The notes below the pieces were generated by a model. It made no database searches. It had not been told where the DNA came from and saw only the letters and a list, made by a program, of their open reading frames with translations. Below are positions 1 to 64,000 of a stretch of 64,000 nt of DNA, piece by piece; position 1 is the first letter of the stretch; the number at the start of each line of letters is the position of its first letter. Location: positions 192,001 through 256,000 of the forward strand of contig CAWCKY010000002.1 of assembly GCA_963796275.1 (NCBI GenBank). The letters are read 5' to 3'. Source of the DNA: an uncultured Acidobacteriota bacterium (GTDB lineage: Bacteria > Acidobacteriota > Blastocatellia > RBC074). Both the position numbers and the translations under genes were made by a program.

Positions 1-1496
1 GCTGCGACTCGCATCATCGATGCGCCCAGCCTCAAGCTTTTTAGAAAAGGCCCGGCTGTGTTAAGGACAGGTTGCGGAAAGAGCCCTAACCAGACGATTG
101 CGATAATCATCACACCCATGACGGCCATCTCACGGGCTGAGAGATCGGAGAAAGCCAGAGAATGCTCCCTCGGTCCGTGGAAAACCCGCTGGATGATCCA
201 CAATGAATAGACGGTCGCGAAGACTAAACCTGTTGCCGCGAGCACGGTCAGAGATACACTCGACCGGTAAGAGCCGAATAACACCAGGAACTCGCCGAGG
301 AAATTGCCCAACCCGGGCAGGCCGAGAGAGGCTAATGCAAAGAAGAGTGTGACCGCACCCATGCGCGGTGCGACAGACCAGAATCCGCCCATCCGATTCA
401 GATCGCGTGTATGGATACGCTCCTGAAGCGCACCCGCCAGGATGAACAGCGCGCCCGTGCTGATCCCATGACAGAGGATTTGAATCACCGCGCCTTGCAG
501 CGCCAGATCATTCGCGGCGAAGACTCCGAGAAGCACGAAGCCCATATGGCTGATGCTCGTGTATGCCACGAGCCGCTTGAGATCGGTTTGCGCGAAGGCC
601 AGGATTGCGCCATACAGAATCCCAATCACGCCAAGCGCCATCGCGACTGGGGCGAAATCGAGAGCCGCTTGAGGAAACAAAGGCACGGCGAAGCGGATCA
701 ATCCGTATGCCCCGGTTTTGAGCAAGAGGCCGGCCAGGATGACGCTGCCCGCCGTGGGAGCCTCGGTGTGGGCGTCAGGCAACCAGCTATGCACCGGTAC
801 GACCGGAAGCTTGACGGCGAAAGCGATGAAGAAACCGAGCATCAGGAGCATCGCTGTTTGCGGATTCATCGCAGTGCCAAGCAGTTGCGAATAATCGAAC
901 GTATAAGTGCCGGTATTCTGTCCATGGATAAAATAGAGCCCTAAAATCGCAGCGAGCATAAGCAAGCCGCCGGCCTGTGTGAAGATGAAGAACTTGATAG
1001 CAGCATAGATGCGATTTTCATGCCCCCAGATGCCGATGAGAAAGTACATCGGCACCAGCATCAACTCCCAGAAGAAGTAGAAAAGGAAGAGGTCTAAGGA
1101 GAGAAAGACGCCGACAATCCCGGCCAGAATCCACATGAGGTTGAAATGGAAGAAACCAACCCGCTCCCGAACCTCCGTCCACGATGCGACCACGGCCATG
1201 ATCCCAAGGAACAAAGTGAGCACGACCAATAGTAGACTCAGGCCATCTATGGCGAGGTGAAAGCTGATACCCAATTGCGGAATCCACTCTCGATTCAGCT
1301 CGGCCAGCAGCCATGAGCTTTCAGACGAGAACCGAGCCTGACCGAAATACCGTCCCCACAGAACCACCGCCAGGATAGAATCGACGCCCAGCGCGAGGAG
1401 CGAAATGTAGCGCGGCCACAAAGTATTCCAGCGACTGAGCAGCCACGCCAGAAGTCCGCCTGTCAGCAGAATGATGATAAGCCACGCCAGGATCAT
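1..1496 (-). CDS. nuoM: NADH-quinone oxidoreductase subunit M (3' end outside window)
   Basis: Not in the ORF track; read manually. ATG at 1496 overlaps the nuoL stop (ATGA). Translates MILAWLIIILLTGGLLAWLL..., with FYFFWELMLVPMYFLIGIWGH and AVKLPVVPVHSWLPDAHTEAPTAGSV motifs. Confidence 0.93.
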   Translation of the reverse strand, partial: MILAWLIIILLTGGLLAWLLSRWNTLWPRYISLLALGVDSILAVVLWGRYFGQARFSSESSWLLAELNREWIPQLGISFHLAIDGLSLLLVVLTLFLGIMAVVASWTEVRERVGFFHFNLMWILAGIVGVFLSLDLFLFYFFWELMLVPMYFLIGIWGHENRIYAAIKFFIFTQAGGLLMLAAILGLYFIHGQNTGTYTFDYSQLLGTAMNPQTAMLLMLGFFIAFAVKLPVVPVHSWLPDAHTEAPTAGSVILAGLLLKTGAYGLIRFAVPLFPQAALDFAPVAMALGVIGILYGAILAFAQTDLKRLVAYTSISHMGFVLLGVFAANDLALQGAVIQILCHGISTGALFILAGALQERIHTRDLNRMGGFWSVAPRMGAVTLFFALASLGLPGLGNFLGEFLVLFGSYRSSVSLTVLAATGLVFATVYSLWIIQRVFHGPREHSLAFSDLSAREMAVMGVMIIAIVWLGLFPQPVLNTAGPFLKSLRLGASMMRVA

Positions 1497-3385
1497 AGGA
1501 ACACCGCGATCGCTATTATCGCTGCCGCGCCGACAGCGATTCCCATTGCGTACCATCGCACTTGCCCTGTCACGGTACGGCTCAGCGCGCGATAGGTAGT
1601 TTGACTCAGCCAGGCTATCGCCTCATAGATGAGATCAATGAAATCGTTTTTGTAAGTCTGAGCCATCCAGATAAAAGGCCGGACAAATAACTTGTCGTAC
1701 AACCAATCGAAGCCCCATCCCGCATACCAAAACCTGTGCAACGCCGTGCCGAAATACGAGTGTGTCAAGCTTTCGGCCAGGCGAGGACGGCTTAGGTAGA
1801 AGAGATACGCGAGGTAAATTCCGATTAACGTAGTCATAGCGGCGATGACCTGAAATGCCAGTTCGATGCTCGTCTCAGCATGTCCAGAGCTCACTGCCGG
1901 TAAGGCGTTTTGCATTAACTCAGAGAAAAGTGGCCGGTTGCCCAGGGTGCGCGGCAATTCTACCAATCCGCCAGCTATCGACAGGAAGGCCAGAATGATC
2001 AATGGAATCTGCATCGGGATTCCGGGCGTTTGACCGACCTGACTCCTGGCCTCCCCGAAGAAAGTGATGAAGACCATGCGAAAGGTATAAATCGCAGTCA
2101 GCAAGGCGCCGATCAAACCTGCAGCCCAAAGCCACGGACTCCCTTTCGGCGAAGACCACGCTTCCCAGAGGATCATATCTTTGCTGTAGAAGCCGGCCGT
2201 CACCAGCGGCATTGCGGCCAGCGACGCGGCGCCGATGAGAAAAGTCACGAATGTAAGCGGAAGTTGCCTGCGCAAACCGCCCATCTCAAACATATCGTGC
2301 TCTTGCTGCAGACTCAGGATCACGACACCGGCGCCTAGGAAGAGAAGAGCTTTGAAGAAAGAATGGGTCATCAAGTGGAAGATGGCCGCTGACCACGCCC
2401 CAACTCCGAGAGCCAGAAACATATAACCGATCTGACTGATGGTGGAGTAAGCGAGGACGCGCTTGAGGTCCCGCTGCATGAGAGCGCTGAAGCCCGCCAT
2501 CAGCAGCGTTGCAGCCCCGATAATCGCCACAGCTGACTGCACGATCGGCGCGAGAGTGAAAAGCACGTTCATACGAGCGATCAAATAGACGCCAGCCGTC
2601 ACCATCGTAGCGGCATGGATGAGGGCGCTCACCGGTGTGGGACCAGCCATTGCATCCGGCAGCCACGTCTGTAAAGGGAGTTGTGCCGACTTACCCAAAG
2701 CGCCGCCCAGGAGCAGAGCTGCGGCGGCCACAGCGAGCGGCGAGCCAATCGGCCATTGCTGCGAGGCGCGTCCCATCAACTCCTGCATCTGCAAAGTACC
2801 CAAATGAGTGAAGAGCAGGAAGAGACCGACGGCCATCGCGGTATCGCCAACGCGGGTGACGATAAACGCTTTGCGAGCCGCGCTACCGTTGGCCGGCTCT
2901 TTGTACCAGAACCCAATGAGGAGATAACTACAAAGACCTACGCCCTCCCATCCCAGATAAAGCAGCAGCAAATTGTCGGCCAGCACCAGGGTCAGCATCG
3001 ATCCGACAAAGAGATTCATATATGCGAAGAAGCGGCTGTATCCTTCTTCAGCGATCATAAATTCCGCTGAATAGAGATGAATGAGAAACCCGACGAAAGT
3101 GATGACCAGCATCATCACTAACGATAACGCGTCGAGATAGAGAGTTATTGTGGGGGCGAAGCCTCCAATCGCGATCCATGTCCAGAGGGTTTGTGAGTAG
3201 GCATGACTTGCCGGCGGCGAACCGATGAAGCCGATGCTGAGGAGGATCGTCAGAATCGCTGAGGCACACACCGAACCGACACCGATGCCCGCCACGCCGG
3301 TGCGCGAGAGTCGAGAGCCTGCCAGCACCAGCACCAGGAACCCGGCGAAGGGCGAAACGGGTATTAACCACAATAACTCGAACAT
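1493..3385 (-). CDS. nuoL: NADH-quinone oxidoreductase subunit L
   Basis: WEGVGLCSYLLIGFWY and GKSAQLPLQTWLPDAMAGPTPVSALIHAATMV motifs. Start placed at MFELLWL (3385), just after the nuoK stop; the ORF track extends to 3418. Confidence 0.96.
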   Translation of the reverse strand: MFELLWLIPVSPFAGFLVLVLAGSRLSRTGVAGIGVGSVCASAILTILLSIGFIGSPPASHAYSQTLWTWIAIGGFAPTITLYLDALSLVMMLVITFVGFLIHLYSAEFMIAEEGYSRFFAYMNLFVGSMLTLVLADNLLLLYLGWEGVGLCSYLLIGFWYKEPANGSAARKAFIVTRVGDTAMAVGLFLLFTHLGTLQMQELMGRASQQWPIGSPLAVAAAALLLGGALGKSAQLPLQTWLPDAMAGPTPVSALIHAATMVTAGVYLIARMNVLFTLAPIVQSAVAIIGAATLLMAGFSALMQRDLKRVLAYSTISQIGYMFLALGVGAWSAAIFHLMTHSFFKALLFLGAGVVILSLQQEHDMFEMGGLRRQLPLTFVTFLIGAASLAAMPLVTAGFYSKDMILWEAWSSPKGSPWLWAAGLIGALLTAIYTFRMVFITFFGEARSQVGQTPGIPMQIPLIILAFLSIAGGLVELPRTLGNRPLFSELMQNALPAVSSGHAETSIELAFQVIAAMTTLIGIYLAYLFYLSRPRLAESLTHSYFGTALHRFWYAGWGFDWLYDKLFVRPFIWMAQTYKNDFIDLIYEAIAWLSQTTYRALSRTVTGQVRWYAMGIAVGAAAIIAIAVFL

Positions 3386-3386
3386 C

Positions 3387-3701
3387 TCACCCCCGCATCT
3401 TACTGGCCGCATCCACATCCAGAGTCTTCAGCCTGTGATAGAGCTGGAGTACCAGGGCCAAACCGACCGACACTTCTGCCGCGGCCACTGCCAGAATAAA
3501 GATGAACATAACCTGGCCATCGACCTGTTCCCATCGAGATCCGGCGACAACAAAGGCCAGCCCTGCCGCATTCAACATGATCTCAATGGACATCAGAATG
3601 AAGATGATGTTGCGACGCACCAACACGCCGATCAGCCCCAGGACAAAGAGCAACCCGGAAAGGAGCAGCCCGTATTCGACAGTCAGCGACGGCATGATCA
3701 T
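3387..3701 (-). CDS. nuoK: NADH-quinone oxidoreductase subunit K
   Basis: [22 protein letters not shown] and [11 protein letters not shown] motifs; operon position. Confidence 0.96.
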
Positions 3702-4201
3702 TACCTCTCTCTATATATATTTCGGCCGAGATGATAAGCGCCCACCAGACCCGCCAGTAGCAGCATGGCAGCCAACTCCACACCCAACAGGTAAGGGCCA
3801 AAAAGCGCAACCCCCACCTGTCGCGGCTCTATACTGATGACTCCGGATTGTTGGCGACCTGCGCGAGTGATCATGTAGACCAGCTCCGCCATCAGAATGA
3901 TCGCCAGGATCGCCGGCCCAATCCACATTCGCGCTTTCAACCACTGACTTTCCCGCATGACGGCCTCATGACCCAGGTTGAGCAGCATGATCACGAATAC
4001 GAAGAGCACCATGATCGCTCCTGCATAGATGATCACCTCCAGGGCAGCGATGAATGGGGCGCCCAGGCGGAAGAAGATCAATGCCACCGAGAGTAACGAC
4101 ACGATCAAGTAAAGCAAGGCATGCACGGCATTCAGCCGGGTGATCACCATCACCGTCGAAACAATCGCCACTGCTGCTGCGATGAAAAATACTGCGTCCA
4201 T
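3701..4201 (-). CDS. nuoJ: NADH-quinone oxidoreductase subunit J
   Basis: [12 protein letters not shown] and [22 protein letters not shown] motifs. Confidence 0.96.
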
Positions 4202-4231
4202 AGACTACAACTCTGTCTCGCCACTACTTGA

Positions 4232-4747
4232 TCACGGCATCAGACTGTGCACGTCTATAGGCGGCTCCTCATTCTTGGCCTCGCCTTTATCCTTCCCCCC
4301 AATTGCCAATCCGGCCACCCGGTAAAAGTTATAACCCGGATACTTGCCGGGGCCGTCGATCAGCAGATCCTCCTTCTCATAGACCAGGTTTTGCCGTTTG
4401 TATTCAGACATCTCGAAATCGGGAGTGAGCTGGATCGCATATGTGGGACACGCCTCCTCGCAAAAGCCGCAAAAGATGCAGCGCGAGAAGTTGATGCGAA
4501 AGAACTCCGGGTAACGCCGGCCATGCTCGTCCTCCGTCGCTTGCAAGGCGATGCAATCGACCGGACAGGCGACCGCGCACAAGTAGCAAGCAACACATCG
4601 CTCGCCTCCGTCAGGATCGCGCGAGAGGATGATACGCCCTCGCCACCTGGGCGGCAGATAAGGCTTCTCATCGGGATACTGAATTGTCTCCCGCCGTCGA
4701 AACATATGCAGAAATACCAACCACATGCTCTTCAGAATACTGATCAT
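4232..4747 (-). CDS. nuoI: NADH-quinone oxidoreductase subunit I (2x[4Fe-4S])
   Basis: [12 protein letters not shown] and [12 protein letters not shown] ferredoxin motifs. Confidence 0.97.
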
Positions 4748-4762
4748 CGTTTTCTCCTTCTA

Positions 4763-5722
4763 TCAGGCCGCGAGCACAATCGCTCCGGTGACGACAATGT
4801 TGAGCAATGTCAGCGGAAGCATAACCTTCCAGCCGTAAGCCATCAGTTGATCATAACGCGGCCTGGGAAGCGCGGCCCGCAGCAAGATGAACCCGCAAAT
4901 AAAGACGAAGGTCTTGAGAAGAAACAAGACCACCGGCGGCAGCACCGGCCCCAGCCATCCGCCGAAGAACAGCGACACGATCATGGCAGAGATCAGCGTG
5001 ATGCCGAGATATTCCCCGACGAAGAACATGCCGAATTTCATGCCGGAATATTCGGAATGATAACCGGCCACCAGCTCGCTTTCGGCTTCCGGCAGATCGA
5101 AAGGCAGCCGATGCGTCTCTGCGATACCGGCAATGAGGAAAGTTACCAGACCGAGAAACTGGGGGATGCAGAACCACAGGCCCCGCTGCGCTTCCACGAT
5201 CTCGCGCAAGTTAAATGACCCGGCAAGCATGACCACCCCCATGAGCGACAGCCCCATGAACACTTCATAGCTCAACATTTGAGCTGAGGCTCGCAAGCCG
5301 CCCAGCAACGAGTATTTGTTCCCCGACGCCCATCCAGCCAGCACCACGCTATAGACACCCAACGACGACATCCCCAGGAAGAAGAGCAGGCCTATGTTCA
5401 GGTCCACCACCTGAATACCTGGGGCAAACGGGATGATGGAGAAGGACATCAACATCGTCACTACGATTACAGCCGGGGCGATAATGAACACCGGCTTGTC
5501 GGCGAAGGGCGGATTCCAATCCTCTTTGGCAAATATCTTGATCATATCGGCCAGCACCTGCAGCAAACCGAAAGGGCCGACGCGATTAGGGCCATAACGG
5601 TCTTGCCAGAGCGCCAGCAGCCGGCGCTCCAGCCAGATCAGCCCTGCGGCGATGGTGAGTATGGCGATCAGCACGCCGGCGATAGTCATGAGTGATCGGA
5701 TGATTTCATTCATCTCCCTCAT
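4763..5722 (-). CDS. nuoH: NADH-quinone oxidoreductase subunit H
   Basis: [16 protein letters not shown] and [26 protein letters not shown] motifs. Confidence 0.97.
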
Positions 5723-8430
5723 CCTCTCGATAGACTGCCCCAGGCAGGCAAAGCAATCTCCGTTAGCTCCCGCAAGTCGGCGGGCAACCCGGCGACCCCT
5801 CTCGGTAATGCCGGTTGGAGCTTTACGGGAAGGCGATGTACAGAGCCATCCAGCGCCAGCTCTATCTCTTCCCCATCATTTACCCGAAGACCGGACGCAT
5901 CATCGGGATTTAGCGCCAGGTAAGGCTGTGGAGATCGTTCAGCAATGCCAGGTGACAAGATGCTTAACTCCTCCGAACCGAAGATATGGTAGAGAGGCAC
6001 AATCAACCACTCGCTTTCGCGAGACTTAAAGGCTGCCGGTACATCGCGGAAGTAATATACTTCCGCACCCGACGCAGGCTCGATCATGCGCTGACCAGGA
6101 TCCCCGCCTAGCAGCGGGCCGCCCACTTCATCCTGGAACTTATTTAATGCCTGCACTGAGTTCCACCCCGGCGCCCAGTAATGCGTGATGAACGGCGGCG
6201 GCGGCTCGCCTTCATAACCTTCCATTGAGAAAGCGAGCGGAGAGTCGGGGTCATTTGGCGGTCGAGGCTCGTTAACATCGATCTGAACCAGCATAGCTGT
6301 GCGCCCGCTGTACCGGTGTGGTTGGCGGGGTATCTTTTGTCCCGCGATGCGAAATCCTGCGGGCGGTGCGACCTTCAAAATCGGCGAACAGATAGGAATC
6401 GCCGCGGCCAGGGCGGAAGCGACGTCATCGAGGTTATACCAGGCCGCACCCTCAGAGTGGTTAGTGGCGATCATCACATCGCGCAGCCAGCGCCAGCTCT
6501 CCTGGATCTCCCCATTCGGCACAAATACCTGATAGAAGCGCTGCGCGCGCCCTTCGCTGTTCACCAGCGTGCCATCGCCCTCGGCAAAGGTAGCCGCCGG
6601 GAGAATCACATCAGCTTTAGACGTGGTGGGATTGGATAAGTGATCGATCGCAATAATATGCCTGGCAGCATTCAGCATCGTATCCACTGACTTCGCATCC
6701 GCCCGCCGATAGAGATCATTCTCCAGAATAATCACGGTCTCTGCAGCCTTCTGCTCCATAATTTTGAAAGTATCGTTGAGGCTATTTCCGCCGATGAGAG
6801 CTACGCCCAGGCTATTGCATTCAGGCACAGTGAAACATAGTTCGGCAGTTCGGCCGTTTTCGCACAAAGCCCGCGCCACGTTAGCGGCCGCCAGCATCAC
6901 TTCTTCGGAGCCGCAACTTGTTCCGGAGATGATCAAAGGCCGCTTGGCCCCTTTGAGCGCCTGAGCGATCCTGCCGGCCAATGAATGCAACTCCTCCGGC
7001 AGGTCTCTGACCGGCGGAGCGCCACCATTCAGCGCATGAGCCACCGCAAAACCCAGACGGGCCAGATCATCGGGCGCTGCGCGGTACTTCTCAGCAGCGA
7101 TATCGTCAAGTCTTGTGCTGCAGGTCGTCGCGATGAAAAGCGGCCCCTTCTCACCCTGAATTGCCTCGCGTACAGCGGCATCGTCCCACTCGGGGATTTT
7201 CAGCCTCGCAGCAATCTCCAGAGGCTTGCGCAGCACCGATCGGCGCAGGGCGAGCGCCAACCTCGGCGCTACATTTGTGAGATCCTCTCCCAGCAGCAGA
7301 ACCGCGTCAGCGAGCTCCGCGTCGTGCAGCGACGGCGAGCGCGCGGGACCTATCCTTAAAATGTTCCGCGCTGTAGCAATCAGGCGAGAATCGCGCTCGG
7401 ACATTCCAAGACAGAAGTGCTCCGGCCCGACCAGAGTACGCAGCGCAAAATTGGCCTCCAGCGACGCGCGCGGAGATCCGATCCCGATCACTCTGGAACT
7501 CTCGGAAAGGAGCGGCTTCAAGTATTGAATGATGAAATCTTTTGCAGCCGGCTCTAACAAGCCGCTTCCCTGCTTCCGAAGCAATGGCTGGCGAATTCTC
7601 CGATCTCTGTTCACAAACTCATAGCCGTAACGCCCGCGATCGCACAGGAAGTACCCATTGACTTCACCGTTATACCGGTTGTAGACCCGCCGCAGCTCAC
7701 CGTAACGCTCGCCGGGAATTGTGTTGCAGCCCAGACCGCAGTGCACGCAGATGGACGGCGCAGTCTGCAAATCCCACTTGCGCGTGTAGTGTTGCTTCAA
7801 TGTTTTATCGGTGAAGACTCCCGTAGGACACACCTCAACCAGGTTGCCGCTGAACTCATTCTCCAGAATGCCATCCTCAAAGCGGCCGAAGTAGACGTGA
7901 TCGTGCGCAGCAAAGACGTCCAGATCGCGCCCCCCGGCGTAGTCGCGATAGAATCGAATACAACGATAGCATTCGATACAACGGTTCATCTCGTGGTTGA
8001 CGAACGGGCCGAGATACTGATTGCGAAATGTCCGCTTCCGGAAACGGAAGCGCCGGTAAGTATGTCCGGTCATTACCGTCATATCCTGAAGGTGGCACTC
8101 GCCACCCTCATCACAGACCGGGCAATCGTGCGGATGGTTGACCATGAGCCATTCGATCACGCTCGCACGAAATGATCTCGCTTCCGAATCGTCGATTGAG
8201 ATGCGCGTGTTGCTGGCGGCCGGGGTCATGCAAGCCATCATCAGCCTGCCATGCGTATCCTTCTCGTCCCTGAACTGTTTCACCGCGCACTGGCGGCAGG
8301 CGCCGACCGAACCCAAAGCCGGATGCCAACAGAAGTAGGGTAGATCGAAGCCTAACGAAAGGCAGCTGTGAAGCAGGTTCTGACCATCTTCGACGGTGTA
8401 AGGTTGGTTATCGATATAGATAATCGCCAT
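5719..8430 (-). CDS. nuoG: NADH-quinone oxidoreductase subunit G (long E. coli type, with N7 motif)
   Basis: [42 protein letters not shown] and CVHCGLGC; 903 aa. Confidence 0.97.
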
Positions 8431-8433
8431 TCG

Positions 8434-9708
8434 CTATCTCCACGGACACCGACGCTCGTGAATGTGCCGCTCAAAATCATCTTTGAAATACTGCAGAGCG
8501 CTCTGCAACGGCTCCACCGCACCGGGAGCGAGCGCGCAAAAAGTAAGACCGGGCCCGAGAAATCTGGCATGCCAGGCCAGTCTCTCAAGGTCATCCGGCT
8601 GCCCCTGGCCATTCTCGATAGCCTGGAGAATTCGCGCTGTCCACGGCAGACCTTCGCGGCATGGCGTGCACCAGCCGCAAGACTCCTGGGCGAAGAAGTG
8701 TTCGAGGTTATGCACCAGACCGACCGGGCAGGTTTGATCGTCGAGTACGATCATTGTTCCGGTGCCCATCCGGCTGCCCGCTCTCTGCACCGAGGCATAA
8801 TCCATCCTCACATCCAGATGCTCCTCAACCAGGAAGTCGGTCGAAGCTCCACCCGGGATCACGCCACGGAATTTAAGACCATCGCGCATTCCGCCGGCAT
8901 GCTCTTCCAATATCTCCCGGATGGTAGTGCCCACCGGCAGCTCCCAGGCACCGGGCCGTTTGACCTTGCCGCTGACGCCATAGATTTTCGTCCCGCCTTC
9001 GCCGGTCAGGCTCAAGCCTTTGAACCATTCAGCTCCCTGGTTGATGATGTGGGGCACATTACAGAGGGTTTCGACGTTATTCACGATCGTCGGCTTGCCC
9101 CAGAGTCCGCTGACTTGCGGGTAGGGAGGTTTGGACCGCGGCGTAGCGCGTTTCCCTTCCAGGGCATTGAGCAGGCCCGTCTCTTCACCGCACATATAGC
9201 GGCCGGCGCTGATGTGGAGATGCAGCTCAAGGCTATAGCCAGACCCCACAATGTTTTTGCCCAGGTAGTTGCCCTCGTAAGCCTCGGCCAGTGCCTTTCG
9301 TAACCGTTTCGCCGCCAGCGTGTATTCCCCGCGCAAGAAGATATAAGCAACATCGGCCTGGATGGCATAGGAGCTGACGATCATGCCTTCGATCAGGTGG
9401 TGCGGATCGCCTTCGAGGAACAATCGGTCTTTGAATGTGCCCGGCTCCATCTCGTCAGCATTGGCAATTAGGTACTTGGGATGCGGAGCATCCGGGCCCA
9501 TTGGCACGAAGCTCCATTTTGTACCGGTCGGGAAACCGGCGCCGCCGCGACCCAGCAGATTGGATTGCTTAACCAGCTCCACCACTTCTTGTGGCCCCAT
9601 GCTTTGCAGAGATTTGCGCACCGCCTGATAGCCGCCTGCCTGTTCGTATTCTTTCAGATTCGGCGGCTCTCGATCGGGCCGGATGTTCCTGGTGAGCGGT
9701 CTTTCCAT
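8434..9708 (-). CDS. nuoF: NADH-quinone oxidoreductase subunit F
   Basis: GRGGAGFPTG, NADEMEPGTFKDR, GRYMCGEETGL and ESCGWCTPCREG motifs. Confidence 0.97.
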   Translation of the reverse strand: MERPLTRNIRPDREPPNLKEYEQAGGYQAVRKSLQSMGPQEVVELVKQSNLLGRGGAGFPTGTKWSFVPMGPDAPHPKYLIANADEMEPGTFKDRLFLEGDPHHLIEGMIVSSYAIQADVAYIFLRGEYTLAAKRLRKALAEAYEGNYLGKNIVGSGYSLELHLHISAGRYMCGEETGLLNALEGKRATPRSKPPYPQVSGLWGKPTIVNNVETLCNVPHIINQGAEWFKGLSLTGEGGTKIYGVSGKVKRPGAWELPVGTTIREILEEHAGGMRDGLKFRGVIPGGASTDFLVEEHLDVRMDYASVQRAGSRMGTGTMIVLDDQTCPVGLVHNLEHFFAQESCGWCTPCREGLPWTARILQAIENGQGQPDDLERLAWHARFLGPGLTFCALAPGAVEPLQSALQYFKDDFERHIHERRCPWR

Positions 9709-10187
9709 TAGATTTCTACCTTTGCTTCTATCGATTCGATGATCTGGCCGATCTTATGAATATCCAGATCCTGGTAAAGCTCGTCATCTATCATAAGTGC
9801 TGGGGCATGATCACAAGCTCCAAGGCATGGAATGGGTAACATCGTAAACTCCCCATCCGGACTGGTCTCGCCCAGCTTGATCCTCAGGCGGGCCGTCAGA
9901 TTCTCGCGGATCCGGTCGTACCCCATGATCCAGCAACTGACGCTATCGCAAATGAGGATTACATGCTTCCCGACGGGTTTGCGGAAGATCAAGTTGTAAA
10001 AAGTCGCGACGCTATCTAACTCATCAGGCGTCATCTCCAGAAACCCGGCCAGATCCCTGATGCCCTCATCGGAGACCCAGCCCCGGTGACGCTGGATAAT
10101 CTTCAGCGCATCAATGCACACGGCTCGCTTCTGAGCATAGTGTTGAAACTCAGCCTCGATCTCCCGTCTCTCCTCTTCAGTGAGCAT
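9708..10187 (-). CDS. nuoE: NADH-quinone oxidoreductase subunit E
   Basis: CDSVSC ... CLGAC [2Fe-2S] ligands and VATFYNLIFRKPVG. Confidence 0.97.
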   Translation of the reverse strand: MLTEEERREIEAEFQHYAQKRAVCIDALKIIQRHRGWVSDEGIRDLAGFLEMTPDELDSVATFYNLIFRKPVGKHVILICDSVSCWIMGYDRIRENLTARLRIKLGETSPDGEFTMLPIPCLGACDHAPALMIDDELYQDLDIHKIGQIIESIEAKVEI

Positions 10188-10215
10188 ATTTCTACCTATT
10201 TCTCTCCCTTACGCT

Positions 10216-11964
10216 TCAGCGATCCACATCGGCCAGAACAAAATCTATGCTGCCCAGGATCGCGAGCAGATCGGGCACCATCAGACCGCGACTGATCAGC
10301 GGAACCATTTGCATGTGCGGAAATGAAGGCGCGCGGATGCGGACGCGATAGGCCATCGTGCCGCCGTCGCTTATCAGGTAGTAACTGTTGGTACCCTTGG
10401 TCGCTTCAATTGTGACTTCGGCCTCGCCCGGCGGTATCACCGGCCCCCAACTGACGCTCAGGAAATGGGTGATGAGGGTCTCGATGTCATACATAGTGCG
10501 CTCTTTGAGCGGCGGAGTCGTTAAGGGATGGTCTGATTTGTACAGGCCGGACGGCAGATGATTCATGCATTGCTCGACGATTCTCAGGCTCTGGCGCATC
10601 TCTTCAACGCGCACGACGGACCGGTCATAGCAATCACCATGCTGGGCAGTGGGAATGTCGAACTCGAATTGATCGTAGCCGGAATAAGGCCGTCTCTTGC
10701 GGAAATCCCACTCTAGCCCACAGGCGCGCAAGCCAGGCCCTGTCACGCCCCATTCGATGGCCTCGTCCAGGCTGTAGGCTCCGATGCCTATGGTGCGCGC
10801 CCTGAAAATACGGTTCTGCATCACCAGTTTGTCATACTCTGCTAGCCTGCGATTCATGTAAGGGATGAAGTCTCGCACCAGCTTGTCCCATCCTTCAGGC
10901 AGGTCTTGCGCCACTCCCCCTATGCGGAACCAGCTCGGGTGCATGCGGCCGCCGCAAATAGCTTCGACAATGTCGAAGATCCGCTCGCGGTCGGTGAACA
11001 TATAAAACACCGGCGAGAGCGCTCCGACATCCTGAGCGAATGTGCCGTACCAGACCAGATGGCTGGCGAGTCGAAAGAATTCCGCCATCATGACGCGAAT
11101 CACCTTCACTCGGTCGGGCACCTCGATCCCAGCCAGTTTCTCGATCGATAAGACGTAGGCGAGGTTATTCATCACCCCGCCGAGGTAATCGACCCGATCG
11201 GTATAAGGAAGGTAGGTATGCCATGACTGCCGTTCGCCCATCTTTTCGGCTCCCCGGTGATGGAAGCCGATCTCCGGCACGGCATCGACGATCTGTTCGC
11301 CGTCGAGTTGCAGCACGATGCGCAGCACGCCATGGGTTCCGGGATGTTGTGGCCCCAGATTGAGGAACATGAAATCGGCATCTTCACTGCTTCGTTTCAG
11401 TCCCCATTCTTCTGGGTGGAATCGCAGCGCTTCTTGTTCAGCTTCCTGCTTCTCCTCGGATAGGCGGAAAGGCTCCATCTCAGTGGCGCGTGCGGGATGC
11501 TCTTTACGGAGAGGATGGCCTATCCATGTGGGTGGCATTAGGATCCTACGGAGATGAGGATGGCCGGTGAAGGTGATGCCGAACATGTCCCAGACCTCGC
11601 GCTCATACCAATTCGCCGCAGGCCAGAGGTCGGTAACCGTCGGCAACGAGGGGTACTCACCTGCGAGCGGTACTTTGAGCCGGATGTCCTGGTTCCGTTC
11701 GAAGGAGAGGAGATGGTAAACGACTGTAAAATCGCTCGGCGGTCGGCTTTCGCGATGGCCCCGGAATCGCTCGTCAATGGCTGTGAGGTCATAGAGCATG
11801 AGATAAGGTCTGACTGCCTCAGTTTTGAGGTACCGTAGTATTTCATGCGCTTTGTCCTGAGCCACCCACAAGGTAGGGATGTCATCGCGCGTGGATTGCG
11901 GCACGAAAGCTATATCAGCAAAGACTTGCCCCAATTCCTCGAAGATTGTCGATGAACTATTCAT
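10216..11964 (-). CDS. nuoCD: Fused NADH-quinone oxidoreductase subunit C/D
   Basis: C part: [22 protein letters not shown] part: [22 protein letters not shown] and C-terminal DFVLADVDR. Confidence 0.97.
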
Positions 11965-12614
11965 ACCTCATTGGGGGAGCGTAAAATTGTGATCTGCTGC
12001 CTCTCTGCACGTTTCATATCCTTCATAGAGGGAGGCGTTGGTCGCACCACGCCCTGCGGGCCAATCACCCAACTGAGCGGACGTTGTTCTTTCCCCACTG
12101 CCTGTTGAAGCAGTGTTAAGCCTTCCATAAAAGTGCTTGGGCTCGGCGGACAACCCGGCACGTAGAGGTCTACTGGAAGAAACTTATCCACACCCTGAAC
12201 AACGCTGTAGATATCATACATCCCGCCGGAATTGGCGCATGACCCCATGGATATCACCCAGCGCGGTTCCATCATCTGCTCATGAAGTCGTTTGATGATC
12301 GGCGCCATCTTTATGAACACGGTGCCGGCAATTACCATCAGGTCGGCTTCGCGCGGCGTACCGCGAATCACCTCAGCTCCAAAACGCGCGATGTCGTACT
12401 TGCTCGTGATGCTCGTTGCCATCTCGACAAAACAGCACGAGAGGCCAAAATTAAACGGCCAGATGGAGTTCTTTCGCCCCCACGCCAGAAGGTCTTGCAA
12501 CCGTGCGAGCATGAGGTTGCGCCGCACTGCGCTCTCGAAAGAACCGTCACCATCGGCAGATGGTAGGGGGGCAGTCGTTTTACTCAACTTCCATTGCATA
12601 CTTTTGAATGTCAC
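11961..12614 (-). CDS. nuoB: NADH-quinone oxidoreductase subunit B
   Basis: [19 protein letters not shown] and YVPGCPP. Start may be the ATG at 12599. Confidence 0.96.
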
Positions 12615-12673
12615 AGGGGGGTGCGAGAGGGATATGTCTCATCTCGCACCTTTGGACTTCGATCAATCCCCGC

Positions 12674-13066
12674 CTATGTTCTCCTCCTCCTACTTCCCCA
12701 GTCGAGCGCGCCTATCCGCCATTCGTAAATCAGGGCGGCGACCAGCACGCCGATGAAAATCAAGGCTCCCACGTAACCTGTCCAGCCCAGTTCGCGGAAA
12801 GCTACCGCCCAAGCGAAGATGAATACAGCTTCCAGATCGAAGATCAGAAAGAGAATCGCGATCAAATAAAATTTGGCAGAAAACCGTAGCCGGGCGGAAC
12901 CGGTTGAGACGATCCCCGACTCATAAGGCTCGCCCGTCGCTCTCTCCCGATGACGCTGACCCAGAAGGTATGACAGCGCCAGCATCCCGGCGACCATCAC
13001 AATCACAGCCACGAAGTAGACCGCGAGAGGCCAAAGAGTAATAGTCTCTGTTGCGGGAGAGTTCAA
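12674..13066 (-). CDS. nuoA: NADH-quinone oxidoreductase subunit A
   Basis: PYESG and KFYLIAILFLIFDLEAVF motifs; TTG start preceded by an AGAGGG RBS. Confidence 0.95.
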   Translation of the reverse strand: MNSPATETITLWPLAVYFVAVIVMVAGMLALSYLLGQRHRERATGEPYESGIVSTGSARLRFSAKFYLIAILFLIFDLEAVFIFAWAVAFRELGWTGYVGALIFIGVLVAALIYEWRIGALDWGSRRRRT

Positions 13067-13204
13067 ATTAATACCCTCTTGATCAGGTCATCGGTTTTGC
13101 CGGAGCGGGCTATCAAATGGGAGGATGAATAGTGAACGCACGATCAAATAACGTGTAATTCAGATAACCACAGGAGATTGCACAAGCTATTTACCGTACG
13201 ATTA

Positions 13205-13259
13205 ACTCTAACAGGAAAGAGCTAAGGAAGTCATAAATGAGCCATCAAGATTCCATAAG
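13205..13259 (-). promoter_or_regulatory. Putative nuo promoter: four 11-bp-spaced half-sites plus extended -10 TGtTAGAGT
   Basis: Minus strand reads CTTATGG..TTGATGG..TTTATGA..CTTAGCT (plus coordinates 13253, 13242, 13231, 13220), then 9 bp, then TAGAGT (13205-13210). Confidence 0.7.
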
Positions 13260-13312
13260 GGAGCTGGAAAAGACTGTTAGCACGGAAGTTGAATGAAGAA
13301 ACTAATAGACTT

Positions 13313-13378
13313 TTTACGCTGCCTTTATGGAATCTTGATGGTTTATTTATGACTTCCTTAACCTGTCACTGATAAAGT
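13313..13378 (+). promoter_or_regulatory. Putative two-component-system promoter: five 11-bp-spaced half-sites plus extended -10 TGaTAAAGT
   Basis: TTTACGC 13313, TTTATGG 13324, TTGATGG 13335, TTTATGA 13346, CTTAACC 13357; TAAAGT at 13373-13378. 13325-13360 is a 34/36 inverted copy of 13223-13258. Confidence 0.7.
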
Positions 13379-13526
13379 TAAGCGTTATCATAAATCTTAC
13401 TTGAGCACCGGCTAATTGACCTGTCGAGAGCTACGCTGACAGACTGTTAAAAGAGCGACGTAAAACTATAATCAGACAAACATTCATCAAGTTCATCAAT
13501 CAGTTATCTCTTCTATCTCTTCGCTT

Positions 13527-14603
13527 ATGTTACAAGTGATGCGATCTAAGCTGTTGCGCTATGGTGTTGCGGTACTGCTCGTAACGCTCGCGTTGCTATT
13601 GGCGGTGCTGGTTAGATCGTGGCTTGAGCAGAGCGTTTTCCTTCTATTTTTTGGGGCAGTAATGATGAGCGCCTGGTATGGCGGACTGGGGCCAGGGTTG
13701 CTGGCTACACTTCTGTCCGTGGGCATGATCGAATCCTACCTGCTTTCTCCAGCCCGGGGCCAGGCCATTCCGCGGTTGATCATCTTTGTGTTCATGGCTG
13801 TCCTGGTAAGCTCGCTCAATGAGGCGCGCAAACGGTCCGAAGAGAGGCAGCGCTCCCTGACCGAAGCTCTCAAACAAAGTAACGAACTGAAAAGCGCATT
13901 GCTTGCCTCCGTCTCTCACGACTTGCGAACGCCGCTCACTTCTATTCGCGCAGCGATTGACAGCCTGATGAATGAGGAATTCAACTGGGATAAGGCCACG
14001 CTTCGGGAACTCCATCTGATCATCAGCGAAGAAATTCATCGGTTGACGAAGCTGGTCGAGAATCTGTTGGAGATGGCCCGGATCGAATCGGGCGAGTTGC
14101 ACTTCTCACCGCAATGGGGATCGGTTGTTGAGATTTGCGACAATGCACTTGAGCAATGCGCCGTCGAGCTTCGCCATCACATGGTGCATGTGGATTGCCC
14201 CGAGAATCTTCCCGGAGTTAAAGTTGATTCGCGGCTGATAGCGGAAGCGCTGACCCACGTGGTCGAGAACGCTGCCAGATATTCGCCGCGTGGCAGCGAG
14301 ATACTCGTGCGCGGAAGACTCGACGGCAATCAACTGTTGATAAGCGTCGCGGATCAAGGACCAGGATTTGCGCCGGAAGACATAGATCGCATCTTTGATA
14401 ATTTGTACCGCAGCTCGCATCCGAACATTCATAGCAGCCACGGCACAGGCATGGGGCTTGCCATCGCGCGCGGGATGATCGAGGTACACGGCGGTAAAAT
14501 CCGGGTTGAGAGCGAGTCCGGTCGGGGGGCTACTTTCATCTTCGAGTTGCCGGTCGAGTATAGCGGGACGTCAGAATCCAAAGTTGCAAAGGAGACGCTG
14601 TAA
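13527..14603 (+). CDS. Sensor histidine kinase, truncated KdpD-like (DUF4118-type TM region + HisKA + HATPase)
   Basis: N-terminal hydrophobic helices with AWYGGLGPGLLATLLS; H-box LLASVSHDLRTPLTSI; ENAARYSP, DQGPG and GTGMGLAI. Lacks the KdpD N-terminal, USP and GAF domains. Confidence 0.9.
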   Translation: MLQVMRSKLLRYGVAVLLVTLALLLAVLVRSWLEQSVFLLFFGAVMMSAWYGGLGPGLLATLLSVGMIESYLLSPARGQAIPRLIIFVFMAVLVSSLNEARKRSEERQRSLTEALKQSNELKSALLASVSHDLRTPLTSIRAAIDSLMNEEFNWDKATLRELHLIISEEIHRLTKLVENLLEMARIESGELHFSPQWGSVVEICDNALEQCAVELRHHMVHVDCPENLPGVKVDSRLIAEALTHVVENAARYSPRGSEILVRGRLDGNQLLISVADQGPGFAPEDIDRIFDNLYRSSHPNIHSSHGTGMGLAIARGMIEVHGGKIRVESESGRGATFIFELPVEYSGTSESKVAKETL

Positions 14604-15292
14604 TGAAGAATCCGGTCATCCTCATAGTAGACGATGAATTACAAATCCTGCGCGTAATGCGGGCGAGCCTTCCAGCGCGCGGTTATGAAGTGCGGACGGC
14701 GCCCGGCGGCGAGGAGGCTCTCGACGAAATTAGCAAGGAAATGCCTGATCTGATCATTCTCGATCTGGTCATGCCCGGGATGTCGGGGCTGGAAGTTTGT
14801 CGTCGAGTACGCGAATTCTCTTCAGTACCGATCATCGTCCTTTCAGCGAAAGAGGCGGAAAGCGACAAAGTGGCGGCGCTCGAAATGGGCGCTGACGATT
14901 ACGTGACCAAGCCTTTTGGCTTAGATGAATTGTTCGCGCGCATGCACGCGGTACTCCGGCGCATCTCCGCTGCCGAAGCTCATTCTTCGGTGCTCACCGC
15001 TGGCGACTTGACGATTGAGACTGACGAGCGGCGGGTGACGGTAGCCGGGCGGGAAGTGAAATTGACGCCAAAAGAGTTCGAGGTGCTCAAGTACCTGGTG
15101 AGCAACGCCGGCAAGGTGGTCACCCATCGTGCGCTGCTGCAAGCTGTCTGGGGCTCCGAAGCCACGGAACAGACCGATTACCTGCGCGTCTTCGTCAACC
15201 AGCTGCGCGGTAAAATCGAGCCTGTTCCGCGACACCCCCAGTACATCTTAACTGAACCGTGGGTCGGTTATCGTTTTACCCCCAATGGATAA
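14603..15292 (+). CDS. OmpR-family response regulator, KdpE-like
   Basis: VDDE..DLIILDL..GADDYVTKPF receiver domain; winged helix with KdpE-type YLRVFVNQLRGKIEP..PQYILTEPWVGYRF. Translationally coupled to the kinase. Confidence 0.93.
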   Translation: MKNPVILIVDDELQILRVMRASLPARGYEVRTAPGGEEALDEISKEMPDLIILDLVMPGMSGLEVCRRVREFSSVPIIVLSAKEAESDKVAALEMGADDYVTKPFGLDELFARMHAVLRRISAAEAHSSVLTAGDLTIETDERRVTVAGREVKLTPKEFEVLKYLVSNAGKVVTHRALLQAVWGSEATEQTDYLRVFVNQLRGKIEPVPRHPQYILTEPWVGYRFTPNG

Positions 15293-15299
15293 AGATATG

Positions 15300-15339
15300 T
15301 AGTAAAGAAGTCATAAACAAACCATGAAAAACCTATTAA
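15300..15339 (-). promoter_or_regulatory. Additional copy of the half-site array, pointing antisense into the regulator gene
   Basis: Minus strand TTAATAG..TTCATGG..TTTATGA..TTTACTA (plus 15333, 15322, 15311, 15300). Shares TGTTTATGACTTCTTTA with the actA copy. No good -10 at the usual distance. Confidence 0.55.
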
Positions 15340-15934
15340 GGCACTAGATATTATCCCTGAATACATTCATCGATGCCTCCTGGTGCGGCCGAATATCTAC
15401 TCACTGCTGGACGATTCCTGGGATGGACGAATGGGAAGTCATTAGCGTCGTTGAAATGAATAGGAAGAGGAGCAGGTGGTTGATGCGGGCGCCTCATAAC
15501 AGGGTAGACACATTACCATTATCAACTCGTCCTCCTCCAGTAATACTTGTTGGCCAGTGGGTGTATAGAATAGGTAAGGATGGCGTGCCTGTGAACACCC
15601 GGATAGAACGGATAGCATCGGCGTTTACACTCGCCTTTTGCAGCGCGCGATTTCAACACGGTTGCTGACTACAATACTCACGCTGAGGTTGAACGACAGA
15701 GAGCTTACCGGCTTCGGTCTCTAGACATTCCCCGGACTTTTTGCGCCGCATCGAGTTGCGCTGATGAGAGCAAATTCGCCGAGCAAAATCCGAACGTTAG
15801 ATATTTACGACTAAAGGATTCCTTCACTTGGGCCACACATCTTGATCTATTATATAAAACATACTCTCCTTCCCATGGATTTCGCGTGCTTCGCGTTCTC
15901 GTACTTTCTACTTCAGTCCCGCGCTAACAACCTC

Positions 15935-16000
15935 TTTACGGTTTCCTGATGATCTCTTAACGGCTTGTTTATGACTTCTTTATCTCTTTCCTGCTAGATT
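15935..16000 (+). promoter_or_regulatory. Putative act-cox promoter: five 11-bp-spaced half-sites plus extended -10 TGcTAGATT
   Basis: TTTACGG 15935, CTGATGA 15946, TTAACGG 15957, TTTATGA 15968, TTTATCT 15979; TAGATT at 15995-16000. The 3' part is nearly identical to the nuo copy (TTTATGACTTCyTTAnCTCTTTCCTGyTAGA). Confidence 0.72.
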
Positions 16001-16087
16001 CGAATTTCCAATGAACATCACCAGCTCCTTCGAGATATTAAAGAAGCTCGAACGCCGTGGACAGACAGAAGTGAAAGAGGCGGTGAT

Positions 16088-16747
16088 ATGCCTCAGATTT
16101 TTCATCGCAGCACCAATACGATTTCGAGGGTGAGTATTTTCGGCAGCGTATTCATTTTGTCTTTTCTGATCTGGACGCTTTACCAATTGCAAAGCTCATC
16201 CTACAACACGCGTGCATTTGTCGCACGCGAGCAGCCAGTGCAGTTCAGTCATAAGCATCACGCGGGCGATGACGGAATAGACTGTCGGTATTGCCATACG
16301 ACAGTCGAGACCTCCGCTTTCGCCGGAATTCCACCGGTCAAGACTTGCATGAACTGCCACTCGCAGCTATTCGCCGACAGTGACTATCTGGCGCTGGTGC
16401 GCGATAGCTTCAAAAGCGGCAAGCCTATCAGGTGGACGCGCGTCCACGATCTTCCCGACTTTGCCTACTTCAACCACAGCATTCACGTCAACAAAGGCAT
16501 AGGCTGCTCGACCTGTCACGGGCGCGTGGACCAGATGCCGCTGACGTGGCAAGTGGCTTCGCTTCAGATGGAGTGGTGTCTTCAGTGCCATCGCAACCCC
16601 GCGGCATATGTCAGGCCTCGCGATCAGGTCTTCAATATGGAATGGCAATCGCCGCGCAATCAAATCGAAGAAGGAAAGAGGCTGGTCGAGCAGTACCACA
16701 TACAAAGTCCGAATGTGATTACGAATTGTTCAACCTGCCATCGCTGA
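16088..16747 (+). CDS. actA: Alternative complex III pentaheme cytochrome c subunit
   Basis: Five CxxCH motifs (CRYCH, CMNCH, CSTCH, CLQCH, CSTCH), QPVQFSHKHH and an N-terminal TM helix. Confidence 0.94.
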   Translation: MPQIFHRSTNTISRVSIFGSVFILSFLIWTLYQLQSSSYNTRAFVAREQPVQFSHKHHAGDDGIDCRYCHTTVETSAFAGIPPVKTCMNCHSQLFADSDYLALVRDSFKSGKPIRWTRVHDLPDFAYFNHSIHVNKGIGCSTCHGRVDQMPLTWQVASLQMEWCLQCHRNPAAYVRPRDQVFNMEWQSPRNQIEEGKRLVEQYHIQSPNVITNCSTCHR

Positions 16748-16763
16748 CAGTGAGGGCAAGCCG

Positions 16764-19700
16764 ATGTCTACAAAACACAATCAGCTCGATCTCGCTGCGA
16801 TTCGCGAGCGGCTCGGCACCGCGCGAGGAAAAGAATACTGGCGCAGCTTAGAAGAGTTGGCGGATATCGAGGAGTTCAGAGAGTTGCTGCACCGCGAATT
16901 TCCGCGACAGGCGTCGGAATGGCAGGATGGGGTTGGCCGCCGCAGATTTTTACAGTTGATGAGCGCATCGCTAGCTCTGGCCGGACTCACGGCCTGTACG
17001 CGCCAGCCGACCGAGCAGATAGTGCCTTACGTACATCCTCCGGAAGCAATCGTGCCCGGCAGACCACTCTTTTTCGCCACGGCAATGCCTATGGGCGGAA
17101 TTGCCGAAGGATTGCTCGTCGAAAGTCACGAAGGAAGGCCAACCAAAATAGAAGGCAATCCCGATCATCCGTCGAGTCTGGGCGCTACGAGCGTCTTCGC
17201 TCAAGCATCGGTGCTGACGCTTTACGATCCCGATCGTGCGCAAACAATAACCTATCTCGGCGACATTCGCCCGTGGGGCGCATTCCTGGGTGAAGTGCAG
17301 TCTGCGCTGGAGACGCAACGTGCGGGTAATCAAACGGGGGGCGCAGGGCTGCGCATTCTGACTGAAACCATCTCGTCGCCAACACTTGCCAATCAGATCA
17401 AAACTCTGTTCACTGAATTTCCTGCCGCGAAGTGGATTCAATACGAGCCGGTCAATCGGGACAACGCTCGAACTGGTGCAGCAATGGTGTTCGGGGAAGA
17501 CGTCAATCCGATCTATCACTTCGACATGGCCAATGTGATTCTCTCGCTCGACGCCGATTTTCTCTCCTGTGGGCCCGGCAATCTGCGTTACGTGCGCGAG
17601 TTTGTGGCGAAGAGAAGAGTGGAGGAGGGGCGCAGCGAGATGAGTCGGCTCTATGTGGTCGAAAGCACGCTCACCAATACCGGGGCAGCGGCTGATCATC
17701 GCCTGCCACTCGTCCCAGGTGATATTGAAAACTTCGCGCGCGCTGTCACAGTGGGGCTTGGCGTTCGGGGAGTCGGGGCAGAGATGATGCCCTCTTACTC
17801 GAAATGGGTTGCGGCGCTCGCGCGCGATCTCGGTCGACATCGTGGCCGCAGCCTGGTCATTGCCGGCGACAGTCAACCGCCCATCGTTCATGCACTGGCG
17901 CACATGATGAATCACGCGCTGGGCAATATTGGTAATACCGTCATCTTCACTTCTCCCGTCGAGGCTGAATCAATTGATCAGACCACACGCCTACGCGAGC
18001 TGGTGCAGGAAATGGAAGACGGTCAGATCGATACGCTCGTTATCGTTGGGGGCAATCCCGTTTATAACGCGCCCGCCGACCTGAAATTCGCCGAGCGCAT
18101 GAACAAAGTCCGGCTGCGAATCCATCTGGGTCTCTATCACGACGAGACCTCGGACCTCTGTCACTGGCATATTCCCGAAGCGCATTACCTGGAATCCTGG
18201 AGCGATGCGCGCGCTTTCGACGGCACAGTCAGCATCATCCAGCCGCTGATCGCGCCGCTTTATCAAGGCAAATCAGCGCACGAACTGCTCGAGGCTTTCA
18301 GCAATCAGCCGGAAAAATCGGGCTACGAGATCGTCCGCGATTACTGGGAGAGCCAACACCGAGCAGGCGATTTCGATCAGTTCTGGCGCGCGGCGCTTCG
18401 CCATGGGTTTATTGAAAATTCCGCGCTGCCACCTAAGCCGGTGACCTTGAAGTCGCCGGAATCGCAATTGCAGGCGGGCAGTAAGCCTGCGCCCCCGGGT
18501 TTGGAGATTATCTTCCGACCTGATCCATACATTCACGACGGACGCTTTGCAAATAACGGATGGCTGCAGGAACTGCCGAGGCCGATCACCAAACTGACAT
18601 GGGACAATGCGGCGCTCATCAGCCCCGCGACCGCGCAGCGTCTCGGTCTGACCTATGAAATCAGCTCGCGCGGAGGGGAGCACGGCCAGGTCTTCGCCGA
18701 TGTAGTTGAGATGCAATACGAGGGACGCTCGGTGCGCATGCCAATCTGGATTATGCCCGGCCACGCCGATGATTGCGTGACTGTGTATCTGGGCTTTGGC
18801 CGCACGCGAGCTGGGAACACGGGTACGGGCGCGGGATTCAATGCTTATGCAATTCGCACGTCCGATGCGCCATGGTTCGACTCCGGCCTCAATCTGCGCA
18901 AAACGGGCGAACAGTACGCATTAGCCACGACACAGTTACATCATAATATGGAAGGGCGTGAATTGGTGCGCTCAGCAACAATTGATGAATATCGCAAGGA
19001 TCCGTACTTCGCGCACGGGAAAGAGCCGGCGCCTTCGAAAGACCACACACTGTATCAGAACTTCGCGTATCCGGGCTATGCCTGGGGGATGACGATCGAT
19101 TTGAATGCCTGTGTTGGATGCAACGCCTGCGTGGCGGCCTGCCAGGCCGAAAACAACATTCCCATCGTCGGCAAGACCGAGGTGATGCACGGGCGAGAGA
19201 TGCACTGGCTGCGCATTGACCGTTACCACCAGGGCAGTCCCGAAAATCCGCGAACCTTCTTTCAGCCGGTTCCCTGCATGCATTGTGAAAATGCCCCGTG
19301 TGAAGAAGTGTGCCCCGTCGGCGCGACGCTGCACAGTTCAGAAGGCTTGAACGACATGGTCTATAACCGGTGCGTCGGCACGCGATACTGCTCGAATAAC
19401 TGCCCGTACAAAGTGCGCCGCTTCAACTTTCTGCTCTTCCAGGATTGGAACACACCAAGTTTGAAACTGCTACGCAACCCCGATGTCTCTGTGCGCAGCC
19501 GCGGTGTGATGGAGAAATGCACCTACTGCGTACAGCGTATCAATGCTGCCAGGATTCAGGCGGAGAAGGAGGAACGCCCCATCCGCGACGGCGAGATCGT
19601 CACGGCCTGTCAGGGTGCGTGCCCGGCTGAAGCCATCACTTTCGGCGATATCAACGATAAGAACAGTCGCGTCGCGAAGCTCAAAGGAGAGCCGCGCAAT

Positions 19701-19786
19701 TACGAGCTGCTCGCCGAACTCAATACGAGGCCGCGCACGACTTATCTCGCTTCGGTGCGCAATCCGAACCCTGAGCTCGAGGAGAT

Positions 19787-19790
<4 letters not shown>
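16764..19790 (+). CDS. actB: Alternative complex III subunit B (molybdopterin-oxidoreductase-like + Fe-S domain, variant Tat leader)
   Basis: [16 protein letters not shown] leader; [14 protein letters not shown]; C-terminal [37 protein letters not shown] and EKCTYC. Confidence 0.95.
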
Positions 19791-21227
<1,437 letters not shown>

Positions 21228-21719
21228 TGGCCGAGTTCGACAATCCGACCTCTCTGGTAGCCGCGACCAGCCGCGCATACAGCGAAGGCTATCGGCAGAT
21301 GGACGCCTACAGTCCGTTTCCGATTGAAGAGCTTTCTGAAGCGCTGGGATTTCGTTGGTCAGGCGTCCCGCTGATCGTGCTCATTGGCGGTCTGGTCGGA
21401 TGCCTGGGTGGATATTTACTGCAGTATTACATCGCGGCGATCTACTGGCCGGTCAATGTCGGTGGGCGCCCGTTCAATAGCTGGCCTATGTTCATCCCGG
21501 TGACATTCGAGCTGACGGTATTGTGCGCGGCGCTCTTCGGATTCTTCGGGATGCTGGCGCTCAACGGTCTGCCGAAGCCGCACCATCCGGTCTTCAACGC
21601 GCCGCGCTTCGAGTTCGCGTCGCGCGACCGATTCTTTCTTTGCATTGAAGCCACCGATCCGAAGTTTGATCAGGCGGCGACACGAGGCTTTCTGGAGAGC
21701 CTGGGTGCGCGTGAGGTGA

Positions 21720-22499
21720 GTGATGTCGCGAGCTGAAAAATCAAATATCGAAAACCGAAAGTCGAGGGTCAAAAGTGCAGGATTCTATTGCGAGCATTTT
21801 ATTTCACCCCGAACCGGCGTCATCGAAGCGACAAAAAATATCGGAAGCAGCAGGCGATCATTTTTGCTATTCGCCTTTTGCCTTTTGCCTTTCGCCTTTC
21901 TACTCGCTGGCTGCCGTCAGGATATGCACGATCAGCCAAAGTATACGCCGCTCAGACCCAGCACGTTTTTTGAGGATGGCAAGTCAGCACGTCCCCTAGT
22001 CGATGGTACAGTGCCGCGCCGCAACTTGAGAGAAGACCCATCCCAATCCGACGGCGATTCGAATGGAGGACGGTCACTTCGGATCGATTTAGCTTCTGGG
22101 CCTCAACAAACACAGCAACCGGATATTTCAAAAGCTATTACTCCCCCGATTCAGGTCACGCAGGATGTGCTGGATCGCGGGGAGGAACGATTCAACATTT
22201 CTTGCACCCCGTGTCACGGGCGAGTGGGCGACGGCAACGGGATGATTACGCAGCGCGGTTTCCGCCGCCCGCCGTCGTATCACATTGACCGATTGCGTGG
22301 CGCTCCCATTGGTCATTTCTTCGACGTGATGACGAACGGCTTCGGCGCAATGCCGAGCTACGCCGATCAGGTTGCACCGCAAGACCGCTGGGCCATCGCG
22401 GCTTACATTCGCGTCCTGCAACTGAGCCGCAATGCAACGCTCGCCGACGTGCCCCCTGGAGAGCGCAGCCGATTGAATGCAAGAGGGCAGGCGCGATGA
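21720..22499 (+). CDS. actE: Alternative complex III monoheme cytochrome c lipoprotein
   Basis: Lipobox LLAGC followed by RQDMHDQPKY; CTPCH; GFGAMPSY. Start position uncertain. Confidence 0.9.
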   Translation: MMSRAEKSNIENRKSRVKSAGFYCEHFISPRTGVIEATKNIGSSRRSFLLFAFCLLPFAFLLAGCRQDMHDQPKYTPLRPSTFFEDGKSARPLVDGTVPRRNLREDPSQSDGDSNGGRSLRIDLASGPQQTQQPDISKAITPPIQVTQDVLDRGEERFNISCTPCHGRVGDGNGMITQRGFRRPPSYHIDRLRGAPIGHFFDVMTNGFGAMPSYADQVAPQDRWAIAAYIRVLQLSRNATLADVPPGERSRLNARGQAR

Positions 22500-23677
22500 C
22501 CGAGATTACCACTTACGCGGCGCCGGCGGAGCTTGGCCGTTTTCAACGAAACGCGCTGATCGTCGGCATCATCGGCATCATGCTGTGCGTAGCTGGATGG
22601 CTCATAAACCCGGAACAGTTCTTTCAGTCTTACCTGATCGGCTATCTGTTCTGGATGGGCATTGCGCTTGGCTGTCTGGCCATCATGATGCTGCAGCACC
22701 TGACTGGCGGCGAGTGGGGGTTGGTGATTCAACGCCTGCTTGAATCGGCGACGCGCACACTGCCACTGATGGCAGTGTTGTTCGTGCCGCTTGCGCTCGG
22801 CATGAGCTATCTCTATGCGTGGTCGCGTTCGACCTCCGCTGAAGAGGCCGGAAATCATCAGGATACCTGGCTCAGCGTTCCGTTCTTTCTGATGCGTGCA
22901 GGCTTGTACTTTGCGATCTGGCTTGTCATGGCCTACTTCCTCAATCGCTGGTCGCACGAGCAGGATCGCGATGGGGACCCGCAATTGAAACGGCGCTTGC
23001 AGGTGTTGAGTGGTCCTGGGCTTGTGATTTATGGATTGACGGCGACGTTTGCCGCGACCGACTGGCTGATGTCGCTCGTGCCCGAATGGTATTCAACGAT
23101 CTTTGGGCTGCTCGTCATCGGCGGCCAAGTGCTTTCGGCGATGGCGTTCGCGGTGGCCGTTGCTGTTGTATTGGCTGAGCGCGAGCCGATGAATCATGTT
23201 TTTGCGACGAAGCATTTTCACGACCTCGGCAAGCTGCTGCTGGCTTTTGTCATGATCTGGGCATATCTCGCCTTTTCGCAACTATTGATCATCTGGGCGG
23301 GCAACCTCCCGGAAGAGATTCCGTTTTATCTGCCGCGCATGCAGACGAGCTGGCGCTGGATCGGAGCGCTGCTGGTCGTTTTTCAGTTTGCGCTGCCGTT
23401 TCTACTGTTGCTTTCGCGCGAACTGAAACGTCACGCGCGGCGATTGATCGCAGTCGCGGCACTCGTCATCGTGATGCGTTTCATTGATCTCCTCTGGCTC
23501 GTGGCACCGGAGTTTCGTCGTCAGGGATTCAAGTTTCACTGGCTCGACATTGTCGCGGTGATCGCGCTCGGAGGGGTATGGCTGGCGTTTTATTTGTGGC
23601 AACTGCGGAGATGGCCGCTCATGCCCCTGCACGATCCGCGATTGGAGGCAGCTTTGGCGCATGATGCGCGGCATTAA
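22496..23677 (+). CDS. actF: Alternative complex III subunit F (membrane)
   Basis: LQHLTGGEWG, DWLMSL.PEWYSTIFG, HDLGKLLLAFVMIWAYLAFSQ and NLPEEI motifs. Confidence 0.92.
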   Translation: MTEITTYAAPAELGRFQRNALIVGIIGIMLCVAGWLINPEQFFQSYLIGYLFWMGIALGCLAIMMLQHLTGGEWGLVIQRLLESATRTLPLMAVLFVPLALGMSYLYAWSRSTSAEEAGNHQDTWLSVPFFLMRAGLYFAIWLVMAYFLNRWSHEQDRDGDPQLKRRLQVLSGPGLVIYGLTATFAATDWLMSLVPEWYSTIFGLLVIGGQVLSAMAFAVAVAVVLAEREPMNHVFATKHFHDLGKLLLAFVMIWAYLAFSQLLIIWAGNLPEEIPFYLPRMQTSWRWIGALLVVFQFALPFLLLLSRELKRHARRLIAVAALVIVMRFIDLLWLVAPEFRRQGFKFHWLDIVAVIALGGVWLAFYLWQLRRWPLMPLHDPRLEAALAHDARH

Positions 23678-23696
23678 GATTTCAGGGGAGGTTGCA

Positions 23697-24143
23697 ATGA
23701 CGGATCAAGTCGAACAATCGGATGTCGCGCACGAAGCGAGTGATGTGAGCGTTCCGACCATCGTCAAATTCGGCCTTGCGCTGATCGTCGCAATTGGATT
23801 GGTGTGTCTACTGGTCTGGGGATTGTTCGCAGTCTTCTATGCGCGCGCCGTGAAGACCGAACCGACGCCGCCACCGCTCTATCGTGGTGAGCGGCTGCCG
23901 CCTGAGCCGCGACTGCAGGGCATGCCGGGACATCAGAGCATTCCGTCAGAAGACATCAAAGAGTTTCGCAAGAGAGAAAACATCGAACTCAATTCATATG
24001 GCTGGGTCATCAAGCCGTCCGGGCAACAAGCTGGGATTATTCACATCCCGATCGAGCGGGCAAAGAAGTTGATCCTCGAGAGAGGGCTGCCTGCCCCAAC
24101 CGCTAGCTCTGGGCAAAACAGGCCGCCGGAGAAGAAGCAATAA
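23697..24143 (+). CDS. actG: Alternative complex III subunit G-like single-TM protein
   Basis: One TM helix, PPEPRLQ and LNSYGWV..IPIERA; GGGGAGG RBS before ATG 23697; position after actF. Confidence 0.75.
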   Translation: MTDQVEQSDVAHEASDVSVPTIVKFGLALIVAIGLVCLLVWGLFAVFYARAVKTEPTPPPLYRGERLPPEPRLQGMPGHQSIPSEDIKEFRKRENIELNSYGWVIKPSGQQAGIIHIPIERAKKLILERGLPAPTASSGQNRPPEKKQ

Positions 24144-24235
24144 CGAGGTGGATCGTGAAGATAGAAAACAGAGCGGAAGGCTATCAACAATATGCGTCAT
24201 GCAGAAAGCGAATTGTCATAAAGGAGGAGCGTAAG

Positions 24236-26143
24236 ATGCGTCGACTCGCTTTCCGCCTAATGCCTGGTGCTCGATGGACGCTGTTCTCCGCCTTCTGCCT
24301 CCTGCTTTTCGCCGCGCCGGCCTTCGCCCAGGCGGGCAAGCCTTTGCGGCCTTCGGATATTCGCTTCGAGCAGCGGCTAGATGAACGGGTTTCGCTCGAT
24401 CTCAACTTTCGTGATGATGAGGGGCAGACGGTCAGATTAGGCGATTACTTCAGGAGCAAGCCGGTCATCCTCGCGCTCGTCTATTACGAATGCCCGATGC
24501 TCTGCAGTCAAGTGCTGACCGGGCTGACCCACAGCCTCAAGACCATCTCATTCGACGCCGGCAAAGAGTTCGAGGTAGTCATCGTCAGCTTCAACCCCCG
24601 CGAGACACCTGAGCTGGCGAGCGCAAAGAAAGAAACGTACCTGCGGGATTACTCGCGTCCCGGAACGGCTGCGGGCTGGCACTTCCTGACCGGCGATCCG
24701 AAAGCGATTGAGGAGATCACTCAGGCTGTGGGCTTTAGTTATGTCTACGACTCGGCGCTCAACCAGTATGCTCACGCTTCTGGCATCATGGTTTTGACGC
24801 CGGAGGGGAGACTCTCGCGCTATTTCTACGGCATCGAGTATGCGCCGCGCGATCTGCGGTTGGGTCTGGTCGAAGCCTCGGCAAACAGGATCGGCACATC
24901 GGTAGATCAGATTTTACTGCTCTGCTACCAATACGATCCGACGACAGGAAAATATGGTGCGGCGGTAATAAATGCACTGCGGTTCGGTGGAATCATAACA
25001 TTGTTGTTTGTGGTGATACTTCTTTTTGTACTGGAGCGAAAGTCAAAAGGGCAAAATCGATCTGACACAACAGTCAAGCCGATCAACCTTTGCCTTTTGC
25101 CGTTTTATTTCTTCCTCCTGCCGTTTGCTCCTGAAGAAGCCTCCACTGTCGCCGGCAAAGTGGATGAGCTATACATTTTTCTGGTGGTGATCGCGATCTT
25201 CTTCAGCGTGCTGATCGCCGGGCTGGAGATTTTCTTTGCCATCAAATATCGCCGCCGCTCGCCGGATGAATTCCCACCCGCCTCGGTCCCTTCGCTCAAG
25301 CTCGAAATAACCTGGACCGTTATTCCGTTCATAATCGCCATGGTCATATACGTGTGGGGCGCCAAGCTCTACTTTGACATCTATCGTAATCCGAGCGACG
25401 CGATCGATGTTTACGTCATGGCTAAACAATGGATGTGGCGGTTCCAGCACCCTGACGGGAAGCGCGAAATCAATGAGCTGCACGTGCCACTGGGCCGGCG
25501 GGTCAAGCTAACTATGTCGAGCGAAGATGTGATCCACAGCTTCTACGTGCCCGCTTTTCGTGTCAAGGCAGATGTCGTCCCGGGCAAGAACCGCTATACA
25601 ACGGCATGGTTCGAGGCGACCAAGCCCGGCAGGTACCACCTTTTCTGCGCTGAATACTGCGGCACTAGCCATTCTGGGATGATCGGCTGGGTTGATGTGA
25701 TGGAACCCGCCGAGTATCAGGCCTGGCTTGGCGGCGGCACGGAGACAGGCTCATTAGCCGCGAATGGAGAACGGTTGTTTCAGCAAATGGCCTGTGTGAC
25801 CTGCCATCGGAGCGACGGAACGGGGCGCGGGCCGAAGCTTGAAGGGTTGTTCGGCGGCAAGGTAATGCTCGACAACGATCAGACGGTCGCATTCGATGAA
25901 AGCTATCTGCGCGAATCAATCCTCAACCCGCAGGCGAAGATCGCCGCCGGATACAAACGTCCCTCGGAGATGCCGACGTTTGACACGCTGGTGAGCGAAG
26001 AACAGTTGTTGCAACTCATCGCATACATCAAATCCATCGGCCCGCAAAGTAAGACAGCCGAAGACGCAAAACCGACGCCGGTTCATAATAAAGCGGCCGC
26101 CCAGACTCCTGCGCAGCCAAAGCAGGAAGGTCTCAAGCAATAG
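24236..26143 (+). CDS. coxB: SCO-family copper chaperone fused to cytochrome c oxidase subunit II with C-terminal cytochrome c (caa3 type)
   Basis: SCO: YYECPMLC, YAHASG, RYFYGIEY. CoxII: LEITWT, KQWMW, DVIHSF, CAEYCGTSHSGM (CuA). Heme c: CVTCH. One continuous ORF, with AAGGAGG RBS before ATG 24236. Confidence 0.88.
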   Translation: MRRLAFRLMPGARWTLFSAFCLLLFAAPAFAQAGKPLRPSDIRFEQRLDERVSLDLNFRDDEGQTVRLGDYFRSKPVILALVYYECPMLCSQVLTGLTHSLKTISFDAGKEFEVVIVSFNPRETPELASAKKETYLRDYSRPGTAAGWHFLTGDPKAIEEITQAVGFSYVYDSALNQYAHASGIMVLTPEGRLSRYFYGIEYAPRDLRLGLVEASANRIGTSVDQILLLCYQYDPTTGKYGAAVINALRFGGIITLLFVVILLFVLERKSKGQNRSDTTVKPINLCLLPFYFFLLPFAPEEASTVAGKVDELYIFLVVIAIFFSVLIAGLEIFFAIKYRRRSPDEFPPASVPSLKLEITWTVIPFIIAMVIYVWGAKLYFDIYRNPSDAIDVYVMAKQWMWRFQHPDGKREINELHVPLGRRVKLTMSSEDVIHSFYVPAFRVKADVVPGKNRYTTAWFEATKPGRYHLFCAEYCGTSHSGMIGWVDVMEPAEYQAWLGGGTETGSLAANGERLFQQMACVTCHRSDGTGRGPKLEGLFGGKVMLDNDQTVAFDESYLRESILNPQAKIAAGYKRPSEMPTFDTLVSEEQLLQLIAYIKSIGPQSKTAEDAKPTPVHNKAAAQTPAQPKQEGLKQ

Positions 26144-27817
26144 ATGGAGGGAGAAATGCCAGCAGAAACAATCATCGAGCAGCCGGGCGTTCATTACCTC
26201 AACGCAGATTACGGCTGGAAATCATGGCTGTTCACGACCGATCACAAGCGAATAGGCATTCTTTACCTGATCTCGATCACTCTCTTCTTCTTTCTCGGCG
26301 GACTGTTCGCGGCGCTGATTCGCTTCGAGCTGGCGACGCCGAAAGGTGACATGGTTTCATCGGAGACATACAACAAGCTCTTCTCGATGCACGGTATCAT
26401 CATGGTCTTCTTCTTCCTGATTCCATCAATTCCCGCCGTGCTCGGAAATTTCCTGGTGCCGCTCATGATCGGCGCGCGCGATGTCGCCTTTCCAAGGCTC
26501 AATCTACTGAGCTGGTATCTCTTGAACTTGGGCGGACTGTTTATGCTATATGCAGTCCTGCACGGCGGCGTCGATACCGGCTGGACTTTTTATCCGCCGT
26601 ACAGCTCCAACTTCGCCAACACCAATGTCGCAGCAACTGTCCTAGCGGTCTTCATCGCTGGGTTCTCATCTATCCTGACGGGATTAAATTTCGTCGTGAC
26701 TATTCATTCAATGCGCGCACCGGGAATGACGTGGTTTCGCTTACCGCTCTTCATCTGGTCGATGTATGCGACGAGCATTATTCAAGTGCTGGGCACGCCG
26801 GTGCTGGCGATCACGCTCGCACTCGTGGCCGCTGAAAGGCTGCTGCATCTCGGCGTCTTCGATCCGGACTATGGCGGTGATCCAGTGCTGTTTCAGCACC
26901 TCTTCTGGTTCTACTCGCATCCGGCGGTTTACATCATGGTATTGCCTTCCATGGGTGTGGTCAGCGAGTTGGTCGCCACGTTCACGAGGAAGAATATTTA
27001 CGGCTACAAGTTCGTCGCGTTTTCCAGCATTGCCATCGCGGTCTTCGGTTTTCTCGTCTGGGGACATCACCTTTTCGTCAGCGGCCAGTCAGTCTATGCT
27101 GGCATGGTCTTTTCGTTCCTGAGCTATGCCGTGGCGATTCCGTCTGCCATCAAAGTCTTCAACTGGACGGCCACAATGCACAAAGCCTCGGTCTCTTATC
27201 AAACGCCGATGCTCTATGCCTTCGGCTTCATCGGGTTGTTCACGATTGGTGGATTGACCGGGCTCTTTGTGGCGGCGCTGGGTATAGACATCCACGTGAC
27301 CGACACCTACTTCGTCATCGCGCACTTTCACTACATTATGGTTGGCGGCGCAGTGATGGGGTATCTGGGGGGGTTGCATTACTGGTGGCCGAAAATTTCG
27401 GGGCGCATGTATCCCGAAGGCTGGGCGAAACTCGCCGCGTTGATCGTCTTCATCGGATTCAACCTGACGTTCTTCCCGCAGTTTCTGCTGGGCTATATGG
27501 GAATGCCGCGGCGCTATCACGTTTACCCGCCGGAGTTCCAGGTCTTGAACGTGATGTCTTCGGCGGGCGCGACGATTCTGGGCGTCGGTTACGTGCTGCC
27601 GATGGTCTATCTGATCTGGTCAATGAGGTACGGGCCGATGGCTTCGGCCAATCCGTGGCCCTCAACCGGCCTGGAATGGCAGACTTCATCACCGCCGCTG
27701 ACCGAAAATTTCGATGTTACGCCGGTCGTAACCGGGGGTCCATACGACTTCCCTTCACTGGCGCACGGCGAGTATGGAAGCAGACAGCAGTTTGAGCCCG
27801 GCAAGCTGCCCGCCTGA
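26144..27817 (+). CDS. coxA: Cytochrome c oxidase subunit I, A2-type heme-copper oxidase
   Basis: [24 protein letters not shown] (YS motif of type A2), VWGHH, AHFHY and GMPRRY. Confidence 0.96.
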
Positions 27818-27828
27818 GGAGAGCAATA

Positions 27829-28491
27829 TTGTCTGTGGATCATGCGACAAGCTCTTCGGCGCTCGCGCATCAGTTCGATAACCTCGAACAACAACGCGAG
27901 GCGTCCACGCTGGGAATGTGGGTCTTCCTGGTAACCGAGGTGTTGTTCTTCGGGGGGCTCTTCACATCCTATATCGTCTACCGCTCCTTGAACCCTTTTG
28001 CCTTCGCCGAGGTCAGCCGGCATCTGGACATAGCGCTCGGCACGATCAATACGGCGGTACTGATCTGCAGCAGCCTCACTATGGCGCTGGCTGTTTACGG
28101 CGCGCAGAAGGGAAAGCAGCTGATGATCGTCGGATACCTGATACTGACCATTCTGCTTGGTCTGGTTTTCATCGGTATTAAGTTCTATGAGTATTACCAG
28201 AAGTTCGTCGAGCATTTCGTGCCAGGCAGTTCATTCAGCTTCCCTCCCCCTTACATGCAGGAAGCGGAGATGTTCTTTTCGCTCTACTTCGCGATGACCG
28301 GATTGCACGCTTTACACATGATCATCGGAGTCGGACTGCTGACGTGGCTCATTCTGCTCGCGCGTCACGGACGATTCACACCAGAATATCACTCACCCGT
28401 TGAGTTGACTGGACTCTACTGGCACTTCGTAGACATCATCTGGATATTTCTTTATCCGCTGCTCTACCTGATCGGCCGCCATCTGGAATGA
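27829..28491 (+). CDS. coxC: Cytochrome c oxidase subunit III
   Basis: GMWVFLVTEVLFFGGLF, TGLHALH and GLYWHFVDIIWIFLYPLLY. Confidence 0.95.
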   Translation: MSVDHATSSSALAHQFDNLEQQREASTLGMWVFLVTEVLFFGGLFTSYIVYRSLNPFAFAEVSRHLDIALGTINTAVLICSSLTMALAVYGAQKGKQLMIVGYLILTILLGLVFIGIKFYEYYQKFVEHFVPGSSFSFPPPYMQEAEMFFSLYFAMTGLHALHMIIGVGLLTWLILLARHGRFTPEYHSPVELTGLYWHFVDIIWIFLYPLLYLIGRHLE

Positions 28492-28515
28492 TCTACGAAA
28501 CGAAAGGATTGAGTT

Positions 28516-28809
28516 ATGCCTGAACACATCGTCCATATCAAAGTCTACGTTATCATCTTTATTGCACTGCTGATATTGACTGCTACGACCTGCGCGATTT
28601 CGTTCATCAATCTGGGACGATTGAATGCAATCGTGGCGTTGGTGATCGCGTTCGGTAAAGCCTTGCTGGTGGCGCTTTTTTTCATGCATCTGCGTTACAG
28701 TCGCCGCCTCATGCAAGTCGTTGTCGCTGGCGGGCTGTTCTGGCTGGGTATTATGATCGCACTGACGATGAGCGATTTTCTGACCAGAGGCTGGCTGACG
28801 TATAGATGA
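28516..28809 (+). CDS. coxD: Cytochrome c oxidase subunit IV
   Basis: Three TM helices with [14 protein letters not shown]. Confidence 0.9.
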
Positions 28810-28946
28810 ACATCATCAAACAAGACGTCCGACGTGGTGTCGAAAAACGGCCAATCAGCAGGAGAAGCCCAAAAGAACACTTTGGAACTTTTGTAAAAAC
28901 GCTCTGTGCAGAACAACCATCGCCGGAGCAGAGAAGGCGAACCAAG

Positions 28947-29291
28947 ATGATCAAGCTGAAACGCGCCTATGAAAAACCCACCAAAGATGACGGGGAGCGC
29001 ATCCTCGTCGAGCGGCTTTGGCCGCGCGGTCTGACCAAGCTAGAGGCCAAGATAGATATGTGGCTGAAGGAGATCGCGCCGAGCACAGAACTGAGACGGT
29101 GGTTCGGGCATGATCCAGATAAGTGGGATGATTTCCGCCAACGTTATCAAAAGGAGCTGAAGCACAAAGACGATCTGATCAAGCTGCTCAAGCGAAAAGC
29201 CAAAGCAGGAACGATCACCCTGATTTATTCGGCGCGAGATGAGGAGCACAATGGCGCTCTAGTTTTGAAGCGGTTTCTTCAAAATCACTAA
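28947..29291 (+). CDS. DUF488/YeaO-family protein
   Basis: [35 protein letters not shown]; start re-assigned to MIKLKR. Confidence 0.88.
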
Positions 29292-29559
29292 AGCAGGTTA
29301 GTTAGAGGAATTTGGGAGGCTTGGGAGGTATAAAAGTTTGGTGTTCATTTCTAATGATAAGAATTGCATTGACCGCTGAGCGTTGCAGCCCGGATTAGCG
29401 AAATCGTTTCAGTTCATGGCCAACGTCCGTGGCCAGCGCGTTTTTGCTCGAACTCTCAGGATACGCCGGCAGCTATCAGTTACATTGTTTCATTAAGCTG
29501 ATCCATTGGCGCCTGTCGGCGTATCCTGATCTCGCCTCACTATGTTCATGCGCAGGCGT

Positions 29560-30390
29560 TTAATTCTTGCCCGTCTTGATGAACTGCTCCGGGGCATGCT
29601 CAAAATCGCTTTTGCACTCCTGCCTGCAAAAGTAATATGTTTTCTCCTTATAGTTTGTCTTAAAGGCCGTCTTCTTGCTGACCTGCATATTGCAAACCAG
29701 ATCTTCAACTTCTTCTTCGGGGGGATTCGTGGCTGCCGGCGCGGCGCCCGCTGGCTCACCTGACGACGAATGCGCTTCCGCAGCTTCGCGGCTTTTCTGC
29801 GCTTTGAGGTATCCAGGGTTTAGCGTGCCTTTTTCCTTCGCAACGGCGAAAACGGTCGGGTAAAACTGCGCAAAGGTGTTTTCGACGGCGGCGTTCGCAC
29901 TGTGACAGGTGAAGCATGACTCGGTCTTCGGGATGGCTCTGGCAGACTCGGCGTTTCTTCCGAGCCCGAAATATGCCCATTTTTCGGGAAAACGGCCTTC
30001 GTCTTTGACCGCCGCCTCCAATGTCACCAGCTCACCTTGGTAACGTCCCCCCTGGGCGAAAGTGCCTTTTTCCATTGAACTGCGAATCTCCAGGACTAAG
30101 ATCGTTTTGTCGGGCCACTTTCCGGATTTCATAAACTCGCTGTAGGCCGACGGATTTACATAAACGTTCTCAAATGTCGGATTGGCCGGATTGGCGTCCG
30201 GCCCGTATTGAAGGCCGAGACTGCTGCTCAAATAGATCCAGTTGCGATAGTTCGCCGGGCGCATCAATCGGTCATCACTCGTATATTGTGGCTCGTCCGT
30301 AGGCGTCTGCTTCGCGGTCTGCGAAGCGCCCCCCAGGCTCTGGATCAGCATCAATGCGGCCGCCGCGAACACAATCATCTTGGTTTTCAT
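29560..30390 (-). CDS. Cytochrome P460/c'-beta family protein with C-terminal YHS domain
   Basis: Signal peptide; P.NYRNW, NVYVNP, WPDKTILVLE, AAVKD..RF, CFTCH..F.QFYP. YHS: DLVCNM..YYFCRQECK..F..PEQF. Confidence 0.82.
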   Translation of the reverse strand: MKTKMIVFAAAALMLIQSLGGASQTAKQTPTDEPQYTSDDRLMRPANYRNWIYLSSSLGLQYGPDANPANPTFENVYVNPSAYSEFMKSGKWPDKTILVLEIRSSMEKGTFAQGGRYQGELVTLEAAVKDEGRFPEKWAYFGLGRNAESARAIPKTESCFTCHSANAAVENTFAQFYPTVFAVAKEKGTLNPGYLKAQKSREAAEAHSSSGEPAGAAPAATNPPEEEVEDLVCNMQVSKKTAFKTNYKEKTYYFCRQECKSDFEHAPEQFIKTGKN

Positions 30391-30677
30391 CGCGATCTCC
30401 TTTGATTGGAAGGCGCACGTATAGCGCATGCGGCCCTCTCCTCAGTTCAAGTGGAGCGTCAGGCCCGGCTATTAGAGCTATAGGTGCTTTGTTTTTTATT
30501 ATGCGACTGCGAGGGCTTGCGCCATCGGTCGCGGTTCCGCCTCTGCAATTACGGGACTACCCCGGGGCCGCATTCAGGCAGCGCTTCGACGGGTCCCAGG
30601 CTTGTAAATCGAATTTCATCACCCATCGGCAAAGCTTATTGGAAGCCATATTTCCTGATGAGCCGTCTGCGTCAAAT

Positions 30678-33317
30678 TCATTCGGACTTCAAGACGAGGT
30701 GCGGCTCAATCCGCAAGGCTCTGGCCGCCGGAATGTAGCAGGCGACCAACCCGGCCAGCACCAACAAAGACGAGACTCCCAAAAAGATTAACGAATCAGT
30801 GGGGGAAACATTGTAGAGCAGCTCGTGCAAACCGCTGGTCAGCAGCGCGGCTCCTCCCCAACCCAGGGCTATGCCGACAAGGACCTGAATCATTCCTTGG
30901 CGAATGATCAAACCGAGCACATTTGCCGCGCTTGCTCCTAACGCCCTCCGGACCGCTATCTCGCGCACGCGGTGGCTCACAGACAGAGAAAGCATGCCGC
31001 TGACCCCGGAGACGGCGATCACCAGTGCCAATATCGCGAAGAGCGAGAGGAGATGAGTGGCCAGCTTGTTGAGAGAGAGAGAGTCGCTGCTCGTCTGGTT
31101 CAATGTTTCGACCCGGGTAATCGCGATCTCCGGATCGACATCGCGAATCGCTCTACGGACGGCCCTTATAGTTGGCTCGGGGTCGCCGGCGGAGCGAACG
31201 AGGACGGCCCCTACATGTTCCGGATGCTGCGCGGCAGGAGCATATACTTCGTCCGGCGCAGCGCGGTTAAGGCCGAACTCCTTAACGTCACCGACCACTC
31301 CGACAATCGTCGCGCTCCTCTCTTCGCCGCTGCGAGAAATAGGTTTGCCGATCGCACTCTCTTCGCCCCAGTGCCGCCGTGCGAACGATAGACTAACAAC
31401 GGCCACCAAAGGGCCGCTTTCATTATCGGAGTCCTCAAAACTCCTTCCCCTCAGAATCGGAATGCCAAGGGTCTCGAAGTAACCCGGCGTCACGACCCTG
31501 ACCACCGCTGTTCCGCTAGGGAGCCCCAAGCCGGTATCAAAATGCTCGATCCAGGGTCTGTAGGCGACGGCGTCCGGATCAAGCGGAAAACTCGACGATA
31601 CGGCGGCGCTCAGGAGCTCGGGGTGGTTCCGTAACCTGTCAAGCAGGCGCGCTCCTACATTACGCCAATCCTCTCCCGTAACGTAACGGGCCCAGTTTAA
31701 ATCGACATTCGCGGCCACCACGTTCTGGCGGACAAAGCCGGGATCGACCATCCAGAGGTTGATCAGACTTCGGGTAAGAAGCCCCGCTCCGATCAATAGC
31801 ATGAATGAGAACGCTACCTGGCCAATTACCAACACAGATTGCAGAGAGAGTCGTCTTGATCGCCAGGCGACATACCCGGTGCCCTCCTTGAGGCCCTGGC
31901 TGAGATTCCTTCGCGAAGAAAGGGCGGCGAGCGATCCGAAGATTATGCTGACCAATATGGCCCCTGCGAACGCAAAGAGGAATGCTGACCGATCGAGGCT
32001 GATCTCCCTCGCACGCGGCGTCAGCTGCGCGGCGAGTTCCCGTAACAACTCCATGCCGCCGGAGGCAAACAGCACACCTACCACAGCCGCAAGCCCCGCC
32101 ATAATCAAGATTTCGGTGACCAACTGGCGGAAAAGACGACTGCTGGAGGCGCCGAGCGCCGAACGCAATAGCAACTCCCGTTCGCGTCGGACCAGACGGG
32201 ACAGCGTCAGGTTCGCCACGTTTGCGCAGGCGATCAGAAAAACGAAAGTGGCGGAGCCCATCAGTAGCCATAACATCGGGCGCGCCCTGCGCGTGACCTC
32301 GTCCTTTAATGGCGAGGAGATGACCTCATAGCCTCTCTCCGCCGGATAGGCTTCGGGATATTCTCGCACGAGATTTCGGGCGATTCCGGCCAGGTCCGCC
32401 TGCGCCTGCTCGGGCGTGACGCCGGGTTTCAGCCGCCCGAAAAGTTTCATCATTCGACCTTCTCGATTGCCGACGAATCTCGACGCCGACCGAAAAGGGC
32501 AGGCAGCCGTGGTCATAAACACATCGTTCTCATGCGGATACTGCGGCATCGGCGGCAACACCCCGATCACCGTATGCTCGCGGTCGTTCATCCGGAACAC
32601 CTTGCCTACGATGTCGGGATCGCTTCCCTTCCTCTGCCAGTACTCGTAGCTCATCAGCAAAACCGCCGGCGCGTTCAATTGCTCGTCCGCGGCTCGAAAA
32701 TCCCGGCCGAGCGCAGGCGTCACGCCGAACATGCCGAAGAAACCGGCGGAAACCACGCCCGTACGCACGCGCTCAGTATCGCCCTGGCCGAGGAGGGTAA
32801 AAAGCATGGTGTGGTATTCGGCGAATTCCTCAAAAGTACTATTCTGCCGGCGGTAGTCATTGATCTCCGGAACTGAAAAATGCATCTCGGAGATCGTCGC
32901 TTTCGGAGCGACCTGGTGGATATGCAGCAAAGCCTCCCCATGCGCGTATGGTAGAGGGCGCGCCAGGACGGCGTTAAGAACGCTGAAGACCGCGGTGTTC
33001 GCCCCGATTCCGAGCGCGAGAATGACCACTGCGATCGCTACGTAGCCGGGCTCTTTTGCCATGCGGCGGAGCGCGTAGCGCACATCCTGCCGAAGAATCG
33101 CAAGATGTTCTCGCGGGGCCGTCCGGAAAATACCCAAAATGGTCTCCGACCAGAGGACAAGCAGACCGGCCCCGCCGGCCCTACTTGAGGCTTCGGTCCG
33201 TTGATCCCGGAACACCTCTTCCATTTCGCCCCCGAAGTCGCCCCGGAAATCGAAGGGCAACATTCGCAGCAGCAGCCGATAGGCGCGTCCGGAGAAAGAT
33301 TTATCATATGAACTCAT
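30678..33317 (-). CDS. ADOP-family duplicated ABC permease (MacB/FtsX repeats)
   Basis: LALGIGANTAVFSV, LIACANVANL, and a second FtsX domain with REIAVRRALGAS. Confidence 0.92.
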   Translation of the reverse strand: MSSYDKSFSGRAYRLLLRMLPFDFRGDFGGEMEEVFRDQRTEASSRAGGAGLLVLWSETILGIFRTAPREHLAILRQDVRYALRRMAKEPGYVAIAVVILALGIGANTAVFSVLNAVLARPLPYAHGEALLHIHQVAPKATISEMHFSVPEINDYRRQNSTFEEFAEYHTMLFTLLGQGDTERVRTGVVSAGFFGMFGVTPALGRDFRAADEQLNAPAVLLMSYEYWQRKGSDPDIVGKVFRMNDREHTVIGVLPPMPQYPHENDVFMTTAACPFRSASRFVGNREGRMMKLFGRLKPGVTPEQAQADLAGIARNLVREYPEAYPAERGYEVISSPLKDEVTRRARPMLWLLMGSATFVFLIACANVANLTLSRLVRRERELLLRSALGASSSRLFRQLVTEILIMAGLAAVVGVLFASGGMELLRELAAQLTPRAREISLDRSAFLFAFAGAILVSIIFGSLAALSSRRNLSQGLKEGTGYVAWRSRRLSLQSVLVIGQVAFSFMLLIGAGLLTRSLINLWMVDPGFVRQNVVAANVDLNWARYVTGEDWRNVGARLLDRLRNHPELLSAAVSSSFPLDPDAVAYRPWIEHFDTGLGLPSGTAVVRVVTPGYFETLGIPILRGRSFEDSDNESGPLVAVVSLSFARRHWGEESAIGKPISRSGEERSATIVGVVGDVKEFGLNRAAPDEVYAPAAQHPEHVGAVLVRSAGDPEPTIRAVRRAIRDVDPEIAITRVETLNQTSSDSLSLNKLATHLLSLFAILALVIAVSGVSGMLSLSVSHRVREIAVRRALGASAANVLGLIIRQGMIQVLVGIALGWGGAALLTSGLHELLYNVSPTDSLIFLGVSSLLVLAGLVACYIPAARALRIEPHLVLKSE

Positions 33318-33327
33318 CAGGGGATCC

Positions 33328-33699
33328 TTATGCGAGCCGGGTCTTCCTCACCAGCTTCCTGTCATGAGCGCGGGCGACCAATCTTTCCATTCGCTCCACT
33401 TCTGCCGTCGCGACCGCGCGGCCCTTCGGGGTGAGCCGGTAATAACGCCGCCGCTGATCGTCCTCCTCCGCCCGCGGCCGATTTCTGGATTCCACGATCA
33501 GCCCCTCAGCGAGCAAGCGCTTGATGATCGCGTAGAGAGTGCCCGTATTTAGCTGAACCTCTCCGCCGCTGTGCTCCTCGACATCCTTAAGGATCGCGTA
33601 CCCGTGCTTGTCGCCGACCGCCAGAGACAGGAGCACTTGAAACACCGGCGGTGTGAGCGGCTGTCGGTATGCTGCGGTCGGTTCTGGTGATTTCATCAT
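33328..33699 (-). CDS. PadR-family transcriptional regulator
   Basis: HGYAI, GTLY..IKRLL and RRRYYRLT..GR; directly upstream of the ADOP gene. Confidence 0.93.
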   Translation of the reverse strand: MMKSPEPTAAYRQPLTPPVFQVLLSLAVGDKHGYAILKDVEEHSGGEVQLNTGTLYAIIKRLLAEGLIVESRNRPRAEEDDQRRRYYRLTPKGRAVATAEVERMERLVARAHDRKLVRKTRLA

Positions 33700-33756
33700 C
33701 TGGCTCTCCCATATGGTTTTACTTAAAGCGAGCGGCTCGTTCCAACCGCCCGACCA

Positions 33757-33789
33757 ACTATATCAATAGCAACTATAGTGTGCTATTGA
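33757..33789. promoter_or_regulatory. Nested palindrome upstream of padR (candidate operator)
   Basis: TCAATAGCA-actatagtg-TGCTATTGA (33763-33789), overlapping ACTATA-N11-TATAGT (33757-33779). Confidence 0.5.
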
Positions 33790-34085
33790 ATACCTGTCAA
33801 GCTATATAGAAGAACAATAGAGTATTGACAACTATAATACACAAAACTATATATTTTGCAGTATGACCGCCAAGGAGGTGAAGATTACCAGGTAGATGGC
33901 GGACGCTTGCGATATCCGGAGGATCGAATACTATAAATATTGAAGATGCGAGAGCCGTATGCAAGTTATCCTCTAATGCTCGTTCACCGTAGATATAGAG
34001 GATTACACTAACGCCTCGGCAATCCTCTTCTTCGGAGTAATCGGGCGCCCCCGGCACTTGCCACAAATTTTCCTCAGGAGCGAAT

Positions 34086-35516
34086 ATGTATAGAATTATC
34101 TTCACAGCATTTGTTCTGATACTGCTTGCCTGTTTGCCGATTCGAACATCAGCTCAATCTCAAGCTCAGACCGGAGCGGCGGGGAAATTGTCGACGGTTT
34201 CCGGCCGTGCGACCTCAAATGGCGTGGCATTCTCTGATTCAACGGTTTATCTGCGACCGGTGCAGCCTTCGAATTCTCAATCTCCGGATGCGGTTCACAA
34301 CGTGTCTCTGAACGGAAGTATCAATATCAAAATCACGGGTGCATCTGCGCCTCTCAAAGAGAGAATCGATGAGAACGGAAATTTCAAAATCACCGGCATA
34401 CCCGCAGGGCGATATCGGATATTCGCATTGCCGGCCACACTGTTCGGAGTAGAGGCTTATGACGATTTCGGAACTCCTCTCAGTATCGGAGAAGGGGAAA
34501 ATATCGAGAACCTGGAGCTCGAGATCAAACGTGGAGGCGTGATCTCCGGACGACTGACCGTTTCGAATCGTCCGGTCGTCGAAGAACAGGTTAACCTGTT
34601 TAAGCTCGATAAGAGCAACAACTCGGTTCCTATACGACCGGCCATGACTATGGGCAGAACGGACGATCGCGGCCACTATCGAATATATGGGTTGCCGGAC
34701 GGGCGTTACCTGGTCTGTGTAGGATCCGCGCCTTCTCACGGAAGGGTATTAACGGGATTTTGGAGCAACGGTCTCACGAGGACCTGCTACCCTGGTGTAA
34801 CCGATCAGAATGAGGCGAAAGTGGTCGAGGTGGTCGATGGTTCGGAAAACCTCGATATAGACATCGAAATGGGTGAACCGAAGAATGTCTATAACATTTC
34901 GGGACGCGTAGTATTTGCCGAAAACGGACAACCGGCGAGCGGAGTCGAGATCGCCCACAGCCCGATGGCGGAGGACGGGCGAGGTCTGAACAGTCTGAGA
35001 TCGGGCGCCGTCAGATCGAATGCAAAGGGTGAGTTCACAATTGCGGACGTGTTACCCGGTAAACACGGAATCTTCGCAAAACCGGATCAACAGATCGGGG
35101 TGTTCAGCGAAATCGAGGTCTGTGAAGTCAGCGATAGTGATGTCTCCGGGCTCGAAGTGAAGGTGCGTCCGGGCAGTATGATCACCGGTCAGCTGGTGAT
35201 CGAGGGAACGAACGACCCGGCTGTGCTGTCGAACCTGACTCAGATTCGACTCTCGTTCTTCACTAGATCGGGCGCTATCAGCGCTTCCACCAGACAACAG
35301 GTCATGGTGAACCCCGAAGGGGCATTTCGCGTCTACGCTCTGGTACCGGGCAGGGTAGAGATCGGATTGGTGACTGGATTGCGAGGATTTTCCGTCCGGC
35401 GCATCGAGCGGGACGGAGCACATATATTCCCGCAGGATGGATTGCAACTCGCCCCGAGTGAAAACATTTCAAACCTGCGAGTTATCGTCGGCTATAACCA
35501 GGGGGAGGTGAATTAA
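34086..35516 (+). CDS. Secreted protein with repeated carboxypeptidase-regulatory-like domains
   Basis: Signal peptide; repeated GGVISGR, TDDRGHYRIYGLPDGRY and YPGVT motifs. Confidence 0.78.
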   Translation: MYRIIFTAFVLILLACLPIRTSAQSQAQTGAAGKLSTVSGRATSNGVAFSDSTVYLRPVQPSNSQSPDAVHNVSLNGSINIKITGASAPLKERIDENGNFKITGIPAGRYRIFALPATLFGVEAYDDFGTPLSIGEGENIENLELEIKRGGVISGRLTVSNRPVVEEQVNLFKLDKSNNSVPIRPAMTMGRTDDRGHYRIYGLPDGRYLVCVGSAPSHGRVLTGFWSNGLTRTCYPGVTDQNEAKVVEVVDGSENLDIDIEMGEPKNVYNISGRVVFAENGQPASGVEIAHSPMAEDGRGLNSLRSGAVRSNAKGEFTIADVLPGKHGIFAKPDQQIGVFSEIEVCEVSDSDVSGLEVKVRPGSMITGQLVIEGTNDPAVLSNLTQIRLSFFTRSGAISASTRQQVMVNPEGAFRVYALVPGRVEIGLVTGLRGFSVRRIERDGAHIFPQDGLQLAPSENISNLRVIVGYNQGEVN

Positions 35517-37229
35517 TGAGAGATCATTATCTACTCGCCGCGGGGTTGCTTATCCTTCTCTTCGCAGCACCGGCCACTGCCGCCGCCCGGCAAACAGGGC
35601 AAAAGGCAAACAGGGCAAACGGGGCAAACAGGTGTAATCACCGGTCGCGTTGTAGCTGATGATGGGAGCGGCGTAGCACGCGCGAGGGTGAATATATCCC
35701 CGGTTCGCTCCGGGACGATTGTGCGAATTCCCGATGTCACCGAAGTGACGACCGATGTGGATGGTAATTTTCGTTTCACAGATCTGGACCCGGGGGTTTA
35801 CCAGTTCAACCTGAAACAAACAAGGGAGTATGTTTTAGCCTCCGAATCCGAGCGGACGTATTATCGGCTCGGCGATCACGTCACGATCGCTCTGATCAGA
35901 GGGGGTGTCATCACGGGCAAGGTTACGACGCCGGGAGGCGAGCCGGTGGCCGGCGCTTTCGTGGGTTCAAGCCTGGTGCGCGACGCCGGCGGCAAATCGG
36001 TCCAGCAAAGAGTCGAGCGTCTCTTTTTCACGGACGATCGCGGAATATATCGCATTTTCGGACTGCCGCCCGGGGGTTACGTCGTTTCCACGCCCATGGC
36101 CGGTACATTTGGTAAATCGACTTCGGGGAGGGCGATTCGGATATACCATCCATCGTCCACGGCGGAGACCGCTGCTGAAGTAACGGTCGTGAGCGGCGTC
36201 GAGGCAAGCGGGATCGATATCCAGCTTCGCCGTGACAGCGTCTATGCGATCAGCGGGACGGTGGTTGGCGGCGATCCATCTCCCTATACGAACGTGTTGC
36301 TAACCCACATCGCAACCGGTATGGAGACATTCGGCAGCGCTCGCCGCGCAGCTAACGGCAAAAACGTATTTGCAATCGATGGCGTGCAGGACGGCGAGTA
36401 TGAGATCGTCGCGCGGGTCAGCGGGTATGGAAATAAGGTCGATTTCGCCTCATCGCCGAGGCGGATAACGGTCAAGGGCGCGAATGTCGCCGGCATCGAA
36501 CTGAGACTCGCGGCGATGGGGTCTATCTCCGGTAACATCGTTATCGATCCGTCGCCCGGCGTCTGCCAGAACAAAACCGAGTCCAGCAAAGAAGAGGTGC
36601 TGCTGTTTTTCCGCCGCAAAGATAAATCGTCCATGCCCCTGCCGTCACAGGCTTCTATGAGATATTCCGGTGTGGATGAAGGCGGCGAATTCACGCTCGC
36701 GCCGCTCGAGGCGGGAACCTACCAGATCGTTCCGCAAATACCTGATGAAAACTGGTATCTCAGATCGATTACACTCGAGCCGGCGGCTCAGGCGTCCAGG
36801 CGCGCCACCAATAATCTGTCTTCGGGAATCGCCCTTAAGCCGGGAAACAAATTGAATGGAGTTACCTTGGCCATCGCCGAGGGCGCAGCCGGTTTAAAGG
36901 GAAAGATCGTGGCCGATCAGGGATCATTGCCTCAGTACCTTCGGGTTCATCTGGTTCCGAGTGAGATATCCGCGGCCAACGATCAATTGCGTTACGCCGA
37001 GACCGCGGCGAGCGACGATCGAACTTTCGCATTCAAAAACCTGGCTCCGGGAAAGTATTGGTTGCTGGCGCGCGCGGTCCCCGACCCTGATTCCGCCGAT
37101 CACCCGGCCCTGCCTGTGGCATGGGATGACGCGGAGCGCGCGAAGCTGAGAAAAGAGGCGGAAGCAAAGAAGAACGAAGTCGAGTTGAAACCTTGTCAGC
37201 GGGTTGCCAACCGGGAATTGGTTTTCTAG
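35516..37229 (+). CDS. Paralogous carboxypeptidase-regulatory-like domain protein, frameshifted in an N-terminal QTG repeat
   Basis: Coupled ATG at 35516 gives signal peptide MRDHYLLAAGLLILLFAAPATAAA. The body (TDDRGIYRIFGLPPGGY) is in another frame; a 2-bp deficit lies at 35598-35604. Confidence 0.72.
35589..35631 (+). repeat. Tandem 9-mer GGCAAACRG x4 with one 7-bp unit (GGCAAAA)
   Basis: ggcaaacag-ggcaaaa-ggcaaacag-ggcaaacgg-ggcaaacag. Confidence 0.85.
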
Positions 37230-37493
37230 ATCATTCAATCTGAGTATCCGCCTCGAGTTCGTCCCATATCCGATGATGATTCGGCTCCCTGAGCAGGAGC
37301 TAACCGACGATGAACGTGGTGCCAGCGACGGCCATCGGATAAACGAGTCCGGCGACGGATCAACTCGCGGTTTATCGAACGCCGCCGTTCGATCGTGCTC
37401 AGGTCGCCAAAGAATCTGACAGCCCTTTCGCAACCTGAGCCGATCCTCACAGTGAGACGCGTTTCATGCATTGAAGCGCGTTATGCTCCCTAC

Positions 37494-39722
<2,229 letters not shown>

Positions 39723-40182
39723 TTATTTCTCCTTGATCGAACGGAAGGGCAGTTCAATTTTAAGTGTAATGGGCGACGCCAGTATCTTGCTCATAGCCGG
39801 TCCTTTAGCAAGGATTAAAGCGTAATTACCGACGAGATTGACGCCACAAAATAGTGAAGTAGAGGCGGCTCATCTATTCGACGATCTTCTGTCTTTGCAA
39901 CGCCGGATCGGGGCCGGCGCAATCGGGTTTTCCTTATAATAAAGGTCTGAACTTTCCAGTGTCCAAAGGAAATAACACTCTAATAGAGGTTTTATTCCAA
40001 TCATGGGGAAAAAAATTATTTAGCCGGGAATAATCCACGATCTCCGTTGTTATTCTTTTCTTGAATCAAAGACAAAGGTTCCTCGCCTTTTGGCCGGCTG
40101 TTGCCGGACACAGCAGATTGTGACGATGCTGCCGTGTTCGGCCGGCAGGGTGATGTCGCGACTGAGACGCACCTGCAGGCAG

Positions 40183-40335
40183 CTGGACTACTAATTGCAC
40201 GACCGCGAATTGTCGGATTTCAAGCAGCATCTGGAGAGCTGCAACGAATGCCGATCGCTCGACCAGGAGCGCTGCATCATCGAAAGCGTGCGCGCCGCTC
40301 GGCCGATGCACGTGGCTATCCCTGAACTGCGGTGC
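40183..40335 (+). pseudogene. Remnant of a zinc-binding (zf-HC2) anti-sigma factor
   Basis: Manual translation: LDY*LHDRELSDFKQHLESCNECRSLDQERCIIESVRAARP (HxxxCxxC motif, internal stop); ends next to the transposon remnant. Confidence 0.55.
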
Positions 40336-40420
40336 ACTCATCGCGCACATAGTTGACAAATTTGACGGATTAGTTTTGGAACCCGCCTCTGAGACCTAAT
40401 GCTGTCGATGAGACGAAAAG

Positions 40421-42227
40421 TTACGCCGTCTTGATTAACTCTGGACCTAAATACACTCTCAACTGTTGGGCAGTCGATAGTTTCTTCTCTGATCTTTGAC
40501 AACTCCTGGTAGCTGAATCTATTGGCTCACGAATCCACAATGGGTCAAACAGCGTCATCTGTTTTGACTGGAATGGGTGAGCGTGGTGGACTGGCTGCGA
40601 GATCGCGGTCGGGCGGGTAGACCTCTCTCCCCATTTGCACTGGTACTCAGTCAGAATCTGGGATTGATATTCGGCACATAGTTTCCCATTCCCAAAAGAG
40701 AGCTGAAGGGGAGTGCGGGGTAACCCGTCCTCGATATAAATTCTCCAGCGTCCAATTCGGACGAAGCCGCGAGTGTCAGTCAGACGCTGACAGTAACGTT
40801 CTGTGAAAGCCCGCTCCAGATCGGCCGATTCAACTTGTTTGCCTCTGGCATCACCGAGAACAGCTAACGGCGAGTTCTTCCCGTCATTGCGACGACGATG
40901 CGCCCAATGCGGCAAGCGGTTGTAGTCGCGGATGAGCTCGCGATGAAATTCCTGAGCAGCTTCAATTGTCTTACACCTCTCCCAGCGATATTCGTCAAGT
41001 CGGCTTCGATCCCGAAATAACTCTCGATCAGATTTTGCCAGGGTCGGCCTTTGGGATACATTTCATGATGGATGCCGAGACGCTCATTGACACGGATCCA
41101 ATCGTGATCATTAAACTGGCCACCGTGATCGGAAATCGTCTCTTCCCAAAGTCCCCAACGCAGCAAAGCCTGAAAGTAGATGTGTAAAAGCACACCGGCA
41201 TTCTGATCCGTTGTCAGAGAACCGGCGAGGATAACTCGGGAGAAGCCTTCCAACAGCGTGCAGGAATACAATTGAACTCCTCCGGGTTTTGCATCGAGGT
41301 AGCGGAAGTCCACGAAAATTCGTTCAAAGGGAGAGCGACTTTTCTTCGGCCCTTCGCGTGGATCATGCTCTTCAATTACGGTGACGGGGCGCTGCGGAGC
41401 CAGGTGGACGCGTCGATTGAGCGCCATGATCTTTCTGACCGTAGTCTCGCCGAAATAAATTCCGTAGTCCTTTCCAAAAGACCTTTGATCCGCCATGCGC
41501 CGGCATAGCCGTATTTCTTCAGCAGTTTGAGCACGGCATGCATTGCGTTGAAGTCATATCTGCGCGAAGTCTGATGCCGCGCCCGTGAAAGGTCGAGCAG
41601 TCAGAGTTGCCTGTCGTCCGGTTGCGACTCGGCCTGGCGCGCGCGGCGCAGCCATTTCACGACGGTCTTGCGTGAGCACGCAGTAATTGCGCAATCCGTT
41701 TCTCCGTCCATCCCTGCTGCCGAAGCTTGACCATCTCCTCGCGCAACTTCTCCGGGTCCCCGGCGCTTGATACTGAATGAGGCGCTGAAAGTCCGGGTAG
41801 CGCCAGAGAGGATAACGTTCCAGCAATGCCTTGACCGTTTTGTTATGGACGCGGTGATCAGTGGTCGCGCTCAAGACTCGCGCCAGTTCCCGGTCGGAGG
41901 CCCGTGGCGCACAAGTCTTGTAAAAAAGCAGCGCCACAATGACATGTTCCGGGGTTTGTGGCTCGCGTGGATAGTCAGTTGCCGGAACAGTCCTGGCAGG
42001 CCATGTTCCCGAAACTGCCGCAGCCAACGGCAGATTGTGTTGTAAGAGAGCCCGAGCGCGTCCGCCTGTTCCTCCGCTGATCGCTTCCCGGCCAAGCAAG
42101 GAGCAATCGAATGGTATCGTTTTTGAGTTTCGCAGGTGATGGGCACTTCATCAAAACGTAATGCGAGCTGAACAGACATCGAGTAGACCTCCTCAAGACG
42201 ATGAAGGGCACTCAATTCCATACGCAA
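40421..42227 (-). mobile_element. Degraded DDE (rve-type, IS481-like) transposase in four or more frameshifted pieces
   Basis: HTH: ADALGLSYNTICRWLRQFREHGLPGL. Catalytic core: FVDFRYL..EGFSR..ISDHGGQF..GRPWQNLIESYF. Element ends not confidently defined. Confidence 0.78.
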
Positions 42228-42278
42228 CGGAAATCTTCATCCGATTGTCGGCGCTCATTCCTACAAGTCTTTCCGAAT

Positions 42279-44945
42279 TCATTCGTTGCGGATAGCCTGT
42301 AGCGGATCAACCATCGTCGCGCGCCGCGCTGGAACATAACTCGAAATCAAGGCGACGCCGACCAGTAGCAAGGCGATCAGCGCGAAGGTCGCCGGATCGG
42401 TCGCGCTCACGTTGAAGAGCAGATTCCTCATGACTCGCGACAGGGCGAGCGCCGCTGCCACCCCTAACGTCACGCCAGCCAGCGTCAAGCGCATTCCCCG
42501 CCAGATCACCATTCGTAACACATCGCCGGCTTGTCCGCCCAGGGCTATCCGAATACCGATCTCCTGCGTGCGCTGGCTGACTGCGTAGGAGATGACGCCG
42601 TAAATTCCAACCGATGCGATGACGAGCGCAAGGACTGCGAAGACACCGAGCAGAATCATCTGGAAGCGCCGTTGCGCGATCGAATCCGACAGATGCTCAT
42701 TCATCGTGACGACCTGACTGATCGGCTCATTCGGCTCGATTGCTTGCGCCTGCTTGCGTATGGCCGCGGCAAGGTTGGAAGAACTGGCCAAGCTGGTTGA
42801 ATTGTTTTGACCGGAGGCTGCTCGCACGACCAGGCGCAAGCTCATCATTTCAGCAGGTCGTTGCACATACGGTAAGTAGACCTCAGGACGAATATTCTGA
42901 TCTAACCCGAGATGATGAGTGTCACCCACCACTCCAACAATCGTTGCTTGGTTTGGCGCCGAAAACAACCGGCGGCCTATTGGATTTTCATTGGGGAAGA
43001 AGCGCCGGGCGAATGTTTCGTTGATGATCACGACTTTGGGCGCCTCGGCCCCATCCTGTGCGGAGAATGGTCGTCCGTCGCGCATCGGTATGCCCATCGT
43101 CCGAAAATATTCGGGACTGATGTGATTTCCTTCAACAATCGGCTCCGTTCCCCCCTCAAACGGCGGACGCCCTTCGATCTGAAGGATTATGCGGACAGTC
43201 GGTCCGGTAAACGGAAGGAAACTGGTCAGGCAGGCGGACTCCACGCCGGGCAACGCCTGGACACGTGCGAGAGCTTCCTGGTAGTAAGCGAGGCGCTGCG
43301 GCGATCCCTGCGGGTATTTGTCGTAGCTGGGCCTGAGTAAAAGCGCCAATAGGCCATCAGGATTGAAGCCTTTTGGAACATCCAGCAAGCGTATGAAGCT
43401 TTTGGTCATCAGCCCCGCGCCAACAAGCAAAACCAGCGCCATGGCAAGTTCGGCGATCATCAAGGCAGGTAGCGCACGCCGCATACCGTCTTGCCCCAAC
43501 CGCGCGGCAGATTGCGCTTTGAGGGTTTCATTTACATCGGTCTTCGACGCATGCAGCGCGGGAAAGAGACCAGCTATCAGGCCGGTCAACACTGCGACCG
43601 CGCAAGTGAAGCAAAACACACGGCCATCCACACCGCTCTCATTGATTCGGGTGATTCCTGAGGGACTCATCGCCACTAACAGTTTGACGCCCCATTTTGC
43701 CGCGAGCAGTCCTGCGACGCCGCCTGCGGTCGAGAGTAGCAGGCTCTCGGTCAGTAACTGTTGAGCGAGCCGCAGCCGCCCGGCGCCAACCGCCGCGCGG
43801 ATCGCCATCTCCTTTTGTCTGGCCGTCGACCGCGCCAGCAGCAGGTTCGCCACGTTGGCGCAGGCGATGAGCAGAACAAAGGCGACCGCTCCGAACATCA
43901 CCAGCAAGGGTCTTCGTACATCGCCAATGAACTTCTCGCTCAGCTTGACTACCCTGACGTCTTGTACCAACGAATAGGGGCGAGGAGAGTCATGCCGTTG
44001 CCGATCGAGGATAACGGACATCTCCGCTTTGGCGCCTTCCGGCATTACACCCGGCTTGAGACGCGCGATCACATTCAATCTGCCCATGGATGGCTGCTGG
44101 CTTAACTGCCGATTGAGAATGGGCATGAGCGGCGCCCAGAGGTCAGACTCTCCCGGAAATCTGAATCCAGGCGGCATAATTCCTATAACCGTCAGGCTTT
44201 GACCTCTTAGCGTGATCGCCTTGCCAATCACCTGTGGATCACCGCCGAAACGGCGCCTCCACAAGCCGTCGCTCAGAATTACAACCGGCGCGGCGCCATC
44301 CGTGTCATCCTGGGGCGTGAAGTCGCGACCGAGCGCAGGCGCGACGCCGAGCGTCGCAAATAGTCCGGCGGAGACAGTCCCTGCAGTCAGTCGCTCCGGC
44401 TCTCCATTTCCTGTGAGGTCGGCGTCATCGGTTCTGTAGGCGGCGATCTGTTCAAAGGCTTTCGCCTGATCACGCCACGCCTTAAAATCCGCGATCCGGG
44501 CGTAATCGCCTCCAATCCCTCGATAATAGCTGGCCGCCACGAGACGATCAGGGTCCCGGTAAGGAAGTGACCGCAGCAATACGGCATTCACGACGCTGAA
44601 GATCGCGGTATTCGCGCCTATGCCCAATGCCAACGTCAGAACCGCAACGACTGTGAAGCCGGGATTTCTCTTCAGCATCCGCAGGCCGTACTTCAAATCC
44701 TGAACGATCGTCTCGATAAGTCTAAATCCACGCATGTCGCGACTGGTCTCCTTGAGTAGTGTGACGTTTCCGAACTGGCGGCGGGCAGCCCAAGCAGCAT
44801 CGGCCCCGGTCATCCCCTGGCGAACATATCGCTCGGTGAGCAAGCGCAGATGCGTCTCGATCTCGTTGTCCAGATCCTGATCCGCTCTGCGATCTCCTAA
44901 TAACCCACGAAGTCTTGCCACCAAGGCGCGCAAATGGTCGGTCAT
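42279..44945 (-). CDS. ADOP-family duplicated ABC permease
   Basis: Permease-prefix DLDNEIETHL..AARRQFGN; LALGIGANTAIFSVV; LLIACANVANLLLAR. Start re-assigned to MTDHLR. Confidence 0.93.
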   Translation of the reverse strand: MTDHLRALVARLRGLLGDRRADQDLDNEIETHLRLLTERYVRQGMTGADAAWAARRQFGNVTLLKETSRDMRGFRLIETIVQDLKYGLRMLKRNPGFTVVAVLTLALGIGANTAIFSVVNAVLLRSLPYRDPDRLVAASYYRGIGGDYARIADFKAWRDQAKAFEQIAAYRTDDADLTGNGEPERLTAGTVSAGLFATLGVAPALGRDFTPQDDTDGAAPVVILSDGLWRRRFGGDPQVIGKAITLRGQSLTVIGIMPPGFRFPGESDLWAPLMPILNRQLSQQPSMGRLNVIARLKPGVMPEGAKAEMSVILDRQRHDSPRPYSLVQDVRVVKLSEKFIGDVRRPLLVMFGAVAFVLLIACANVANLLLARSTARQKEMAIRAAVGAGRLRLAQQLLTESLLLSTAGGVAGLLAAKWGVKLLVAMSPSGITRINESGVDGRVFCFTCAVAVLTGLIAGLFPALHASKTDVNETLKAQSAARLGQDGMRRALPALMIAELAMALVLLVGAGLMTKSFIRLLDVPKGFNPDGLLALLLRPSYDKYPQGSPQRLAYYQEALARVQALPGVESACLTSFLPFTGPTVRIILQIEGRPPFEGGTEPIVEGNHISPEYFRTMGIPMRDGRPFSAQDGAEAPKVVIINETFARRFFPNENPIGRRLFSAPNQATIVGVVGDTHHLGLDQNIRPEVYLPYVQRPAEMMSLRLVVRAASGQNNSTSLASSSNLAAAIRKQAQAIEPNEPISQVVTMNEHLSDSIAQRRFQMILLGVFAVLALVIASVGIYGVISYAVSQRTQEIGIRIALGGQAGDVLRMVIWRGMRLTLAGVTLGVAAALALSRVMRNLLFNVSATDPATFALIALLLVGVALISSYVPARRATMVDPLQAIRNE

Positions 44946-44953
44946 CTCTGCTC

Positions 44954-45308
44954 CTAGCCTTCCAACTTCAACAGGCGTCCGATCACGCCGGCGATCCGCT
45001 CCCAATTCTCCGTCTCGCGCGCGAGCTGTCCTCGGCCGCTCTTTGTGATCGAATAGTTTTTCGCCTTGCGATTGTTTTCCGACGCTCCCCACTCTGAAGC
45101 GATCCATTTCCGCTGCTGTAGCCGCAGGAGCGAGGTGTAGACAGTTCCCTCATTCAGTTGCAGAACCTGATGGCTCACTTGCTCGATCCGGCGGGCGTTG
45201 CCATAGCCGTGCTGCGGCCCGAGCGCATCGAGAACCTTCAGGAACATCAGGTCGAGCGTCCCCTGGAGGACTTCAGATTTTGCGCTTCTGTTTCTGTTCT
45301 TTGGGCAT
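44954..45308 (-). CDS. PadR-family regulator (acidobacterial type); start uncertain, possible 5' frameshift
   Basis: LQGTLDLMFLK, HGYG, GTVYTSLLRL and WGASENNRKAK. ATG 45308 (MPKEQKQ) is one base out of frame with the body. Confidence 0.82.
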
Positions 45309-45868
45309 GACAAAGAAGATATCTCTCTTCCACTGGAATGTCCATAGGTAAGCGGCAAAGTGCGGCGAGTCTCAAGGCATCTGGGAGATCTGCGGGACCA
45401 CCCAATTGGTGGGAACGTAGCTACCGACTTTATTACCCCAGTAAGGGCTGAAAGGGACTGTCGAGGTCGGTGGCAGCTCTCATTTTATTAACGATATTAA
45501 GTCTCGGGGATGGGTTCCAGAGCTGATCCGTCACATATGTCACCCATGTTCGCGATGGGTGCAAACTGCGTGATCGCATCGCGCGATATACTGGAACAGG
45601 CGTCAGAACCCTACCTTGCCGCCAGTCCCTCGCGCATCACACCCCGGCATGTTCATCCGCTACCCCGATTCGAATCATGGCGGCTGGACGCCGTGGAATG
45701 CATTGCATCGCTACCATCACGAATTGAATTGGTGGGAGAAGTAATTTGAGCGTTAAGTCATCTTCCGGGCATTAACACGCCAATGTATAGGTTTGCATAA
45801 TACCTCATACCGACATCGAACCAGCGGTGGGAGGTCAAATAGTTTTTCATATGCCTGGGCAAAACCAC

Positions 45869-46228
45869 TCAGCGGCGCCTACGCCTCTTGGGCGTTGGGG
45901 ATGGCTTCTCCTCGACCACCTTGCGCAGCCTATCAATCGCCTGGTCCCAGCTGGCCGAGATCATTTCGAGGAAAATTTTCGCTTCATCAAGTCGCCGCAC
46001 TTCAATCGCGTATAGCACTTCACGACCGCGTTTCTCGTGTGTAACTAAGCCAGCGCCCTCAAGCACCTGCAGGTGCTTCACGATCGCCTGCCTCGTCACC
46101 CCCGCACCGTCGGTGAGGACTGTGGCAGAAAATGCCCCCGCTCTGAGTTTGCTCAATATCGATAGGCGGGTTTCGTCACCAAGCGCGAAGAAGATATCGG
46201 CGACAACCGAATCAGATGCCTTCGACAT
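45869..46228 (-). CDS. ArsR/SmtB-family transcriptional regulator
   Basis: FFALGDETRL, VTRQAIVKHLQVLEGAGLV and GREVLY; start re-assigned to MSKASD. Confidence 0.88.
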   Translation of the reverse strand: MSKASDSVVADIFFALGDETRLSILSKLRAGAFSATVLTDGAGVTRQAIVKHLQVLEGAGLVTHEKRGREVLYAIEVRRLDEAKIFLEMISASWDQAIDRLRKVVEEKPSPTPKRRRRR

Positions 46229-46730
46229 ACTTCTCGATATTCTCCACCTGGCCGGCCCATCCGCCATCGTTCATGCGGAATGCACGTTCGCGCCGATGCG
46301 CAGGCACGCGGTCGAACCCAGATTCTACGATTGTTAGCCGCGTGCCCTCTTCGACTTTCTCCAGACGAAATTCGACCAGTGTAGTTGGTTCTGACTCCGG
46401 ATCCACCTCAGCATCGATACTGTACGGTATCCAACGGAAGCTGAAGTATCGCTCCGGTTCGATGCGCTCGACTGTGCAGAAAACTATACTGCTCTCCGGC
46501 AGTTTCACCTTTGAGGGCGAAAGTCCGAGCTTCTTTTGATAATCGAGGATAGCGGCTTCATTGAGCCGCGCGTCGAAGGTGCCTCTGATCGGCCGGCCCA
46601 CGACGAAATCATCTTCGAGATTAATGCCGAACCAACGCCCGAACTCCTTGGAGTTGGCGATGGCCTGCCAAACGCGCGATACTGGGGCGCGCAAGATAAC
46701 CTGCTTCTCTATTTTGTCGAACGAATTCAT
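46212..46730 (-). CDS. SRPBCC/AHSA1-family protein
   Basis: IEKQVILRAPVSRVWQAI..FGRWFG, FSFRW, TLVEF and GTRLTIVESGF..GW. Confidence 0.9.
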   Translation of the reverse strand: MNSFDKIEKQVILRAPVSRVWQAIANSKEFGRWFGINLEDDFVVGRPIRGTFDARLNEAAILDYQKKLGLSPSKVKLPESSIVFCTVERIEPERYFSFRWIPYSIDAEVDPESEPTTLVEFRLEKVEEGTRLTIVESGFDRVPAHRRERAFRMNDGGWAGQVENIEKYVEGI

Positions 46731-46791
46731 ATGCAACCTCCTAGTTGCATATTAGCATTGGGGCGCCACACATGCAACCAGATGATTGCAC
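46731..46791. promoter_or_regulatory. Two ATGCAAC-N6-GTTGCAT operators upstream of SRPBCC-arsR
   Basis: Perfect palindrome at 46731-46750 covering the RBS; second copy ATGCAACcagatgATTGCAC at 46772-46791. Confidence 0.7.
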
Positions 46792-47065
46792 AATTTGGCA
46801 TGTTTCTTGATCAGACCTCAGAAAGCAGAGATATCGATCCTCGAATAGTACTCTTCCTCGCAGTCACATCTGCATACGCCGATTGTCCTCCCTCCAAATT
46901 CTGCCGTCACGCCGGAAAGCGGTCTTGCCACCGATCTCCTCAGCGTTTCCTCCGGTTTCTCCATGCTGGCATGTTAAGTTTCCGCCGAAGAGCCAAGCAT
47001 ATACAGCAGATCGGCAGATTCAGCAGTAATGAGCGGTCGAATACTCGAAATAAGAGCTTCATTCT

Positions 47066-47560
47066 TTAGCGTGTCTTTTCGGTCCACTGTTGTGCCTCGG
47101 TAGACTTCAACCACTCGCCCGCCACTTGTCTGGTGGCGGCGTTTACGCGGTTCCAGAAGTTGATCAGGGCGATGTTGAGGACCAGAACCGCAAGTTGCGG
47201 CTCGGCGTAATGACGTGCGGCTTCTGCCCAAATCTCATCGGACACCGCGTCGCCACGGTCGCTGAGCCGGGTGGCGGCTTCGGTGAGCGCTAACGCGGCC
47301 CGCTCGGCTTCAGTGAAGTAGGGCGCCTCTCGCCAGGCTGCTACTGCAAAAAGGCGTTCATCCGTCTCGGCGGCTTTCTTGAGGTCGCGAGCATGCATGT
47401 CAACGCAGACGCTACAGCCATTGATCTGGCTCGCTCGCAGATAGATGAGATCAAGAGTCCGGGACGGCACATCACCCGTTTTCGCGGCTGCCCCCAGGGC
47501 ATAGATGGCCTGCAGAGCTCCGGGGACGATCATCGCGGGATTTTTCATCCTTGATTGCAT
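47066..47560 (-). CDS. Carboxymuconolactone decarboxylase/AhpD-family protein
   Basis: LRASQINGCSVCVDMH, AWREAPYFTEAERAALAL and INFWNR. Confidence 0.92.
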   Translation of the reverse strand: MQSRMKNPAMIVPGALQAIYALGAAAKTGDVPSRTLDLIYLRASQINGCSVCVDMHARDLKKAAETDERLFAVAAWREAPYFTEAERAALALTEAATRLSDRGDAVSDEIWAEAARHYAEPQLAVLVLNIALINFWNRVNAATRQVAGEWLKSTEAQQWTEKTR

Positions 47561-47577
47561 AAAATTATATATCTCCT

Positions 47578-47604
47578 TGTCACAAAGTCTGTATTTTGTT
47601 CGTC
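47578..47604 (+). promoter_or_regulatory. ECF41-type promoter TGTCACA-N16-CGTC (toward the sigma gene)
   Basis: Exact match to the established ECF41 consensus. Confidence 0.75.
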
Positions 47605-47612
47605 ACCACCAT

Positions 47613-47639
47613 GACGAATGGCGATGGGGAAATGTGACG
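47613..47639 (-). promoter_or_regulatory. ECF41-type promoter CGTCACA-N16-CGTC (toward the CMD gene)
   Basis: Minus strand cgtcaca-tttccccatcgccatt-cgtc. Confidence 0.75.
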
Positions 47640-47732
47640 GAAGGTAGGGTAGAGATAAGAGAGCAATCGCACACACCGCACAACTACGGCAGTCCGTAGA
47701 CTGGCGTGTTGGCTGGAGGCTAAAAGGCGTTA

Positions 47733-48629
47733 ATGAACGTGAACGATCAGGATTGGCTAGCGAAGCGATTTGAGGAGAACCGGAATCATCTACGAGCAGT
47801 GGCCTACCAGATGCTCGGCTCGTTAAGCGAGGCGGATGACGCTGTCCAGGAAACCTGGCTTCGGCTCAGCCGCTCTGACGTCGCTGCCATTGAGAATCTG
47901 TCCGGATGGCTAACGACAGTCGCGGCCCGCGTGTGTCTGGACATACTGCGCTCGCGTAAGTCGCGCGGCGAACTGTCATTTCACACCATGCCTGAGCCCA
48001 TTGTGAGCCGCGAGGATAGAGTCGACCCTGAGCATGAAATGCTGCTGGCCGACTCTGTAGGTCTGGCAATGCTCATTGTGCTCGAAATGCTGTCTCCCGC
48101 TGAGCGGCTTGCGTTCGTGCTCCACGACATGTTCGGCGTCCCGTTCGAGGAGATAGCGTCTATCGTGAATCGCTCCCCGGCTGCGGCACGGCAGCTCGCA
48201 AGTCGCGCTCGCCGCAGAGTACAGGGAGCAGCCACCGTTCCGGACGTCGATATGGCCCGTCAGCGGGAGATTGTCAACGCCTTTCTCGCCGCCGCGCGTA
48301 ACGGCGACTTCGATGGCCTCCTCGCCATACTCGATCCGGATGTCGTGCTGAGAGCCGATCACGGTGCGGAGCAGCCTCCGGGCGCCTTACGAGTGATTCG
48401 AGGCGCACAGGCGGTAGCCAGGCAGGCGCTGACCTTCTCGCAGATTGTCGAGTCTGTGCAACCGGTGCTCGTGAACGGAACGGCGGGAACCATTTCATGG
48501 CTTGCTGGAGGAAGACCGCTTTCCGTTATTGGCTTTACGGTCAGGGGTGGGAAGATCGTCGAAATGGATGTGGTCGCCGACCCTGAGTTGCTCGAGCAAC
48601 TCAGCCTAGGGAGACCTGAACAATTATAG
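47733..48629 (+). CDS. ECF41 (SigJ-like) sigma factor with C-terminal SnoaL-like extension
   Basis: AY.MLGS..EADDAVQETWLR, LSPAERLAFVLHDMF, RQLASRARRRV and LDPDVVLRAD; divergent CMD partner gene. Confidence 0.92.
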   Translation: MNVNDQDWLAKRFEENRNHLRAVAYQMLGSLSEADDAVQETWLRLSRSDVAAIENLSGWLTTVAARVCLDILRSRKSRGELSFHTMPEPIVSREDRVDPEHEMLLADSVGLAMLIVLEMLSPAERLAFVLHDMFGVPFEEIASIVNRSPAAARQLASRARRRVQGAATVPDVDMARQREIVNAFLAAARNGDFDGLLAILDPDVVLRADHGAEQPPGALRVIRGAQAVARQALTFSQIVESVQPVLVNGTAGTISWLAGGRPLSVIGFTVRGGKIVEMDVVADPELLEQLSLGRPEQL

Positions 48630-48861
48630 GTATCCACCTGTTGACTCACCTAGAAATCTATCTGAAATAAGTACCCCTTCAAATAGCAGAAATTTTTCGA
48701 TAAAATGAGGAGAGAGTTTCCCCCCACAGCATCAATTTGCATCTGAAATACTCCGTCCTCCTCCTGCTGGTAAAAGATTGATTTCCTCTCTACTTAAACG
48801 CTGAAGCGTTATAGGTGAGGAGTAGTCAATTGCTCGATTCATACGCCGAAAGGGGTCTCCG

Positions 48862-49239
48862 ATGAGCAAGAAAGATCCGAAATTAGTTGTTCTACAATTT
48901 AATGAATGCATAAATTATCGAGATATCCGAGGGCTGTCCTACTTAATGACTGAGGATCATGTTTTCATTGACAGCAATGATGATATTCATAGAGGCAAGG
49001 AATTGATGATCAAGAGATGGGATGAATTTTTCCATCAATTCCCGGATTACCAGAATCATTTTGCGATTGTAGAATCAAGGGAAGACCAGGTGTTCGTCAT
49101 CGGTCATTCAACCTGTTCGTTTAAACCATTAGACGGACCTGCTCTCTGGACAGCAAGGGTGGAAGATGGCATTGTCGCTGAGTGGCATGTTTACCTCGAC
49201 ACGGTTGAAAATCGGGAAAAATTGCACTTGAAAACCTGA
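48862..49239 (+). CDS. SnoaL/NTF2-like domain protein
   Basis: FNECIN..D...L..LMTEDHVFID..W..FF..FPDY..DG.V.EW.VY.D pattern. Confidence 0.75.
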   Translation: MSKKDPKLVVLQFNECINYRDIRGLSYLMTEDHVFIDSNDDIHRGKELMIKRWDEFFHQFPDYQNHFAIVESREDQVFVIGHSTCSFKPLDGPALWTARVEDGIVAEWHVYLDTVENREKLHLKT

Positions 49240-49469
49240 TCAGCGGACGACCGATCAATCACTATCACTCTTCTAGTTAACTCACAAGCCCTAATTACTC
49301 GATCAACCGATGCTTCGTCAAAGAGGCTCACAAGCAGTCGCGCTCCAGATGCGTGGATGGTTGATTTCGTAGTGACCCGGGTGACGATGATCAAATAGCT
49401 AGACATTCTGACATCCCCGCACCGAGCATTCCTTCGCGCATATCGTCATCGAAATTCTCACGTAACTGA

Positions 49470-49916
49470 TGCGAGATTCTCTCAATCAATGATCATGAAT
49501 TTCTGGTCCTGGAACGAGACAACAGGTCTAACCTGCAAACGCCAACTCAGGCCCCAACGAGAAAAACGATCTACAAGATTGATATCACCGGCGCGACTGA
49601 TGTCTCAGGGATCGATTCCCTTCCTGGCGGCTCGTTGCCTGCGGATATAGTACCCGTCCAGAAGACCTTGTTCATTAACCTGCTGGATCCTACTTTCAAT
49701 CTTGCAGCGACAATTCCGGAGAAGATCGAAGGACTTGCCTGGGGTCCCAATCTTAATGACGGCAGGCATGTGCTCTACGTAATCAGCGACAACGATCTTA
49801 ACCCGAACCTGGATACTCAAATCTACTCTTTTGCGATTGCCCCCTCACTCATTGACTTCGAGAAGCAGTTCATTCCGTTTCCTGTGTATCCGCCGTGGCT
49901 GGTCCCAAGAAACTAA
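49470..49916 (+). pseudogene. C-terminal fragment of a phytase-like/esterase-like protein
   Basis: EILSINDHEFLVLERDN..IYKIDITGATDVS..EKIEGLAWGP..ISDND; the 5' part is missing (stop at 49467). Confidence 0.72.
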
Positions 49917-50187
49917 TTTTGAATGATAAAGTGAGAACCGAAGAGATCGCTCCGTTCGATCGAAGGCTTCACAAATTCAGGGTGATAATCTTAACTATTA
50001 CGATATCGCCATGAGCACAGAACACGCAGTCTGTCGATTGCGGTATCTTTTCCAACCAATGAGGCCCGGTTCGAAGCGCCGGGATCACCGAAAGCGGCCG
50101 CAGTGAGAAATACAATCACGAGCAGGAGCGTAATCAATTTCCAGTCGTTGAGCTTCATCAAAAAATCGTCCCTTCTTGAATATTCAT

Positions 50188-50628
50188 CTAACCTCGCTTT
50201 GCCTGCTGGCATAGCCGGCAGAGGCCGAAGATTCGCAGGCTGTGATGCGTCGCCTGAAATCCGAATTCATCGATGATTCGATCCTGTTCGCGCTCGATGA
50301 ATTCGTTGAAAAACTCGATCACCAACCCGCAGCCCTCGCAGATCAAATGATCGTGATGCTGCTGTTTGTAGTCGTACTCATAGCGTTTGTGGCTGTCACC
50401 GAATTTCTCTTCGCGAGCCAACCCCGCCTCGACCAGAAGCTTCATCGTGCGGTAGACGGTCGTAAAACCGAGTGTCGGGTCTTTGATTTTGGCTCGTTTA
50501 TGAATCTCTTCCACTGAGAGATGGCCTTCAGCGCCCTGAAAAACATCCAATATCAGATCGCGCTGACTCGTGACTTTGTTCCCTGTCCGTCGAAGGAAAC
50601 TGTGAAATATGTCCTTTTCTTCACCCAT
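50188..50628 (-). CDS. Fur-family transcriptional regulator
   Basis: TSQR, HLSVEE, TVYRTMKLL, HHDHLICEGCG and C-terminal CRLC. Fur versus Zur not resolved. Confidence 0.93.
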   Translation of the reverse strand: MGEEKDIFHSFLRRTGNKVTSQRDLILDVFQGAEGHLSVEEIHKRAKIKDPTLGFTTVYRTMKLLVEAGLAREEKFGDSHKRYEYDYKQQHHDHLICEGCGLVIEFFNEFIEREQDRIIDEFGFQATHHSLRIFGLCRLCQQAKRG

Positions 50629-50814
50629 CGCTATACTGCCTTTAATGCTCAGTCTCGCGTCCTGGCTACGTATAAAAATGCAGCCTTCTCTCTATATCGC
50701 TTACATTGGATGAAACGTGATCTGTGGTAATTGAAATTACGGATGGGAAATGTCAGGATGCTGCCTGCACATAGCCCGTAATGTTCGCCAGAACAGACCG
50801 GATGCTTGTGTTAC

Positions 50815-50855
50815 AAAGCCTTTAGCGTTGCCGCGCTGAAGGCTTTCTTGTTTTA
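50815..50855. terminator. Hairpin, likely intrinsic terminator
   Basis: AAAGCCTTTAGCG-ttgccg-CGCTGAAGGCTTT followed by CTTGTTTT on the plus strand. Confidence 0.55.
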
Positions 50856-50952
50856 TCTTATCTTTAACCGATCGCGTGCTATTCCGAACTGCGAACCGTT
50901 TTTTCGATTAGATCGATCATCTAAACCTCAAAAGGTTATTTCCCCGATGATA

Positions 50953-51007
50953 TTGAAATCCATTTTCAAGGTGGAAGGATAATATGGACGAATGATATTA
51001 AAGTCAA
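50953..51007 (-). promoter_or_regulatory. Sigma70 promoter TTGACT-N17-TATTAT with a Fur-type box at the start site
   Basis: -35 at 51002-51007, -10 at 50979-50984; palindrome TTGAAA-tccat-TTTCAA at 50953-50969. Confidence 0.65.
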
Positions 51008-51614
51008 GAATTTAATAAGTGATCTAGAAATTCCTGGGCCGCTCGTTATGACGGCTGTGAAGGTGTGGGAGGGCACTTCAGCAATCAAAGAGAGTTAACA
51101 ATTAGCAGTTCCAGCCTGGGATGAGCTCGATAAACGCAATCACGTTTGAATAACTCATACGCATTTCCCAACATGATGACCTATGATTGCACTAGCAACG
51201 CCGAGGACGAGCAGTCTTAACTGTTTTGTAGCTGTTACGTAACCGTAAAGTCGTTGACACATCCAAGCATACTTCATCATTCTGTAGTTATGTGAGGAGT
51301 CTGCGAATTAAACCTGGGTCGATCCGATACACGAAGTTCGGCGAACAGCAGCGGCTACAACGCTTTCCAAGGTTCGTTAAAGATGCGTCAAGCCGCAGGA
51401 CTCCAAAGCTTTTCGGCTCTGGCTGATCTCAGTACATTCAATCAGCATCCATAGGTATATCCCTCTACCTATTAGTGTTCGCAAAACATGTTTGTGGCGA
51501 CAATATAAGTATAAGAGAAGATCGATCACTGCGTAGGGGTGGGCATGATTTCTTTGTGCCCCATTCATTAATCACTAAGTTCTATACGTCAGCTAACCCC
51601 AGTCAGGAGGAACC

Positions 51615-54515
51615 ATGCACCAGAAGCACCATTCAGTTCCATTCAGAATCGGCCGCACCATATTAGTTCTATTAACATCCTGCATCATATTCAGTACGGT
51701 GAGAGTCCAGACCGTATTGGTCGGTGCCGGCAGCTACAACACTGCTTGGCCTGGTAAATTTTCAGCTTCTCCACATGTCCAAACCTCCAACCTGATCTCG
51801 CAAGGACGCCCGGTCGTAGCCTCTTCGGCAGAAGGGCCCTTCGCGGCTGCCAATGCCGTCGACGGCAACGCCGGCACCCGCTGGGGCAGCGCCTTCACCA
51901 ACAACGAGTGGATATACGTCGATCTGGGCTCCACTTTCACCATCAGCCGCGTGGCCCTGAACTGGGAAGCCGCCTATGGCAGCGGCTATCAGATCCAGGT
52001 CTCAAGCGACGCGACGACCTGGACCACCGTCTTCACCACCACCACCGGCAACGGTGCCATCGATGATCTCTCCGTCTCCGGATCCGGTCGTTATGTCCGT
52101 ATGCTCGGGACCGCCCGCGCCACACAGTGGGGCTATTCCCTCTTCGAGCTCCAGGTCTTCGGCACCCCCGGTGGCGGCACCCTGCTCTCGCAAGGACGCC
52201 CGGTCGTAGCCTCTTCGGCGGAAGGACCCTTCGCGGCTGCCAATGCCGTCGACGGCAACGCCGGCACCCGCTGGGGCAGCGCCTTCACCAACAACGAGTG
52301 GATATACGTCGATCTGGGCTCCACCGCCACCATCAGCCGCGTGGTACTGAACTGGGAAGCCGCCTATGGCAGCGGCTATCAGATACAGGTCTCCAATAAC
52401 GCGACAACCTGGACCACCATCTTCACCACCACCACCGGCAACGGTGCCATGGATGACCTCTCCGTCTCCGGATCCGGTCGTTACGTCCGCATGCTCGGGA
52501 CCGCGCGCGCCACACCGTGGGGCTATTCCCTCTTCGAGTTCCAGGTCTTCGGCACCTCCGGCGGCGGCACGTGCGCCACGCTGCCAGGGGCGCCCACCGC
52601 CCTAAGCGCCGCGATCGTGAGCAGCACCAGTGTCACACTCAGCTGGACCGCTCCCAACCCCGGCGCCAACTGTACCATCACCAGTTACCGGGTGTTCCGG
52701 GACGGCGTGCAGGTGGCCACCCCCGCCGGCACCAGCGCGCTTATCAGCGGCCTGACCGCCAATACCACTTACTCCTTCACGGTCGTAGCCGTGAACGCCT
52801 TCGGAGCCGGCCCGCAGAGCGGCGCGCTCTCCGTCACAACCTCCGGCGGCTCCAGCAATCCCAACTTCGGACCCAATGTGGTCATCTTCGATACGTCGAT
52901 GCCGATGGGCACCATTCAGAGCCAGATCAACAGCATCTTCGCCGTGCAGCAGAACAACCAGTTTGGCACGCCGCGTACGGCCATACTCTTCAAGCCTGGC
53001 ACATACAACGTAGACATCCCCATCGGCTTTTTCACCCACATCAGCGGTCTGGGCGCATTCCCTGATGACGTCACCGTCTCGAACGTACACTCCGACGCGG
53101 TGCTGCCCAACTTTAACGGCACACAGAACTTCTGGCGAGGGGTGGAGAACTTCTCGGTCACCCCGACCGGCGCCGGCATGAAGTGGGCGGTCTCCCAGGC
53201 GTGTCCCTTTCGCCGCATGCACATTCGTGGTAACAACTTGAATCTCCACGATAACTTCGGCTGGGTGAGCGGCGGGTGGATATCCGACTCCGTCGTCGAC
53301 TTCGACGTGGGGTCCATCTCTCAGCAGCAGTGGATATCCCGCAACGCGCAGTGGGGCAGCTGGACTGGCAATGTCTGGAACATGGTGTTCGTGGGCATCC
53401 CCAACAACCTGCCCGGCGGAGTTTGGCCCACCGCCGCCAACACCTTCATCAACCCCACCCCCATCTCGCGCGAAAAACCGTTCCTCTGGCTCAACGGCGC
53501 GAACTACGAGGTCTACGTTCCGAACCTTCGCACCAACACCAATGGCATCACGTGGGGCGCTGGCCAGACCCCCGGCACCTCTATTCCGCTCGACCAGTTC
53601 TACGTGGCTCGGGCAGGCGTTGATACAGCCGCCACTATGAACGCCGCCCTCAACGCCGGCCGGAACCTACTCCTCACGCCCGGCATCTACGACCTCAACG
53701 TTCCCATTCAGGTCAATCGCCCCAACGCCATCGTGATGGGGATGGGCTATGCCACCTTGCGGCCCACCGCCGGCAATGCGGTCCTCACCACCGCCGACGT
53801 GGATGGGGTGAAGCTCGCTCACATCTTCGTCGACGCGGGCGCGATCAACTCGCCTGTCCTGGTCCAGATCGGCCCTCCGGGGAGCAACGCCAACCACGCT
53901 GCCAATCCGATCACGATCCACGACCTGTTCATCCGCGTCGGAGGAGCGACCGTTGGCCGGGCCAACGTCAGCCTTCAGATCAACAGCGACAACACCCTGC
54001 TCGACCACACCTGGCTCTGGCGCGCCGACCACGGCAATGCCGGAACGGTGGGCTGGGAGATCAACACTGCCGCAAATGGATTGGTGGTAAACGGCGACAA
54101 CGTCACCGCCTATGGCCTCTTCGTCGAGCACTTCCAGGAGTATCAAACCATCTGGAACGGCAACGGAGGCAGGACTTACTTCTACCAGTCCGAGATCCCT
54201 TATGATCCACCGCAAAACCGCCAGGATCTCTGGACCTCTGCACCAGGCGTTAACGGCTGGGCCTCGTACAAGGTGGCCGATTCCGTCACCAGTCACGAGG
54301 CCTGGGGAATGGGGATATACGCGGTGTTCCTCGTTACGGGCCAGCGGCTGACCCGCGCCATCGAGACCCCGGTCAACCCCAACGTGCGCTTCCATCACCT
54401 GGTGACCGTCAACCTGACCGTGAACGGCGGGATAGATAATGTCATCAACAACACCGGCGGCGGGACGGCTCCCGGGATCGCAGTCAACACGCCGCGCGTC
54501 ACCGACTTTCCATAA
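51615..54515 (+). CDS. Secreted modular glycoside hydrolase: 2x CBM32 (discoidin) + FN3 + GH55-like beta-1,3-glucanase
   Basis: AVDGNAGTRWGS..WIYVDLG twice; an FN3 domain; TQNFWRGVEN, WAVSQA, WLWRADHG and YQSEIPYD typical of bacterial GH55. Confidence 0.85.
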   Translation: MHQKHHSVPFRIGRTILVLLTSCIIFSTVRVQTVLVGAGSYNTAWPGKFSASPHVQTSNLISQGRPVVASSAEGPFAAANAVDGNAGTRWGSAFTNNEWIYVDLGSTFTISRVALNWEAAYGSGYQIQVSSDATTWTTVFTTTTGNGAIDDLSVSGSGRYVRMLGTARATQWGYSLFELQVFGTPGGGTLLSQGRPVVASSAEGPFAAANAVDGNAGTRWGSAFTNNEWIYVDLGSTATISRVVLNWEAAYGSGYQIQVSNNATTWTTIFTTTTGNGAMDDLSVSGSGRYVRMLGTARATPWGYSLFEFQVFGTSGGGTCATLPGAPTALSAAIVSSTSVTLSWTAPNPGANCTITSYRVFRDGVQVATPAGTSALISGLTANTTYSFTVVAVNAFGAGPQSGALSVTTSGGSSNPNFGPNVVIFDTSMPMGTIQSQINSIFAVQQNNQFGTPRTAILFKPGTYNVDIPIGFFTHISGLGAFPDDVTVSNVHSDAVLPNFNGTQNFWRGVENFSVTPTGAGMKWAVSQACPFRRMHIRGNNLNLHDNFGWVSGGWISDSVVDFDVGSISQQQWISRNAQWGSWTGNVWNMVFVGIPNNLPGGVWPTAANTFINPTPISREKPFLWLNGANYEVYVPNLRTNTNGITWGAGQTPGTSIPLDQFYVARAGVDTAATMNAALNAGRNLLLTPGIYDLNVPIQVNRPNAIVMGMGYATLRPTAGNAVLTTADVDGVKLAHIFVDAGAINSPVLVQIGPPGSNANHAANPITIHDLFIRVGGATVGRANVSLQINSDNTLLDHTWLWRADHGNAGTVGWEINTAANGLVVNGDNVTAYGLFVEHFQEYQTIWNGNGGRTYFYQSEIPYDPPQNRQDLWTSAPGVNGWASYKVADSVTSHEAWGMGIYAVFLVTGQRLTRAIETPVNPNVRFHHLVTVNLTVNGGIDNVINNTGGGTAPGIAVNTPRVTDFP
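51791..52556 (+). repeat. Near-identical intragenic duplication (390-bp period) encoding the two CBM32 modules
   Basis: 51791-52166 versus 52181-52556; long identical DNA stretches. Confidence 0.92.
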
Positions 54516-54546
54516 TGGACGTGCCGGAATCATAAGCGGTATCAGA

Positions 54547-54581
54547 GAGGGGCCCCGAGACTAGCGGTTTCGGGGCCCCTC
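54547..54581. terminator. GC-rich hairpin between convergent genes
   Basis: GAGGGGCCCCGAGAC-tagcg-GTTTCGGGGCCCCTC; no clear U tract. Confidence 0.6.
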
Positions 54582-54662
54582 AAGATTCAGCCGGTCATCC
54601 GACGCCGTTGCCCCGTGCGCGGCTATCGGCATCTTCCTGAATTCTCTATCTAGATGCACTGC

Positions 54663-55328
54663 TCACCGGCATCTGGTCTTCTCCAGAAACTGCAGCAGGA
54701 CGTTGCCACCAACGGCATCCGTAAATCCGAATTGCGCGCGTACAGCCATTCCAAGCAACGCGCCGTCAACAGCTGATATAAGCTGCCCGCCGGATGCGCC
54801 GGGCACAACCGGAACCTTTGCTGTTACTTCCCCTGGTGGGGTTATGAGAACGCTACCCCAGGTAATCACCGAACGCTCTCCACGAGGATTACTGCCCACA
54901 GCAAACACTGGTTCGCCCGTGCTTGAGTTCGTTCTGATGGCAATATTGTCGGTAGTTTTGGGGAGCGGCACGAGCAATCGCAGCAAGTCTTGCTCTGGAT
55001 CCGCGCCCCGGATCTCCGCCTCTACGCCGTCTACTTGCACGACCTTGCTTTCGCGCTTAGCTCTACCAGACTTACAACGCATGAGGTGATAGGCGGTAAC
55101 TACCTCCGCCTTCCCTTCCTCTCGATAACCAGTAAGAAACCCGCTGCCGAGTTTGCACTCGCTGGTCACCAACACGAAGCGATCTTTGGCAGAGCTAACA
55201 TAGTCCGGTTTACTAAGGCTGATAGCTCTTTCCGGCATGTATAAGGTCAGTATAAGGGCCAAACCCAAGGCCACTCTTAACCCTCTTATTCTTCTCGTAA
55301 GTCCCGTCAGTTTCATCCGCATCGCCAT
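54663..55328 (-). CDS. Trypsin-like serine peptidase domain protein (exported)
   Basis: LGSGF, VVTAYHL (His), QDLL (Asp), PGASGG (Ser) and an N-terminal hydrophobic segment. Confidence 0.78.
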   Translation of the reverse strand: MAMRMKLTGLTRRIRGLRVALGLALILTLYMPERAISLSKPDYVSSAKDRFVLVTSECKLGSGFLTGYREEGKAEVVTAYHLMRCKSGRAKRESKVVQVDGVEAEIRGADPEQDLLRLLVPLPKTTDNIAIRTNSSTGEPVFAVGSNPRGERSVITWGSVLITPPGEVTAKVPVVPGASGGQLISAVDGALLGMAVRAQFGFTDAVGGNVLLQFLEKTRCR

Positions 55329-55752
55329 AAACCTCCGTCATTACACAAAGCTCTTCTTTCCTGCGGGGCACAGCTCTGGTGTTCCCTTTCAGGCGTAGGT
55401 GTATCCGCTTTGGATTTTCCGATTAGTTAAAACCTCGTTAAATCGTGAGTGTGTCTTCTCCCCTTTGCTTGATAGTGACCGCAGTCGCCTTTCTACATCG
55501 CTAAGAGGGCAATTACCGTTCCGTGATTAATGAGATAGTGTTGGTAGATTGAATCGATATAGCTGTTGAAATGGCATTGATTGAATGGAGACCGAGTGTT
55601 CGATGTTCACAGCTCAACCTGAGAAAGATGAAAGGTATAGAATAACCTTGTGAAATATCGAAAAGATAAAGAGAATACTCATCGGTCCCAAGTAAAAACG
55701 AGCCGGACATCACCGTCACCTGAAGATATATAGTTTGGCAGGTCATATAAAA

Positions 55753-56991
55753 ATGGCAGATAAATATAGTCCGCACGCGCCTTTTACCGAAACGCGTTTC
55801 GTATCTATCGTCTGTTCCCTCCTCCTCATGGGGACCTGGGCGTGTAGTATCAAATCCCTATCACAACAGCCGCCGGCTGATCGCGCCGAGCGCGCACGGC
55901 GCATGTCAAAGGAGGCTGAAGACCGCGGTCTCGCCGATCCGTTCAAGGGCGTCACCACAGACGGCAATGTTGTCGCGGGTCTGTTTCCCATCCGCTCGAC
56001 CGGAGTCTCCACCGCACCCGTCCAGAAGGCGGCCCAGGCCTTCCTCGCCACTTTGACCCAGGAGCAGCGCGGCAAGACCATGTTTTCGGTCAATGATCCG
56101 GAATGGCGCAAGTGGATGAATCAACACTTCTACATCCGTCAGGGCACCGGTTTCAAGGAGATGGATGAAGCGCAACGTGAGGCAGCCATTGATCTCCTGC
56201 GCGCCTCACTCAGCGCAAAGGGATTGAAGTCGTCGCGTGACATCATGCGGCTCAACCACACGTTGGGCGAGCTGAATAACAACAACTTCGAAGAATACAA
56301 CGAGTTGTTCTATTGGATCACGGTAATGGGCACGCCTTCGGACAAGGAGCCCTGGGGCTGGCAACTCGATGGCCACCATCTGAACATCAATTATTTCGTG
56401 CTGGGCGACCAAGTTGTGATGACGCCGACCTTCATGGGGTCCGAGCCGGTGACGGCCGCCGATGGCAAATACAAAGGCACCACGGTGCTGCAGGAGGAGC
56501 AGAAGAAGGGTCTGAATCTGATCAACGCTCTCGATGAGGCGCAGCGCAAGAGAGCCATCATCGAGCTCTCCAAGACACGTAATAACAACTTGGGCGAGGC
56601 ATTTCGTGACAACATCGTCCTCGATTACGCGGGCATTCGCGCAGCGGAACTGACAGCCGGTCAGAAGAGGGTATTGATCGACTTAATTGCCGAATACGTG
56701 GGGAACATGCGCGACGGGCATGCGCGGGTGAAGATGGACGAAGTGCGTCGCTATCTTGATGATACCCGCTTCGCCTGGATCGGCGGAACGGAGTCCGGCA
56801 GTGTCTTCTATTACCGCATCCAGAGCCCGGTGATCCTGATCGAGTTCGATCATCAGACGCCGATCGCGCTGCGCCATATCGAGCGGGGCAAGCCCACGCG
56901 CGAGCATATTCATACGGTCGTACGGACGCCGAACGGAAATGACTATGGCAAGGACATACTCCGGCAGCACTACCAGCAGCATCCGCATTAG
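55753..56991 (+). CDS. DUF3500 domain protein
   Basis: [39 protein letters not shown] and [15 protein letters not shown]. Start uncertain. Confidence 0.85.
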
Positions 56992-57038
56992 CGCTGACTA
57001 GGTGGGGGAAACTCGGATAGGATGGTAGACTCGCTCCT

Positions 57039-57509
57039 ATGATTACCTGGTTAATTGATATGGGCTACATCACAAAAGCGAGCAAGGGCCGGTTCAAGCT
57101 CGATTACATAATTGCCAAGCAGTTTATTGAACAAAAACTGAAAGACATTTGCCAAGCGGTCATTTTCAATAGCGTGGACAACAAGCGCGGTGTAGATCGT
57201 AACCTCACGCAGTTTTACTACACAGTCCAACAAGCAGGATTTACCGTCAACCTTTACCAGATGGAAGGCGGGACACAAAAACAGGTCGATGTCGCTCTCG
57301 CATCCCACGCTGTTTGGCGAGCGACTCAGGGCGATACGATTATCCTCAGCTCAGGCGATCAAGACTTTCTGCCAGCCGTTAAGCTGATCACGGAGAATAC
57401 GCAACAGAGACTTGTCTTATTTACATATGACTTCGGAGTACACAAAGAACTGATCAGCGCATCTTCCGAGCATTGGATTTTCGAGAACTACCCACAACTT
57501 GAAAGATGA
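57039..57509 (+). CDS. NYN (LabA/DUF88 PIN-fold) domain protein
   Basis: WLIDMGY, QKQVDVALA and ILSSGDQDFLPAV carry the acidic catalytic residues. Confidence 0.8.
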   Translation: MITWLIDMGYITKASKGRFKLDYIIAKQFIEQKLKDICQAVIFNSVDNKRGVDRNLTQFYYTVQQAGFTVNLYQMEGGTQKQVDVALASHAVWRATQGDTIILSSGDQDFLPAVKLITENTQQRLVLFTYDFGVHKELISASSEHWIFENYPQLER

Positions 57510-57633
57510 GACTGCTCTCGATTCCACTTGGCTGTGAAGAGCAAGGAAACGCAAGCATCCTGAAACGATCGGGTAATCGGATACCTGCAAACAAATGCTG
57601 CGTCGATCGATAACTTCTCCTTGAACGCGCTAA

Positions 57634-58831
57634 GTACTTTGGCAACTAAGTCTTCAGATATCTTGAATTATCGGGCAAAACGTTCTGATAATGACGATTC
57701 AATTTGTTTCTCGCAGACTCGATCGAAAATTGCCAGTTGATTTTGATCTTCTTTTCGTTACGTTCTTTGATAATCGCCGAGACATCTCTCTCCAGTTGCT
57801 TAATAGTCGGGATGCGCCGGTTTAAACACTGACGCGCCACCGCCGAGAATTCACACTCGATCATGTTGAGCCAACTGGCAGACTTGGGCGTATAGTGAAA
57901 CTCGAAACGTTGCGCCAGCGCAAAGGCCTCCGCCGCCGGCAAGTTTTGATAGAAGGAACCGGCGTGGTGGGTGTTTAAATTGTCCAGCACGAGTCGAATC
58001 TTTTTGGCCTCCGGATATGCTGCTGCCAGTCTCTGAGCGAACTGCGTGAACTCTTTCTTAGTACGTTGCCAAGAGACCTGCGCGAGTCTTTGCCCGGTCA
58101 GTGGTTCGATGGCAGCTAGCACTGCACACGATCCGTTCTTCTGATAAGCGTAATGCTCTTTGCGGACTTGGCCGCTTTGCATCGCCAGCGGTTCAACCTC
58201 CTCCCCGATCAAGAAGCACGGGCGCTCGTCGAAGCAGACCACCGGGTAGTTTGGATCATAGGCCAGCGCATACAACCGGAGAATCTCCTCCATTTGCGCG
58301 AGAAACTTCGCGTCGATCTTACCAAGACACCAAGTCTTGTTGAGGTGCGGTTTCAGTTCGTTTTTTTCAGGATGTTGCCAATATGGGTCTTGGATATCTC
58401 TTCGCAATAACCCATCTCGACCACCTTATCGGCCAACAACCGCAAAGTCCAACGCACATGCCCTTCGGGCGCTTCGCTGCAGGCCAAGGCTGTGATCTTC
58501 GCTCGCAACTTGCCGTCGATCTCCGGCGGACGTCCCGACCGCGGGGCATCTTCCAGGCACTTGAGGCCTTGCTCTTTGTACTTATCACGCCAGGCCATGA
58601 CCGTCACTCGGCTGACGCCGAGGGTTTCGGCTACCGCTTCGAGTGTCTTGCCGCGATCAAGTTCGAGCAAGCCCGTGGCTCGCTTGAAAGTTTTGGCCGG
58701 TAATTTCCCCTTGGAGATCAGGGACTCCAGATAGTCCCGGTCTTTTGCTTTTAATTTGACGTGCCGTTTTTTCATTTCCCATGCTCTGGGAATGGTGATC
58801 CGCGTGTCAAATCACATAGTTGCCAAAGTAC
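57634..58831 (-). mobile_element. IS630-family insertion sequence, apparently intact
   Basis: Perfect 15-bp TIRs GTACTTTGGCAACTA (57634-57648 and 58817-58831), flanked by TAA on both sides; two-ORF transposase. Confidence 0.93.
57646..58775 (-). CDS. IS630 transposase (ORFA 58353-58775 + ORFB), joined by a -1 frameshift at A7
   Basis: HTH: DAPRSGRP, RWTLRLLA. DDE: CFDERP, VLDNLNTH, YTPKSASWLNMIE. Slippery A7 at 58361-58367 gives ..LKKNELKPH. Confidence 0.92.
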
Positions 58832-59196
58832 TAAGGGCTTTAAGAATAATCACTGATTCGACTTTTTAAGAAGCGCCCGGCTTCGGTTGAATGCCCCCCC
58901 TCGTGCGATGCACTCCCTCATCATTTCAGCAGACGCTCCCACTTCGACGCTTATCCTTAATTGCCGTGAAAAACGTTGGATACTACATGTCGCTCTTAAA
59001 AAGCGAAGGCTCAGGGGTTACTTCGCCTTCGGCTCTGCCCTGGGCTAGAGTCTCCCGCCCGTTTCGATGCCGATTTGTTTTGTGAAAAGCTGGTTATCTG
59101 AAGATCAATGCGTAAGATAAAGTAATTATTTCTTAATAGCTAATCGTTATAGTCTTGATTGATACCTTTGGATTAACCGCACCATCTCGTTGAGTT

Positions 59197-59243
59197 AGTT
59201 TACTACACCAAAGATAAATAGAAGATAAATAGAGTGTAAATAG
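59197..59243 (-). promoter_or_regulatory. Three 11-bp-spaced TTTAYMYT repeats plus -10 TAAACT (Pho-box-like), no intact target gene
   Basis: Plus strand AAGATAAA 59211, AAGATAAA 59222, AGTGTAAA 59233; -10 at 59197-59202. Confidence 0.5.
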
Positions 59244-59245
59244 AA

Positions 59246-59716
59246 CCCAACGATCCCACCCGAATCGTGCAGACTGGCAGCCAGCGAAGCAATGGGTTTG
59301 AAATCGGTTTGAGTGGAAGCGTCACCCGAGCCTGGAGAATTGCCGGTGGGTATGCTTATCAAGACGCCTTTGTGACTAGCGACACCGCAGCCGCAAGGGC
59401 TGGGTTGCAAGTCGGTCAGGTGCCGCATAACAACTTCTCCTTATGGAACAGCTATCAGGTCCTCCCGAGATTGGGAGCCGGCCTGGGCATCATCCATCGA
59501 TCCGAGATGTTCGCGACGATCGACAATACGGTGACGTTGCCTGGTTACACCAGGGCTGATGCTGCGGTCTTCTTCACTATCACCGAGCGATTGCGTCTTC
59601 AGGCTAACGTGGAGAACCTGACTAACAAGCGGTACTACATCAATGCGGACAGCAACACTAACATCACGCCGGGAGCTTCTCGCGGTGTGCGGGTTGGGTT
59701 GGTCGCCAGATTTTAA
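59246..59716 (+). pseudogene. C-terminal fragment of a TonB-dependent (siderophore-type) receptor
   Basis: TGSQRSNGFE, LPGYTRADAAVF, LQANVENLTNKRYY, PGASR and terminal Phe; the 5' part is absent. Confidence 0.8.
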
Positions 59717-60053
59717 GACACTGCAAAGCACGCAGCGCGTAGGTAGCATCGAGGCACTCCAATGAAACTGTTACTCACGCCTGAAATATCGGTGCCATTT
59801 ACGCGCTGCTTGAAACCAGGAGCGCCAAGTAGACTTCTCGAGTTCTAATGCATGCTGTTTCTCCCATTGATATAGCAAGCAAGAAAACAAGGGGTTTGGC
59901 GGGCAATTCTGAAGGAGGGGATGTTGATTACAACGTTGACAGTCTCTTAATCGGAGCACCGAATCAAACAAATAAATAACTCTCTATTCTTAGAAAGTTT
60001 GGCGTGAGTTGATGACGGTGTTGTTATCCCAGTTGAGGCTTACCGAGCGGGGA

Positions 60054-60539
60054 TCAGAAATAACTGATCTCGTTCTTAGCTTTCGCAACTAGCTCCCATA
60101 TCTCTTCTTTCCATGCCTCAGGTTCGTTGATGTCCCAGAGAACGAATTTGATTAGGCTATCTGTGTGGATCGTGAGGTTTCCAATATTGAATAGGCGCTG
60201 TAGCCTTCCTTGTGTGACGCTGATCGATATGACTGCATTGAGTTGGATACAATCATCGAATTCGGTGATTAGTCCCCAGCGGGCCCGGGCATCGTGTTCC
60301 GTGATCGTGTAAGTCGTGCTCTTCAGCCAGAGGTGAATTCCGATGACGATGGCAAGTATAAGCAAGCCCATGATCAACCCCGAAATACCGGCATTTTTGT
60401 CGAGGTGGATTTTCAGTGGGTTGGTGATCTCAATAATTGTAGCCACAATAAACAAAGCGATGATGAAGAGTGCAAAGCCATAGTGAACGGCCATAGTCAG
60501 AGTGCTTGGCTTGAGAATTATCGACCTTGTTTCCTGCAT
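60054..60539 (-). CDS. Membrane protein with bacterial PH (bPH_2) domain
   Basis: Two TM helices, then YTIT..WGLI..I.L..V.SISV.QG.LQRLFNIGNL.I.T. Confidence 0.75.
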   Translation of the reverse strand: MQETRSIILKPSTLTMAVHYGFALFIIALFIVATIIEITNPLKIHLDKNAGISGLIMGLLILAIVIGIHLWLKSTTYTITEHDARARWGLITEFDDCIQLNAVISISVTQGRLQRLFNIGNLTIHTDSLIKFVLWDINEPEAWKEEIWELVAKAKNEISYF

Positions 60540-60541
60540 TT

Positions 60542-60766
60542 CTACCTCATCACGTTGGCCAAGTAGTTTTGAGCATTGTCTCCGATTCCGGCATCACCGA
60601 AGGCGATGAACCGGACTGAGTTGTCCGATGTCGGTGTTTCAGTCAGAGGGAAAAAGCCGTTGCCGGCTTGTAACCTGTTCTCAGGCGTCTTGGCTGTGAC
60701 TCCCGTTGCGACTAAGACGTTCGCCGCGACTGCTGGTAAGAGTGCTAGGAAAGCCCTGCGGTTCAT
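60542..60766 (-). pseudogene. Truncated Tat-exported metallophosphoesterase (acid-phosphatase-like) N-terminus
   Basis: MNRRAFLAL Tat leader; VRFIAFGDAGIGD..Q..LA..M is the first calcineurin-like motif, followed by a stop. Confidence 0.65.
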
Positions 60767-60829
60767 TTATCCTGTCTCCAGTATCAGGTCTCCAGTGGGA
60801 AGAGGTTGTTAAGGGGGAAAGATAGACAT

Positions 60830-60862
60830 AGGCTACCAGACGGAAGATAAACAGAAGATAAA
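60830..60862 (-). promoter_or_regulatory. Two 11-bp-spaced TTTATCTT repeats plus extended -10 TGgTAGCCT (Pho-box-like)
   Basis: Plus strand AAGATAAA at 60844 and 60855; -10 at 60830-60835; same spacing as the 59197 copy. Confidence 0.55.
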
Positions 60863-60896
60863 TAGACAAACTGCGCGGTACCAATACGCTCGTTAT

Positions 60897-63800
60897 CTAG
60901 TCGAGATTCTTCGAGAGGGACTGCTTGCGGGCAATGCCGAAACGCAGATAGAGGGCCGGCATGAGGAGCAGGTTGAGCAAGGTGGAAGTTATCAATCCAC
61001 CTAGGATGACGACCGCCAGCGGATATTCGATCTCGTGCCCTGGCTTGTTGCCGCCGATGACGATGGGCAGCAGTGCGAGTCCAGTGGCAAGCGCCGTCAT
61101 CAAAATCGGGGCCAGGCGCTCTTCAGAGCCACGTAACACCAGCTCTTTTCCGAACGGATGGCCTTCTTCGGTTTCGAGGTGGCGATAATGGCTGACCAGC
61201 ATAATGCCATTGCGCGCTGCGATGCCGAGCACTGTGACGAAGCCGACGAGCGAGCCGAGTGAAAGGACGCCGCCTGCCAACACCGTGGCCGCGACTCCGC
61301 CAATCAGAGCAAACGGCAGGCTCACGAATATCAGTAGAACCACCCGTAGCGAGCGGAAGTCAGTATGTAGCAGGAGCAGGATGCCGAGCAGCGCCAGGGC
61401 CGAGAGTGCCAGCAAACGGTTCTTCGACTCCTGACGCGCCGCGTATTCGCCTAGGATTTCGGGATGATAACCGTGATCGAACGACAGCGTCTTGACCTTG
61501 TCTTCGATTGCGCGCGCCACGCTTCCCAGGTCGCGTCCCTTGGTATCGCAGGTCACATCGATGCGGCGCGACGCTCCTTCACGCTGAATCACATTGGGAG
61601 CCGGCGCAATCTGAATATCGGCCACGTCGCCGAGCGGTGCATCGCCGCCCGCCGGTAGGCTGATCCGCAACCTGCGCAATGCCTCCAGGTCGGTGCGCGT
61701 GTGCAGCGCGCCCCATACGACCACATCGTTTATTTGCTGTGCCTGGTATAACTCGCCGACCTTCGCTCCCTTGATGAGCGTCGTGGCAGCGCGGCGCACA
61801 TCGCCCGGCGTCAAGCCGAACCGCGATGCGGCGTCGGGTCGTAACCGGACTTCGATCTGCGGCACCGAGACCTGCTGCTCGACTTTAAGATTGGTCACTC
61901 CCGGTATCTCGCTAATCTCTTTGCTGACTTCGGACGCTTTAGACCGCAACCCTTCCAAATCGGGACCGTAAATTCTTACAACAATTGAGGCGCCCGCGCC
62001 GGTCAGCACCTCCTTGATGCGTTCTTTCAAATAAGTCAGCAGATCGCGCACAAGCCCCGGGTAGCCGTCCACAACTTCCTGAATCTTTGCCACCGTCGGC
62101 TCATAAGGGGCGTCGGGGTCGATGCTTATCCAGAGTTCGGTGAAGTTCGGGCCGACCACTTCGTCAGCGACTTCGGCGCGGCCGATGTGGGAGCCGAAAT
62201 TGCGCACGCCTGGGATGGCGCGCAGTTCCTTGCTCGCGCGTATGGTGATGCGGTTCATCGCCTCAAGCGACGTGCCGGGTTTTTCGACCCAATGCATCAG
62301 GAAGTCGGTCTCTTTGAAGTTCGGCAGGAACTCTTCGCCGAGAAACGGGACAGTCGCCGCCGTCAGGCCGAACAAGACGAGCATCGACGCGACGGCCGTC
62401 CTGTGTTTGTTGACGAACGCGAACAACAGGCGGCCGTAGTGGCGTTTGAGGAAGCGCGTGAGCGCGGGCTCAGGGCGCTCGCGGTTCGCCGCGCTCGGCA
62501 GCAGCAACAATGACATCGCCGGGGTGAGGGTCAGGGCGACGCCCAACGAAGCCAGGACGGCCAGCACGTACGATATGGCCAGGGGGCGGAAGAACGAACC
62601 CGACAAACCATCGAGGAAGAAGATCGGTAGGAAGACCAGGACTACGATCAGCGTGGCGAAGACGATGGCGCTCCGTACTTCGAGCGAGGCTTTGAGTACG
62701 ACCGAGAAGGCGGATTCAGGAGCGCCGGCTTCGCGGTTGAGCTTCAGCCGTCGCATGATGTTCTCGACGTCTATGATGGCATCGTCGACCACTTCGCCGA
62801 GCGCGATCACCAGCCCTGCGATCACCATCGTGTTGATAGAATAGCCGCGCCAGTAAAGTACCAGCGCCGCCGCGAGCAGCGAGAGCGGGATTGCCGACAG
62901 ACTGATGATCGCCGCCCTCCACTCGAAGAGGAACGCGACCAGCACTGCGATCACCAGCAGACAGCCGATGAACAGGGCGGTCCGCAGATTCTTCAGTGCC
63001 AGTTCGATGAAGGTCGCGGGGCGGAAGATGGTTGAATCGATCTCGACGTCCCTGAGGGCGGGTTTGAGCGCGCTGAGCGCGGCCTCGACCTCGCGCGTCA
63101 CGTCGAGCGTGTTGCCCTCCGGCTGCTTCTCGATGATCAGAAGGATGCCCGGTCCGTCGTTGATGATCGCGTCTCCGATGGGCGGCGGGAAGCCTTCGAC
63201 CACCTCGGCGACGGTGCTCAGTTGCAGCGGCGCGCCGTTGCGAAAGGCGACGGGGACGCGCGCCAGATCAAGGGGCCGCGTGATAGCGGCCATGTGCGCT
63301 ACAGGCAGGCGCTGATTGGGCGTGTCCACGAAGCCGCCCGCTACCACGGCGACGGCGTCGCGCGTAGAACGTTCGACATCTGCGAGCGTGACGTTGTGCG
63401 CGCGCAGGCGGTCGGGATCGACCAAAACCTGCAACTGGCGGTCGCGCTGTCCCCAGATCGCCACGTTCGCCACCCCGGGGACCGCCATCAGGCGCGGGCG
63501 AATGGTCCAGCGCGCCAGTGCGGAGAGGTCCATCTGCGAGAGATTCTTTGATGACATGCCGATCTTCAGGACGCGGCTGGTGGACGAAAGCGGCTGCAAA
63601 ATCACCGGGGGTCGAGCCGCTGCGGGCAGTTGCGTTGCAATCAGCGACAACCTCTCCTGTACACGCTGCCGCGCAGGCATCAAATCTGTATTCTGCTGGA
63701 AGATCAAAACGACCGACGAAAGGCCGAGTACGGACTTCGAGCGAAGCGTCTTAAGTTCCGCCGTGCCATTCAACGCGTTTTCGATTGGTACAGTGATTAG

Positions 63801-63986
63801 GCTTTCGACCTCGGTCGTGGAGAGGCCGGGAGCCTCGGTCTGAATTTCGACCAGCGGCGGAGCGAATTCCGGGAAGACGTCGAGCGGCGCTGTGCGCACT
63901 ACGCGCAATCCTGCGATCATCAGCAGTATTGCGATGGCGATGACAATGACGCGCAGTTGCAAAGAGGTTGAGACGAGCCAATTCAT
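60897..63986 (-). CDS. CusA/CzcA-family RND efflux permease
   Basis: [41 protein letters not shown] and [11 protein letters not shown]; 1029 aa. Confidence 0.93.
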
Positions 63987-64000
63987 TCAGAATTATTTCC

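Follow-up and report, generated by a model that had tools for sequence, protein, structure and literature searches.

The window analysed here is the whole stretch of 64,000 nucleotides from an uncultured Acidobacteriota bacterium. It carries a two-component system placed between two divergently directed respiratory operons, and the region between these operons holds four copies of one putative operator-promoter module.

1493..13066, minus strand: second complex I operon (Pfam)
nuoA 12674-13066, nuoB 11961-12614, nuoCD 10216-11964, nuoE 9708-10187, nuoF 8434-9708, minus strand
nuoG 5719-8430, nuoH 4763-5722, nuoI 4232-4747, nuoJ 3701-4201, nuoK 3387-3701, nuoL 1493-3418, minus strand
13198..13270, minus strand: nuo promoter/operator, with extended -10 TGTTAGAGT at 13213-13205 and predicted start at ~13198
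13313..13385, plus strand: kinase/regulator promoter/operator, with core half-site at 13346, extended -10 TGATAAAGT at 13370-13378 and predicted start at ~13385
13527..14603, plus strand: minimal membrane histidine kinase of 358 aa (Pfam, NCBIfam)
14603..15292, plus strand: OmpR/PhoB-family response regulator of the KdpE lineage (clade A), 229 aa (Pfam, tree)
15303..15343, minus strand: fourth copy of the array, starting 11 nt past the regulator stop codon and directed back into the gene
15935..16007, plus strand: act-cox promoter/operator, with core half-site at 15968, extended -10 TGCTAGATT at 15992-16000 and predicted start at ~16007
16088..29291, plus strand: ACIII-caa3 superoperon (Pfam)
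actA 16088-16747, actB 16764-19790, actC in two frames (19787-20476 and 20385-21227), actD ending at 21736, actE 21720-22499, plus strand
22496-23677, plus strand: putative actF, named by position, no Pfam match
23661-24143, unnamed ORF, and 24155-26143, SCO1-COX2-cytochrome c fusion, plus strand
COX1 26144-27817, COX3 27829-28491, COX4 28516-28809, DUF488 28806-29291, plus strand

The gene identities put forward by an earlier, sequence-only reading of this DNA, namely nuoA-L, a kinase of DUF4118-HisKA-HATPase_c type, an OmpR-family regulator, actA-F and cox, are borne out by Pfam, with the putative actF resting on its position. Beyond the start of the window there is an antiporter-like gene (PF00361, Pfam; putative nuoN) and an ORF weakly similar to nuoL (putative nuoM). 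The operon encodes a 14-subunit complex I (nuoA-N), including the NADH-oxidising nuoE, nuoF and nuoG. The genome contains a paralogous nuo operon (G000:C6:1286705-1301596) of 26-51% identity, and the orthologous operon is found in G006, where nuoB is 91% identical. On the other side of the two-component system, Pfam recognises actA-E followed by COX2, COX1, COX3 and COX4, the layout of an ACIII and caa3 superoperon, though actC is split. A paralogous act cluster is present at G000:C2:655260-668722, and orthologous act-cox operons exist in G006 and on metagenome contigs. The actC gene is frameshifted here and intact in G006, and related contigs are one letter shorter at 20430. The proposal that the locus encodes a whole inducible respiratory chain is weakened by the actC frameshift in the assembly, as a result of which the ACIII branch may not work here.

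The kinase contains DUF4118 (PF13493) at residues 12-109, HisKA (PF00512) at 122-189 and HATPase_c (PF02518) at 234-344 (Pfam), that is, the four-helix DUF4118 membrane module of KdpD followed by the DHp and CA domains. The KdpD N-terminal domain (PF02702) and Usp domains were not found in the kinase by Pfam, and the single PF02702 gene of the genome is C6:2707588-2708208. The gap between DUF4118 and HisKA is 12 residues, which is too short for a linker of GAF size and could accommodate neither a GAF nor a PAS domain; the corresponding gap in the kdp-linked kinase of G075 is ~145 residues. Orthologues of the kinase are 65% identical in G006 and 79% identical on the metagenome contig L244.

The regulator has the domain composition of the OmpR/PhoB family, with PF00072 at residues 6-114 (E 3.5e-32) and PF00486 (Trans_reg_C) at 149-225 (E 3.9e-23). 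Among proteins of solved structure, E. coli KdpE is the closest to it (E 8e-57), and the two are collinear across residues 6-225. The KdpE model NF007820 is its best NCBIfam match at 221.5 bits, nearly tied with RpaB (220.6), and ArcA reaches 125.7. It is not a KdpE in the strict sense, since 221.5 bits is below the NF007820 equivalog cut-off of 325 and since its neighbours are nuo and act-cox, not kdpFABC. The only kdpA of the genome (C6:2713185-2714952) is on another contig, beside a different regulator of clade B that is 57% identical. By lineage the regulator does belong with KdpE: in the tree, clade A (support 93/97) unites it with the kdp-linked KdpEs of G023, G075, L083, G025 and L085, and 5 of the 10 rows of this clade have kdpA and/or a KdpD N-terminal domain at the same locus. 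The description of the regulator as KdpE-like, made earlier from the letters alone, is upheld by the solved relative and by this grouping with KdpEs in kdp operons. The motif is the one present at the promoters of those operons.

The DNA-binding domain of the regulator bears the clade A signature (K153, N199) and not that of clade B. Residues R195, R202 and T217 (numbering of chain 4kny_A) are conserved in the alignment of the regulator with E. coli KdpE, and with a numbering offset of two positions they would correspond to the DNA-contact residues R193, R200 and T215 of PMC3264566. According to the part of that paper used here, E. coli KdpE binds TTTATA and TTTACA with 5 bp between them. The locus combines these likely contact residues with TTTAYR direct repeats at 11 bp, so that recognition of the KdpE type is predicted. 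The two paralogous systems of clade B in the genome have their own arrays of four TTTAYG half-sites and the same self-regulating layout.

Every copy of the core TTTATGACTTCYTTA is embedded in a homologous element of ~65 nt, in which TTTAYG-like half-sites are phased at 11 bp.

13223-13237 (minus strand), 13346-13360 (plus), 15303-15317 (minus) and 15968-15982 (plus): copies of the core TTTATGACTTCYTTA
Half-sites of nuo, minus strand, starts 13259, 13248, 13237 (TTTATGAC core) and 13226: CTTATG, TTGATG, TTTATG, CTTAGC
Half-sites of the kinase promoter, plus strand, 11-bp spacing: 13313 TTTACG, 13324 TTTATG, 13335 TTGATG, 13346 TTTATG, 13357 CTTAAC
Half-sites of act, plus strand, 11-bp spacing: 15935 TTTACG, 15946 CTGATG, 15957 TTAACG, 15968 TTTATG, 15979 TTTATC

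An extended -10 of the form TGnTAnAnT is present in three of the four copies, its TA lying 19 nt downstream of TTTATGAC, and the element keeps a fixed position relative to the -10 and the start codons. Together the copies at nuo and at the kinase make up an inverted repeat of 64 nt that is 81% complementary, and within it 34 of 36 positions are identical, as read by eye from the sequence. The sequence-only reading had described this inverted repeat and had ascribed a shared architecture of phased half-sites, core and extended -10 at 19 nt to the nuoA, kinase and actA promoters; all of this was recovered. No -35 hexamer is recognisable at the nuo, kinase or act promoter. A sigma-70 consensus scan returned 2 promoter-like sites against 2.6 expected and picked up none of the three predicted promoters, which is what would be expected if they are activator-dependent. 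Terminator-like sites numbered 4 where 3.3 were expected, which is about what chance would give, and hence no terminator is called between the regulator gene and act. Among 33 collected sites, columns -11 and -22, which are half-sites outside the search terms, show a conserved TTnATG, and the conservation of the core and -10 columns is partly built in because the metagenome sites were searched with a pattern holding both. A search of 12900-16300 against Rfam gave MIR172 as the sole match, on the inverted repeat; it scored 28.6 bits where the gathering score is 70, and was rejected as an artefact.

In the window there are 4 matches to TTTATGACTTCYTTA at <=2 mismatches against 0.09 expected, a number reached in 0 of 100 shuffles. 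Across the genome (9,456,497 bases) the core has 4 matches at 0 mismatches, still 4 at <=1 and 25 at <=2, and the 4 exact copies are clustered inside 2.8 kb of 9.46 Mb. The core pattern written backwards, which served as a control, also has 4 matches at <=1 mismatch in the same genome. The significance of TTTATGACTTCYTTA thus lies in its exactness, in the 2.8-kb clustering and in the extended similarity around it, and not in the count. When 301 genomes of the class were scanned for the motif at <=1 mismatch, single matches were mostly at the level of the control, and therefore the census is of no use as a statistic. It was used solely for choosing G166, G286, G052, G075 and G094 for a closer look, which was then taken at G166 and G075.

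The fourth copy differs from the rest. The TGnTAnAnT extended -10 is absent from it, and with a weight matrix derived from G006 it scores 14.6 bits. It is located inside a 617-nt segment (15293-15911) in place of which a related soil contig has 117 letters. A homologue sharing 26 identical nt is present on L252, where it has a -10 and is divergent from the act promoter. The fourth copy is most likely the relic of a decayed divergent promoter and not a working promoter.

The weight matrix, built from just 4 sites of G006, which belongs to a different genus, was used to score 18,912,098 positions of the present genome. It ranked the act element first (76.5 bits), the nuo element second (62.7) and the kinase promoter third (47.4), and the next score, 23.0, was that of the array of a paralogous system. 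In five act upstream regions the array and the -10 are nearly invariant and the flanks have diverged, and the same holds for the divergent region between nuo and the kinase on L244. There the element stands before nuoA with an identical -10 region, and the element of the kinase promoter is also conserved. Operons of a DUF4118 kinase and a regulator are preceded by the element in G006, G166, L237, L238, L253 and L254. G075 and L249 have the exact TTTATGACTTCCTTA core ahead of kdpFABC, the kdp promoter of L250 has an exact TTTATGACTTCTTTA variant, and G025 and L085 have near-exact versions.

Membership in the set varies between relatives. The element is missing from 28 of 30 act upstream regions of relatives. 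Many of these 28 regions, when read by eye, have ordinary TTGACA-type promoters. The orthologous nuo promoter of G006 gave 0 matches in 3.6 kb at <=3 mismatches, and in G166 a site with 1 mismatch is found 3.3 kb upstream of nuoA, with no -10 and with opposite-strand genes intervening. In view of the missing site in G006 and the distant one in G166, nuo is a lineage-specific member. Its link to the element is patchy, being found here and on the one metagenome contig L244 only. The idea of a shared regulon, as first put forward, therefore fares well for the kinase/regulator operon and for act-cox, both of which are preceded by the motif in relatives, but for nuo it is confined to this genome and L244. 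The suggested synteny of nuo, kinase, regulator, act and cox was not found: nuo or act lies beside the regulator orthologue in 0 of the 5 closest cases, found among 30 relatives, and the gene order is not conserved.

Most likely, a two-component system of the KdpE lineage has been freed from kdp and probably activates itself, the second complex I and the second ACIII-caa3 through a shared operator-promoter module. We give this reading a probability of roughly two in three. It draws on the architecture of an element that is unique in the genome, is conserved from one genus to another, co-occurs with regulators of this clade and is identical to kdp operators; binding by this regulator, activation over repression, the transcription starts and the signal are what we infer. 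The regulator encoded among the elements is the likely binding protein of the arrays. As to ancestry, the regulator would descend from a lineage of KdpE whose members in sister families are still found within kdpFABC-kdpD-kdpE operons, with the same operator. In the present genome the regulator would have lost its kdp link, a different KdpE paralogue now being beside the kdp genes, and its present partner would be the minimal DUF4118 kinase. Phosphorylated dimers of the regulator would occupy the 11-bp-phased TTTAYG half-sites from roughly -72 to -23, with the strongest half-site over the missing -35, and would recruit sigma-70 RNA polymerase to the extended -10 promoters in the manner of PhoB at a pho box. 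The result would be co-induction of the kinase/regulator operon, by positive feedback, and of the second complex I and the second ACIII-caa3.

It could also be that the regulator binds the arrays as a repressor or a dual regulator, and that the three operons stay off until a signal removes phosphorylation. The fourth and fifth half-sites fall between the core and the -10, so that the array overlaps the stretch from -35 to -23; an array reaching -23 could hinder the polymerase and hence repress. Some OmpR-family members, such as ArcA, do repress through direct-repeat arrays, as stated in the part of PMC4173790 drawn upon. However, promoters with no recognisable -35 would be expected to have low basal activity without an activator, and the same architecture precedes kdpFABC in sister clades, where KdpE is an activator according to the portion of PMC3264566 used. 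Repression is on balance improbable. It is just as improbable that the conserved promoter is read by some other factor, be it a paralogous KdpE-like regulator, an unrelated transcription factor or an alternative sigma factor recognising ATGACTTC and TAnAnT. The half-sites of the paralogues are very similar TTTAYG sequences, also 11 bp apart, and since paralogous KdpE-like regulators recognise similar half-sites, cross-binding is possible. Yet the paralogues own distinct arrays beside their own genes, which score <=23 bits with the G006 matrix, and residues specific to the clades set their DNA-binding domains apart. The motif accompanies regulators of clade A from one genus to the next and is present at their kdp promoters, and 11-bp phasing with a TG-extended -10 fits an OmpR-type activator working with sigma-70, not an ECF-type promoter. 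A third reading, in which the copies arose by recent local duplication or belong to a small mobile repeat and regulate nothing, is largely refuted and very hard to credit. In its favour, the nuo copy is an almost exact inverted repeat of the kinase copy and the non-functional fourth copy falls within a segment that a relative does not have, but the genome has just 4 copies and the motif is not a dispersed one, the element is kept at orthologous promoters of other genera while the flanks diverge, its position is fixed, and prediction from one genome to the other succeeds.

If the activation reading is taken a step further, a lineage that sensed ions or K+, with the KdpD membrane module and KdpE, might have become in soil Blastocatellia the master switch of a dedicated, complete proton-pumping spare chain from NADH through complex I and ACIII to caa3 (and, in relatives, also of MgtC, Usp, CBS and DUF2231), to be induced by ionic, osmotic or membrane-energetic stress. 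We consider this proposal rather doubtful. Were it true, ion homeostasis would be coupled directly to the capacity for building proton-motive force, the first known regulator of ACIII-caa3 would be at hand, and a whole regulon would have been replaced while the operator stayed unchanged.

Acidobacteria are among the most abundant soil bacteria. Their gene regulation is, to our knowledge, almost uncharted. Literature searches brought up neither a known regulator of alternative complex III-caa3 operons nor a regulon of KdpE type that includes respiratory complexes, and the present regulator would be the first candidate regulator for the respiratory genes of the locus. The operator of this locus is sharply defined, a candidate for its cognate regulator is at hand, and the set of targets is small and can be tested. 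The relatives form a natural series in which one operator is used by kdpFABC, by the operon of the regulator itself, by act-cox and by nuo, and this would be a clear example of a regulon rewired with its DNA specificity preserved. A further suggestion from the locus is that large soil genomes express their duplicated respiratory complexes conditionally, as spare chains, and that these are not redundant copies.

Among known systems, ArcB/ArcA and RegB/RegA (PrrB/PrrA) are two-component systems in which an OmpR-family or related regulator binds repeats at the promoters of respiratory complexes. The present regulator is of an unrelated lineage (ArcA at 125.7 against KdpE at 221.5 bits), the sensor modules are different, and nothing here suggests quinone or redox sensing. 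The respiratory genes themselves resemble the ACIII-A2 caa3 superoperon of cultured Acidobacteria, in which a single transcription unit runs from the act genes into the caa3 genes (PMC8407424); the present operon differs in being a second, paralogous copy with a dedicated operator. That paper names no regulator, and 'two-component' occurs in it 0 times.

The arrangement of the promoters is like that of PhoB and the pho box, where 11-bp direct repeats replace the -35 upstream of a good -10 and the box is common to several operons including that of the regulator itself. The half-site sequence and the regulator lineage are different. The pho-box architecture compared here is general knowledge, and PMC3264566 contains only its general features.

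A further close system is KdpD/KdpE. Unlike it, the present locus is not beside kdpFABC, its downstream genes encode respiratory complexes, and its kinase is without the N-terminal, Usp and GAF parts of KdpD. The operator of E. coli KdpE has two half-sites located further upstream, whereas 4-5 half-sites overlap the -35 here. As far as the consulted part of PMC11018627 goes, separate KdpD kinase chains are commonest in Acidobacteriota and Chloroflexota, and such separate chains are present in G023 and G075. As in KdpD, the kinase carries the DUF4118 transmembrane module; the regulator, collinear with E. coli KdpE, is grouped in the tree with KdpEs linked to kdp, and the TTTAYG half-sites, spaced at 11 bp, are similar to the sites TTTATA and TTTACA, 5 bp apart, given for E. 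coli in the part of PMC3264566 considered.

The locus (G000:C2:192001-256000) lies in a genome of 9.46 Mb in 7 contigs (G000) and has the following features, the operons, kinase and regulator being assigned with Pfam (G- and L-numbers denote relatives' genomes and retrieved loci or metagenome contigs, respectively).

12674-13066, minus strand: nuoA, the end gene of a complete nuo operon
13223(-), 13346(+), 15303(-), 15968(+): the 15-mer core TTTATGACTTCYTTA
13527-14603: kinase with DUF4118, HisKA and HATPase_c
14603-15292: OmpR-family regulator
16088-29291, plus strand: actABCDEF-cox superoperon
19787-21227: actC (NrfD-like), in two overlapping reading frames with a break near 20430
24155-26143: 662-aa fusion of a copper chaperone with caa3 oxidase subunit II, carrying SCO1/SenC, COX2 (cupredoxin) and cytochrome c domains in one ORF
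28806-29291: DUF488 gene, the last of the act-cox operon, which may be a recurrent regulon member

The core gives four matches in the window against 0.09 expected, and with up to one mismatch no further match was found genome-wide. A backwards control pattern, allowed up to one mismatch, likewise matched four times in G000; the case therefore rests on the exactness of the copies, their clustering within 2.8 kb and their extended homology. The four copies can be aligned over about 65 nt and each displays four or five TTTAYG-like half-sites with an 11-bp period, and in three of them TGnTAnAnT follows the core at constant spacing. The common architecture that the sequence-only reading had described for the nuo, kinase and act promoters was found in all its parts, as was the inverted repeat formed by the nuo and kinase copies, which spans 64 nt. 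A sub-threshold Rfam match to plant MIR172 at 13224-13359 (28.6 bits, gathering score 70) was rejected, as it reflects the capacity of the inverted promoter pair to form a hairpin. The fourth copy (15303-15343), directly after the regulator stop codon, is without TGnTAnAnT and lies within a 617-nt segment; a soil contig with about 90% identity to the window has 117 letters in place of this segment and still runs on from the kinase/regulator genes to the act promoter. A homologue of the fourth copy on L252 has a -10 and forms a divergent promoter at 175 bp from the act site, and because of this the window's copy is read as a probable relic.

It was found that the element is kept in G006, a genome of a different genus in the same family, which shares the regulator (82% identical), the kinase (65%), the nuo operon (nuoB 91%) and the act operon (actA 85%). 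With up to one mismatch the core has four matches there as compared to one for the control, and all four sites equal the window's in half-site phasing and -10 spacing. They lie upstream of actA, of a long operon ending in MgtC, two DUF4118 kinases and the regulator, of an operon for an unknown protein and a phosphoesterase, and of a HAMP kinase. A weight-matrix scan was run with a matrix made from these four sites only, and among all 18,912,098 positions of G000 it placed the act (76.5 bits), nuo (62.7) and kinase (47.4) promoters first, second and third; the next-best score, 23.0, belonged to an array of a paralogous system, and the fourth copy scored 14.6.

A strict pattern (core, N9, then TGNTANANT) gave 22 sites at 19 loci on 16 contigs of the metagenome collection: three before act-cox, one before nuoA, seven before DUF4118-kinase or kinase/regulator operons (including one tandem upstream site), two before kdpFAB and nine before other or unknown genes (OpuAC, PilZ, Usp, CBS, DUF2231, unknowns), at least two of these nine looking like chance matches in AT-rich DNA. 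L243 was not counted as an independent site because it is almost identical to a G006 site. L244 reproduces the divergent pair of the window, with one site each for the kinase (79% identical) and nuoA (82%); its nuo -10 region is identical to the window's and its kinase -10 region differs at 2 of 18 positions. In the alignments the array and the -10 hardly vary between sites, unlike their diverged flanks, which gives the pattern of a footprint; across the 33 sites collected, conservation extends to the half-sites at -11 and -22, columns which were part of none of the search patterns. The alternative of a dispersed repeat was not borne out, since the genome holds only four copies and they are kept at relatives' promoters while flanks diverge. 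Judged by these alignments, the element is conserved cis-regulatory DNA and not a repeat.

The set of targets varies between relatives. Among 30 act upstream regions, comprising the window's own and those of relatives, the motif is present in two, namely the window and its G006 orthologue. The 'housekeeping' act operons of family relatives (L052, L054-L058, L062, L065) have a promoter of the TTGACA type, and downstream of it they share a conserved leader (CAAATCCGAAAATTCACAAGCTTCGG...) and a region for ribosome binding, GAGGTGGAGGTC; this leader could be an unrecognised operator or RNA element. The motif is absent from the orthologous nuo promoter of G006, and for nuo in the relative G166 there is only one weak site, at a distance of 3.3 kb. 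The proposal of one element shared by all three operons therefore stands for act-cox and kinase/regulator, which recur in relatives, but only in part for nuo, which has it on L244 and not at the G006 promoter. On WBZR01000465.1 and Ga0187892_10003300 one or two further sites lie directly downstream of act-cox, followed on the former by an MgtC-kinase-kinase-regulator operon; the association of act-cox with the two-component system is therefore recurrent, in a variable arrangement. The regulon seems to have begun its expansion in the relative G075, whose clade A KdpE would still be the switch of kdpFABC.

The closest named records of the regulator are Acidobacteriota MAGs, one labelled Blastocatellia, and among proteins of solved structure E. 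coli KdpE matches it best (E 8e-57), with a collinear alignment over residues 6-225. It keeps arginines and a threonine that are equated here with the DNA-contact residues R193, R200 and T215 of PMC3264566, which also gives the E. coli KdpE sites as TTTATA and TTTACA with 5 bp between. In a tree of 30 regulators, which omitted most of those among 80 loci that fell below about 47% identity, the short duplicates L002-L006, and also L009, the window's regulator falls (support 93/97) in a KdpE-lineage clade (clade A) with regulators encoded in kdpFABC-kdpD-kdpE loci of G023, G075, G025, L083 and L085. Within it the window, G166, G006, G001 and G019 group together, and their loci, some of which are short, contain no kdp genes. 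The exact core TTTATGACTTCCTTA is present with the same phasing at the kdp promoters of G075 and L249, and an exact TTTATGACTTCTTTA variant on L250; the -10 spacing is also the same on L249 and L250, and the kdp promoters of G025 and L085 carry one-mismatch versions of the core. G075 has a second array of three half-sites with TGCTAGCAT (L226 19229-19265), ahead of a small ORF and an amino-acid permease of 773 aa, both convergent on kdpE. G000 also encodes two paralogous KdpE-like regulators (clade B), each 57% identical to the window's, one of them adjoining the genome's kdpAB and KdpD N-terminal genes. Each clade B system has its own fourfold TTTAYG arrays at 11-bp spacing (L018 4988-5031, 5545-5588, 11657-11700; L019 10827-10870), which are found before the kdp region, before the system's own kinase and immediately behind a regulator gene; a further near-duplicate is at G000:C2:724521. 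The DNA-binding domains of clades B and A differ at fixed positions, e.g. G199 for N199. On the most economical reading, the arrays of the window would be bound by the regulator encoded between them.

A second kinase (DUF4118, PAS, HisKA, HATPase_c), a paralogue of the window's kinase that shares 61% identity with it in the C-terminal part, lies left of the window just beyond nuoN and convergent on it (G000:C2:188970-190443; L020 8970-10443), and is broken into two frames. G006 and G166 have it immediately ahead of the window-type kinase and the regulator, in one contiguous group; in G000 the nuo operon separates the two kinases. A DUF488 gene and an FNR-like reductase stand behind their own operator copy beside the nuo operon in G166 (L225 8459-9794), and a DUF488 gene is near nuoA in G006 (L164 5392-5784). 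The actC orthologue of G006 is a single intact frame, and at 20430 related soil contigs, found in two runs, are one letter shorter; the break may come from an indel in the assembly, or else the gene for this membrane subunit of ACIII has recently been inactivated by mutation. The genome's only kdpA, together with kdpB, is fragmented over several frames (G000:C6:2711252-2714952; L018 252-3952). Taken with the breaks in the second kinase and actC, this fragmentation may reflect assembly errors of the indel type, or else a kdp operon in decay.

PhoB-like activator-dependent promoters have a comparable layout, with the activator site where the -35 would be. No -35 hexamer was recognised at any copy in a sigma-70 scan; the usual -35 place is taken by the main half-site, 16 nt before the TG of the extended -10. 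From this position and the PhoB-like layout we infer that the phosphorylated regulator would activate nuo, the kinase/regulator operon and act-cox. The kinase is a stripped form, in which HisKA begins 12 residues after DUF4118, without the KdpD N-terminal domain and without a Usp domain; the kdp-linked clade A kinases have a GAF-sized linker, whereas the window's kinase has no room for one. Separate KdpD kinase chains are reported to be most common in Acidobacteriota and Chloroflexota (PMC11018627), and the further reduction of the window's kinase relative to known separate chains suggests that its input has changed.

ACIII-A2 caa3 superoperons of Acidobacteria have already been described (PMC8407424), and KdpE half-sites (PMC3264566) and split KdpD (PMC11018627) are likewise known. 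In the literature listings and opening lines of abstracts that were searched, no KdpE-lineage regulator of respiratory complexes and no regulator of ACIII-caa3 was described. The locus is filed as a candidate OmpR/PhoB-type two-component regulon in which the operator would have been preserved and the target set replaced.
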